Shown here: positions 1-64,000 of the stretch, in pieces
How the letters are laid out: each line of letters starts with the position of its first letter
Numbering within the stretch: position 1 is the stretch's first letter
Assembly: GCF_004010195.1 (NCBI RefSeq)
Contig: NC_057751.1
Coordinates: 10,896,617-10,960,616 of the forward strand
DNA length: 64,000 bases
From: Chiloscyllium plagiosum
Lineage: Eukaryota
Direction: 5' to 3'
Position numbers and translations under genes: made by a program
Notes under the pieces: generated by a model
Databases searched by the model: none
The model's input: the letters and a program-made list of their open reading frames with translations, nothing else
What the model was told of the DNA's origin: nothing

Positions 1-140
1 GTTATAGTCCAACTGGCTACCTGACAAAGGAGTAGCACTCCGAAAGCTTGTATTTCCAAGTAAGCCTGTTCAACTGTAACCTGGTGTTGTGTGATTTTTA
101 ACTTTGTCCACCTCAGTCCAACACGGGCACCTCCACATCT
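1..140 (+). mobile_element. Penelope-like element terminal repeat fragment (family B) with degenerate hammerhead core
   Basis: Same sequence family as 21082-21280 and 48681-49654. Motif CTGACAA-A-GGAGT-AGC-ACTCC-GAAAGCT starts at 21. Confidence 0.75.
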
Positions 141-2529
141 TGACCAGTTTAGACATACTTTGACATTAAAACTTTCTGCAACATCCTTATTAGCTGACAT
201 GGTGAAGGAAAAATGTGATTGAGTCACTCTCTGGTTCCGGACTTTGTGGTGAAGTAAAGCATGTATTCCAAATGACTTCAGTGCTTTGGGCTGCAGATGA
301 GAAAACCAGCCAGGATTAGACTGCCACTGTTAAAATAGTGTGGATGTGATTTTAAGGAGTTAGTAATATCAGGCTGATCATCATCAAATAGCCTTTCATT
401 CATATTTGAGTTAGATGTTTGGTTATAGAGATCTTGGAAATACCCACAAAGCATTTGGCAATTCACACTTTTCCAACTGTACCCCAGTATGACTAAAGTA
501 TTCAGATGAGGCCAGGTAAAATAATAAGCTATTATACAGGAAGCTTATCAAGTTCCTATGCACCTTTGCAAGTGCATATACACTTTTTTATCCAACTCAT
601 GGATTTATGTGCTGCAGATTTCCTATAATGAGCATCTTAATTTCTTCTTCAAATTTATGTGGACTATTTCTTTTCTTCCACTGTCACCAGTTTTAATTTG
701 AAAAACCAATACAACATCAACAACACATAAATGAAAAATACCTGACAAATTTTGCTTTCAAATGCCATTTACAATTTACAGATATTCCAAGTTTAAAGTA
801 GCATGAGAACTTTAAGAATCATCCTCACATTTAATATAACCTAGTTTGTGTTTGAGTTAGTGTGAAGTGACATAATATCAGAATGTGGTTTCCTGCCATC
901 AGCAGTTCAGGTGCATGCCAGTAAAACCTCATGGTGCACTAACAGTTTAGTGTTCTTTCAGAAAACTTGAAATGTTGGAAATGAATCACCGATCTCTCAG
1001 ATATGTTAACATTTCACATTGATGAAAGGTTCTACCCAACCTCCAGATGCCAGGCATTCATGCTTGAATTTCAAATTTATGTGCAACGCACTGACTCATG
1101 CAATGACGTTTGCAAATTGGCAATATGTGCTGGTATCATGAAAATTTGAAACAACTGGACAGAAGATTTTGTGACAAGTTCAGACTGGATGTGTGATTGG
1201 CAGTCTCGAGTGGTAGTTGATGCATGTCAAATATTGCATCTTATTTTGGCGAAGTACGTTATTCAGCAAACAGAAACGAATCACTAAAGTGAGATTTTCA
1301 AGGAACCAGGAAGGAGATTCATGCCAGTCTTTTCTAAGACATATTGAAGAACTGAATCAACCTTGATATGTAACCATACCAATTGTCTGCATCATTGAGG
1401 TTATCCCGTGAGAATCTGTTCAATGCATGAAAATCCTATATACTTGCACCAAGAAAGGAGAGAAGAAAAAAATTAAGATTGATCTGAAATGAAACATTTG
1501 GTGAGCATAAAGCAAAACAAAAGCTAAGTTCAAGATGTACATGTAGTCCAAAACAAAGGAGGTTGGAGAGGACCCATCTTCAGGGATGGAAATGGTTGTC
1601 TTTATATTGCAGATAAGGTAAGCCTAGAACATTATTAGAAAATGGGATGATCCCAACTTCAACTCCAATCCTACTATTGTGCAGGACAGTGAACAGCAAA
1701 CCTCTAGGTCATTTACAAACTTTTTCACTGCAGCTGGCATCCTGGCCTTGAAGGTCTTCATGAAATGGACATCGCCAAGCCTTCTTTGTCCCAACCCAAC
1801 TTGTTCTTCTATCAGGTTGTGTTCGTTTTACTGCCATTATAGCAGGTTATACATTCAAGTGGAAAATTGAGTGTGCTGCCAATCTCAATCGTACTCTCAC
1901 CGACAATGTAATCTGTAACACTTGATCACTTGTGGTGTATCTCTCAGTGTGACCCAGGGTTTTGCTAAAGCACCAGTTGTCAAAGCTATCCAACTTGGGT
2001 GACAGCTTCACTGTTCTCTTGCATCTCTCACTGACCGAGATTACAGATGGAACTACTTTGCACTTGTCGAATCACAGTTTCATGACTATACTGGTAGATT
2101 TGGATGCCTAGATTGGGTGCAGCCACTGCTGCTTTCTAATGTTTGTGTGGGGTGTCAATCTCGATATCTCTTCCTAGAGATGTTGCTCCCTCCGTTGAGG
2201 TGGTTGTTATCCTTGACATCCTTTTACCCTGAAGTTACTGAGGCCTTGTCAATGTCTTGGTCAGCTTGTAGCTGTACGTAGACCAACCTTGGTGCCACTC
2301 CCATCAAGACTGGCAGTCATGTCTTGAAGCACGTTCAGTTCTTCAGCCAGTATCACACTTCAGCAGCTGAATATCAAGCTGTGAGAAATTACTAGATTCG
2401 AGCTCTATAAAAGCCTAAAGAATAACACTGAAGTGTCAGCGACACACCAGCAGAGCTATTGGAACAAGACAGGAACCTCATCACAGTAGAACTCATAGAT
2501 CTGTGGGTAATGTCCCAGAAAACAACAAG

Positions 2530-3578
2530 CATGATGCCTTTATCAAGTACCAAAAAAAGTGGCACCTTAGCAACTGAAATAATTGGCAAGGCATAACACT
2601 GCTGTCAGGACCTGGCAAGGACATCAGCATAGTACCTTTCAACCGATTAAGAGCAGAGCCATAGTCATAGAGATGTACAGCATGGAAACAGACCCTTCGG
2701 TCCAACCTGTCCATGCCGACCAGATATCCCAACCCAATCTCGTCCACCTGCCAGCACCCGGCCCATATCCCTCCAAACCCTTCCTATTCATATACCCATC
2801 CAAATGCCTCTTAAATGTTGCAATTGTACTAACCTCCACCACTTCCTCTGGCAGCTCATTCCATACACGTACCACATTCTGCGTGAAAATGTTGCCCTGT
2901 TTTATATCTTTCTCCTCTCACCCTAAACCTGTGCCCTCTAGTTCTGGACTCCCCGACCCCAGGAAAAAGACTTTGCCTATTTATCCTATCCATGTCCCTC
3001 ATAATTTTATAAACCTCTATTGCTTTGGGAAAAACAGGCAGGGTTCCAAGATAGTAGATCATACTGTTAGCAGATGTTTATGCTCAGGAATATCAGAGAG
3101 TAAATCCTAGAATATCAGAGGCAATGTGTTCTACAGAGAAAGCTTTTATTAATCTCCATGAACAGTCACTCTTGTACATTGCTCAGTGGCAACCCGGAAA
3201 GGTTTATTCAGAGTGGTTTACAATGCTCCGGTTGCATGTCCACCATAGACTGCTTGAACATCACAGCAGTGAGGTTGGAGATATTTTTCATCAAGCTATT
3301 AAGAGATCTTATGACACACCTCTAAAGCAGGTGGGTCTTGGGTATCTGGCTCAGAGATAAGGACATAGCCAGTGCACCTCAAGGGCTCTTCAGCACAAAT
3401 GTATACTCAGCCAATTCCTGATCTACTTGATGATTTCATCAAGAGGAAAATGATGGGGCTGCAGAATTGGACATCCCACAGCAACCCATGCCGTTTGATG
3501 GATCTAGATTTTGTGAAGGATATTGTTTTGCTGGCCCAAAGAAAATATGTCAAAGTACTTTCTAATCTTTGTTTTTAA
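2530..3578 (+). mobile_element. Degenerate RTE-clade LINE reverse transcriptase fragment, interrupted by a CR1 insertion at 2661-3020
   Basis: Translates NNWQGITLLSGPGK (~2578-2619), EKQAGFQDSRS (~3028) and LMDLDFVKDIVLLA (~3495). These resemble RTE RT motifs NWRGITLLS.PGK, EQAGFR.GRS and DLDFADD. Confidence 0.7.
2661..3020 (-). mobile_element. CR1 LINE 3' end fragment
   Basis: Minus-strand peptides EVYKIMRDMDR and VRVWNELPEEVVE...FKRHLD. Closely similar to the 3' end of 26789-27886. Confidence 0.9.
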
Positions 3579-3912
3579 AGAGTACTAAATGTTTAGAATT
3601 GACCATTGGACTTGTTTAGAATTTGAATTCCACTTAATGCTAACTGGAGGGCAACACCAAACTTGAGTAAAAATTAAAAGTGTTCTGAGTGTATTGTGAG
3701 TTTCACTAAACCCGGTTTCTGTAATCCAGAGAGAAGTCAGACTTTCCTGTTGAGGTACTTAAAATATGCAATAGGATGATAAAATGTTAGGTTATTCCTG
3801 GTGTTTCTTTAAGTTTTTACCATGGGGAACCTTATCAAACACCTTACTGAAATTCATATACACCACATCAACCACTTTACCGTCATCCACCTGTTTGGTT
3901 ACCTTCTCAAAC

Positions 3913-5578
3913 CTTGACAAACACGTCACTATGTATACTGGAAAAAGACAATGTTGTTGAGGAGAATACTGAGATACAGGCTACTAGACTAGACGGGGTT
4001 GAGGTTCACAAGGAGATGGTGTTAGCAAATTCTGCAAAGTGTGAAAATAGATGTCACCTGGGCCGGAAGGGATTTATCCTAGGATTCTCTGGGAAGCCAG
4101 GGAGGAGATTGCAGAGCCTTTGGCTTTGATCTTTGTCATTATTGTCTACAGGAATAGTTCCTGAAGACTGGAGGATAGCAAATGTTGCCCCCTTGTTCAA
4201 GAAAGGGAGCAAGACAGCCCTGGTAATTCTAGAACAGTGAACCTTACTTCAGTTGTGGGTAAATTGTTGGAAAGGGTTATAAGAGATAGGATTTATAATC
4301 CTAAGGAATAAGTTGATTAGGGATAGTTGACATTATTTTATGAAGGCTAAATCGTGCTTCACGAATCTTATTGAGTTCTTTGAGAAGCTGACTAAACAGG
4401 TTGATGAGGATAAAGCAGTTGATGTGATGTATATGGATTTCAATAAAGTGTTTGGTAAGGTTCCCCACAGTAAGCTATTGCACAAAATACAGAGGCATGG
4501 GATCGAGGATGATTTCGCGCTTTGGGTAAGAAATTGGCTAGCTGATAAAAAAAAAACAGAGGGTGGTGGTTGATGTGAAATGTTCCTCCTGGAGTTCAGT
4601 TACAAGTAGTGTACTGCAAGGATTTGTTTAGGGGGCCACTGCTGTTTGTCATTTTTATAAATGACCTGGATGAGGGCGTAGAAGGGTGGGTTAGTAAATT
4701 TGCAGATGACACTAAGGTCGGTAGAGTTGTGCATAGTGCCGAAGGATGTTGTAGGTTACAGAGGGATATAGATAAGCTGCAGAACTGTGTTGAGAGGAGG
4801 CAAATGGAGTTTAGTGCAGAAAAGTGTGATTTGATTCACCTTGAAAGGAGTAACTGGAATGCAGAGTACTGGGTAAATGGTAAGATTCTTGGTAATGTAG
4901 ATGAACAGAGAGTTATTGGTGTCCATGTGTACAGATCCCTGAAAGTTGCTACCCAGGTTAATAGGGTTGTTAAGGAGGCATACAGTGCGCTAGCTTTTAT
5001 TAGCAGAGGGATTTTGGAGCCATGAGGTCATCCTGCAGCTGTACAAAACTTGGTGTGACCGCACTTGGAGTATTGCAAATAGGTCTGGTCAGCACATTAT
5101 AAGAAGGATGTAGAAGCTTTGAAAAGGGTTCAGAGGAGATTTACTGAGGTGTTGCCTGGTAATGGAAGGAAGGTCTTATGAGGAAAGGCTGAGGGACTTG
5201 AGGCTGTTTTCGTTGCAGAGAAGGTTTAGAGGTGACTTAATTGAGACAAAGAAGATAATCAGAGGGTTAATTAGGGTGGACAGTGAGAACCTTTTTCATC
5301 GGATATGATATTTAGCATGAGGGGACGTAGCTTTAAATTGAGGGTGATAGATATAGAACAGGTGTCAGAGGTTGTTTCTTTACTCAGAGTAGTAAAGGGC
5401 GTGAATGGCCTGCCTACAACAGTAGTAGACCCGCCAACATTAAGGGCATTTAAATGATCATTGGATAGACATATGGTTGAAAATGGAATAGTGAAGGTTA
5501 GATGGGCTTCAGATTGGTTCCACAGGTCGGCGCAACATCAAGGGCCAAAGGGCCTGCACTATGCTGTAATGTTCTAAT
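3913..5578 (+). mobile_element. CR1 LINE ORF2 RT region and 3' end, decayed
   Basis: KSCFTNLIEFF, DVMYMDFNKVF and GPLLFVIFINDLD...SKFADDTK, with frameshifts and stops. Confidence 0.92.
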
Positions 5579-7819
5579 TTATACCCACTATATAACTTTC
5601 TGAGATTGATTTTGCCTTTGCCATTTAAGAACTTAATAATTTCTTTGAGCTCTTCTCCTTGATCTTAAGAGGTTGTAGAGCAGTATGCCCAGATGCTCAT
5701 GAATGGCATATTATTTTTAGTGTACTAACATTCAGTGATATCTAAAAGTGGAAGGAGGTTGAGAAGACTTGTCAAGCTGTCTCATTCTGATGTTTCAGTA
5801 TGCTGTTTCATTTGGGATAAAGCTGCTATGGGGAAATTATTCCTTACTTCACAAGCCATCAGATAAATCATGTCCCTTCCCATGAGTATTGCAACTGAGA
5901 GATAATTTCAGCTAAATCAGTCTTCATACTAGAGCTATGCTTTGGCTTATTTTTGAGAAATGACTGCAAGGGCAAGCAAACATAACTTATTCAAATGTTG
6001 TGTAGTTGATGTTGTGCTGAGAATCACTGTTGCATCTGCCATTATCTCATTAGAGTGTCTCAGCAGTAATTCTGTTTTTATCTTCTTATAACTGTATGCA
6101 TGACAACAACGTAGGTTTTGAGTCATCCCACCAATGTTCTCACTACTCAGGCCAGATTTAAACATGTTGTGACAAGGTGATGCCACAACTTTGAAGGTGA
6201 TTAGTTATAGGTGTCATGTAAAAACTGACACAAGGCTGGTGTTAGATATTCTTGAAATTGATCAGTGGGTAAAAAACAGAGAATTAACTTGTTTGGCAAA
6301 CTCAGGCTCCTTGGTGCCTTCAGTGTGTATGTAGCTCATAAAGGAAATGTGAAAGTGTCTACAGTCAATTATTTCCCTTTAGTGCTTAACTTTTAGACTT
6401 TTAATAAACTGCATTACCGCCCTAGAAAACAGTTCGTCCTTTATAATGTGTCCTGAATTATTTCTGACTCCATCCACCAGCTCAGCTGTGAAGAGTAGGT
6501 TCAAGTCAATGAGTTCCAGTTGCCTGTCTCATCATTGAAATTTGTTGTCTGTTCATCCATAGTGCATTCTTATTTTTGGTAGGGCAAAGTAATTTTTGAA
6601 AAGTGCTATCTAGTAACTGTGGAACAGGTTTTGGAATTTATAGAATAAGACACAAGTCCCAGAGAAATATGCATGTGCCATTTATGAGTTTAACCAAAGT
6701 AGAGACACATTACTCTCTGAACCGATCATTACATGAACATTGAGTGAGTTTGTGTGACGGTGCATTGATATCCAAGCTGAATGTAAAATGACTTAGATTC
6801 TTACCAAAGTCCATGGCTAGAATTGGATCTTGTGAATCATCAGGTCTTTGTATTTAATAAGTTTGATTTCAAGCAGACCAGAAATTCCAGAATGTGTGAG
6901 CAGTTTATGAGGCATGGATCTCAGTAAAATGTAAAGCAGTTTTTTTGTATTCCTGGGTTTGGGTCTTGCAGTGGAGTGTGTGAAGCAGTCGGGTAACGGG
7001 CAAACAATACAGTTGTCGATTTGATAAAGTTTAAATTCTTGTCATTTTCATAATGTTATGATATTCAGAAAGCTAATTCTAACTTGCATGGAGTAACTGG
7101 TGTTGTTCGTCAAGGTTTGTAACTTCTTATCCAATAACATTTCATCTCAACAGAGAATTTCACTTCACCAATCGTCTGCATTTTTGCAATGAAGAGTATC
7201 CAAAGGCCAGAAATGTGTGTCCTGTGCCATTTGTCTGAGTTGTTCCTTTTCACCCCCTTGAGGACATGGGCCCAGGTTGGAGATTACTTCTGCCCATTGT
7301 CAGTGTGCTCACTCAGTGGCAGATAACCAATTTATGAGAGCCAAACTGCTCTTTCTGTCTTGCTTTTCTCCCAATTCACCCATGTCCAAACCAAAAAAAA
7401 TGTGCTTGTTGTGTTTCCACCAGTCTTTACAGCTGCTCTGTCCAGTGAATTATCAGAATAGGAAACAAATGGAACCATGTGGCACTCTCAAAATTCAGTG
7501 TGTGCCACTACTCCCAAGACCTGGGAGATGTCATGCACATTGGGCTCATGCTTTTAATCATTGAAGTTTATCAATTATGATTTTTTTTTAAAAAAACAGG
7601 ATTTGTAATATTTCTGCCTTATCTCTTATGTACACATTCCCACTTCAGACCTTTTATATGAAAAAGTCTTTGAATAAGCAAAACTATACTTTGAGTCTTG
7701 TTGAAATGTCCCATCATTATTTTTGCCCCTCACCTTGTGGTGTTTTCATCATTCATTCTGTTTACTGTGTAACATGCTCTGTATGTTTGTTTCCATCGTC
7801 CTTTGCATGCTGCCTCCAG

Positions 7820-7915
7820 CCAAGGGCGCTGAGAGCAGTGCTGTAAGGAACCAGTCAGGTGCTGGGCCTCAGTCCGAGGTGCTCCAGTCTGCTCACCCTC
7901 CGCCTCCTGTACTCT
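7820..7915 (+). CDS. CAMK2B: CAMK2B variable-linker cassette exon A (96 nt, phase 1-1): xKGAESSAVRNQSGAGPQSEVLQSAHPPPPVL
   Basis: ctccag| acceptor after a pyrimidine-rich tract and |gtaagt donor. Length is divisible by 3, it is open in the phase of the hub exon, and it resembles the 22998 exon. Confidence 0.75.
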
Positions 7916-10900
7916 GTAAGTTGTCTGGGCATGCTGTGTTCTGCATTTCACGCGACAGCCTGTGTGTGTTTCCAAATTGTAGAAAGTGGCCATTCATAAA
8001 AAGAAAACATGAAAACGTTTTTATGTAGGTTACTGACATTGAAGGCACAATTTCTTCTCAAAGTTACAGATTCATTTTACCTTTTGAGGAATGTTTTGAA
8101 GTCCAGCTATTAATTTGTCCCAAAATTAAATCTGTGTTCACTTTACTGGCAAATGTTTAATTTCTACCATATTATTTTAACCTGAAATATTTTAATAATC
8201 AAATTGTGAATGATTGAATTAAAATTTTCTTCTGAAAATTAGGTTAACTTTGTAATTCAATTTGAGACAAATGCAAAGAAACCAGTGTGAAGCATCTGAG
8301 ACTTGGCTTCTCCAAGAAAAGTTGTGGATGTAAACGCAATTGACTCGAGTCATTTATTGTAGTCATATACTGACTGGCAGTTAGCCAATCTGGCACGTGA
8401 CTCAGATTTAGCACCTCAAAAGAAGGTGACATCTGTATTCACACAGGATATGAAGTCATCTTAATGATGTATTGAACACTTTCACAAAACATTTAAGACA
8501 TGATGCCTGCTGTACCAGTTAAATGTACAAATTTGAATAACCACCATCCAAATGATTCTAGTACAGTGCCTGTTAATCTCCCAGAGGTGACCTGAGTATA
8601 TTTCACTGCACTTCCACAATTTCACCTCATATCTGAGAGACTTTAGACCTCACGTGTAAATTACATCAGTAACGGTGCACTGATCATGCCAAACATGTGA
8701 TATGATGATAAAGTCAAAAACATGAAATGAGAACACACAGAAACCATCACCATTATCTTTGTGTTGGCATCTCTTATAGTAGTCATTAGAACCTGAGATA
8801 CCAAGTAAGGACACAACCTGAAACGCAGCATATAAAGTTTGCCTACTCAGTTGCCATTCCAGTTTTTGACACGTGCACACAACATCACAAGTATGTTTGG
8901 AAAACGTTTTGAAATCCTTCAGTTCTGGAATTAACTCAAAACTATTTTGAAAATGAAGCCGAGGTTATTTTGATTGAAGTAGTTCAGCAACAAGAATTTG
9001 CACAAATTATTTAGTTTTACAGCTGTAATGATGACATGATTATAGGCTGATCTACAACTCATTTCATTAAAAGAGTTCAAGAGCTTTGCACTAAAACATT
9101 TAAAGAGCTAATACATAACACTACAGCAGAACGTGAACATTCAAAACATTGAAAGCTTCATGAGTCAACCCTTTCAATGTTTTTAAGACTGAGTCTGTAA
9201 TTCATTAGCTTGTTGAATGTTGAATGATTTATTATGAATGGCCTAAGCTCAAATCTGCATGATGTTCAGCTTCATCATCTTTGGCTTGAACCATTAGACT
9301 TGTTTTACAAGGCTAACTGCAGTCATTCTAAAGTACACCATCTCATCTTTGAAGCTGCATGATTTGTGATTTTGCTGTTGTTGATTGAATGTAAAAGGAG
9401 GGTATTGGCACATTGTGTTTGTTTGTAAACACTAAATATTAGACTTTTTGGTTCAGTTCACAGCCAAATTTCTCCCACATGGTGAATTCATTGGCTGATT
9501 GGGAAGATATGTTGTTGCACGGTGTTTTAGAAATTGAAAAGGAAACTATTAGTCAACACAGTGTAGAAGAGCATCTGAACATAGGGGTGATAATATCTCC
9601 AAAACCATCAGTTTTAGTTTGACCGTTCCATCGAAGTTGGTGAAGTGTCTCTTCTGTCTTCCAAATATGGATATCTCAACCTTGATTGCTTTTACTTCTG
9701 CTGGATAATGTTACCATTGCCAGCATGAAAGCTAATGCCCCAGAATATACTTAAGTGACAGCTTTTGATTCAATTTTTTGAACACAATGAATGTCAGCAC
9801 TCTATTTCGAAAAAATCCTCTTCACATTTTCTCCCTTTTCTGCTCCTCATCCCACCTTTCACTGTACCACAGGATCCTGGTTCAGTCATTTTGAAATTCC
9901 AAACTGTTACAAACTGTAAAATGAGGATAGATATATTATTCATTCCAAGCAACCCTGAGAAAGCGGTTGATGGATTGATTTACAGCCAAGTAGCTTGAAA
10001 GGCCCTTTCCTAAGAGGGCTGAAAGTGTGGACCACATATTGTGGCACTGCAGTCAGAACAGACAGAGGTAACAGATCTCCCCTCAAGGACATTCATAAAC
10101 CACTTTTGTTTCGAGCAATGATCTGGCATTTTCCGCCTTTTGTTTAGACTAAAAATTCATATTGTTTGGTTTATTGAAGTCATTTGCAATTTTCCCGTGC
10201 TGGGATTGACTTTAGAGCCTCAGAATTGATAACCATCACTGGACTATAGTACTCTCAGATGGGTGCATTTTTAGCAAGGCCTTCTTATTTCGCTGTGATT
10301 TGAGGCTTTCTGATCCATCATAGTTCAAACCCCAGAATACAATGACATACATCCACCCATACCCCCCCACCCTACATTGATTCCCAGTACAGGTCGATTT
10401 TGACTTGTGAAGAAGTGAGGTAGTCTCTTTTTTTTTTGTTCCTTGAACAAGCATGAGCATCACTGGCAATGCCAACATTTGTTGCTCCGTCTTCTTAAAC
10501 CACTGCAGTATGTGCAGGTACTCCACAAATGCTTTTAATGAAGGGAGTACGATAGTGACTGCGGAAAGCATCAGCTGCTTCACCTTATTACTCTTATCCA
10601 ACGCCAAGTAACTGAAAGACAAGGAGAATACAACAGGCTTCATGGCAGGATACCTGATACTTCACGTGGCTGGGAAGGTACTGGGAGCATGAAGGGAGTG
10701 AACGTTTGTTCAGTTCTTCCATTTTAATTTGGATTTTTAAGAAATTCTGTATGTGGCTCATTAATAGACATGGCAAAATGGCACCAAAATGTGGGTTCAT
10801 GCAGCTTTAAATTCATTGACATGCAACATTCTGACAAGTCACTGCATTTGTCTCAATCACCTCCAAAGTTTCCTATATTTCTAATGTCTTTAAAAGGTTT

Positions 10901-11606
10901 CTAGTGTATGCCAGCTTTAATGGCTTTGCTGGGTGGGGAGGGGGTTGGTAGAGAGGGAACATGATCCTGAACCTGAGTTATAGGAAACTATATGGAATTG
11001 TAGTAAAACAATCGTCAAAAGATTTGTTTGCATTTTTATTATTACTGTACAAATGTTAAAATGCCTGTTCCAATGAATACCACTATTGTGTTAGCTGAAA
11101 TGTAACGGATAGCTGACTGGGACAGCTTGGTACTATTCCTTCAGCTTGTGAGCTCCAAGTGCATTGCATTCTTGCAGTGTGCTAGAGTGGGCACCTGCCT
11201 GTGTTAGGGAAAAGTACGACATAAGTTCTAATCAGCTGTCCTACTTACACAGTGAAGATGTTGAGAAGGCTGACTGGTTTCCTTGAATTAAAAGATGCAA
11301 TTCCCAACTTAGGAATGAAAGAAAACCTGAAACCTCTTTATGTTCTTGAAGCTGCAGTGTTTGATGCAGTATGAAACATTAAAAGATAGTTGTCATCAAC
11401 TCAAAACATTTCCTGCAATGGGCACAAAGACAATTATGCAAAACATCCTTCATCCCTTTTATGAGATGTCCCTTTCTGTATCTGACACAGTATCTCATTC
11501 CGATGATGGTCTTCACAGTTAATTCAGATAATGGAAAAAGTCGATTTGCAGTGTCTTGTCTGAAGCTGTAGTCATTAACAGAATTTCGGCTGTTCTTTGT
11601 AATTTC

Positions 11607-11945
11607 TAAGGTGTAGGTTTGCTCGCTGAGCTGTAGGTTTGATATCCAGACGTTTCATTACCTGGCTAGGTAACATCATCAGTGGCGACCTCCAAGTGAA
11701 GCGAAGCTGGTGTCTCCTGCTTTCTATTTATATGTTTGTCCTGGATGGGGTTCCTTGGGTTTGTGGTGATGTCATTTCCTGTTTGTTTTCTGAGGGGTTG
11801 ATAGATGGTATCTAGATCTGTGTTTGTTTATGGCATTGTGGTTGGAGTGCCAGGCCTCTAGGAATTCTCTGGCATGTTTTTGCTTCGCCTGTCCCAAGAT
11901 AGATGTGTTGTCACAGTCGAAATGGTGATTTTTTTCATCTGTGTG
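11607..11945 (-). mobile_element. Penelope-like element 3' fragment (family C): GIY-YIG endonuclease C-terminus and terminal repeat with hammerhead core
   Basis: Minus-strand HHFDCDNTSILGQAKQKHAREFLEAWHSNHNAINKH. Hammerhead core CTGATGA-T-GTTACCT-AGCC-AGGTAAT-GAAAC-GTC at 11682-11649. Confidence 0.85.
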
Positions 11946-12531
11946 AAACAACTATTCACAACTCTAAGCCCCCCTTTTCTTGACTACTTTTTACCTGCGA
12001 CCAACTCTATAACAATGTACTGTTCCAGTAAACACTTGTTAAACCTACATCAACTTAATTTCAAAACCACACAGTGACTGTTGTCTTCTAGCTGAAGATC
12101 TCCCCAGATCATGGTCTTGCTTTTTACTGTAAATATGTTTCAGATGAAAAGGTAGATTTGAGAGAGAGTGTTTCCGAATTTCTTGGATCTGTGTTGATGG
12201 TAGTTGTTTGATCCAATTTTCAAAATGCCAGCCTTTTTTTATATCCTGCATCAGATTGTCTCATTGGTTCGATGTTGGCAAAACATTAAACTCAAACTTG
12301 ATTGGGCTTTAGTATTCTGGGGCATAATATAAATTGATTGGTTAAATTCGAATTGTTGTCAAAACAGCAACGAGTTCAGGTATCCAATTCATAGCCAAAT
12401 GTTACGTATTTTCAATTTTCCAGTACTCTGAGATTGGTTTCTTGTTATATCACAGGTGCTTGTAAGCTCTCAGTGCAGAACATCATTCACTCTCTCTTAA
12501 AGGTAGAGTACATGACTTTAGGTTCATAACA
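11946..12531. mobile_element. Partial LTR-like repeat, same family as 36053-36550/40311-40545 and related to 55074-55771
   Basis: Shared blocks such as gattgtctcattggttc, agccaaatgttac.tattttcaattttccag and cttaaaggta.agtaca. Ends in ...cataaca. Confidence 0.65.
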
Positions 12532-12599
12532 AAATGAATATTTACAGACTGATAAAATGTTTTGAGAGTTTCTGACTGAACCACTCTATCAGGCAGACA

Positions 12600-14283
12600 C
12601 TACACTGCCCTTTTGAGCGACATTTCTCCTCAACGGTTCTCTTTGCCATCTCCTTATCTTAAACTTATGTCCTTCTTAAAAGACATTAGACACATACACG
12701 AAGAGGAAAGTTTGAGAAGGATATGGTCCAAATGCAGGCAAATGGGACTAGTTAGGTTTGAGAAACTTGATTAACATGGACAAGTTGGGCTGAATTCAAC
12801 CTTGGAAGGTGACAGGTAATGAGGGATGGCTAACATACAAGGGATTACACTATAACAAGTAAGACCCTGAAAGTTCTGTACATACGTGGGATCTTGGTGT
12901 CCATGTCCACAAATCCCTGGAGGGGACCTTCTGTTAATAGTCAAAGTACCTTGCTCGCCCCTCAATCTCAATCACCTCTTTCATTCTCCTTTCAACCTTT
13001 CTGCTCCAAGGAAAACAACTTGAGCCTTTCCAACCTTTCCTCATAATTCAGATCTACAGGAGCTTCCTGGTAAATCTCCTCTGCACCATTTCTTGTCCGA
13101 TCAGGTCCTTCTGATAATGTGATGGCCAGAATTGTACATGACACTCCAGTGGTGGCCTAACCAGTTTATGTAGTCCCAGCATAACCGCCTTGTTTTTCGA
13201 TTCTAATAAAGGCAAGTAGCCTAGATACTTTCTTAACCACCTTGCTCCCTCCAGAGATTTGTGGGACATGCACACCAAGATCCCACTGATGTCCAGAACT
13301 TTCCAGGGTCTGACTTGTTATAGTGTCGTCCCTTGTATATTAGCCATCCCTCATTACCTCTCACCTTCTAAGGTTAAATTCAGTCCAACTCGTCCATGCT
13401 GACCAAGTTTCTCAAATCTAACTAGTCCCACTTGCTTGCATTTGGCCTATGTCCCTCCCAAACTTTCCTGTACATGCATCTGTCCAAATGTTTTTTAAAA
13501 GTTGTAACTGTACCTGCATCTACCACTCCTCGCAGTTCATTCCACATTCCTCTGTGTAAAAACATTGTATCTCGGGTCCTTTATAATTCTCTCTCCTCGC
13601 ACCTTAAAAATTACGCCCTCGAGTTTTGATCTCCCCTACCAAGGGAAAAGACCTTGGCTTCACCTTATCTATGCCCCTTTTATAAAGCTCTGCAAGATCA
13701 ACCCTCAACCTCCAAGCTCGAGTGGAAGAAGTTTCAGCCTTCCTAGCCTCTCCATATAATTCAAACCCAACAATCCTGGCAACATCCTGGTAAATCTCTT
13801 CTGCATCCTCTTCAATTTATTAATATCCTTCCTATAGCAGGGTGGCCAGAACTGTACGCAGTACTCCAAAAGTGATCTAACCAACATCCTGTACAACCTC
13901 AATATGACCTCCCAAATCCTATACCCAATGGTCTGAAGGCAAGTGAGCTAAATGCCTTCTTATCCACTCTGTCTATCCTTCATGAAACTTTCAAAAAACT
14001 GTGAACCACTGCTCAAGGTCCTATTATTAACTGTATAAGTCCTGTCCTTGTTCATTTTACCAAAATGCAATACCTTACATTTATCCAAATTAACTGTATG
14101 TGTCACTCCTCCGCCCACTGGCCCAATTGGTCAAGATCTCTTTGTAATATTAGATAACCTTCTTCACTGTCAACAATACCACCAATTTTAATGTCAGCTG
14201 CAAACTTACTAATCGTGCCTCCTAAATTCTCATCAAAATTGTTTATAATTAACTGGTTTTGAAATTCTCTCCAATCTTTGATC
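12600..14283 (-). mobile_element. Composite of CR1 LINE fragments with an internal inverted duplication
   Basis: Minus-strand RT and C-terminal motifs ISKFAADIKIGG, LEYCVQFW and LECHVQFW. 12673-12925 is an inverted copy of 13246-13501. Confidence 0.85.
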
Positions 14284-16462
14284 AAGCACTGATCTTCACA
14301 GAATCATATACAAATTTTCTTGCAAATTTTACATCAACATAAAGATTATTTTTTGAGTGTGCTGACACTGTATAGACTGCAGTGGTTCATAAAGGCAGCT
14401 CAACTTCACCTTTCTAAGGGCAACTAGAGTTGGGTAATATATATTGCCCCAAACAGCAACATCCACGTCCCATGAATAATTTTTAAAAAAATGTTAACAT
14501 TGAGCAATACATTTGAGCAACAAATTTGATGTTACCATCTGACTCCCACAAATCTTGAGATGCTAATTTTATTTGCCATTCACTTGCAATGCACAAATCT
14601 GGATCTACCCACAAGTCAGTGATGAACTGTTTAACATGACAACGTGATCACTAGCTTCTCCACTTTGTTTCCATTTAGTATATTGCAACCACAATCTATA
14701 TTTATTTCAAATAAAATGTGTTCAGTTAAAGGCACCAGTAATAATCCTTCATTTTGCTTTCAGAGAAAACATTTTGTATGAACATCAGAAATATATGTTA
14801 CGTAACCTTGCTCAGGCAAACAAAACCCTATGATTCCTGATGCATTGTTTGGTGGCTCTGCATTCTGATTGGCTGGCCAACCCAGTTTTGCATTGAACTG
14901 ACTATCTTTCTAACAACTTGTCAATGAGCCCTTTTCTATTTTGCTCTTGTTATATTACTTTTCTAAGATGTTTCAAATACATGAAGTGTAGCTGTTCCTT
15001 CCCATCCTTGGACAATCATCTATTTTCATAATTTCTGCAAAAGAAAGCCATCAACATGTGTGCTGAGATGCAGCAAGGGTGTTACAGATCATTCAGACTT
15101 CTATTTTTTTATCATGTTTTCACTTGGAGCTCTTAAAGATGATGGGAGATGTTCCTATTTTGTTTCTATCATTTGGTTGACCAGGAATCTCTCCTGCTCT
15201 TTGAGCTTGTTACTTCAATTGTGTTGGAAAGCGAAATAACCCCACAAAAGCCAGTATCCAATCACCAAGTTACCCTGATTGACAAAAGACCAATCCTTCA
15301 CTGCAGTAATGTCTCATAAAGATTCAGGCACCCAGAGTCAGTATCTGGGACACTCCCTTTTTTATGTCAGCCAGGGCTCCCGGATTGGACTGGATTAATA
15401 GTCCCAATCGGGGAACTCATATTCTACGAGATTCATCTGGCTGACTTTGTTACAGTCACTATTGAAGGATTTACAGGTTAATATCAAATTGTTTATTTGT
15501 ATTTTGAATCCATCTTTCTTGTCCTGGGTAGGACTCTTAACCAATCTACTCCATTAGATGCTATGCAATGCACACCATAAGATGAATGCACTTCTGAGAT
15601 GTAGCACACACTTTCTTCCAAAATATAAGGGTGTCAATGCAGCAAGCTAATTTTTACATACCTAACGCTTGTTCAAGGGAGAGATTAGTGAGCAGAAAAA
15701 ATAATTTTCTTCAGACTAAAACTGTCTTAGATTGTTGAATATGAAAAGACACAACCACCCTTGAAGATTTTTCATGGTATAAATCTTAAGAGTTCAAATT
15801 CGAAGCATTTTTGTATGGGTTGCAGGCAGCATGAGTCAGTGATGATGTCACTCATTGCGTAAAAAAGATGTTGTGGCAATGTAGGGATCCTAAGATTAAA
15901 AACCAAGTGCTTACCTCCCTGGTGCATAGCAATCAGGCCACAGCAAATGTTGATTTTCTGCTGCTTATCAAAGCATGAATGCATTGTTCTCCTGATTTCC
16001 TGGACCAGACAGTGCCTTCAGCATGGTATGAAACATTGTGATCTGCACTTAATCTGCATCTAAACTCTAAGTGCAACCCAGCCATGAATTTTTAACCTGT
16101 GTTCAGAAAAGATCTGATGCAAGTTCTCACTGCGAGATGGCAATTTGATCAACTTTTCTGTCTCTTTTTCTCTTCAGCAACTCTCTGCCTGTCTGTCAGT
16201 TATTTTGTTTCTTTGTTCAACTTAGGGGAGAACAAAACATTGTAATATATTGGTAAATATCATGCAATCGCAAATACAGTTTTTAAAACTTGACAGTTTT
16301 AGTAAAACAACACAGAAAATTAATGTTATATGTTTCATTGAACTCTTGACAATTCACATTCATAAGGATGTATGAAACACATTCCATTTTACTTGAATTT
16401 TCCATAAAGATTGTGCTTTTTACAGCTTTTCATCCCAGCTTCTCTCCATCTCCCACTATTAG

Positions 16463-16588
16463 CTGCAAAGTTCACAGATGTTCTTAACAGTGTACGGAGA
16501 GGGTCAGGACCCTTTCCTGACCATGAGGGGCTCCTGACTCCTGCTGCACAGCCTCCACTGCCACCTCTCACTCCCTCTTCTATGCCCA
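16463..16588 (+). CDS. CAMK2B: CAMK2B betaM-type proline-rich cassette exon B (126 nt, phase 1-1): xAKFTDVLNSVRRGSGPFPDHEGLLTPAAQPPLPPLTPSSMP
   Basis: tattag| acceptor and |gtaagt donor. DVLNSVRRGSG...EG matches the mammalian betaM repeat DILNSVRRGSG.PEAEGP. Confidence 0.92.
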
Positions 16589-17716
16589 GTAAGTAAGTCT
16601 GTGATGAAAGACCACTGAGCATGTGGCGTGTGCACTGATAGCATGCAAGTGTTGGGCACCCATATTCAGCTTTGTGCAAATAATTGAGCCAAAAGACTTA
16701 ATGACCCATGAAGACTACAATTTTAAGTTGTTGCATGGCCACTGGGGCAAAAGCTGTTTTTCTCATTGGGCAATAAATGTTGGAATGGAAATGCCATGGC
16801 AATGTGGTGTAGTTCAATTAAAACATACAGTTTGGGACTGATTAATGCCATATCAGTGATGTGAAATAGCCCTGCTCTCACATTACTGTGATCATTTTGG
16901 AACCAAACCACAAACAACAGTTTGCATTTCTGTCAGCCTGCCCTGCTATGCCAAAGTTTAAACAGCACTATTGCCATTGAAAGGTACAATCAGATATACG
17001 GTTAACAAGGTCCATTTTGAGAAAACAGAACACTTTCTCAGTGACTCTTGACTTTTCTGTCATAGTAACATGTTCTACCTTCCTTAAATCCACAATGCTA
17101 TCAATTAATTTTAACAAACATTTGGAGACTTAGACTTGTGGAATAATGACACCCCTGTGCTGATGAAAATTCAGTTACAACTTGTTCTGAATTATGTGGA
17201 GTAATTATACTTTGTTAGACACTCGCAATTGTTGGTCTTGTTAACACTTTGTTAGCACTTGCACACTTTGGAGGTGAGGTCAAACACAGCAGTCGACTTA
17301 CCTATTGTGGCTGTGCTCAATAATTTAAATTCTCAATCGAGCAGCACCTTGATCTGAAATGCTTAGATGTGCGTTCAGGTCCCTCTCTAAGGTCTTGAAA
17401 GTGGACCTTCTAAGGTCCAGACTGATGAAAACACAAGTTTAATGGATAATTTACTTATGCAATCAGTTTGTTCTGTGAATCTCTGCGTCGTTCAAAGAGA
17501 ACTCTGATTTAAAAACTTTTGCCATGCAGTATGGAACCATCTAAAGTTAACATGTTTAGAAACTGAAAATAGACACAGTTAAATCTTCTGTAAGTTTTGC
17601 AGCTTGCTCAGCAATGCAACTTGTGCAGCAAAGAATAGCACGCCATGGTTTCACTTCTGCCAGCTATTTTATAACCTTGTATATTATTACATCATATTTT
17701 CACCTTCCATCCTCAG

Positions 17717-17833
17717 CTGCGAAATTCACAGATGTTTTAAAGTGTGTGCCACGACAGTCCGCACCTTTTGCTGAATCTGAGGGTGGCCAATCTGTTCAGG
17801 TACCACCTCTCACTCCCTACATCTCTATCCCTT
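17717..17833 (+). CDS. CAMK2B: CAMK2B betaM-type cassette exon C (117 nt, phase 1-1): xAKFTDVLKCVPRQSAPFAESEGGQSVQVPPLTPYISIP
   Basis: cctcag| acceptor and |gtaagt donor. Clear paralogue of exon B (AAKFTDVL, PF...EG, PPLTP), with synonymous differences. Confidence 0.88.
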
Positions 17834-18662
17834 GTAAGTAGCAAGCAATGCTGCCTGACTGAGATTCAGCCTTCTCTATAAGGCTGAACGAATGCAATGC
17901 ACTTTCAGCATGTGGAAGGTGTGCATCTTTCTTGCAAGTTTAAAATGCAGAAAAGCTGGCAGTGATCTAAAATTTATGATGGATATTATTTAAGGACATT
18001 CGTCTACAATTAAGCTTTGCTTGTAACTTGCTTGGCAGTTATTTCCAGGCAACAGTCAGTGTACAGTCCTAAATGATGATGCAAGCAATTTGAACACTCA
18101 GTTCAACTTGAGCTTTTAAACAAAGCATGAGCCCAGTGCCAAGATAGAAACAGAAGGATATAATCGTACAGTAAATTGACCAGGTACAAAACACTGCTTC
18201 TTGAAAAATGCTTGACATGTTTCCAGTTTTGAAAGGTGGTTAAGTTAGGAATACAGTCAGTTCTGCTATAATGTAGTTCTGGTAGTTCCATTCTCGTGCA
18301 ACCCCGTGTTATAAGAAAATCATGTAACAGCAGCACCATTTAAACTAATAAGGTTGGAATTGCATTGTAACCAATTTGCATTAACGAAACACGCAGTATA
18401 GCAGAACAAGCTGTATTTGAGTATAATAACTGTTCTTCCCTACCAGTAACAGCTGGTCGGTAATAAATCATGGTTCTCTTGCTCCTGAGTTAAATTTTCT
18501 GTCAAATTTTAATGATCTGATTCCAGAACATTTCTGACAAATGAAAATGGCTTCATGCACAAACATTTATATTTCCATTCTCAACAAGGTGAATCTGAGC
18601 TTCCAGTTGCTGCTCCAAACTGCATTGTTAATACGATTGTAATGAATTTTTAAAAAAAAATT

Positions 18663-19510
18663 ATTGATTCATTTTGTGGGACATGGACATTGCTGGCTGG
18701 CCAGCATTTATTGCCCATCCATAATTGCCCCTGAGAAGGTGGTGGTGTGCTGCCTCCTTGAACTGCTGCAGTCCACCTGCTACAGGTTGACCCACACTGC
18801 CATTAGGATTTTGACCCAGCAACAGTTAAGGGATGGCGATATATTTCCAAGTCAGGATGTTGAGTGACTTGGAGGGGAACTTGAAGGTGGTGATGTTCCC
18901 AAATATCTGTTGGCCTTGTCCTTCTAGATGGAAGTGATTGTGGTTTGAAAAATGCTGTGTGAGGATTTTTGGTGAATTTCTGTAATGCACCTTGTAGATA
19001 GTACACACTGCTGCTGCTGAACATCGGTGGTGGAGAAGTGAGAGGATGCTTGTGGATCTAGTCCCAATCAAGCAGGCTGCTTTGCCCTGGGTGGTGTCAG
19101 GCATTTTGAGTATTGTTGGGGCTGCACCTATCCAGGCAAGGGGGAAGTATTCCCTCACATTTCTGACTTGTGCCTTGTAGATGGTGGACAGGCTTTGATG
19201 AGTCAGGAGGTGAGTTAGTCACTACCATATTTCTAGCTTCTGACCTGCTCTTGTAGCCACTGTGTTTATGTGGTGAGTCCAGTTGAGTTTCTGGTCAATG
19301 ATAGCCCTCCCAGGAATGTTGATAGTCAGGTATTCAGTGAACGTAACACCATTAAATGCCATGGGGTGGTGGTTAGATTGTCTCTTATTCGTGATGGTCA
19401 AAGCCTGGCTTTGTGTGGCACAAATATTACTTGCCACTTGTAAGCCCAATCCTGGATATTGTCCAGATCTTGTTACTTTTGAACATGGACTGCTTCAATT
19501 TCTGAGGAGT
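18663..19510 (-). mobile_element. L2/CR1-group LINE 3' fragment (second family)
   Basis: IDQKLNWTHHINTVATRAGQKL and EYFPLAWIGAAPT...QGKAACLI. Related copies at 34730-35365, ~53590-53880 and 58540-59250. Confidence 0.8.
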
Positions 19511-20018
19511 CGTGCCTCACTGCACCATGAGTTGGTGTGTTTTTGATGAGTGCATCATGAGTTTCTGCTGAAATTCAGATATATAGAAGTATGTGCATGA
19601 GAGGGAAATCACTCATTTTAAATGAGTCTGTCTTCTTACAGGCAGCGTCACCAGTTCATATAAACTGAAATATTTGTGAGAAACTGATGAACTTAAATCA
19701 TAAGATCATTTTCTTCTTATTTTTGAGCTAAATTTGACATAACTAAATGCTTGAACATTTTGTTTCTACTTGTGAAGTCATTCTGGCTCAGAAGGCAGAG
19801 ACTAATTTTCTGCCAGACCTCTACCTCTGTAGGCCAGCCACAAAAAATGCAGGGGAATCAACCTAGGACAGACAGCCCAAGCTTATTCCTCTCTCATCAT
19901 CTATTCTGCTCCTATGTACACGAACACAAGTGACCGAACAAACATTGCAGTTGAATTTCAACCTGCTGTCTGTATCTCTATCAGTTTTCATTCTTCCAAA
20001 TGGGGTTTGCTTAAGTTG

Positions 20019-20143
20019 AGAAAGTGAGGTCTGCAGATGCTGGAGATCAGAGCTGAAAATGTGTTGCTGGAAAAGCGCAGCAGGTCAGGCAGCATCCAGG
20101 GAACAGGAGAATCGACGTTTCGGGCATAAGCCCTTCTTCAGGA
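20019..20143 (-). mobile_element. PLE-derived short element (family A) with intact minimal hammerhead core
   Basis: Minus strand reads CTGAAGA-A-GGGC-TTAT-GCCC-GAAAC-GTC (20141-20114). Near-identical copies at 30967, 41826, 51138 and 59903. Confidence 0.8.
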
Positions 20144-21081
20144 AGGGCCTTGCTTAAGTTAAGCAGACTTGAGACATTTGTTTCATTTTGAGACTTCCCA
20201 TCTTAGTATGAGCTGAGAATGTCAAAGGAGAAAATGTTGTGACTGGAGACTTACCTGAAAGTTGTTGTGCAGATTTGCCAATAAGGGAAGCAGCTCATTT
20301 GCTCCTGACCTGCTCTGAGGCAAACTCTTTGAGTGTATTTTTAATAAAAGTGAGTCATATTGTTTGAATATCCATCTCATAATCCTGCAAGTGTAAATTT
20401 GTGATATTAGGATCAATATCAAGAATATGCCATTTTATTTGATATTGCTATCCAAGGTCATAATCAACATTCATAAAAGAGCTTATCCACTCCCTCTTCA
20501 TATGGAAGTAATCAAGGGCCTAACTCTTCTCTGTTCATGCAAAAAGGATGGTGGGACATTTGATCCTCAAGATTGATTGTTCCCTCGTTACTGGGAGTCA
20601 GATTTTTCTTTTCCCCACTCAGCTGTTTGTTTGTTTCATCAGCTCTTCCATTGACCACACAGTCCACTGAAACACAATTACTGGACTTAAACAAGTCACA
20701 TGATAGCAAGCTGACCAGCTCCCATACTTCACATTCAACCAGACTTCAGAGCTTCACTGAATAGTAACGTTTTCTATGTAGTACACCTTTTAAAACTTAT
20801 ACATCCTGATCTGTAAGAAGGTTTGGATCCTGCATGCAAGTTTTGTTTGTTGACTTTTTTTGTCTCCTTCTAAAATATATAATTTAGCAATGCTTCAGTA
20901 GTAACTTATCCAGATCCTCACATTTGATTTACTTTACACCCTTACCGTTGGACTGAATCAAATTCATAAAATAGGGCTGTTGAATCTAATACTTCCCTAA
21001 CCTTTTGAAGATAGAGGAAAGACTTGACGTCTTGAAGTTTGTAATTCTGAATAAGGCTCTTGTCGGCTGTGTATATTTTAG

Positions 21082-21280
21082 AGTTAAAAATCACACCACA
21101 CCACATTATAGGCCAACAGGTTCATTTCGAAGCACTAGCCTTTGGTTCATCACAACCACCTCATGAAGGAGCAGCACTCTGAAAGCTAGTGCTTTCAAAT
21201 AAACCTGTTGGACTATAATCTGGTATTGTGTGATTTTTAACTTTGTACACCCCAGTCCAACACCAGCATCTCCAAATCAT
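21082..21280. mobile_element. PLE family B palindromic insertion (inverted terminal repeats plus tail)
   Basis: agttaaaaatcacac...aacagg...agcactagc is mirrored by gctagtgct...cctgttgg...gtgtgatttttaact. Confidence 0.8.
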
Positions 21281-22997
21281 ATTTTAAACGTTAGGATACC
21301 CAACATGTTGTTAACTAGATATGTGACCAAGCTTGCATCCTCGTGAACATTATGAATTTAACAACTTATTCCAGCTAGCACTATTTCTGAATGCCTATGA
21401 TCATGGTGTTTATTATGTAATTTCTATTGAAGTGAGAATTCCAACTAATTCCCAAGGAACATCCATAATCTGTGATTTAAAAAAAATAAAAATAAATATT
21501 CAATTCAAGAAAAAACAAGTTCAAGCATATATGATTTTAAAAGCCGTGCGAGTTTTTGCTCAGTGAGGATTTTAACATGGCATGAATAACCCACAATTTC
21601 TGCACTTGGTTCCCACTGTCTAACTCAGATGTGCAGCATGTTTGAATGCATTTAATCGCTGCAACCATTTCCAGTTGCCTTCTGTGTCAATAAAACCTCA
21701 GTGTCCTCTAAATTCTTCAGTCAGCATCATCAGTGTAACTCCTGACCTCTGCTTTGAGGTCTTTCACTTTGCTGTCATTGGTTGATCTATTTCACAAAAG
21801 AAATGCCCATTTTTCAGCATATATATTAACTGACCCAGAAGGAACACTTGGTATGACATAATTCTCTGAATTAGACTGTAATCTATGCACATAGGCATGA
21901 GAGCAGTATTTACTGGTCACTTTATAGACTATTCCTGAAAGCCATATTCTCATGTTTTACTCCAGTGATTGCAACAATAATATGAATTTTTTTGTGTAAA
22001 ATAACAGGTTGTTTGGGGATCTTGATTGTGCACACCACTGTTAAGAACTAGAGCTGTAGAAATGGGTTCCTGTCCACAATTCTGCACCCATTGAATAGCC
22101 TGTTGTGGAGGAAACCAGGATACAGCAATATGACAAGCTCTTTGCTTTGTCTGGGAACCTCTGACAAGCTTGAACAGAGCTCCCCACAGAGTGAGAGACA
22201 TTTGTCATCAGTTCATCTTTGCACAGGTTGGAGAACAGTGCTTCTCATCAAAGTTGCAAAGAAGAGGGGAGATATATTGATTGCATTCCAAAGTCCAGAA
22301 GATCTAATGTCAATTGAATTGGATTACATCAGCTTTGTAAAGCATTCTTCATTGGCTCTTCGTATTACAACATACAAGTTAAGTTTTGTTCATGGAAACT
22401 GAAATTCCAATGGCATCATATAATGCAAACGATGCAATACTTTTAAGTTCAAAGTTATCTGCAGTATAGAACTGGTTAACTATCTTTGTGAAGACAAAGC
22501 CGTCAAATTTAATCCTTTTTGTGAATATAATCATATAATCCACTGCATGGTTCGAAGGTACAACATTTTAGTATCCCTCAATCAGCGCCACACAGATTTT
22601 GATCATTATTCCATTGTCATTTGTGAAAGGCAACAGTGTGCAAATCAGCTGCTTAGTTTCCTTCAAATGCAAAACTTCGACTTCAAATTACTGCACTGCC
22701 TCTAAGGTATTTTAAGCAGTCATGAGGTCATGAAAGGCATGAAAGAAATGCAAGTCTGTTTTTCTATCTATTACTGCAGCATCAGGAGACTGTGAAATGC
22801 AAAAACAAAGTTCTCTGTTTTGAAAACCAAATTCTGTTCCATTTAAAATGGAAATTATTTCTCTCTCGAGAATATGGCTTTAATGCAATATTTTTGGAAA
22901 CGTATTCATTCCCTCAATATTGATCCATTTTTGCTTTTACTCTTGGATATTCATTGTGTCTCTTTCATATGTGATATCATTTTTTCTACAAACTCAG

Positions 22998-23081
22998 TTG
23001 CTAAAGGTATGGATCGTATGTGTGTTAAGAATCAGTCCAATGATTACAAGAGACCCCTCAGCTCACCACCTCCAACTCAAT
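22998..23081 (+). CDS. CAMK2B: CAMK2B variable-linker cassette exon D (84 nt, phase 1-1): xAKGMDRMCVKNQSNDYKRPLSSPPPTQ
   Basis: actcag| acceptor and |gtaagt donor; symmetric and stop-free. Shares the AKG-x5-V[RK]NQS...PPP pattern with exon A. Confidence 0.75.
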
Positions 23082-23209
23082 GTAAGTGTTACAGATATTG
23101 GTACCCAACGTTATCTGAAGAATGGCTTTGCTTTACCATTCAAGTCATAATACTCATATAATTTAAAGGATGTGGTAATTTGACACATAAAATTTAGGCT
23201 TGGCAAACT

Positions 23210-23680
23210 TGCTTAAACTTGTTGAGGATATACTGCGCAAAATAGGTTGCAGGGAACCAGAGGTGGTTGCTGTCTTTGGATTTTCAGAAAATTTTAAATA
23301 AGGTACCACAGAAAAGGTTAGTAAGTTGAGAGTTGGTTAATGGATAGAAGAAGATAGGTATAAGCGAATCATTCTCAGGTTGTCAGATTGGAATGAATCA
23401 GGTACAGCAATTTATATCAATAATTTGGATCGGGGACCAAATATCATATTTCCAAATTTGCTCATAACATAAAGCTATATGGCAATGTGAGTTGTGAGGA
23501 GGGTGCAAAGAAACTTCAAAGTTGAAGTCATTTAGACAGGTGAAGGGAGTGATCAAGAACATGGCACATGGAAAATTATGTGGGAAAATATGAAGTAATC
23601 CGTTTTAGTTGGAAAAGTAAAAATTCAGAGTCATTTTTAAAATAGTGGAAGATTTGGAACTCTTACTGTCCTTGTACATA
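23210..23680 (+). mobile_element. Old CR1 LINE RT fragment
   Basis: Degenerate matches to the DFQKAFDKVPH and SKFADDTK coding regions. Confidence 0.65.
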
Positions 23681-23683
23681 TGT

Positions 23684-24945
23684 CATAGTTTCATAGTAAT
23701 AGAAGAAAGAGTAGGCCGTTTGGTCCGTCGAGCCCTTCATTAAGATCATGGCTGATCCATCCATCATCTCAGCTTCTACCTGCATTATTCCCATAACCCT
23801 TAATTCCCCTACCATGCAAAACCCATCCAAATGTGTCTGAATATATTTAATGAAGCTGCCTCTACTGCTTCTTTAGGCATAGAATTCAATACTGTCTGGG
23901 AAAAGCAGTTCTCCGTTATCTCTGTCCTAAATCTATCCCCCCCTAATCTTGGGGCCATGTTCTCCAGTCCTAGTCTCATCCACCAGCTGAAACAACTTGC
24001 CTGCCTCTGTTTTCTCTATCCCTTTCATAATTTTATATGTTTCTGTAAGATTCCCCCACTTATTCTCCTAAATTCTACCGAGTACAGTCGTAGGTGGCTT
24101 GACCTATCCTCATGGGTAACCCCCTCATCTGCAGAATCAAGCTGTAGAACCTCCTCTGCATTGCCTCCAAAGCCAGTATACCCTTCCACAAGTAAGGAGA
24201 CCAGAACTGTGCACAGTACTGCAGGTATAGCCTGACCAACACTTCGTACAATTGCAGCAGAACCTCCCTGCTCTTAAATTCAATCCCTCTAGCAATTAAA
24301 GTAAATATTTTGTTTGCCGCCTTGATTACCTGTTGCACCTGCAAATTAACTTTTAGCAATTCATGTACAAGTATTCCTGAGTTCCTCTGCACAACAGCAT
24401 GCTGCAATCTTTCACCATTTAAATAATACTCTGATCTACTCTTTTTACTTGCCAAGTGGATAACCTCACATTTACCAACATTGTAATCCATCTACCAGAC
24501 CCTTGCCCACTCACTCAACCTATCTAAATCTCTCTGCAGATCCTCCATATTCTCTACAGATTGTGTTTCCACTCAATTTATTGTCATCAGAAACTTGGAT
24601 ACTTTACACTTGGTCTCCTCTTCCAAATCATTCAGATGTATCATGAACAATTGTGGGCCCAACACTGACCCCTGTGGCTCCCCACCCACCACTGATCTCC
24701 AACCAGAGAAACATCCATTTATCCTAACTCTCTGCTTTCTATTGGTTAACCAAAATCTCTATCCATGCTAGTACATTTCCCGAAAGTCCATGCATTCCTA
24801 CAGATGAGTCTTTTATGTGGCACCTTATCGAACACCTTCTGGAAATCCAAGTATATAACGCCCAGCTGTTCCCTCCATCCACCACGCTTCCTACATCCTC
24901 AAAGAACTCCAGGAAGTTTGTCAAACACAACCTTCACTTCCTGAA
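23684..24945 (-). mobile_element. CR1 LINE RT to 3' end
   Basis: CLTNFLEFFE, YNVGKCEVIHL and LQYCAQFWSPY on the minus strand. Confidence 0.9.
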
Positions 24946-25169
24946 TCGGCGTAACATTTGGTGTCTTCCAGACCGCCAGCATCTGTCTGAAGTCCAGTGA
25001 ATTTTGGTAAATTGCCACTAACGCATCTATTGTAACTTTTGCCATTTCTTAGCACCCCAGGATGTATTGTGTGCTTATGTGTGTGTGAGAGAGAGCGAGA
25101 GTGTGTCATTGAAAGCGAATCTACAAGTGAGGCAACCAAAGAGGAAGGCAAATAGTGCATTGTCCTATA

Positions 25170-26105
25170 CAACAAGATGATTTGAGTACAGAAATAAAGT
25201 TAGCTTGCTGCAAGATTTACAAGGATGTTGCCAGGGTTGGAATTATAGGGAGAGGCTGAATAGGCTGGGGTTGTTTTCCCTGGAGCGTTAGAGGCTGAGG
25301 GGCCACCTTATAGAGGTTTATAAAATCATGATGGACTTGGGTCTCGGTTGAGAAGGGAAAAATATAAAAGGGACCTAAGTGTCAACTTTTTCACACAGAG
25401 GGAGGTGCATGTATGGAATGAGCTGCCAGAGAAAATGGTGGAGGCTGGTACAATTGCAGCATTTAAGAAGCATCTGGGTGGGTATTTGAATAGGAAAAGT
25501 TCAGAGGGATATGGGCCAAGTGCTGGCAAATGGGACTAGATTGGGTTAGAGTATCTGGTCAGCATGGACGAGTTGCACCAAAGTGTCTGTCTCATTGCTG
25601 AACCTCTCTATGACTCTATAACTGTAGGGTGCCTTGCTGAGTCTTCACCAAGTGTTTTGTGCATACTTTGTCTCCTCGCCTAAGGAAGGGTATATCTACA
25701 ATACAGGGAGTGCAGTGGAGCCACTCCCGGGATATTGTGTTAAACTCTGAAAAGAGATACTAGATTGATGTTTTCCAGAATAACAAAGAATAAAAGCTGA
25801 CCTCATCCAAACATAGGAATTTTGACAGGTAGATGCAGTGAGCATGTTTCCCGTCACTGCAGGGTTGTGAACAATGGGAAACCAAGAGCTTGGTCATTTC
25901 GAACTGAGAGGAGGAAGAATTTCTTCACTAAGAGGCTGGTGAGTCTTCAGAATTCTCAGGTGCAGAGGCTTGCTCATTGACTCTGTTCAAGACAGTGTTT
26001 GATAGATATTCAGATATTTAAGACATCAAAGGAAATTGAGATAATGTTGGAAAATGGTGTTGAGTCAGAAGATCTGTTAGGTTTGAGAGGCCAAATAGCC
26101 TACTC
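25170..26105 (+). mobile_element. Old CR1 3' fragment with a younger CR1 3' fragment nested at ~25213-25622
   Basis: FFTQREVHVWNELPE...FKKHL and a gactctat tail. The flanks continue an older CR1 C-terminal region. Confidence 0.8.
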
Positions 26106-26788
26106 TTTTTCCGATAAGAAATGATATACTCTGCACATTAAGGACTTTAATCTGTACTACTGGAGATTTGCCAATGGATTGCTTAAAGGTTTGAACACCA
26201 ATTTTGTGCTAAGTTTTTGAACTAATTTCTCCAGTCAAGCTGAACGTTCCTGGCCAGAGAAGGTGTGGAAAGGCAGAGGAGCACTGCTGTGCACAACTCG
26301 ACTTATGCATCAAAATGTTCCAGTTTCCAGACAAAGCAGAATGGGATTAGGAAGGAAAAGATGAAAAGGAGCGGGGAGGAAGAACCGATTCTTCAGAGAG
26401 TGGTCACAATTAGGTTAAAATTGCCTTGCTCATATCAATAACATGCTGGGGTATAACTGGAGACTGTTCATGGCAGAAATATGTTTATGATTTCAACCCC
26501 AGAAAGAAATATTCTGCCTCCACACTATTTTTACAGTACAACACTGAACACTATTTGAAAAATAGTTTTCTCAGTTAAATAATTTTCATCTGGCAGAAAC
26601 AAAACATTCAAATGCTGTGGGAACTTTGGACTGCTTTGTTGATCCCAAATGTTTCCAAATTTAACAGAATTGAGGGAGGAACGTTTATCAAAGGTGCTTA
26701 CACCATTTGGAAAATGAACCAGGCATTTTTTTTTCTTGGTACAATAGGTAACTGGCACTTCAAAACTGAGGTTATGGAATGGTAACAG

Positions 26789-27886
26789 CCAAATGGAATA
26801 CGAGGAGAACTAGCCATTTGGATACAGAACTGGCTCAGAGGTAGAAGACAGAGATGGAGGGTTGTTTTTCAGACTGGAGGCCTGTGACCAGTGGAATGTC
26901 ACAAGGATTGGTGTTTGATCCACTACCTCTCATTTATACAAATGATTTGGATGTGAGCATTACAGATATAGTTAATAAGTTTGCAGATGACACCAAAATT
27001 GGAAGTATAGCAGACAGCAAAGAAGGTTATCTCAGATTACAATCTTACAGGGATCTTGATCAGATAGGCCAATAGGCTGAAAATTAGCAGATGGTGTTTA
27101 ACTTAGATAAATGAGAGGTGCTGAAAATCTTAGCAGGACTTATGTGCTTAATGGTAAAGTCCTAGGGAGTGTTGCTGAGACCATGGAGTGCAGGTCCATA
27201 GCTCCTTGAAAGTGGAGTCACAGGTAGATAGGATAGTGAAGAAGGCGTTTGGAATGCTTTCCTTTATTGGTCAGAGCATTGAGTACAGGAGTTGGGAGGT
27301 CATGTTGCAGCTGTACAGGACATTGGTTGGGCCACTGCTGGAATATTGTGTGCAGTTCGGGTCTCTTTCCTATCAGAAAGATGGTGTGAAACTTGAAAGC
27401 GTTCACAGAAGATTTACAAGCATGTTGCCAGGATTGGAGGATTTGAGCTATAGGGAGAGGTTGAATAGACTGGGGCTGTTTTGCCTGGAGTGTCAGAGGC
27501 TGAGGGGTGACCTTATAGAGGTTTGTAAAATCATGAGGGGCATGGATAGGATAAATATACAAAGTCTTTTCCCTGGGGTGGGGGAGTCCAGAACTAGAGG
27601 GCATAGGTTTAGGGTGAGGGGGGAAAGATACAAAAAAGACCTACAGGGCAACGTTTTCACACGGAGGGTGGTACGTGTATAGAATGAGCTGACAGAGAAA
27701 GTGGTGGAGGCTCGTACAATTGCAACATTTAAAAGGCACCTGGATGGGTATATGAATAGGAAGGGTTTGGAGGGATATGGACCGGGTGCTGGCAGGTGGG
27801 ACTAGATTGGGTTGGGATATCTAGTCGGCATGGACAAGTTGGACCTAAGGGTCTGTTTCTGCACTGTACATCTCTACGACTCTATA
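26789..27886 (+). mobile_element. 5'-truncated CR1 LINE
   Basis: VTSGMSQG, NKFADDTKIG, LEYCVQF and RGHRFRVRG, ending in gactctat. Confidence 0.93.
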
Positions 27887-28367
27887 AATGCTTCCTCTCT
27901 TCTGTTAAAAAAAAAATCAGGTGGAAAAGAGGACCTGCACAGATTCTTAGTTGTTATCCCAATTGCAACTTTTCCCTTGCTGCCAGTAGTGACCATGAGT
28001 TTTGTTTCCGATTGCTATTTGAGATACACATATGCTAGCAAAAAATGTTAAGAGACTGGAATTTAGAATACTTCCAGATCTCTAACTGTTGTGCTATCGT
28101 CAAACAAATCTATGTCACTGTCCATATAATGTCATCAATTTTCTTATGGTCTCATATGGCATCACATGCCATATGCCTTCCAAATATATAAAATCAAAAT
28201 CGTTCAGATTCACTGGAGGAGAATCACTCAGGATATAATAATGTGTTGAGTTAGGTTTCTGCTTGAGGACTCATTACACATTTTGAGTCCCATGAAATGT
28301 TCAATCTCACTTACTACAATAGCAGCAATGTTACTACAAATTTACAATCCTCACCACCAACATTAGT

Positions 28368-28684
28368 GGGTGGCACGGTGGCACAGTGGTTAGCACTGCT
28401 GCCTCACAGCGCCAGAGACCCGGGTTCAATTCCTGACTCAGGCGACTGACTGTGTGGAGTTTGCACATTCTCCCCGTGTCTGCGTGGGTTTCCTCCGGGT
28501 GCTCCAGTTTCCTCCCACAGTCCAAAAATGTGCAGGTCAGGTGAATTGGCCATGCTAAATTGCCTGTAGTGTTAGGTAAAAGGGGTAAATGTAGGGGAAT
28601 GCTTTGGGTTGCGCTTCGGCGGGTCGGTGTGGACTTGTTGGGCCGAAGGGCCTGTTTCCACACTGTAAGTAATCTAATCTAATC
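28368..28684 (+). mobile_element. tRNA-derived V-SINE (HE1-like), full length
   Basis: A box TGGCACAGTGG, B box GGTTCAATTCC, V-domain tgtgtggagtttgcacattctccccgtgtctgcgtgggtttcctccgggtgctcc, CR1-like tail and (TAATC)n end. Confidence 0.92.
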
Positions 28685-30966
28685 ACAGCTCCTGCGGACA
28701 AGGTGCACTCTTTCTATTTTCAAGGTATCTTCTGATGAGCAGATAATTATTATTTTAATCCTATAACTGATAAACCTTTAACTATGCTAAATTAAGAATT
28801 TGCATTTGTAATGAACCAGAGATGACAGCTCGGATATCAGAGCATCTGGAAGGGCATAATGTGACAACTAAATCTGATCTGAGGACAAATGGATAATAAT
28901 AGCATGTGTAGGTCACTCTGTTTAAGTAACAGCTTAGTGTAATTAGCTGAAAGATATGGCCAAGCACTCAGAAATGACGAACAAAGTGGCAGGTATGTCA
29001 GTCTGTAAGAACACTTAGCCAAAATGTTTTTCCCTTACATAGCAGATTTTAATGTAAGAAAGTTCTCGATATATTTCGGAAAGATGCTGAAATGGTTAGG
29101 ATCTGCCTTCAGTTCTCTGTGACTACTGACATAAAGAGCTGCTTGCTTGGGTCGTCATGAAAATGCAGCACTCTGACTCAAAGCATCAATCTGGGAAAGG
29201 AACGCAATGTTCTCTTTCATCTGTGTAGTTCCCATATTGGAAGATCCTGGTTAATAAGTTGGCAGAACAATTTTGTGCATTTCACATGAGTACTGAAGTG
29301 AACCGACGATGGTTTACTTTGAAGAAGGCTGATCTGATTGGAACAGGAATTGTTATGAGGTACTTATGTAGTGTGTATTATTCAATGAATGGCACCTTTT
29401 CTTTTAAAGGCCTTTTAATTCTTGTTACAGAAATAATGAAACCAAAAGGTGTTCAAAATATATATTTTGTGTGTATTTAATTTACTTTATCATGCATTTT
29501 CCTGCTTTCTGTTTTTTTATAATGTTTGGTCTGAGTAAATTTGTTGCACTAACAAGAAATTCTGTCACCACAGAACAGTTGGTGAAAAAATCTGTTATAG
29601 ATCTGAATGAGCATCATTCAAATATGGATTGTGGCAAAATGGCTTCATGAAATGGAGATTTTTCTTTCGTCACATTTCAGACATTTTTCCAGACCATTCC
29701 TTGTCCATTCTAATGTTTCCTCAGCTGTCGAGGTTCTGCAAACTCAGCAGCTTTCATATTTTTTTCAAATCTATAACAGATCATACTAAAATTTTAAAAA
29801 AAAATTGCTGCAAAAGCACAATAGGTCTAACAGAAATAAGAGTGAAAAAAACATGTTAATGTTCCTTATAGAATAGTTGATATAGCTGCAGCCAAAAATA
29901 TCACATCCTCTCAGTGCTTTTATCTCTGAAACAGTTGTGTCTGAGGCAAGCATACAATGCTTTGACTTTTTTTCCTTTAATTTCTCTTGAAGAAATATCC
30001 TCCTAGTTTGTCAACCTTGCCGAAAGTTTTTGGAATGGCAACTTGTGATAGCTCCTGGTGCTAACTCCCTATCCTCTTGCCAAGTTATGGATATTTGATT
30101 CAATTATAGTAGGCTCACTCACATTTCCTGTTCAGACACCACCAAATTCACACTGCGTGCATCTAGAAACCTTGGCCTTTCGTATTATGCTGCATTTGCC
30201 AATCAGAGAAGTGCACTTGATCCTGCCCTGCTTTCGTAAGAGAAAGAACATTTTCAAATACACCTAATAGATCTGGTTCGGATACAACTTCACAGGCATC
30301 TGTCAAGCTCTGGGAATTCACTGACCTGTTATTTCGCATGTGAGAGCATTTGTACGTTCTTCAGTCTTCAGATTATGCCATCGATACCATTTGCCTGATG
30401 TGCATCAGTGGATATTTCCAGAAGAGGCAGGTGTTCCCTTCCCAGCTGAAGTACGGAGCCCAGTTTCTTGTCTGTTATAACTACTGCAGCTGCACCAAGT
30501 TTCATTTCAGAGAAACAGTGAGACCTGTAAATGTTCTGTTTATTGTTTTATGGACGATGGTGGGGATGGAATGGAGATATGGACATCAGTTGGTATGGTT
30601 TGCGTTTACTGCTTATGCCTCATTGTCTTGAGAAAGCTTGAAGTCCTAGTTCTTTCTAAAGTATATTCTACATAACACTCCTAATGTGCAGTGTCTCAGA
30701 AAAGGAACTGATCCATCATAAATGAAACCGTTCTCAAATGCATTTATTCTCCTTTTGGTCCCCAGTGGAAACAATGCCCTTTTCCATTTAAACTTTGGAT
30801 TTTAAAGGTTGATTTGTGGTTTTGCTTTTAAATGTTTTCCTAAACTTGCTGCATTTTCATGGATTTAAAATAAGTTAACTGGAAGGAAGAAAACAGAATT
30901 GCAATTACACCCAAAAACAAAACAGCTTTAAAAAGACAACTTGTTGGAATTGTGATGTTACTGAAT

Positions 30967-31061
30967 GAGCTGAAAATGTGTTGCTGGAAAAGCGCAGCAG
31001 GTCAGGCAGCATCCAGGGAACAGGAGAATCGACGTTTCGGGCATAAGCCCTTCTTCAGGAA
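30967..31061 (-). mobile_element. PLE family A short element with intact hammerhead core
   Basis: Essentially identical to 20049-20143; core at 31058-31031. Confidence 0.8.
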
Positions 31062-31170
31062 ACTGAATGGCTGAGCAGGCCTGAGGGGCTAAGAAGCCTA
31101 CTTCTGTTCCTAATTTGAGAGTTCAGATATGAAGTAAGTCACTTTTATTCATTTATTGTTTCTTTGAAAG

Positions 31171-31191
31171 GAATGAATGTAGAATCATCAG
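31171..31191 (+). CDS. Candidate CAMK2B microexon (21 nt, or 9 nt from 31183)
   Basis: Consensus CAG|GTAAGT donor and an upstream U-rich tract. Two AG acceptors both give frame-preserving lengths. No homology support. Confidence 0.4.
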
Positions 31192-33829
31192 GTAAGTTAA
31201 TATCTTCGAACACTAGTATGGATTAAATGAAACACTTGATAATTTTCTGGATAATGTGGGACAGTTCAGGAGCAAAGACAGAGCGTATCTCTCTAATTTG
31301 AAATGGACACCAAATTAGCCAAATCTTAAATGGATATCTTAAATTCAGTTACTCTGGGTCACACTTCAATTGCACCAGTGGACTCATGGTTTAATTCCTG
31401 GACTGCCTGAAATTCCTTGGTAGAGAAAACGGTTTCAATATGAATTGAATGGAGAGGAGTTCCTGCAAGAGCTGGGTAAAGGGGTCATTACGAGGAAGAG
31501 GAATGCCAGAGCCAAGTATGGGCAGAGGAGGAAGAAAATGGGAGAAGGCGATGAGTTGCCTCTACCACCAATCAAAACTTTATACTCTTTTGATTCTTGT
31601 CGAGACAAATAGGAAGGCTCCACCTGAAGGTGGAAATTCTCTTTCTTGAGGATAGGAGGGAAAATCTTGTTTTTTCTTGCAAACACAATTGCAAGTAGCT
31701 GCTGGGGACATAGAAATTCATCTGCTTCTCCATATGGTGAATGATGACTTTCAGAACTCCTTTCCTTGCTAGCTGAGGTTCTATTCCTTATGATCTCGCT
31801 GCTCCATTGCACACTTCACAATCTAGCTTTGTTTTAGAGAAAGTCAGTAGATGATATCTCATGCATTCTTTCCCAATGAACTGAGCTGGGTTCAGGATCT
31901 TCTTCTCCTTCATGTCGTATCTACTCACCACCACCCCCTCCTCTTTCTATTCCCCAGCCATGGTTGATAACCGATGCTTCAACCTATAACCTTAAATTTA
32001 TGAACAACAGATTTGCAGAAATGCCTGCAAGTTATGCCTCAAGTTCTATCTGTGGTAGCAACAGAAGGTTGGGTATACCTACTCAGCTGATACCGCACTA
32101 TAATCTTAGTATGAATGAAAAAAGTATTTTTTGATACTTTGAGAGCTTGAGAACAATCACAAACAAAACTATCATTGCCTTGAGCTATATGCTGATGTTG
32201 TTCATTTTTTAGGGAATATGTCAAGCTGCTTTTAACGGGTCAGATCCATACGAGTGCCACTATTTGCCAAGTACAGCCGCCAATGACAAATGTGGATGTA
32301 ATGGAAAATTTTATTTGTCTTACTTAAAGTTGTTTTCACTAGACCATTTGGGCTTCCAGACTTGGCAAGCTGTACATTTAGCTCACAGTCTGCTGTGCAT
32401 GGCCGAGGCTTGGAGATTTAGCAGCTGATGTTAAATATAAAATCTTAAGTTGTCAAAAGTGACCCATTGAACTTCAAATACATAGATTCAAAGATTTGCA
32501 GAACTGCTGTGCTCCATCTGTGTTCTGTTGTTCGAAATAGTCTTGGACATGTTCCATTATCCAGATCTCAAGCTGATGAGAGCTTCATCTCAACAGAGCC
32601 AAGATGCGACCATGTGCTATTGTATTTGAAAATTCCAAATCAGGCTGGAAGATAAAAGGTGTGTTGTATTTGTGGAGTCTCTCATGCTGTGATTAACTTG
32701 ACTGAACGTTGTTTTGTGCCATTTCATATAATTTTGACAATTTCAGTCTCAGGTACTCACAGCTAATAAACTTAGACATTGGTGTATTGATGTGACATTA
32801 GATAAGGTTTTCAAAATATAAATGTTCAACTTTATTACACCTGTGGGCACATAAAGTTTGTCAATGTAATACTGAAGGGACCTGATTATTTTTCTCCTTG
32901 AATGAAATTGAACTAGAATGAAACAGCCCAAAATTGATGAGAATTAATCAGTTGTTGTTGTCACAAAGCATGGGTGAGAGATCTATTGTCATGCGAGTAT
33001 GAAGGAGTGTTTAGTTTTATGAGCAAGGATTTTGATGCTCTCAGTCAGACCACAGAGTTTACTGTGTTCTCTGTCTCCAAGGAACATTCCAATATGTGAG
33101 GAGCATAGAATTTCATCTTTTTCCATTGTGACATGCTTAAAACTTTTCTGCCTGTGATGATTGAGCAATGTCATGGGGGGAGTGTATTCTGTTGTCAACA
33201 TTACTTACAATTTCAAAGATCTAGTTATAAAATGATCTTGGGGTGAATTTGGATACTTTCAGAAATCTATCGATGAAGTGTGTTTAAGCATGTCGACTTC
33301 TGTAAGCCCTACCTTTGGCATGATGTGTCATTTCAGAAAAAATGGGTTTAAATAATATTTCCAGTCAGAGGGTAATGACTGACTGTTCAGAGGAAAGCAC
33401 TGTAAAACTATGAATAAGTATAATCTTAAACCAACCAAATCTTTCTCTCCAAGTGACAAGACTTCATAAGGTCTGGGATACTGTCTCTGAATTATTCACA
33501 TATTATTTTCTATTGCTTCGTTTTAAAATTCTCAGACCATCACTGATACTGCATTTTGTGTTGAAATGCAATGTATGACTGTTAAACACAGCAATTCACA
33601 CACATTTTGCATTGTTACCTTATCAAATCAAGGAAGCCTCTTAGGAACCGTTTCATTGACAGCAACGAACCCAATTTGTGTTCAGTGCTAACAGCTACTA
33701 TTTCAAGTGGCGGAGGTTTCAGGTACCCTTCTTGAATAACAACAAAACAGTTTATAGCTTAAAAGTGCAAGCACTACATACATTAAGCAGTTTCAATTAA
33801 AGGTTAGGCACAGCCAATGATGCATCTTG

Positions 33830-34500
33830 TTCACGGACTCTAGGAACGTTGCTTGAAGTATTGTCTCTTGTGTGTTATATGTCTTCTCTTTTGCAAACAA
33901 ACAACTCGAAGGACATCACATTTCGAAGAGTCGCAAGTCTTAAGTAATTACCGTACTTTCACGAAAACAACCTGCAGGGTATATCTTAAAACGTATTCCA
34001 AAGGCAATGTGGCTTATATTCGTGGGCGGGTTATATGTGCGACTTTTTTTGCAGATGGCTGGCCAACTTCGGTCTTCCTACAGGTAAGAGGTAAGTTATT
34101 GCAAAAGTGGAGATGGCTAACATTTTAAACTGTTTGTGTGAACAAGGGAATTAGCTGTCTTCGCGTGATTATGAATGGGTTTAAATCTTTATGTACATGG
34201 ATGAGAGGGTAGTTTTATCAGGTATTGTACAGGGCCATTTTGACGTGGGATCGATTCATTGTGCGGAATTACACGTTTTATTTTGTTCTCAGAAGCACAT
34301 TATAATAATGCTAATTAGGTTACAGCCCAGGTTTTTTTTCGTGAAATTACGGTAACAATCCAAAATACAAGTTTTAAGTTAATTGTAAAAGTTAGTATCA
34401 CCAGCTATTCTCGGCACCAATTTTATTTCGCTACGTAAGAAAGTGAATTACTGTAAATGGGAATTGATACCATTAAGCAGGGAATCAAACTGCGAATTTT
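33830..34500. promoter_or_regulatory. AT-rich, CpG-undepleted intragenic patch (possible internal promoter or enhancer)
   Basis: About two dozen CpGs by eye in ~670 bp of non-repetitive DNA. GGGCGG at 34024 and TGACGT at 34241. Confidence 0.45.
34055..34090 (+). CDS. Candidate 36-nt phase 1-1 exon (xGWPTSVFLQVR)
   Basis: tttttttgcag| acceptor and GAG|GTAAGT donor, with a competing CAG|GTAAGA donor at 34084. No homology support. Confidence 0.3.
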
Positions 34501-34567
34501 TTGTCCCCAAATAGTGATGACATTTGATGGTATCAGATGTCCCATTTTCTTCTTTTTATTTTTCCAG

Positions 34568-34643
34568 CTCGCAAGCAAGAAATCATCAAGTTAACTGAGC
34601 AGCTGATCGAAGCCATCAACAACGGAGACTTTGAAGCTTATGC
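34568..34643 (+). CDS. CAMK2B: CaMKII beta association (hub) domain exon 1: [26 protein letters not shown]
   Basis: Recognisable CaMKII sequence with AG/GT boundaries; 76 nt. Confidence 0.97.
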
Positions 34644-34729
34644 GTAAGTGAAAAGAATATCTTTTCCACTCATAAACACTTTGTAACTGTTCCGTTCTCA
34701 ACATCTCTATTCTAGGGATATTTAAGGCA

Positions 34730-35365
34730 AGTAATTATCAAACCAAACAGGTGACAAGTGCCAAGAATTGACCCATCACCCCTTCACATGATCATCATTG
34801 AATCCCCCACTGTCAACATCCTGGGAGGTTGCCATCAACTAAAAACTGAACTGGACTCACCATATAAATCCAGTGGTTACAAGAGCAGGTCATAGGCTAG
34901 GAATACTGTTGCAAGTAGCTGAGTCCTAACTCCCCAGAGCCTATCCACCATAGACCAGGCACAAGTAAGAAGTGAAATGTGTGATGGAACAATCCCAGTT
35001 GAGTGCAACTCCAACATTGCTTAAGAAGCTTGACAGTCTCCACGACAAAACATCCTGCTTAATTGGCACCACATCCACCTCCTTTCCCCTAATCACCAAT
35101 GCCTCATGAAGGCTCCTTCAACACTACTTTCCAAACTCACAACCTAAATGAGCCAGCAGGATCCAAGCAACAGATGCATGGAAACAGGTTCAATTGCAAG
35201 TTCCTCTCCAAGCCATACACCATCCTGACTTGTCCTTTACTGTGGCTGGGTCAAAGGCTTGGAATTTAAACAACATAAAGAGTGTAACTATGCTCCAAGG
35301 ACTGCAGCGAGTGTCTCACCATCATTTATTCAAGTTCAGTTTAGATGGGCAAAAAATGCTAGTGA
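34730..35365 (+). mobile_element. L2/CR1-group LINE 3' fragment
   Basis: Homologous to 18663-19510 in the opposite orientation. Confidence 0.75.
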
Positions 35366-35740
35366 TTTTCTCCCCAAATAAATTTTTCGGAAGGTAAAAT
35401 TTTAAAAGTTTCCATGATAGTCTGGATACTTCCGAAATGTCTCTCATTTAGTATAGATTTTTAAAGTGTAACCTGTACAGTGGTGAGAAACATTCTCTTG
35501 AAGCTTGGACTTGGTACCTGAAGTCTCCTCCTAATTTGTGTTGCAAAGATTTTTCAGCTTTGATATGGACAAGATTGCAAATTGCATCCTTATGAATTTT
35601 GATACCACACAACAACCATTCTACGCAGGTTTTTCCCCACAGCTTGGTCCTAAACAATTGCATTTCAGACCTCAGTGGAAGTAACAGACCACTTGTGTAA
35701 TTTGTCATCCCTGGTCATACTGAGAAATTCCACTTCCTGA

Positions 35741-36016
<276 letters not shown>

Positions 36017-36052
36017 TGACGGTTCCTATAATCAGTACATATTTGATAGTAT

Positions 36053-36550
36053 TGTTACAACATGGTGATAAAACCTTCTGCTAATTAAACCAAACACACA
36101 GCAAAGCTCATATCGCCTCATAATCTGTTACAGTATGAGTGACGGAGAGCTCCCCAAATTCCAAAAATATCAATTTTATTCTGTAAAAGTAAACATTAAA
36201 CAACAAGTATTTGCAACTCTAAGCCTCCTTTCTCTTAAAGGTTTGTTATCTACCTCCAACTCTGTAACAATATATTGATTCAATAAAAGTCCCTCTTAAA
36301 ATTACATCAACTTAATCTTCAAAACTACACAGTGGCTGTCATTGTCAGAGTCTGTCTCCTTTTGGCTGTAGATCTCCCTGGATCTTTTTTCAGTCTTTTG
36401 CTGCAAAGATGTTTCATAAGAAAAAGGTACCTTTGATAGTGTTTTGCTGGTAGTTACTCTGACGATGGCAGTTGCTCGCTCTCTGGCTAACTCTCAAAAT
36501 GCCTGCTTCTTTATACCTCAAACATTGGATTGTCTCATTGGTTCAATATC
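36053..36550. mobile_element. First part of an LTR-like element split by a CR1 insertion
   Basis: Starts TGTTAC and is collinear with 11946-12280; continues at ~40311. Confidence 0.7.
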
Positions 36551-39500
36551 GTCATAGAGAGGGGCAGTACAGAAACAGACCCTTCCATCTAACTTGTCCA
36601 TGCCGACCAAGGGAGTGTTGAACAAAGAGACCTTGGAGCGCTAGTCCCGTTTGCCAACACTTGGCCCATATCCCTCTTAATCCTTCCTATTCATATACCC
36701 ATCCAGATGCCTTTTAAATGCTGCAGTTGTACCAGCCTCCACAACTTCCTCTGGCACCTCATCCCAGACATGCATCATCCTCTGTGTGAAATAGCTGCCC
36801 CTTAGGTCCCTTTTATATCTTTCCCCTCTCACCCTAAACTAATGTGCTCTAGTTTTGGACAACCTCACCCCAGTAAAAAAACTTTATCTATTTATCCTAT
36901 CCATGTTCCTCATGACTTTATAAACCTCTATAAGATTGATCCTCAGCCTCTGACGCTCCAGGGAAAACAGACCGAGCCTATTCAGACTTTCCCTATAGCT
37001 CAAATCCTCCAACTTGGCAACATCCTTATAAATCTTCTGTGAACCCTTTCAAGTTTCACAACACCCTTCCGATCAGGAGACCAGAATTGCATGCAATATT
37101 CCAAAAGTGACCTAACCGACGTCCTGTACGGCCGCAATATAACCTGTCAACTCCTTTAGTCACTGCTCTGACCAATAAAGGAAAGCATCCCAAATGCCTT
37201 CTTCACTTCCTTTCTACCTGTAACTCTACTTTGAAGGAGCTGTGAACCTGCACTCCAAGGTCTCTTTGTTCAACACTCCCTTGGATACCCGAGGACCATT
37301 AGGGATATAAGTCTTGCTAAGGTTCGGTTTTGCAAAATGCAACACCTCACGTTTATCTAAATTAAACTCCATCTGCCACTTCTCAGCCCATTGGCCCATC
37401 TGATCAAGATCCCATTGTAATCTGAGGTAACCTTCTTCGCTGTCAACTGCACTTAAAATTTTGGTGTAGTCTGCAAACATACTAACTATACTTCCTATGT
37501 TCACACCTAAATCGTTTAGAAAAATGACAAAAAGTAGCAGAACCAGCACCGATCCTTGTGGCATTCCACTGGTCACAGGTCGAAGCAACTTCCACCACCA
37601 CCCTCTGTCTTCCACCTTCGAGCCAGTTCTGTATCCAAATGGCTAGTTCGCTTTGTATTCCATGAGTTCGAACCTTATTTAAGTCCATAAAGATCACGTC
37701 CACCGTGATTTCCCACGCACAAAGCCATGTTGACTATCCCTAATCACTCCTTGCCTTTCCAAATACATGTACATCCTGTCCCTCAGGATTCCCTCCAACA
37801 ACTTGCCCACCACCCAGTGTTGGGCTCACCAATCTATACTTCCCTGGCTTGTCCTTTCTTAAGTACCACGTTAGCCAACCTCCAGTATTTCAGCATCTCA
37901 CCTGTGGCTATCGATGATACAAATATCTCAGCAAAGGACCCAGCACTCAGTTCCCAAGCGTCCCACAGAGTGCTAGGGTACACCTGATCAGGTCCTGGGG
38001 ATTTATTAACCTTTATGTATTTCAAGACATCCAGCACCACCCACCTCCTCAGTAAATATGGACATTTTTTGAGATGTCACCATCTATTTCTCCACATTCT
38101 ATATCTTCCATGTCCTTCTCCATAGTAAAACCTGATGCAAAATACTCCTGCAGTTCCACACAAAAGCCAACTGCTGATCTTTGAGGGGCCTTATTCTCTC
38201 CCTACTTAATCTTTTGTCCTTAATGTATTTATAAAAATCCTGTGGATTCTCTTTAACCCAGTTTGCCAAAGCCATCGCACGTTCCCTTTATGCCTTCCGG
38301 ATCTCCCTCTTAAGTGTCCTCCTACTGCCTTTATACTCTAAGGATTCACTCTGATCTCACCTGACATATGCTTTCTTCTTTTTCTTCTACCAAAGCCTCA
38401 ATTTCTCTCATCATCCAGAATTCCCCACACCTACCAGCCTTTCTTTCCAACCTAACATACTGTCTCTGGACTCTCATTATCTCATTTCTGAAGGCTTCCC
38501 ATTTCCCTTTACCTGCAGATATCTGCTCCCAGTCAGCTTTTGAATGTTCTTGCCTAATACCATCAAAATTAGCCTTCCTCCAATTTAGAACTTCAACTTT
38601 TAGGTCCAGTCTATCCTTTTCCATCACTATTTGAAAACTAATAGAATAATGGTCACTGGAGTGCTCCCCCACTGACTCCTCAGTCACCTGCCCTGCCTTA
38701 TTTCCCAAGAGTATATCAAGTTTTACACCTTTGCTAGTGGGTACATCCACATACTGAATCAGAAAATTTTCTTGTACATAATTAACAAATTCCCTCCGTC
38801 GACACCCTTAACATTATGGCAGTCCCAATCTGTTTAGAAAGTTAAAATCCCCTACCATAACCACCCTATTATTCTTACAGATAACTGAAATCTACTTAAA
38901 AGTTTTTCTCATCATTTCCCACAGACTATCAGAGGGTCTACAATGCAATCCCAATAAGGTGATGATCCCTTTCTTATTTCTTAGTTCTAACCAAATAACT
39001 TCTCTGGATATATTCCCAGGAGTATCCCCCCACTAAGTATTCGCTGTAATACTATCTCTTATTAAAAATGCCACTCCTCCTCCTCTTTTGCCCCCTTTTC
39101 TATCCTTCCTGTAGTATCCTGGAACATTCAGCTGCCAGTCCTATCATCCCTGAATCACATTTCTGTAATTGCTATGATATCCAGTCCCATGTTCCTAACC
39201 ATGCCCTGAGTTCATCTGCCTTCCCTGTTAGGCCCCTCGCATTGAAGTAAATATAGCTTATGAGCCCTACCTTGTTCTCTGTTTAGTTCCTGCCTGCCCT
39301 GACTGTTTGAGTCGCTTCTGACAATCAGTTTCAGATTGATCTCTTTCCTCGCAGTCACCCTGGGTCTCCATCCCACCCCCACCTTTTCAGTTTAAATCCT
39401 CGCCAGCACCTCTAGCAAATCTCCCTGCCAGTATATTAGGTGCAATCCATCCTCCTTGTACACGTCACTTCTACCCCAGAAGAGGTTCTAGTGATCCAAC

Positions 39501-40300
39501 AAAATGAATCCTTCTCCCGTGCATGTGCTCCTCAGCCATGCATTCATCTGCTGTATCCTCAGCACCGGGAGTAATGCAGATATTACTACCTCAAAGGGCC
39601 TCCTTTCTAAATTCTGCCTAACTTTCTCAATCCTCCCTTCAGATCCTTTTCTCTTCCTATGTCGTTGGTTCCAATGTGTACAATGACCTCCTGCTGGTCC
39701 CACTCCCTTTTGAGAACATTCTGCACCCTCTCTGAGTCATGCTTGATCCTGGCACCAGGGAGGCAACACACCATTCTGATTTTTCACTGCTGGCTACAGA
39801 AACATCTGTCTGTGCCTCTAACTCTGACATGTACCTATCACTATCGATCGCTTAGAACCCACCTTACCTATCACTATATTATTAGGGCCTGTCTTGATCC
39901 CTGAAAGTCCATCAACGCCTACATTTTCCAAAACAGCATACTTGTTTGAAATAGGGATACTACCTAACATACCTCTCTTACCTTTCCTGGAGTTCACCCA
40001 ATTATCTGACTATCTTCGGCTTTTCTCCTTGCGATAACTGCCATCCATCACACCCCCTTGCCCTTGTAAATTCCTCATTGTCTCTAACGATTGTTCCAAC
40101 CATCCCATTCGATCTGATAGGATTTGCAACCAAAGACATTTCCTGCAGACATAATCTGCAGTAATGTAAATTATCCCTAAACTCCCACATCTGACAAGAG
40201 CATATCACTCTTCTAAAGGCCATTTTTGCTCCCTCAAAATGTACAGATTCAGAAAATAGCACCATCATATTGCTCTAAAAAACACTGCTCCAGGCAATCT
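36551..40300 (-). mobile_element. Near full-length but internally deleted and decayed CR1 LINE (ORF1 zinc-finger/esterase, endonuclease, RT, 3' tail)
   Basis: VICSCQMWEF...YCRLC, VVISALLP..MNAWL, LDILLGN..SDHYSISF..LNWRKANF, KSPGPDQVYP, VTSGMPQGSVL and MFADYTK. Confidence 0.92.
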
Positions 40301-40310
40301 AATCAAGAGA

Positions 40311-40545
40311 CAATCAGTAAATTCAAAGATTGGGTTTTAGTATCCTGCGGCATAATTTAAACTGATTAGTTAAATTTGAATTGTTGTCAACATAGCAGCC
40401 AAAATGCAGGTATTTGTTTCACAGCCAAATGTTACATATTTTCAATTTTCCAGCACACTTTGAGACTGCTAGTCAGTCACAGTACAGGTACCTGCCAGCT
40501 CTCAGTGCAAAACAACTTTCATTCCCCCTTAAAGGTACAGTACAT
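40311..40545. mobile_element. Second part of the LTR-like element split by CR1
   Basis: Collinear with 12285-12512. Confidence 0.7.
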
Positions 40546-41273
40546 TTTTGATGAGGGATAGTATTACAGTTAATACTTAGGGGGGATACTCCTGGTCAAC
40601 TATTCCTGCTTTCTTTTCAAAAATGTCTCATTTTCTATCTTTTGGTGTCAGTTTTGGCAGATCGGCCAATAAATATTACAAGTCCTTGGGAAAGTATTTA
40701 ATGAGAATATTCTGAAATGCTGGCAATGAATACAATCTCTACATCGGCTGGGTGATGTCTGACTGCCATCTCATTTGAGAGGCAACCTCCCCAGTTCAAT
40801 TCCAAAAACTGGCCTGTCACATAAACAGTCTTCTCCCAAATTCCAAGACAAGGATTGATCTATCACCATCCCATTTTCTGTTCATGCCCATCTGTGCATA
40901 TGGTGGACTACGGAGACGCAACTGATTGCCTTGCTTTGAGTAATTTCATTTTCAAAGTTGTTACTAGGTTGTGAGAAGGTAACATACCTTTATCGGATCA
41001 CTTCTCTGGGATAGGCTGCATCTCATCAGCACTGAAGCAGAGATTAGGAATTCAGTGACCTATTTTAGTCTAATGTACTGAAGTGTCCACACAACATACT
41101 TATAGATGTACTAAAACAGGACAAATTAAGGAGCACTTGTTGCTCACAGAAACTGAAAATTGTGTGCCTTTTTCTGTTTCGCCACATAGAGAATTCCCGT
41201 TGATGTAAAGTAAATGAACTTCTCCACAGTAGTTAATAAAATCAACAACTGTTCAACTCTTTCTCTCATGCAG

Positions 41274-41506
41274 TGTTATCTAAAAACAGCAAACCCATCC
41301 ACACAACTATTTTGAATCCTCACGTGCATCTAATTGGAGAAGATGCTGCCTGCATAGCATACATTCGCCTCACCCAGTATATAGACATTCAGGGTAGGCC
41401 ACGGACAACCCAGTCAGAGGAGACACGGGTCTGGCACCGTCGGGACAGCAAATGGCAAAATGTTCACTTCCACTGCTCGGGTTCTCCAGCAGCACCACTC
41501 CAGTGA
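41274..41506 (+). CDS. CAMK2B: CaMKII beta last coding exon: [19 protein letters not shown]...[18 protein letters not shown]
   Basis: atgcag| acceptor, stop TGA at 41504-41506, then AG|GTATGA donor. [10 protein letters not shown] is beta-type. Confidence 0.97.
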
Positions 41507-41825
41507 AGGTATGAATTCAACATTGGTTCATCACTTCATGTCCAATGAGAGGGAAATAAAGGTAGTTTTTAATGAGTCAGCATCAATTCAGCACTCTCTT
41601 AATTCATTTTTTAATGACTTTGGTGGATCTCAGTATGAAGCTTAGCATGCCTGAAAGATGTTTGAAACTTTGCAAGTACTCCAAATTTTACATTGGACAG
41701 TGAAGTCAAGGACCCGCCCGGTGTCCTGGATGGTGTGTGCAGGAAGAGGTGCAAATTGCAAAAATGAGTTTGAGTTTCAAGTGGCACACCCACAAGTCTC
41801 ACTATTATGTGGCTTGCACATTTAG

Positions 41826-42049
41826 AGAGGTGAAAATGTGTTGCTGGAAAAGCGCAGCAGGTCAGACAGCATCCAAGGAGCAGGAGAATCGACGTTTCGG
41901 GCATGAGCCCTTCTTCAGGAATGAGGAAAGAAAGCCATTTTCCTCATTCCTGAAGAAGGGTTCATGCCCAAAACGTCGATTCTCCTGCTCCTTGGATGCT
42001 GCCTGACCTGCTGCGCTTTCCCAGCATCTGCAGTCTTCACTTTCTCCTA
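41826..42049. mobile_element. PLE family A palindromic insertion
   Basis: Arms ~41842-41929 and ~41939-42026 are reverse complements with few mismatches. Confidence 0.85.
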
Positions 42050-42129
42050 GAACATTTAGACAGGTGTTCACACAATAGCTCAAGGGAATAGATCACCACT
42101 TGACAGTCAAAGTGAAACAGACAGGTAGT

Positions 42130-42900
42130 GCAGGAATCCCCTGTGGTCTGGCTCTTAAATTGGTTTTCCATTTTGGAAGTTGGTGAGGACACTGACTCAT
42201 CAAGGGAGTACAAACAGAGCTAAGCTTTTGGCATCACAAGCAGCCTGTCTGTCCAGAAGAGGAGGAAGGAACAGCAATAGTAATAGTGGTTCATCTGTTA
42301 GTGGAATAGACAGGCATTTCTGTGCCCATAAAACAGCTGCATGGCATCCTGAAGGGGGAGGATGATAAGCCAGAGGTCCTAGCACATGTTGATACCAACG
42401 AGATAGATGGAGTGAGGAATGTGGTCTTGCATCAAGAATTCATGGAGCTCGACAAAGCAGGATCTCAAAGGTTCTAATCTCTGTATTACTTCCAGTGCCA
42501 CATGCTAACAAGTGCAGAAATAAAAGATTGATTGTTGTCTTACCATCATAGGGGCTGCTGTATCATTAAAGAGAAGCAACTGGTGGTGATTTAACGTGAG
42601 GGCCACCAGATCTCAGTTGAGGGAAGAGGTTGAGAAGGAGAGTCCTTCATGGTAACCTCAAACCGGTGATGGGAGTTGAACCCACGCTATTCTGCAAACT
42701 AACAACCCAGCCAACTGAGCTAAACCAATTCCCAAAATAAAAGTGTAGAGCAGATGAATGCTTGGCTGTATGCATGGTTGGTGTAGGAATGTAGTTTTCA
42801 AATTCCTGCATCACTGGGACCGTGGTTAAAAAGGGTGGTTTGTACTTCAGCTAGAATGGGACCAACTTCCTTGTGGGAGGGTTTGGTAGATTTGAACAGT
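42130..42900 (+). mobile_element. Old CR1 ORF1 (esterase) fragment with a minus-strand tRNA-derived SINE inserted at ~42535-42735
   Basis: Degenerate HVDTNEI and V.ISVLLP-like coding. The reverse complement of gggagttgaaccc...cagccaactgagctaa gives A and B boxes. Confidence 0.55.
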
Positions 42901-43032
42901 TCACAGTTCCAGTTAGATCTCATTATGCTTTCCCCATGTTCTTGCTGATTGATCAAGCTCCAAGTGAACTTGCTTATCATTCATAAAATGTGAAAGACTC
43001 TGCTTATAATTTATTTGAAATTTTCTCTGCAG

Positions 43033-44905
43033 AATTGAAGAAGTTGGCAGAGTTCTGGCCCAAGCAAACATTCAAGCTGAGCCGCGATCTGGTGGCCTCT
43101 GAAGACCAGCAGTAACATGCACGTGTCCGCATGCACATTATGCTCCTGGTGGCTGCATAATTGTCACGTTCGTGGAACTATATGGTGTTTCTTTCAACTG
43201 TCTCAAGATGTAGACATTAACTTAAAAAAAAAACAAAAAAATTTACAAAATCAAAAATGGCTACTGTATATGTACTTTATATAATTCACATTTGATGGCA
43301 GTGATTTGTACAATTCATTCAAAACATTTGCCAAAGCATGAAGGTTAACATTTAATGGTGATCATCCTAATGTTGGAGGGTTAGTGTTCCATTTTATATT
43401 TTCTTGTACACTAAAGATGTGTCACTTATTCTTTCGGGAACTTAATTCTGATGTCCTTACACTTGACTCAGTGAAACCGTGCATGACGCCCCATCGCAGC
43501 CACTCGTACATCTGGATGGTATTAAGGCAGAAGGCAGCCAATCAAATTAAGCAGCCAACAGTTAATTCAAAAACGGCTTCACAAACAATTTTTAAAATGT
43601 GGAAAATATTACTTTTGAAACAGTCTTCTGCCATCAACAACTTGTCTCACAAGGTTGCTTCAAGTATATGAACAAACACAGCGACCTTATTTTCCATTTC
43701 TTAAACATTATGTATGCTGTAGTGGAGGAAGAAAGGTAGCTCTGTTCATGGATTTTTCCTCTGTTCTATGTGAAATGTATTGGTTTGATAGAACAATTTT
43801 TAAACAAAAAGTGAATTTAAGAGGTAACAAGTACATCACTTGAAATAGCAGTGATCTGAGAAAATTGACAAGGCTCGGGCGAACACCTCCCTGATTCTGT
43901 TCTTTTAAAAAGTGAGTGAGTTAACTATATCATATTAAAGTAGCCAGATCTAATTTGATGTTCTTTACTGTTTTGTTATACTGTGCTACCAACTCTAGGA
44001 TTTAAAGAAAAACTATTGCCATCAGTTAAAACTGTATATGCATTTTTACAAATGCATGTTAAATATTTATAGCCAATAATTTTTGTGTTTAACTTGCCAT
44101 GGGTTCAGATGATGTACTGAGCTTTGTTTTCAAATTACAGAGTCTTGAGTGCGTGTAGTGATACAATCTGATGTCTGAGATCAGTCTAGCTGGAAGGCCT
44201 CTCAGAAAGGCATGATCACTTTGTGGTTTCTTTGTTAAACTTGTGTAGAAAATAGCTTATTAAAATAGCCAAAAAAAATGTTCTTTTGCATGACATAATT
44301 AACCCTGTTGGTTTCAAAAGAAGTTGCCCGTGGAGCTCTACATTTCTCTTACCTTCTCCTTTCTGAGCTTTGTAACAGCATAAAACCTTTTTTTGTCTGC
44401 TGTGTGTAATGAAGACCTGGTTTGCATGCACTTGATCAACCGCTTAACAATTTTGTGCAGGGGCTGTGGAAACGCATTGAGAGGACTCCTCTTATCGTGT
44501 TTTATGAATGTTTTAAATTAGACAGCTTAGGGATCTTAAGTGTAATGAGCTGTGTGTGGATCTTTTTTTAATTTTTTTTACAACGGCTGTGGAATCATGA
44601 ATTAAACAAATGAGTTGTATCTCATTTAATGCCTCATGTGGCTTGAAGTGTGGAAGTGCTGATTTTGCTGGAGATATTTTTACGTTTGAAAATGATGGAC
44701 TATATTTGCTTTTTACACAGCAACTTGCCTGAATATGAAATGTGATTTTTTTTTAATTATTCAAGTTCTCTGCAGCTGAAATTCTGTCAGGTCTGGTTTA
44801 TATGAGGACAAAAAAATAATATGTTACAGGATGTGGTCTATGTGTTCCTCTCACCATTTAAAATTGTTGATATGTCAGAAATAAACTTGACAATATGACT
44901 ACAGT
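43033..44905 (+). other. CAMK2B: CAMK2B non-coding terminal exon (3' UTR); end approximate
   Basis: ttttctctgcag| acceptor after the donor at 41509, followed by a repeat-free AU-rich stretch. AATAAA at 44880-44885 is followed by U/GU-rich sequence. Confidence 0.65.
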
Positions 44906-47900
44906 GTGAACTTACTGTTTTGATCATGATTTATGTTGTATCGGTACTGTCTACACATTGAAATTCAGCCTAGTTCCAGTTTAGTGAAAACATTTTTGAG
45001 AATAAGCAAAAGCTGTTGGGTATTCCACTTCAAAATATATTATTTTGTTGGGACAGATGTTTAGTTCTTCACTTAAGTAAACTTAGAAATCCTATTTTAC
45101 TCTATAATTTAATGGAAGAACAAAGTGGAGGAATAATGGCAAGCGGAGTATCATTTAAGAAAATGTGTAATTAACCATATTGGAAGGAAAAATTAAAAAT
45201 AAACATGATTTAAATGGTGATAGATTGCAGGGCTTTGAGACAGAGTTGAATCAGGCTCTCATAGTGCATAAATTGCCTAAAGTTTGTATGCAGGTACAGT
45301 AAGAACTTGACAAGCCAGTGAAATGTTACTGTTTTATTGTGGAGTAATGAACCCCAAAAGTAGGGAGGTTACATTACGTACAGATCTACCATGATGCTGA
45401 GTCTTGCCGGACTCCGATCAGCATTTACCATGCTAGTGGTTCTTGCAACAGATCTCAGTCAACATTGTTAACATTGAGCAGAAGGATTTCAGCGAATGTG
45501 TTTGCTGGCCATGGAGTGAGATAACTTTGCGATGTTCATGAGATTGCGGAGTTTCTTTCCAGTTTTACATTTGGGTTGGTTCCTTGCTCCCATACAGGCT
45601 GAGTTCACTTAGCTTGCAGACCAGAGGTATTGACTTCTGGCCTTGTGGACTTTAGCGGATGTAACATCAATTCCGAGAAAGCTGCCCTGTAACCGCACAA
45701 GAATTTATTTTAGACTTCTAGCTTGAACCTGAAGCAAGGTTCTCCAATTTGTTACATTGTGAGACAGGACACCTCAAATCATTAAGCTCCCACATTGGGA
45801 AGCATGGACTGGCTCATTTTGGTTATTCACCTGTGGTTGGTCACAGCCAGCAAGGTTAATTTGTAAAGCATCCTTTCCCTCTGGATGCCTTTCTCCCAGA
45901 TTCAAATGAACTAATGCTTTAAAAGGAGCCACTTCACTAGGCTTTTGAAAAATTATGCTATTAACCACTAAATGTCAGAAGAACCAGTGGTGTAAAAGAA
46001 TAGAGTCGAAATGACAAATTTCTAAAGACACAGACAAAAAGAAGTCTCTGAATTATTTGTCAAGACCAGATACAATGCTGCTGCTGCCGCCACCATAGTT
46101 ACATTGGTAGCAGGAGCAAGGCAGATGAGCATCCAAGATAATCAAACTTAGGTTCCTCAAAATTCCTGTGCCTTGATTGCTTTTGACATAGTATACTTAA
46201 ACTGGCTATTCTTAAAGTTATAGCCCTCACAGCACTACAGTACACACACTCAGTTTTAAACCACATTTTTGATCTCTTCCCAGAGGGAAACAGACATATC
46301 TAGGATAAATTACTTCTCTTAAGAAAGTTGGGGGGAGGACACAGATAGGCAGCCCACTTGCTGTTTCTGTTTCTTTGTGAAATCCCCGATTTGTTTGAGG
46401 TTTCCCTGAATTTTTAGTTGTGACATTTTTTGCTGCAGACAGGACTTTGCTATTCACTGAATTTTCATGCTGTATTCTTCTTTTGAAACACACACATTTT
46501 GGAATAATAACTAAGAAAAAGTCAATAATTTTAGATTCTGATCCATCATAGTAACAACATTCTTCAGAAAATTCATTAATCGTTGAACCCAAGCTGTTGA
46601 GCCTAAAAGAAAAATGCTGGAGGAGCAGCTATTAATATTGTTTCTCATTTTTTAGGCAAATATTTAATTTTACCATTGCAACAAAGTGAGCGTGAAGCAG
46701 CATTATTCCCCATCTGTTGATTACTTCATTACTGGGTGATGGCCTGTTGAGGGAATTAAATTTCTGTCCATTTTTCTAGATTTTTATCTGAAAGTAGTAT
46801 TAACTTGATAGCATCATAAATTGATGAGAAACTAGATTTTAGAGCAGAGAAGAAACACATGAAATGGAACACACAATTCTGGGTCAAAGTGAAAATCTTC
46901 AAGACGAAGCACTGTGTCTTCTTTGTCATCCAAAGGCAGAGGCTGTTAACAGTAGATCAGAACAGAAATTGCGAATCCAGTGACCCTTCAGCACCGGTAT
47001 TCGTTCTTAAGAATGACTGGACTTGAAACATTTATTTTCTCACCAAAGATGCTGCCAGACCTCCTGAATTGCTCCAGTAATTTCTGTTTTTGCTTGTTGC
47101 TTTCAAGCCGCCAGCCTCCTTAGTTCTTTGCTTTTTTGGTCATAACAGTAGTCCTGGGTACAAATCTTAGCCTTGTTGAACACAGAAGAAGGGGCATTTT
47201 GACTTGAACTCAGAATTCCAAAGTGTGAGCTTGTGAAAGTATCAGATGAAGAACTGACTTTGACATGAATTCCTAGGGTTATGATACCAATTTACAATTT
47301 CAGTATATAAGTATTTGTGAAATGCCTTCCCTTTCAGGCATGTGTCTGGTGGCCATGTGGTTGGAGAGTTGGGATGAGATTTGAAAGGTCCTGGGTTCAA
47401 GTCCTAGGTAGACCCTTAGAGGTAGTCTGAAATAGGAAAGGCTAGCTTAATTAATTTAATTCGGGTTAGTGAACTTAGTGCTGAGTAAAATCAAGTTCAA
47501 ACTCAATAACTGCAGGGAGTGCCACCAGATACTGCCGCGTTTTGCTTCCAAAAGGTTTTACCAAAATTGCATTTTGTTGCAAATGTGGGATTTGAACACA
47601 AGCTGAGTGTGCTTTAGAACCAAGACACTACCACTGTGCCACGAAAGCTCTCACATTAACCACCTTTTGGGACTTATACTTAACACCTGAATAGCACAGA
47701 TAGTCCAGCAGAAAAGTAAGATTAACTAATCAACAACCCAATGAAGTAGGCTTCCTTGTCTGAGAACAAAGCACTCCTCCTACTTCAAAAATTGCATTCG
47801 CTTAGTGATCAAGCAGATGTATTTATTTTAATCAATGAATTATACTAATTGAGTTCATGTGGTGAACATTCAAGAGCTTTCCTGGAACAGAGACATTCTT

Positions 47901-48680
47901 CATCAGCTCAGTTTACGTACATACATTTCAAATGGTAACATGATTGGTAAAGTATACCTGTCTGATTTGGAGAACAGCTGAAAGAACAGAGCAGGAGTGA
48001 GTAATTCAGTACTATCATGCTAACTTCCATTTGCTGCCAATTTTCCTCATAGACTAATTTTTTATAAGTAATAGATTATGTTCTCCTCAAATTTATTCAG
48101 TGTCCTGACAGCCCGTGCCCTCTTGGTTAGTGAATGCCACAGAAATGTGACCCTTTCAGAGAATGAATTATTTTTCCTCTGTTTTCAACCCTTTATCCTA
48201 AAACTTTTCAACTGCTTGTTCTCGATTACCCAAGATGAGGTAACATCTATTGTGTCTACTTGGTCCATTGCCTTTCACATCATGTCAATTAGATCTCCTC
48301 TCAAGCTTCTCAATACTGGACAGTGTAGGCCTCAAGTACTCAATCTCTCCTCAGAGGAGATGTAAATTCCAAGGAGAACGTGTCCACACCATATTTTTTT
48401 ATTTTACATGCACACTGCCCATTTAGGAATTTCTCATGCTTTGAGAATCACATTGCCACTCATTAGCTGTGTAATTTCTTGTGATAGTCTCATTCATTTT
48501 CATCATGCGGTGCATATCACGTCAAGACAGCCACTGGAAATCCCCTAAGGAAGTAAAGGCAAAATGATGGAGTTGCTCAAGTTGTAAAATTAAGAATTGA
48601 ATATACTGGAGAAACTCAGCAGCTCTGGCAATATCTGTGGAAAGAGATGGTATGATGCTAGTGTGGATCTCGTCCATGGA

Positions 48681-49136
48681 GGTTAAAAATCACAACACCT
48701 CATTTTGGACCAACAGGTTTATTTGGAAGCACTAGCTTTTGGAACGCTGCTCCTTCTTCAGGTGGTTGTGAAATATAAGGTCGCAAGACACAGAGTTTAT
48801 AGCCAAAGTTTACAGTGTGATCTAACTGAAATTATATTGATATTACATTGAAAAATTATGTTTTGTTTGTTAAGTCTCTCATCTTTTAGAATTACCATGT
48901 TGGTTTCAGTTCTTTCATATGTAAATCCCAGAACTTTTTTTTTAAAATATTAAATTCTCAAGTGAACTTTAACAATAGGTGCCACATCAGCTCAGAAAAT
49001 GCTTTCAAGGTGTGAGGTGCCCATGCCCCAATGTTCACTGATTCTATTTCTAAAGAAAGGATTTACAGACTCTTACATGGTTTCATGCAGTTTTTGAGCA
49101 AATTAAAATGCAATTCTGCAAGTATTTGCATGTGTA

Positions 49137-49178
<42 letters not shown>

Positions 49179-49654
49179 GGGGTGGGGATGGGTGTGAGTG
49201 TCTGTGAGTGTAAAGGGATCTAAGTCTTTGTGAGGGTGCACATCTGGGTGCGAGTGTGGGGTGCGTGTATGTGTGTATGGGTCTGTCAGAGTGTACGCGT
49301 GTGTGTATATAGTGCAATGGTATGACATGAACCCAATGTCCTGCTTGAGGCCATTCCCATGGGTACTGAACTTGGCTATTAGCCTCTACTCGGCCACTCT
49401 GCGTCATTACACAGACACATAACTTTGTGAGATGAATTTGTACTTGCAGAATTATATTTACTTTGCTCAAAGACCGCATGAATCTCGTTAAGATTCTGTA
49501 ATTCCCTTTATTAGAAATAGAATCATTGGGGCACTGAAAGACAGACTTTAAGCTCACACCTTCCCGAAAGCAAGTGCTTCCAAATAAACCTGTTGGACTA
49601 TAATCTGGTGTTGCGTGATTTTTAAACTTTGTTCACCAGCACCTTCAAATCATG
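48681..49654 (-). mobile_element. Penelope-like element (family B) 3' region with GIY-YIG C-terminal remnant, (TG)n(AG)n microsatellite and inverted duplicate
   Basis: Minus strand RRVAE*RLIAKFSTHGNGLKQDIGFMSY (~49403-49320). Terminal inverted repeats; ~49430-49535 mirrors ~49020-49125. Confidence 0.82.
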
Positions 49655-51137
49655 ACATACAAGGAAAAATCAGTTCAGTTTGATCAAGTTAAAATCTAAA
49701 AGATTTTCTTGTGAAATGCATCGTACAAAACAACCAAATATCATTGGTCTTTATAGCCAGCTTAACATTTCATTTAGAGGAGCAGCTTGGGAAAAATGAA
49801 TTCTAATTGACAAGTTTAAGATTTATGAGGAACAAGTGAACAGACAGACCACAGTTCAGAGCAGTGTTTGCTGTGTGGATTACTAATGGTATCATATTTA
49901 CTCCAGGAAAGTTTGGTAATCGCAGTGATAATTCTCAAGACAACAGCTCATCACAGCAAAATGACTGAAATGAGCAGAGGGGGCGGATAAAAACCAACAA
50001 GTTATCACTATGGGACAGGCAAGGCCAATGGATGAAAAGTTGAGATTACGCTAAACAACCAACAGCCGATCCTGACGAGGAATATCCCATAAATAAATTA
50101 ACTGAGAAAGTCTGTGCCGAAGTTCTTCCAAACTTGGTTTTATCTCACCTACCCCATAATCCCACAAATCAGAGGTCAACAAGAAATAAGGTACATATCC
50201 ACAGGTTTCACAAGGAAAGACTACATATATGTGGGAAGTATTCAAGAAGGACATGAGATGCAGATCTAATGGGACACTCAGGGACGACGAGAAATATATA
50301 CACAGGATATAATTTAAAACTCTATAATTTTCAGTCTCTAAATCTGACAAAGTAGTAAATCATATTCAGATTTGTAGAACAAGATATAGAAGTATGTTTT
50401 CTGGCACACCCCAGAAATCTGTATTTATTATTTGCTTCCAACATCCACATTAGGAAAAGGAATCACGGCTGATCATCCAACTGTTTCTGCTTTTTCCAAG
50501 AACCATTTGATCCCTTTAATCCGAAGAACAATATCTAACTCCTTTCGTCTCAACCATGTTGTCTGTAGCAGAAAAGTCATCACTTTCTGTGTGAAGACAT
50601 TTTTCCAACTCTCAGTCTTAAATGATTGTTAGACAGTGACCCGTGGTTCTGGACTGCCCAGTTATTGGAAACATCCCTCTTGCATTTAGAATTTTGTTCG
50701 TCTCTGAGATGTCTGCTCCTTCCCGTACACAACCCCTCCCCCGCAACTTTTTCTAAACTTCAGCCAATATAGTCCTAACTAATTTAGTGTCTCTCCGAAA
50801 ATGTTTGTCCTGCCATCCAAGGGATCATTCTGGTAAACTTTATTGCCTCCTTACATAGCCAGAACATCCGTCCTCAGATAAGGAAACCAAAACTGCTCAC
50901 AATACTCAAAGATGTGGTCTTACCAAGGACCTGTAAATTGGGGTGCAAATTCCAAAGCTGGTGACCCTTCTGGCCTCTATTGCAAGTGAGAAAGCCCTCA
51001 TTTTAAATCAGAGTTGCAATTCAAGATTCTGCTGAAATTCTCCTCTCAGCACTTGACCAGTGAAGCACCCCTCAGAATCTGAGATGTTTCAATGAAATCA
51101 TCTTTAAATGGTCTAAACTGCACTGAATTTCAGTCCT

Positions 51138-51338
51138 GAGCTGAAAATGTGTTGCTGAAAAAGCGCAGCAGGTCAGGCAGCTTCCAAGGAACAGGAGAAT
51201 CGATGTTTCGGGCCTGAAGAAGGGCTTATGCCCGAAACGTCGATTCTCCTATTCCTTGGATGCTGCCTGACCTGCTGCACTTTTCCAGCAACACATTTTC
51301 AGCTCTGATCTCCAGCATCTGCAGTCCTCACTTTCTCC
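51138..51338. mobile_element. PLE family A palindromic insertion, intact hammerhead core on + (51214-51241)
   Basis: gagctgaaaatgtgttgc...tttcgggc is followed by its reverse complement and a tail. Confidence 0.85.
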
Positions 51339-51439
51339 CTGAATTTCAGTCCAACAACTTCAACATTCCTCATAAGAAAACCTACCAAAGCCTTCCCGAA
51401 ACTGCTTCCAATGCGACTACTGTATATCTCTCCTAAAAG

Positions 51440-51834
51440 AGTCAAAGAATGTGGTGCTGGAAAATCACAGCCTGTCAGGCAGCACCTCAGGCACAGGAGA
51501 ATCGACATTTTGAGCACAAGCCCTTCATCAGGAATGAGGGATGGCCCAAGGGGGCTGAGAGATAAATGGAAGGTGAATGGGACTGGTGGGAAGCTCGCTG
51601 AGAATGCGATAGGTAGATGAAGATGGGGTGAAGGTAATAGGCAAGCACAGGGTATCCAGATGGATGAGGTGTGTTGGATGGGAGAAGGGGTCCTCCAAGG
51701 GTGGGTAGGAGTCCGGATAGAAAAATCACAGAAGCCAAGGAAGAAAAGTTCAATGTTGCAACAGGACATCTACCAACGTCTATGCTTTTCCAGCACCACA
51801 CTTTTTGACTCTCATCTGGTACTCACTTTCTCCT
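51440..51834 (-). mobile_element. Older PLE related to family A, with a short inverted end
   Basis: gtggtgctggaaaa...caggagaatcgac...cccttcatcagg, then ttttccagcaccacac in inverted orientation. Confidence 0.7.
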
Positions 51835-52039
51835 ATCTCTCCTAAAAGTAGAGAGACCAAAACTGTACACCATTCTCTAGATGTGGCGTCTTTACAGTTA
51901 CAGCAAAGTTTCTCTCTACTTTTAACCATCAACATCTTCGTTCTGAAGGACATTTCATCCGCTTTATTCCCAGGTGGACCTTGAGCTACTCTCTTCCTTC
52001 TAATACACATGTACAAACTGTTGTGTCTATTTCTCTCAC

Positions 52040-52770
52040 CCGACTGCCTTGCTCCCAATATCCCGACCGAGCACTGTTTTCGCCGCTTCCACCTGCAACT
52101 TTGACAGAGTCACGGAACTTTAACGGCGCAGCAGTCGTCCATTCTGCCCATCATGCCTGGTCTAGCCCCCGCGGCCAAACCAGTCACGCAAACTTCCTTT
52201 TGTGGGATTAGGGCGGGCGACTGGTGGTAAGAAGATGTGAAAATCAAGCGACTGGCTGATTTTCGGAGCAAGTGTTGCTCCATGCACCAAATTGGGAGAT
52301 AGAACCGAACACAACACGTTCCACCATCTCCTCCTCCTGCTGGCCGTTACAGGCCACCACAGCGCCTGCGCACTACTCACGCGCCATTCGCCGCGCGCAG
52401 CGACCGTTAACGACATCGCCGCGTTGTCGCCGAAGCTCTGCTGCGCGTTGGGCTTGTTTCATTCTCTGTAATTTTTTTTTTAAAAAAACAGTAAATCGTT
52501 GATATATCTGTGTGCGCGCGTAATCTGAACCTGCAAAACGGAGAGGCCACGGCGACAGTCTCGTCGCTGAGCTGTCTCGTTCATCTCGGCGCCCCATCAT
52601 CCTCTGCGAATGCAACATGGCGGCGCTGGTGTGCAGGAAGCTGTCGGTAAAACAAAACACAAATACTTTCCTCTGTTTCTGCTTGTGCGTTTCACCGCTG
52701 TTCTCACCGGGCGAGAGAATTCGCGGGTGATGGTCACTCGTCCAGATCCCTGCCGCGTTGTTGATGAAAT
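52040..52770. promoter_or_regulatory. CpG island promoter of MRPS24
   Basis: Dense CpG. GC box at 52211, NRF1-like GCGCCTGCGCA at 52362-52372, and YY1-like CAACATGGCGGC overlapping the start codon. Confidence 0.88.
52617..52646 (+). CDS. MRPS24: MRPS24 exon 1: MAALVCRKLS
   Basis: Kozak aacATGG in the CpG island with a |gtaaaa phase-0 donor. Resembles human MAASVC. Confidence 0.88.
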
Positions 52771-52859
52771 TGAATCAGTTAGCAAGGAATCTGGACTGCC
52801 CTGTTGTTAACGACTTGCAGTATTGGCACAGACCGCCTTACAGATAGTGAAGAGCATAA

Positions 52860-54215
52860 TATTAGTCAAGAATACTGGTGGGCGAGGTGAGTGGCTGATA
52901 CTACGGCAGATGGAGTTCAATGCAAGCAAATTTGACGTACTCCATTAGGGATCAAAAAAGTACTTTGCACATAGCTTACAGGGGAAAGATCCAGAGTTCT
53001 AGCTTCGGTTCAAAGTCCAGTGATTCCCGGGCTGGAGTGTTGAGGTGCATAGATCATTACAATTTCACTAACATATAGGAAATAATCAAAGTAACTCATT
53101 AGAATGCTGCCCTTTGTGTCTGGACAACTGGAATACAAAGAAGCCGAAGTTATGGTGGTTAGCCCACACTAGGAATAGATCTGGGCATCACATTTCAGCG
53201 AGTATAGTTAAGGGAGAACAGCATAGGTTCACAATGATACCTGACTTCAAGGGTTATGTTATGAGGGATTACACAAATTTATTATCTCTTGTATTTATAA
53301 ATTAAGGAGTGATATGATCTAAATCTTCAACATATTAGCAGGGAAAGAGGGGATAGCTAAAGATTGTCTGATCTCCAAACAGTGGAAATAGACTTTCAGG
53401 AGAGATGTTAGGAAGCACTTGTACACAGAACAGATGATATAGTTTTGGGACTCTGTTCCAGAAGTGGCGTGGATGCTCGACCAGTTAACTTTACTTGTAA
53501 ATTTATATTTCCTAACCTTAAATCTAAGCCAAATAAAGTATTGTTCATATACAAATGTTATGGCTGCGAGAGTAGGGCAGAAGCTGGGAATCATGCAGTG
53601 AGTCACTCATTTCCTGACCCCCACAGCCTACCCCTCATCGACAAGGCACAAATCAGGAGAACGATGGAATACACCCCAATTGCCTGATGGGTGCAGTTGC
53701 AACCTCATAGCCGGATTATTTGACACCATATGCATTCCCTTCATCACCAATACACAGTTGCAACAATATGTACCACCTCCAAGATATACTGCAACAACTC
53801 ACCCAAGACTCCTTCAACAGCATCTTTCAAACCTGCAACCTTATTGCAGCCTGCAAGTAGCTTTCCACATCACACCCCAACGTTGACGCGAAGACATAAC
53901 AGTAGAAATTAGGCAATTCAGCCCATTGAGTCTGCTCCACCTTCAATCATGGCTGATAAGTTTCTCAACCCCTTTCTCCCCGTAACCTTTGATCTGCTTG
54001 ATACTCAAGCACCTATCTCAGTCTTAAATATACTCAATGACCTGGCCTCCGCAGCCTTCTATAGCAATGAATTCCATAGATGCACCATTCTGACTGAAGA
54101 TGTTTCTCCTTATCTCCATTCTAAAAGGTCTTCCCTTCACTCTAAGGCTGTGACCTCCGGTCCTTGTCTCTCATACCAATGGAAACATCTTCCCAACTCT
54201 GTCCAGGCCATTCTG
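52860..54215. mobile_element. Cluster of decayed LINE fragments in MRPS24 intron 1 (CR1 +, L2-like +, CR1 3' end -)
   Basis: tggcagatggagttcaatg-like RT motif, KAQIRRTMEYTPIA, and an inverted CR1 tail. Confidence 0.65.
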
Positions 54216-54425
54216 TATTTCAGATTTCCAGCATTTGCTGTATTTTGCTTTAATTTATCAAAGAGATGAACCTGCAAAGTGATATTGTTTATTTCAACTA
54301 TTGAGTGTTAAGGAACACAAGCTTCAATAAATCTTACTGAAGACAAAAATGCTTTATTTACTTGTATTTAATTGCATATGCAGTTTTTTTTAAAAAGTGA
54401 TTCACATTTGAAAATTGCATTTCAG

Positions 54426-54494
54426 GTTTTGTCATCTTGGCAATGTGAGGCTGCATGGAGAAGGGCTATTCACACAACAACATCATGCTTCAAG
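54426..54494 (+). CDS. MRPS24: MRPS24 exon 2: VLSSWQCEAAWRRAIHTTTSCFK
   Basis: 69 nt, tttcag| and |gtaaaa, phase 0-0. Matches human VLSW...AWRALHTSPVCAK. Confidence 0.93.
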
Positions 54495-55073
54495 GTAAAA
54501 GGATTACATCGGTAATAATCTGATTATTGGCATCTGGTGAATTCTGAACAGGCAGATGAAGATAATTATCAGGAATTATACTGAATCATTGGCTGACCTG
54601 AAGTAATCTTGATGAACCTATAACTGGTGAAACCTATTACCAAGCAATATTGGGACAATGATGGGGCTGGGGACTGGTGGGGAAACAGAGGGGGAGTTGA
54701 CCAGAGATTGTAGATTTAAAATACTTCACAGTGGGCAGCTATGTGGCTTACAGCTTGCAAGGGCTGGTGTTCCCATGTACCTGCTGTCTATGTCTTTCCC
54801 AGTGATAGGGATGGTGGTTTACAATGGCTGTTTTCAAGGAATATTGCAGTTAAGATTAGGGAGGAAATAAACAGTAGAAGCCACAATCAAATCAACCATG
54901 ACCTTAATGAACAGAGCAGCAGACTGAACAAACCCAGTGGCCAAATCCTGCTCTGAATTCCTCAGTTTATCTGATACTACTGTCACTGCATTGGGGGTGC
55001 ACCTTTCAAATTTTGGGGATATGATGCAGACAATCTAACTATTTTGTGTTCAGATTTTGAGAGAGTTATGAAA

Positions 55074-55771
55074 TGTTATGACACGGTATGACACGGTATA
55101 AACCAGCAACACAAAAAAGATTAGTCCTGTGCAGTCATCTGTGAAAATTCAGGAGGTCAAGAACTATTTAAAGTAAAACTTAACCACTTCATTTCTTAAA
55201 GTATAACAGAGAATCTGCAACTAAAAACTATCTGCAACTCCTTCCTTTCACCTATCTTTTACCTTCCCGTCTATAATACCAATCCGATAATCGGTGGGGG
55301 GGGGTGTTAAGATTTATCAGAAATTCAAGTTTTCAAAACCAGCCATCTGTCAAATTTTGTATTTGGATCTTCCTGTGTCGTCTTTTCTTCTTCTTGGGGA
55401 TTTCTGCTTCATTGATTATTGATTGATATTGGTACCTTTAAGAGAGCTATTCTCCGAGCAGACTGAAGATGTCGTTGGCTTGGTAGTTCTCCTCCAACTG
55501 TTCAATTTTCCCCAGTCTTATACCATTGTATCATTGGCTTTTCAGATTGTTAATTACAAAATTCAAACTTCATTGGAGTTTGGTATTTTCCGGGGTGTAA
55601 TTTAAACTGATTGGCTTAATTCGAATTTGTTTTGTTGTCTCCAGGCAACCAGTTAATAGAGTTGTTTGACCAGATGTTACATTATATCTTTCAAGAACAC
55701 TTGGTGCTGTTAGGTAGTTCTGCTAGCTTTTAACTCTGTTAAAGGTACAGTGCACCCACATCTTCACAACA
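55074..55771. mobile_element. Solo LTR (Gypsy-like) with 4-bp target-site duplication
   Basis: TGTT...AACA termini flanked by GAAA on both sides (55070-55073 and 55772-55775). Related to the 11946 and 36053 repeats. Confidence 0.8.
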
Positions 55772-55837
55772 GAAAGGATGGATTAAAAGAAGCTCAGTTT
55801 ACAAGGAACAAGCGCTAAAGATTACTGCTTTTCCTAG

Positions 55838-55949
55838 AATCGAGCAGCTCGTGTTCGTGTTGGAAAGGGTGATAAACCAGTTACTTATGAGGAGGCACAT
55901 CCACCTCACTTCATTGCTCACAGAAAAGGCTGGCTGTCCCAACACACCA
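55838..55949 (+). CDS. MRPS24: MRPS24 exon 3: [37 protein letters not shown]
   Basis: 112 nt with AG/GT boundaries; near-identical to human uS3m. Confidence 0.97.
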
Positions 55950-56029
55950 GTAAGTGACTCCTAATTTAATTTTTTTTTTGGATACAGTATTGTGTTCTGA
56001 GCCTGGCTAGTTAAATATAAAATGCCCCC

Positions 56030-56700
56030 CAGAATTATGTACAAGGAGCAGTATAGTTCACTAAAATGTGGTTGTATGGTGACGCTGTGAGAGGCATTAA
56101 ACTTGCTCTCTGATTACATATAAATTTGGAGCAGAAGGAGGCCATTAAGTCCCTCCTGTTGGCTTTGCCATTGAATAAAATCATGGTTGATCTGATAGTG
56201 TCCTCAATTCCACATTTGGTCTTACTCTCCATCATCTTGGATTCCCTTGTTACTAAACAGTCTGTTTCTCTCTGCTTTAAAAATTATGACCCTACCTTCA
56301 CCATTCCCTCAGCAGAGACTTGCACAGACTCTCAAACTTCAGACAGCAAAATCTCCTCCACTCTGTCTCTGACGTTAAAAAAGGTCACTTTTAAAATGTG
56401 CTCTGTAGTTCTGGTTTCTCTCATAACAGGAACACAGTCATTTCAACATCCATTTTGTCAAGTCCTCTCAGGATCTTCTTTGTTTCTCTTTGTCTCACTA
56501 AGATTGGAGTTTAGAAAATGTGTACAGGTACATCCTGTCCAACCTTTCCTTCAAAGAAATCTATCATCCCAGGTAGCAGTGAAGTGAACTATGTCTGAAC
56601 TGCTTCTACCGAGTTATATCCTAATAATGAAACCACAATTGCGCATGTTCTTGCAGATGTAGGAACACGTATATCCCAAATACAATACAATGTAGCCAAG
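56030..56700 (-). mobile_element. Old CR1 3' fragment
   Basis: Inverted CR1 tail (gcagaaggaggccatt...aaatcatggttgatct) and decayed C-terminal coding. Confidence 0.6.
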
Positions 56701-57053
56701 CGACTGTACTTCAACATTCTATGTTTTGCAGAGTTACTTTAACACAGCAACCTACTTGAGAATCTATGCATGATGATATTAATAGTTATTATTAATATCA
56801 ATTTAATAATGAACAAGGTTATACTTAAGTGTTATTTAATCTGCTTCAAATGTTCTGTTTTCAATATGTTCTACAATCTGCAGTTAATAAACAATCATTA
56901 ACTTTTCACACTGTTGGTTCTGGTCAGACTTGCCTGAGAGTGGTGCTGTTGAGCACAATGTAGTCCTATTTGTAAGAACTGGCATTAGGTTTCTGGTACT
57001 TAAGGACTGCCAGTGCAGTTAGAACGATAAAAAATATCTTGCTCTTGATTCAG

Positions 57054-57337
57054 GCAATCTGGATGGTGAAGAAGGAGCTGCAGACCGTACAATTGAGGAT
57101 GTTTTCATCCGCAAGTTTATTTATGGAACCTTTCACGGCTGTCTCGCCAATGACGTGGTTGTGAAGAGGAGAGCAAACATGATTGTCGTCTGCGCCATCT
57201 TCATTCAGAAATTGCCACCTCAAAAGTTCTATTTCCTGATCGGCTACACAGAGACTCTCCTCTCAAACTTGTATAAATGTCCTGTCAAAATGGAAGTGCA
57301 GACAGTGGATAAAAAGATTGTATATAAATACATATAA
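57054..57337 (+). CDS. MRPS24: MRPS24 exon 4: SNLDGEEGAADRTIEDVFIRKFIYGTFHGCL...KCPVKMEVQTVDKKIVYKYI*
   Basis: attcag| acceptor. Spliced CDS is 30+69+112+284=495 nt, giving 164 aa plus TAA; homologous to mitochondrial ribosomal protein S24. Confidence 0.97.
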
Positions 57338-57651
57338 CTGAATGCACAAAAAAAATGACCAAAAAGCACAAGCTTTTGTTATTGACTGAGTATTGTAACC
57401 TGTTTTTTTTTCAATTTGCAAAGATTTCTGCTTGACTTGATATTTGGGGTACCAGATGGAAAGTGCAGCAGTCATTTACGTGGGGTATGGAGGTTTTTGT
57501 TTTGATTAAGTTTGTCCCTTCAGCCATGTTGGCAGAAATTATTCGATGTGTCTGGATGCAAACTGTGAACTTTGTCAATGCAATACTAAGGCCAGTGATC
57601 CTTGTACCCAAACTTGTGACAAAAGAGACAACAGAACTTAAAAGCCAATTC

Positions 57652-57657
57652 AATAAA
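57652..57657 (+). terminator. Probable MRPS24 polyadenylation signal
   Basis: First AATAAA seen after the stop, ~315 nt downstream. Confidence 0.6.
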
Positions 57658-58539
57658 TTGCTGAACACTGCTAATCATCTCTGGCTGCATTTATTCATTG
57701 GATTCACTCTGTCCTGAGGAAATCAGGAAATATTGGTGGACCGATTTGGATGTGCCACCTTCGTTCACTATTCATTGAGAAATAGTTATGTTGGCCTTTG
57801 AGTGAGGGAAAGAAATGTTGAGAACAGTGTCCCACTATGACTGGTCGTTAAGTAATAATGGTGAATAACAGGTTGTTTCATTCTGTGGACAGAGATAGAA
57901 CTCTTAACATTAGCAGTATTTTCCATTTGGCAGCACCAAAATGTCACAAATAGCCCCAGGCATACAGTCACATCAGTAAAATCATGTCCCAGAGTGATCT
58001 GACATTCTTAAAATTCCTGCATGGATCTTTTCCTGTGAATAAACAGCTTACTGTCAGATTCTGGTACTGCATTCACATGACTATAATCGACCCAGCAGGT
58101 AGCAATTATTAAATATTTTAATCATGGGCTGCAAATAGAAGGGAAATGTTATGAAGGACATTTTTCCACCACAATTTTGAAGGGTTAGTGCAATATGCTG
58201 CCTTCTTTTTGCCTTCATTCCAATGGTCAACAGCAAATCTGCATTTTATTATTGTAGTGTTTTGAGATTTTCTTTACTAATTTTCCACAACTCTGAAGCC
58301 AGTATACTTCTATGGTTAAGATAATTTAAAAACACAGCTGTTCTGAAGACAGTTTGCGGTCCAGTCATGGATTAGACTCGTCAGTCAAATTCTATTGTTT
58401 ATTTCTATCCTTTTTACAGTAAATCCTCTGCTAATTTTTAAATCAGTTCCACACTCAAATTTAATCATTCCTGAGGGCTTTTAGGAACCAACCCTCGCAG
58501 CTGGAGAGGACTGACTGCTAGTTTACAGTACGAGTAAAT

Positions 58540-59250
58540 GGCAAGACTTACATTCATTAGCATATCCCTCATCTCTTTCGCTAGTGGTAGCCAGTTTCTT
58601 GGGGAGATTTGAATGGAGTTCCAGAGTTTTGATCTCATAATAGGGAAGGAAGAGCAATATTGTTCTTTTGACTTGGAAGGGAGCTTATGGTTGATTGCTT
58701 TTCCAAGTGCCACGTCAAAGACAGAGGTTGGACAGTGCTGTCCTTATGCATCGTTGATTAAGAGAACGTTGATGGTGATGACTGGGGTGTCAATAAGCGG
58801 GTTGCTTTGACCTGAATGGTGTCAAGTTTCTCAATTTCTGTTGGATCACATTCATCCAGGCAACAGTGAGTATTCCAGCACTGTCCTTATTGGTGCCTTG
58901 TCAATGATGGACAGACTTTGGAATGCAAGGAAATTAGTCACTTGCAACAAAATGCCCAGCATTGGACTGGCTGTTGTAACTAACATATTTATAAGATGGT
59001 GGGGGATTCAGTGATAGTGATGCCATTCAATCTCAAGTCAACAAGGTTCACCTTATTCATGTCTCAGGTAGTCATTGCCTGGTTCTCGTGTGGAATGCAT
59101 ATAATTTGTTACATACCAGCCCAAATCTGAATTATGTCCAAGACTGCTTCAGACTGCTTCATCAACTGAGGAGTTACAAATGGTGCTCAGCATTGTGAAA
59201 TCATAAGAGAACAGCTCCACTTCTTGGAAGGATATTCATTGATGAAGCAG
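58540..59250 (-). mobile_element. Old L2/CR1-group LINE 3' fragment
   Basis: Diverged homologue of 18663-19510 (gtgacttggagggga, gtgccttgt..atg.tggacag.ctttg). Confidence 0.65.
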
Positions 59251-59902
59251 CTAAAGAAAGACAGAGTCGTAGAGATACACAGCACAGAAATAGACCCTTC
59301 GGTCCAACTGTCCCTGGTTGATCTAAGACCCATGAGGTTCATTAACTTGTCTAAGGGAACCAAATCTGCTGTCCTTACCTCATCTGAACTACATGTGACT
59401 CCAGATCAATAGCAATGTGATCAACTCTTAAGTGTCCTCTGAAATGTAGCAAGCCACTCAGTGCAAAGATAGTTAAAGCGTTGCTTGCATTTATATTACA
59501 GCTTATAACAGAACAACAGACTATTCAGCCCAACAGGTTAACAAATGAGGCTTATTCTTCATTTGAGCCTGCTCCTTCACTCAAATCAGCTCGCATCAAC
59601 TTGTGAGCCTCCTATCTCCCTCATGCCTTTGACCCAGGTTCACCTTGAATGCAGCTGTACTATTCAACTCAACTTGTGTTTACCAGCTTCCTGGGCTCTG
59701 TCAGGTTGCTGCAATAAAGAAATCTTTTAAAGTATTACAAAGCCCCATATATTTCTTAAGGGAAGAAGAAGCATATACTTACAAGGTTCACTTCCCCAGC
59801 TGTTCTTCAAAGAAAAATCCATTTGATTGGACTTGTAAACCAAATCCATGTCTATTTGCATTCCACCTTTGGAATCCACAGTTGAGTCTTAGTCTCGGAG
59901 GC

Positions 59903-59999
59903 TTCCTGAAGAAGGGCTCATGCCCGAAACGTCGATTCTCCTGCTCCTTGGATGCTGCCTGACCTGCTGCGCTTTTCCAGCAACACATTTTCATCTCTG
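59903..59999 (+). mobile_element. PLE family A short element, intact hammerhead core at 59906-59933
   Basis: CTGAAGA-A-GGGC-TCAT-GCCC-GAAAC-GTC. Confidence 0.8.
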
Positions 60000-61299
60000 A
60001 GGCTTCAGAAGAGAAAGTAAATCTGGTAGTTCTTCAATACACTCAAACTTCTTTCCCACAGTAAGGATTGATAGAAAAAAATGAAATGAAAGGAAAAATC
60101 TTGATAACTCTAATTTGCTACTTCATTATTGGCACAGTGCCCTGTAATTTTCAAAGGACTGAAGTGCATACAGAGGATTAGTGATTAACTTTGCCCAACA
60201 ATGCCTGGCGACAGCATATCACCACCGTTGGTGGTATTTTGAAGGTGGTGGAGGGCTCTATCCTTCAACTAATGCTGTTTTTCTGCTAGATGGTTTTACC
60301 AAAATGGCATTGATACGATACCAACCAGCGAAGTGGCTGGAAAGAGTACAGTATGAGATTACATTGTACATTAGATAGTCTGAGCATTGACTACCTTTGT
60401 TATCTTGTCCCACCCTCCTTTCGTTATACCACTCAGGCCAGCTCAGAGTTTTCCAGAACGTTCAATAGGGAATAATTCTGGATGTTTGATGCACCAAAGA
60501 GTACAGCAAGGACAGGCAGGTTAGTGGATTAGCCAAACAAAAAAAAAAACTGCCTTGCCATGTTCAGGGATGTGAAGGCTTGGTGGATCAATCATTGCAT
60601 AAACCCATGTAGGGTTGAGGTTGGTGATGGTTGGGGTCTTGGGTCTTGTGGAGGGGGGAGGGGGCATGCAGAGTCCTGTTCTCAGCGTCAAAGCAGATTT
60701 GATGGGTTGAATTGACTCCTGCTAAGGATTTTATGAAAAATAGCACTTTCACTCATCTCTTGGGGTTTCTACCAACTCACTTGAATGGTTCTGTCAAATT
60801 TTCTTCTGTTATTCATTACCGTCCACAGTCAAGTCCAAACATTATATCTATTGTATAATTTCCATAAGATTCATCTTAATTAGTTCTGTCCCTTCGTCTG
60901 TGCTGTCTGCTGCTATCTTGCATAAACTCCAAGGTGAAGTAAACAGCACATTAAAACCTTGACAAAGTTCAATTTGCACTTACCTGCATTGGTTCTCCAT
61001 CTCGACAAATCACCCTCCAGCCCAAGACTCTGCCCTTAATGTTCCTTTTCTCCAGGATCTCTGGAGGATCCAGTGCATCTCTGACTCTCTCTGCAGCCAC
61101 TTCAGTCCTATATTTTGGAGATCACTCTCAAGATTTCTTGAAATTTAATCCATCCAGCTTTCAGTCATCCTTAACCTATCTGGTTCAGCCTCAGTATTGT
61201 TCATAAAATACATCTGGATTTTTGATCAACATATAAAGCACATTTTGCCAGAGTAAAAGTTATGCCTCTATTAAACAAGCGTAGAAATCAGAACCTCCA

Positions 61300-64000
61300 T
61301 TTAAACACTGAGATTGTTTATTGAAATTAATGTCAAGCAAGTCTGTATATTTCCCTTTCAGATCAATGGAATGTCATTACAAATCTTCAGAATGAACCTT
61401 TCATGAAAGCAAATCATGGCAAACTTCCAACTGTAACCTGAAATAAAATTTTCTTTAAGAAAAAGAGCCATCTCAGTGACTGATCATATACAAAAAAAGA
61501 TTCAAACAATCCTACATTCAAACACATAGAATACAGTCACAGGCTAGATTACAAGCAGTCCAATTAGTGAGGAGAGGGCAATGTCCATGTACATTCAGTA
61601 AAGCTCCAAGTTTTCACATACTGTGCAATTACATGTGGAAATTACAAGGTTTAAGAGCAGCAGTCTTCAAACTCTGAACAACAACAAAACATCTTTGCAA
61701 CAGTACACCCCAAGTGGTTCAATAAGGGAAATTAGTGTTAGTGTGTTCGGTCAGCATTCTGAATCTCCCAAGTCCTGTCTTTTCTTCTAAAGCAGGTAGA
61801 TTTTCTCAAAAAAAAACATGCTCATTTATAACAAGCTGTACAAATGCCATCTTTTAAATAAATTGGAAATACAAAAAGAATCTGTTTTTGATTGCTATGC
61901 AACTTCATCCTATTGTACAGGTATTTGCAAGAAACACCACTACTTGATAATGAGCTATATTGACTTGCAATTCGTCAACCATTCATGGCAATACAAAAAT
62001 ATACTGCAGCACCATCTACCTATAAATAAAGTTACAAAAACAAATATAACTGAAACGATACTGAACTTTCAAGTAATAATATCTTAAACACTTGGTGTGA
62101 AGCCAGGTATAAGGAGAGCGACGGTTTCGTACCAGTGGTGATTCTAATGAATCAACGTCTTTGAGTGGGATTTTAATGTGTTTTCTCTCGCAAATACAAC
62201 TTTACAGCATCCAAAGAAGGAAATGTTAAGTGCAATATCTTTTCTGAACTTTATAGCTGAGGCTTTAAAAAAAAACAAAATCCCTTGCTACTTAACGATG
62301 GATAAAACCGATAGGTTATTTGGACCTCACTGTCACCATCATTGAGCAGCCACGTGGGAGTTACTGATGATTAAAGAAGAGGAGTATAATTTTGAGCCAG
62401 TAGCTTTGGCCATGGCAAGGGAAATTCTGGTGATGAGTTGAACCTCCTCTACTATGAGGGCTTCCCTCAGATACTTGCCCAGAAGTGACCACAATCTGAC
62501 TCACCTAAGGCATCTGAATGCTGAAGAGATGGCAAAAGGTCATCCCAGACAGTCATATGCTAATTACAAGGTATATTGAAACACATATTGGAGTTGACAA
62601 TCTCACATCCCAAGTGAGCCGACAACTTCAAATCTGCAAATGCTATCTGAGCCAATTGCCTGAGGTGTCTGCTCCTGCAGCATGCCCAGCCTGCCGAAAC
62701 AGAAAAACAACCTATCAATCTAACTTGACACTTGACAGTGATTCTCTAGTTTTTTTTTGTATGTAAATTGTTGTTTAGAACAAATCTGATTATCAGAAAG
62801 TGCTTCATTTTATGGTGTTTTGTCCATCCACAACTCTGCACCTCCACCCCCCCTTCCTGAACCCAGTACTGATTCTTCAGTTTGAAGTTTAAAAAGCTGG
62901 CAACTGAGCTTTCGGTCCTCAGACAGTGACACTGAACTGAACTGAACAAAAGACATCCACCTCCAGGATTGGTGAAGACCATCTGAAATGATCATACTCT
63001 CACTGCCTCTACCAAAGAACCTATCAGAGATCCACTGCAAACGCTGCTGTGATACATTGACTGAAACCAAATGACAAGCCAGGCTTAGTTTACAGGTCTC
63101 TTGTTGAAAGGGCGCCTTGTACAGTCAATATCAATTTGCCTCAGATGTAGGTTTTCTCGCTGAGCTGGAAGGTTCATTTTCGGACGTTTCGTCACCATAC
63201 TTGGTAATATCTTCAGTGAGCCTCCGGACAAAGTTCCGTCCGGAGGCTCACTGAAGATGTTACCTAATATGGTGACGAAACGTCTGAAAATGAACCTCCC
63301 AGCTCAGCGAGCAAACCTACATCCAGAACCTCAACCTAGCTACAAATCTTCTCAAAACTCACTATCAATCTGCCCCTTTTATCAATGTCCTAACTCTTTT
63401 CTCTTGGAAGGACGTAACTCATGCCAGAACTGCAATCAGTCAAGCATTACCATCCCTTCTAATATTAGTTTCTGGAATAATTATCACTTCAGTTTGCTCA
63501 AATCTGACCTGCCCAATCTTAGAGTACTTCAATTTCCTACATGCAATCTCTTACAGAAGATCAGATGTCACAGTTCACTATTTGCCTCAATCCCTTTTGC
63601 ACTGATTTAATTTGAACCCATTTCCTATCATACACACACTCAAATATGATTCACTAACATCATGCTTTAAATAAGTATCAAAGTCACAATTAATTAAAGC
63701 AATGCTATAAGTGCAGAACTGTTCCCAGTTCTAAAATTACCCCAAGTTGTTGCCTTTTTTTTTCAGTTTTTATTTAAATGTTTGTCCCCATTTCACTCAA
63801 ATTCAAAGCTTTCAAATGTTGGTACTTACAATATTTCTGTTCTCACATTAAAAATTCCATATATTAAAATCTCAAGGCCAATCCTATGTTCTCAATTGAA
63901 GCAAATGCACTGCTCTAACCAAATAAATACTTGGAAAGGGAACAATGGACCAGGGCCCAAGGAAGAATAAATCAATTTTCAGATAAACACTCTCTTTGTT
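61300..64000 (-). other. Probable 3' UTR of an unidentified convergent gene
   Basis: AATAAA on the minus strand at 61322-61317, followed on + by long repeat-poor sequence that is U/GU-rich on the minus strand. No coding exon recognised. Confidence 0.45.
63144..63361. mobile_element. PLE family C palindromic insertion with two hammerhead cores
   Basis: gatgtaggtt...gagcctccggac is mirrored by gtccggaggctc...aacctacatc, plus a tail. Same family as 11607. Confidence 0.87.

Follow-up and report, generated by a model that had tools for sequence, protein, structure and literature searches.

In-frame linker exons of two families in the CAMK2B gene of the bamboo shark Chiloscyllium plagiosum

The CAMK2B gene of the bamboo shark Chiloscyllium plagiosum contains four real, alternatively spliced in-frame linker exons (A, B, C and D). 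Their junctions are open, they are conserved among sharks and rays and fall into two families, and A has an orthologue in bony vertebrates. Judged by their sequence, B and C are the RRGS proline-rich repeat of mammalian betaM, and A and D belong to another type. The best explanation as a whole, which we think is probably correct, is a kinase-hub tether built from these two families and spliced as two modules, which would add sites and leave the calcium sensitivity unchanged. The window, i.e., the whole stretch of DNA that was analysed, comprises 64,000 nucleotides, and its features are as follows.

Exon A: 7820..7915, + strand; 96 nt, phase 1-1; linker exon of the A/D type, common to ray-finned fishes and a lizard
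Exon B: 16463..16588, + strand; 126 nt; betaM-type RRGS proline-rich repeat
Three GCATG elements: 16619..16737, + strand; downstream of B; candidate Rbfox-type inclusion sites with a putative function
Exon C: 17717..17833, + strand; 117 nt; second repeat of the betaM type, with PRQS in place of RRGS in carpet sharks
Exon D: 22998..23081, + strand; 84 nt; second A/D-type exon, found in elasmobranch models alone
Exon E: 34055..34090, + strand; 36 nt, phase 1-1; fifth cassette, no alignment kinship to A-D
First hub exon: 34568..34643, + strand; numbered exon 22 in bioRxiv 10.1101/721589
Second hub exon: 35773..35867, + strand
Last hub exon: 41274..41506, + strand; coding part including the stop codon

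Each of the exons A to D is preceded by AG and followed by GTAAGT, has a length divisible by three and is read in phase 1 without stops, as the initial annotation had described. When the + strand was simply scanned for splice signals, four of the 13 candidates obtained were A to D. Summed, they measure 423 nt and so add the 141 amino acids that had been calculated. The 15 ordered junctions that can be formed among A to E and the first hub exon all give sense codons. The order A-B-C-D also holds, but the array is longer than the four exons first reported, as exon E lies further downstream; alignment revealed no relation between E and A-D. The core motifs given for the four exons are correct for the bamboo shark, but VPRQS (C) and VKNQS (D) represent the carpet-shark condition, and other sharks and rays have VRRGS and VKSQS, respectively. 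The A core reads VRKLS in skates. Within the 64-kb window, blastn found no further copies of A-E, the exon flanks showed no homology with each other, and there were no Rfam matches. The linker segment is expected to be disordered, and a search of the ESM Atlas with the linker as the query gave no usable match.

The linker exons before the array identify the gene as the beta type. Exons 13 and 18, which are positioned upstream of the window and were read from models identical to it over A-D and the hub, are beta-type, and their best match is the beta chain in PDB 8t6k. Over the hub domain, identity is 93-94% with beta types and 90-95% with gamma types, and the last hub exon encodes WQNVHFH, as in human beta, versus WLNVHYH in gamma. 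B and C are in-frame cassettes between exon 18 and the hub. MRPS24 lies downstream of the gene, and human MRPS24 is presumably also near CAMK2B.

Transcript support for the array is thin but direct. Junction reads over the four exons had been proposed as a check, and two contigs from run X5 span exactly 16463-16588 (B) and 17717-17833 (C), with flanks that leave the intron out. The X5 bin depths could be reproduced only when the 71 extra letters of the B contig were placed in exon A, which implies an A-B junction. For D the evidence is bin depth (4.51 in the bin containing D versus 0 in the preceding one), and the contigs of runs X1 and X2 are mainly intronic. Raw-read run X11 had a depth of zero in the bins of all four exons, with about 2 in 100 of the run covered, and speaks neither for nor against the exons.

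The division into two subtypes, already proposed in the initial annotation, was confirmed with profiles made from bony vertebrates only, in which each pair took ranks 1 and 2. On the repeat core profile, B scored 42.4 and C 26.8 versus 16.7 for the next of 3560 AG-anchored starts. On the profile of the 12-residue A-type core, which was selected after the alignments had been viewed and built from nine bony-vertebrate first exons, A scored 24.8 and D 24.1 versus 15.7 for the next of the same number of starts. The D variants of other elasmobranchs reached 28.7-31.4 on this core in 7 of 9 cases, above the bamboo-shark D. Direct comparisons gave z values against shuffles of 10-15 for B and C at both the protein and the DNA level (blastn E value, 4e-6) and of 3.4-5 for A and D. 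Among 2216 segments, a hidden Markov model (HMM) of the bony repeats placed B (E value, 6e-13) and C (E value, 2e-6) at the top, and a full-length HMM of the bony A exons placed A first (E value, 0.0009). D was not among the best 12 matches of the latter model, so that the detectable likeness of A and D is confined to the first 12 residues. On the repeat core A and D scored -4.9 and 0.0 (rank P values, 0.37 and 0.12), and therefore they are not classed as betaM repeats. B and C matched the A core, with one residue deleted, at P values of 0.013 and 0.015. The initial annotation had treated all four exons as homologous; between the two pairs, the kinship is weak (P about 0.013). A remote relationship of A/D to the betaM repeats is possible on these sequence comparisons, and descent of the four exons from a single ancestor is weakly supported.

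An A-type first exon occurs at the same position in reedfish, gar, teleosts, and a lizard. In gapless comparisons shark A matched that of reedfish with a z of 8.4 and that of gar with a z of 9.1; end to end, the lizard exon matched weakly (z of 1.8, P of 0.056). Between sharks and bony vertebrates, the N-terminal cores can still be recognised. The A exon of teleosts is not rich in proline, and the K-x-Q-S site is absent from all five cyprinid variants, the eel and the lizard. The initial annotation regarded the linker as built differently in this lineage, which was not supported, as A-B-C is common to reedfish, gar, and teleosts and the lizard has A with four repeats. Its remark that the A/D subtype is unfamiliar from mammals was supported: the human exon list contains neither an A/D type nor E, and none of three mammalian models has the A/D type. 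None of 77 models of bony vertebrates, ray-finned fishes and a lizard among them, has D or E; the majority were retrieved with an upper length limit of 618 amino acids, and 17 of the 77 are longer or are without a kinase domain. Exon E had no match among the non-elasmobranch proteins compared. A is already present in public gene models of fishes and a lizard, but these annotations are automated and the exons are undescribed in the literature searched. A full-text search that included six peptide motifs, and whose coverage did not extend to key fish papers, returned no description of A, D, or E, and the zebrafish variants in the supplement of PMC10766190 are without these three exons. From the comparison of elasmobranchs with bony vertebrates, we infer that A-B-C was the ancestral layout of jawed vertebrates and that A was lost in mammals. 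It is likely that a portion of an older, modular CaMKII-beta linker has been lost in mammals.

A reading of A and D as chance pseudo-exons or as artefacts of annotation is hardly conceivable. No joint entry for A and D appears among the matches listed, most of which are repeats, and this would suit an artefact, but the conservation already refutes it, and the bony-fish orthologues and the inferred A-B contig argue in the same direction. RefSeq models of 14 shark and ray species include A-D, and those of C. plagiosum have peptides identical to the ones encoded in the window. Conservation in other chondrichthyans, which had been proposed as a check, was found in 13 other elasmobranch species, where identity to the window is 24-30 of 31 residues for A, 27-41 of 41 for B, 24-38 of 38 for C, and 18-27 of 27 for D; across nine shark species A is identical at 28-30 of 31. 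In the models of five other elasmobranch species, all 11 internal residues of E are identical. Splicing signals within the exons could account for part of the conservation of A, E, and the cores. The origin of D is a different matter. D is likely a copy of A made in the line of sharks and rays. It may also be as old as A and have been lost in bony vertebrates, which we regard as a serious possibility, though one that we would not favour. In its favour, most shark and ray D exons score higher on the bony A-type core than shark A itself (about 31 versus 25). Among 70 bony models whose tail could be read, none has a D core after the repeats, but this result would fit either history, and one gain is no less simple than one loss. 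An old D concerns only the history of the exon and is compatible with splicing as two modules.

The initial annotation also expected up to 16 in-frame combinations. Every junction is in frame, and 10 of the 16 combinations of A-D are seen among 287 elasmobranch models, as would be expected if the four cassettes were freely combined. Nevertheless, we consider such free combination improbable, since B, C, D, AC, AD, and ABD occur in none of these models, so that B, C, and D are never used alone, and three types, ABCD, A, and BCD (including the forms with E and the extra segment), account for 260 of the 287. These automated models were found by similarity to the full array, which biases the sample to exon-rich ones, and gene models are not full-length transcripts. 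They comprise 158 models with ABCD (14 of them with an extra segment), 74 with A alone or with E, 28 with BCD with or without E, 10 with ABC, 8 with CD, 3 with ACD, 2 with BC, 1 with AB, 1 with BDE, and 2 with none. The 18 C. plagiosum models fetched all have ABCD. In Carcharodon, Pristis, and Rhinoraja, the models named X1 have A and lack B-D.

In the two-module reading that we prefer, both families, the RRGS repeats (B and C) and the A type (A and D), likely arose by tandem exon duplication, and splicing likely uses A by itself and joins B, C and D into a block that resembles betaM. This block would probably be included in muscle, in analogy to betaM. Mammalian betaM is muscle specific, and its three exons are skipped jointly in Mbnl1-mutant muscle (PMC11106974); the betaM exons were not detected in human hippocampus (bioRxiv 10.1101/721589). 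Around the shark exons A-D there is no enrichment of MBNL-type YGCY, whereas the mouse exons depend on MBNL1, and TGCATG and ACTAAY are not enriched near A-D either. GCATG is enriched in the 150 nt downstream of A-D (5 versus a null mean of 0.7, P of 0.0005), a post hoc finding from five motifs tested in windows of two sizes. In addition to the three elements after B, GCATG occurs after A (at 7929) and after C (at 17908), with none at D. TGTGTG is enriched downstream of A alone (P of 0.018).

The inserts would lengthen the tether between kinase and hub and would add phosphorylation and docking sites without changing calcium sensitivity. In A and D the conserved serines lie in R/K-x-x-S, and those of B and C lie in R-R-x-S; we take these to be kinase consensus sites, and the serines may be used as phosphosites. 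That linker length tunes activation, as had been noted, is true only in part. The EC50 of beta is 14-31 nM over linkers of 0-217 amino acids and shows no length dependence (bioRxiv 10.1101/721589, section 7), but autophosphorylation shifts with length, and long beta linkers favour the inhibitory form (PMC7141811). By analogy, a long shark linker would be biased to inhibitory autophosphorylation. A bolder version, which we put forward tentatively and think rather unlikely to hold in full, is that the A type represents a second ancestral family of jawed vertebrates with its own conserved phospho-docking motif, spliced apart from the muscle repeats, which mammals lost and which sharks and rays duplicated, adding an invariant 12-residue exon. 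If this is true, non-mammalian vertebrates, including zebrafish relatives, would have a regulatory input to CaMKII-beta that is invisible to mammalian studies.

The catalogue of CaMKII linker exons now in use is that of mammals, with nine exons and three repeats that are said to be particular to beta, and the locus shows that it is incomplete for other vertebrates. The segment after exon 18 has been remodelled several times: ray-finned fishes have A-B-C, sharks and rays have A-B-C-D-E, the lizard has A with four repeats, and mammals have three repeats. Natural modules that are similar in length but not in sequence provide a means to separate the effects of linker length from those of sequence, and with the cyprinid orthologue of A this question is testable in a fish model. 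The general understanding of how CaMKII works is unchanged, and public gene models already contain the exons.

The closest known system is that of the mammalian betaM/beta3 inserts (exons 19-21 in bioRxiv 10.1101/721589; v7a-c in PMC5882894), which are located in the same gene between exon 18 and the hub. Like shark B and C, they are phase 1-1 exons of similar length with a basic-x-x-D-x4-RRGS core and a proline-rich tail, but the shark has two repeats instead of three, with A before them, D after them and E further downstream. Models of gar (P0361), reedfish (P0364), teleost camk2b1, and Podarcis (P0123) have an A-type first exon and then RRGS repeats. The gar and mormyrid repeats carry GSGP and then GSAP, the same as B and C of most sharks, and the lizard Podarcis has four repeats, unlike the two of sharks. 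Exon 19 of CaMKII-gamma has the same position and phase as the shark linker exons, and a figure legend of bioRxiv 10.1101/721589 calls it homologous to beta exons 19-21. Its homology to A or D was not supported, as bird gamma exon 19 aligned with the A type at a z of 1.3 and with D at a z of 0; it gave no significant alignment with the repeats either (z of 1.2). A second gamma-type exon reached a z of 3.0 with the repeats, in one of nine tests and with a proline-rich sequence. Exon v3N (PMC5882894) is a further CAMK2B linker exon that fishes and sharks retain and mammals have lost. It is distinct from A-E, lies upstream of exon 18, and has a known function as a nuclear localisation signal.

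The array of linker exons in this CaMKII-beta gene (CAMK2B) is real, conserved, and already annotated. Exons A to D lie where the initial annotation placed them, and the splice signals, reading frame, and lack of stop codons reported there were all borne out.

Linker and hub exons of CAMK2B in the window. Exons A to D each have AG before and GTAAGT after, a length that is a multiple of three, and no stop in phase 1.
7820-7915, plus strand, exon A
16463-16588, plus strand, exon B
17717-17833, plus strand, exon C
22998-23081, plus strand, exon D
34055-34090, plus strand, exon E, 36 nt, from the same splice-signal scan as A to D
Starts at 34568, 35773, and 41274, plus strand, three hub exons downstream of A to D

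The scan that also gave A to E returned 13 candidate exons on the plus strand, and all 15 of the 15 ordered junctions among A to E and the hub yield sense codons. With exon B as the query, 65 proteins were recovered among 211 candidates, all of them shark or ray CaMKII models. In one Chiloscyllium plagiosum model (P0001), A, D, and all three hub exons match at 100%, and the matches to B and C span each exon from end to end, so that these exons already stand in RefSeq models. The automatic names of the shark and ray models are a mixture of beta, gamma, and delta, and hub identity on its own does not tell beta from gamma; the best PDB match of a longer isoform is a beta holoenzyme, with beta-type exons 13 and 18 included (numbering of bioRxiv 10.1101/721589). 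A second AG at 16439 (plus strand), 24 nt 5' of exon B, would add 8 in-frame residues, an extension seen in none of the models fetched.

Pairwise shuffle tests gave z values of 10 to 15 for B-C, 3.4 to 5 for A-D, 3.3 to 4 for A-B, 0.8 to 3.1 for C-D, and at most 2.1 for B-D. Because proline runs inflate such scores, profiles were built solely from bony vertebrates. An HMM over the full length of 12 bony first exons (the exon ahead of the repeats) placed A on top of 2216 segments, with D not among the best 12, and an HMM of the bony repeats recovered B and C. A 12-residue start profile, chosen after the alignments had been viewed and built from nine ungapped bony first exons (the eel and two cyprinids were dropped because of gaps), put A and D, in that order, at the top of 3560 AG-anchored starts; the repeat core did the same for B and C. 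Against a linker-composition null, p was at most 0.0001 for A, D, and all nine D variants. These rankings show that the pairing originally proposed, A with D and B with C, was right, the support for A/D lying in the first 12 residues. Judged by sequence, B and C belong with the betaM repeats, and A and D, which fell outside that family in the sequence test, are a second exon family. It is plausible that all four share an origin: they have in common basic-x-x-acidic-x3/4-V-basic-x-x-S, B and C score p values of 0.013 and 0.015 on the A core with one residue deleted, and 20 of 32 bony repeats, which are not independent of each other, fall under 0.05 on that core. Gamma exon 19 gave no significant alignment to either family. 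Three gamma-type CaMKII proteins (P0134, P0135, and P0142) have an additional exon, about 42 residues long, that follows exon 18 or 19 and is absent from the human gamma exon list (bioRxiv 10.1101/721589).

The elasmobranch set comprised 287 models from 18 species, all of them sharks and rays and none a chimaera, and A to D occur together in one model in 14 species. Compared with 13 of these 14, the window is identical at 24 to 30 of 31 residues in A, 27 to 41 of 41 in B, 24 to 38 of 38 in C, and 18 to 27 of 27 in D. Of the four serine motifs first described, those of C and D turned out to be carpet-shark states only, since other sharks and rays read VRRGS in C and VKSQS in D. Zebra-shark models (Stegostoma, P0058) have a D three residues shorter at its start, which suggests a shifted acceptor. 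The 11 internal residues of E are identical in 29 models from five species (Mobula birostris, Heptranchias, Pristis, Amblyraja, and Leucoraja), and E is absent from all Chiloscyllium models fetched. An inner GT donor at +29 of E would shift the frame and lead to a stop in the next exon. Window positions 16171-16272 (plus strand) match 25 residues that 14 Mobula hypostoma models have between A and B; with a stop in frame in the window, this is either intron that has been conserved or an exon that has been lost.

A profile search against 1.84 billion representatives gave 197 matches, of which 150 were listed. Among the matches listed, a wall-lizard model (P0123, Podarcis) has a first exon unlike the repeats and then four repeats, goby and plaice fragments have a first exon similar to it, and models from frog and mammals have repeats alone. 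The first exon of this lizard model is of the A type, and its four repeats, which are nearly identical to each other and read KRGS or KKGS, are an independent expansion. A further search (proteins of 194 to 618 amino acids; 633 matches, 120 listed) added gar, reedfish, bichir, mormyrids, eel, and many teleost camk2b1 models, most with three exons. Exon 18 is present in 74 of 77 bony models with a repeat and the extra first exon in 69 of those 74, counts biased by the query used; the five that lack it come from three mammals and a frog and include one cyprinid isoform. Shark A aligns ungapped to the reedfish (z 8.4) and gar (z 9.1) exons, and more weakly to perch (z 2.7) and lizard (z 1.8). The D core was found in none of 70 readable bony tails, the length range having left out most long isoforms. 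The idea of a lineage-specific linker thus survives for D and E alone; A is an old exon also found in bony vertebrates, and mammals appear to lack it. There is a precedent for a CAMK2B linker exon lost in mammals, v3N (PMC5882894). Our literature searches turned up no description of A, D, or E; the accessible text of PMC10766190, PMC7916148, and PMC12324419 has nothing on them, and the CAMK2B linker analysis of PMC8327911, which covers sets of 10 and of about 100 species, may show the fish exon in its supplement and figures.

The linker exons are likely spliced as two modules, A and B-C-D, to judge from automated models found by similarity, to which all combination counts refer. Up to 16 in-frame combinations had been predicted; the junctions are all sense codons, and 10 of the 16 occur in the 287 elasmobranch models, with B, C, D, AC, AD, and ABD in none. 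In 74 models A is the sole exon of the four, with or without E, and 28 carry B-C-D but lack A; in three species, models named X1 have A and lack B to D, and each of the 18 C. plagiosum models fetched is ABCD. In the 150 nt that follow each exon there are five GCATG motifs, candidate Rbfox sites, after A, B, and C together and none after D (null mean of 0.7 for the four exons, in a post hoc test). MBNL-type motifs were not enriched around A to D.

Four coded sequencing runs were placed on 7700-23200, where repeats dominated. Among the matches listed, one contig of run X5 (presumed RNA, no tissue label) is exactly exon B and another exactly exon C, with no differences. The exon B contig has 71 further letters. 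Placed in A, they give bin depths of 1.84, 0.67, 3.38, and 2.04 against the observed 1.84, 0.68, 3.38, and 2.04, and from this depth arithmetic, with no joint listed, we infer that they lie in A; placement in C did not reproduce the four observed depths and was rejected. The X5 depth was 4.51 in the bin with D and 0 in the adjoining bin. With about 2/100 of its reads used, a raw-read run showed zero depth in these exon bins.

As to function, mammalian betaM, the principal beta form in skeletal muscle, is defined by the presence of all three repeats, and pancreatic beta3 by the presence of two (PMC5882894). PMC11106974 describes betaM as the isoform at the neuromuscular junction, and its three repeat exons are skipped together in Mbnl1-mutant muscle; the repeats were not detected in human hippocampus (bioRxiv 10.1101/721589). 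By analogy, we think it more likely than not that B-C-D would be a muscle-type block and A would be used separately, both extending the tether and supplying serine sites and proline motifs. The main rival is that A to D act purely as a spacer. The shark linker is up to 245 residues long in a C. plagiosum model and up to 275 in a skate. The EC50 of beta stays within 14 to 31 nM over 0 to 217 linker residues (bioRxiv 10.1101/721589), brain beta variants differ little in EC50 and somewhat in substrates (PMC9772828), and long linkers bias autophosphorylation to inhibitory sites (PMC7141811).

Elsewhere in the window, positions 57023-57334 (plus strand) hold the last coding exon of mitochondrial ribosomal protein S24 (Pfam PF14955, E 7e-46), on the same strand as CAMK2B and 3' of it. 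Positions 37229-38807 (minus strand), and similar stretches near 4000-5500 and 26800-27900, are presumably broken, reverse-transcriptase-like retroelement fragments within introns. Short high-copy elements lie near 20018-20144 and 21150-21280.
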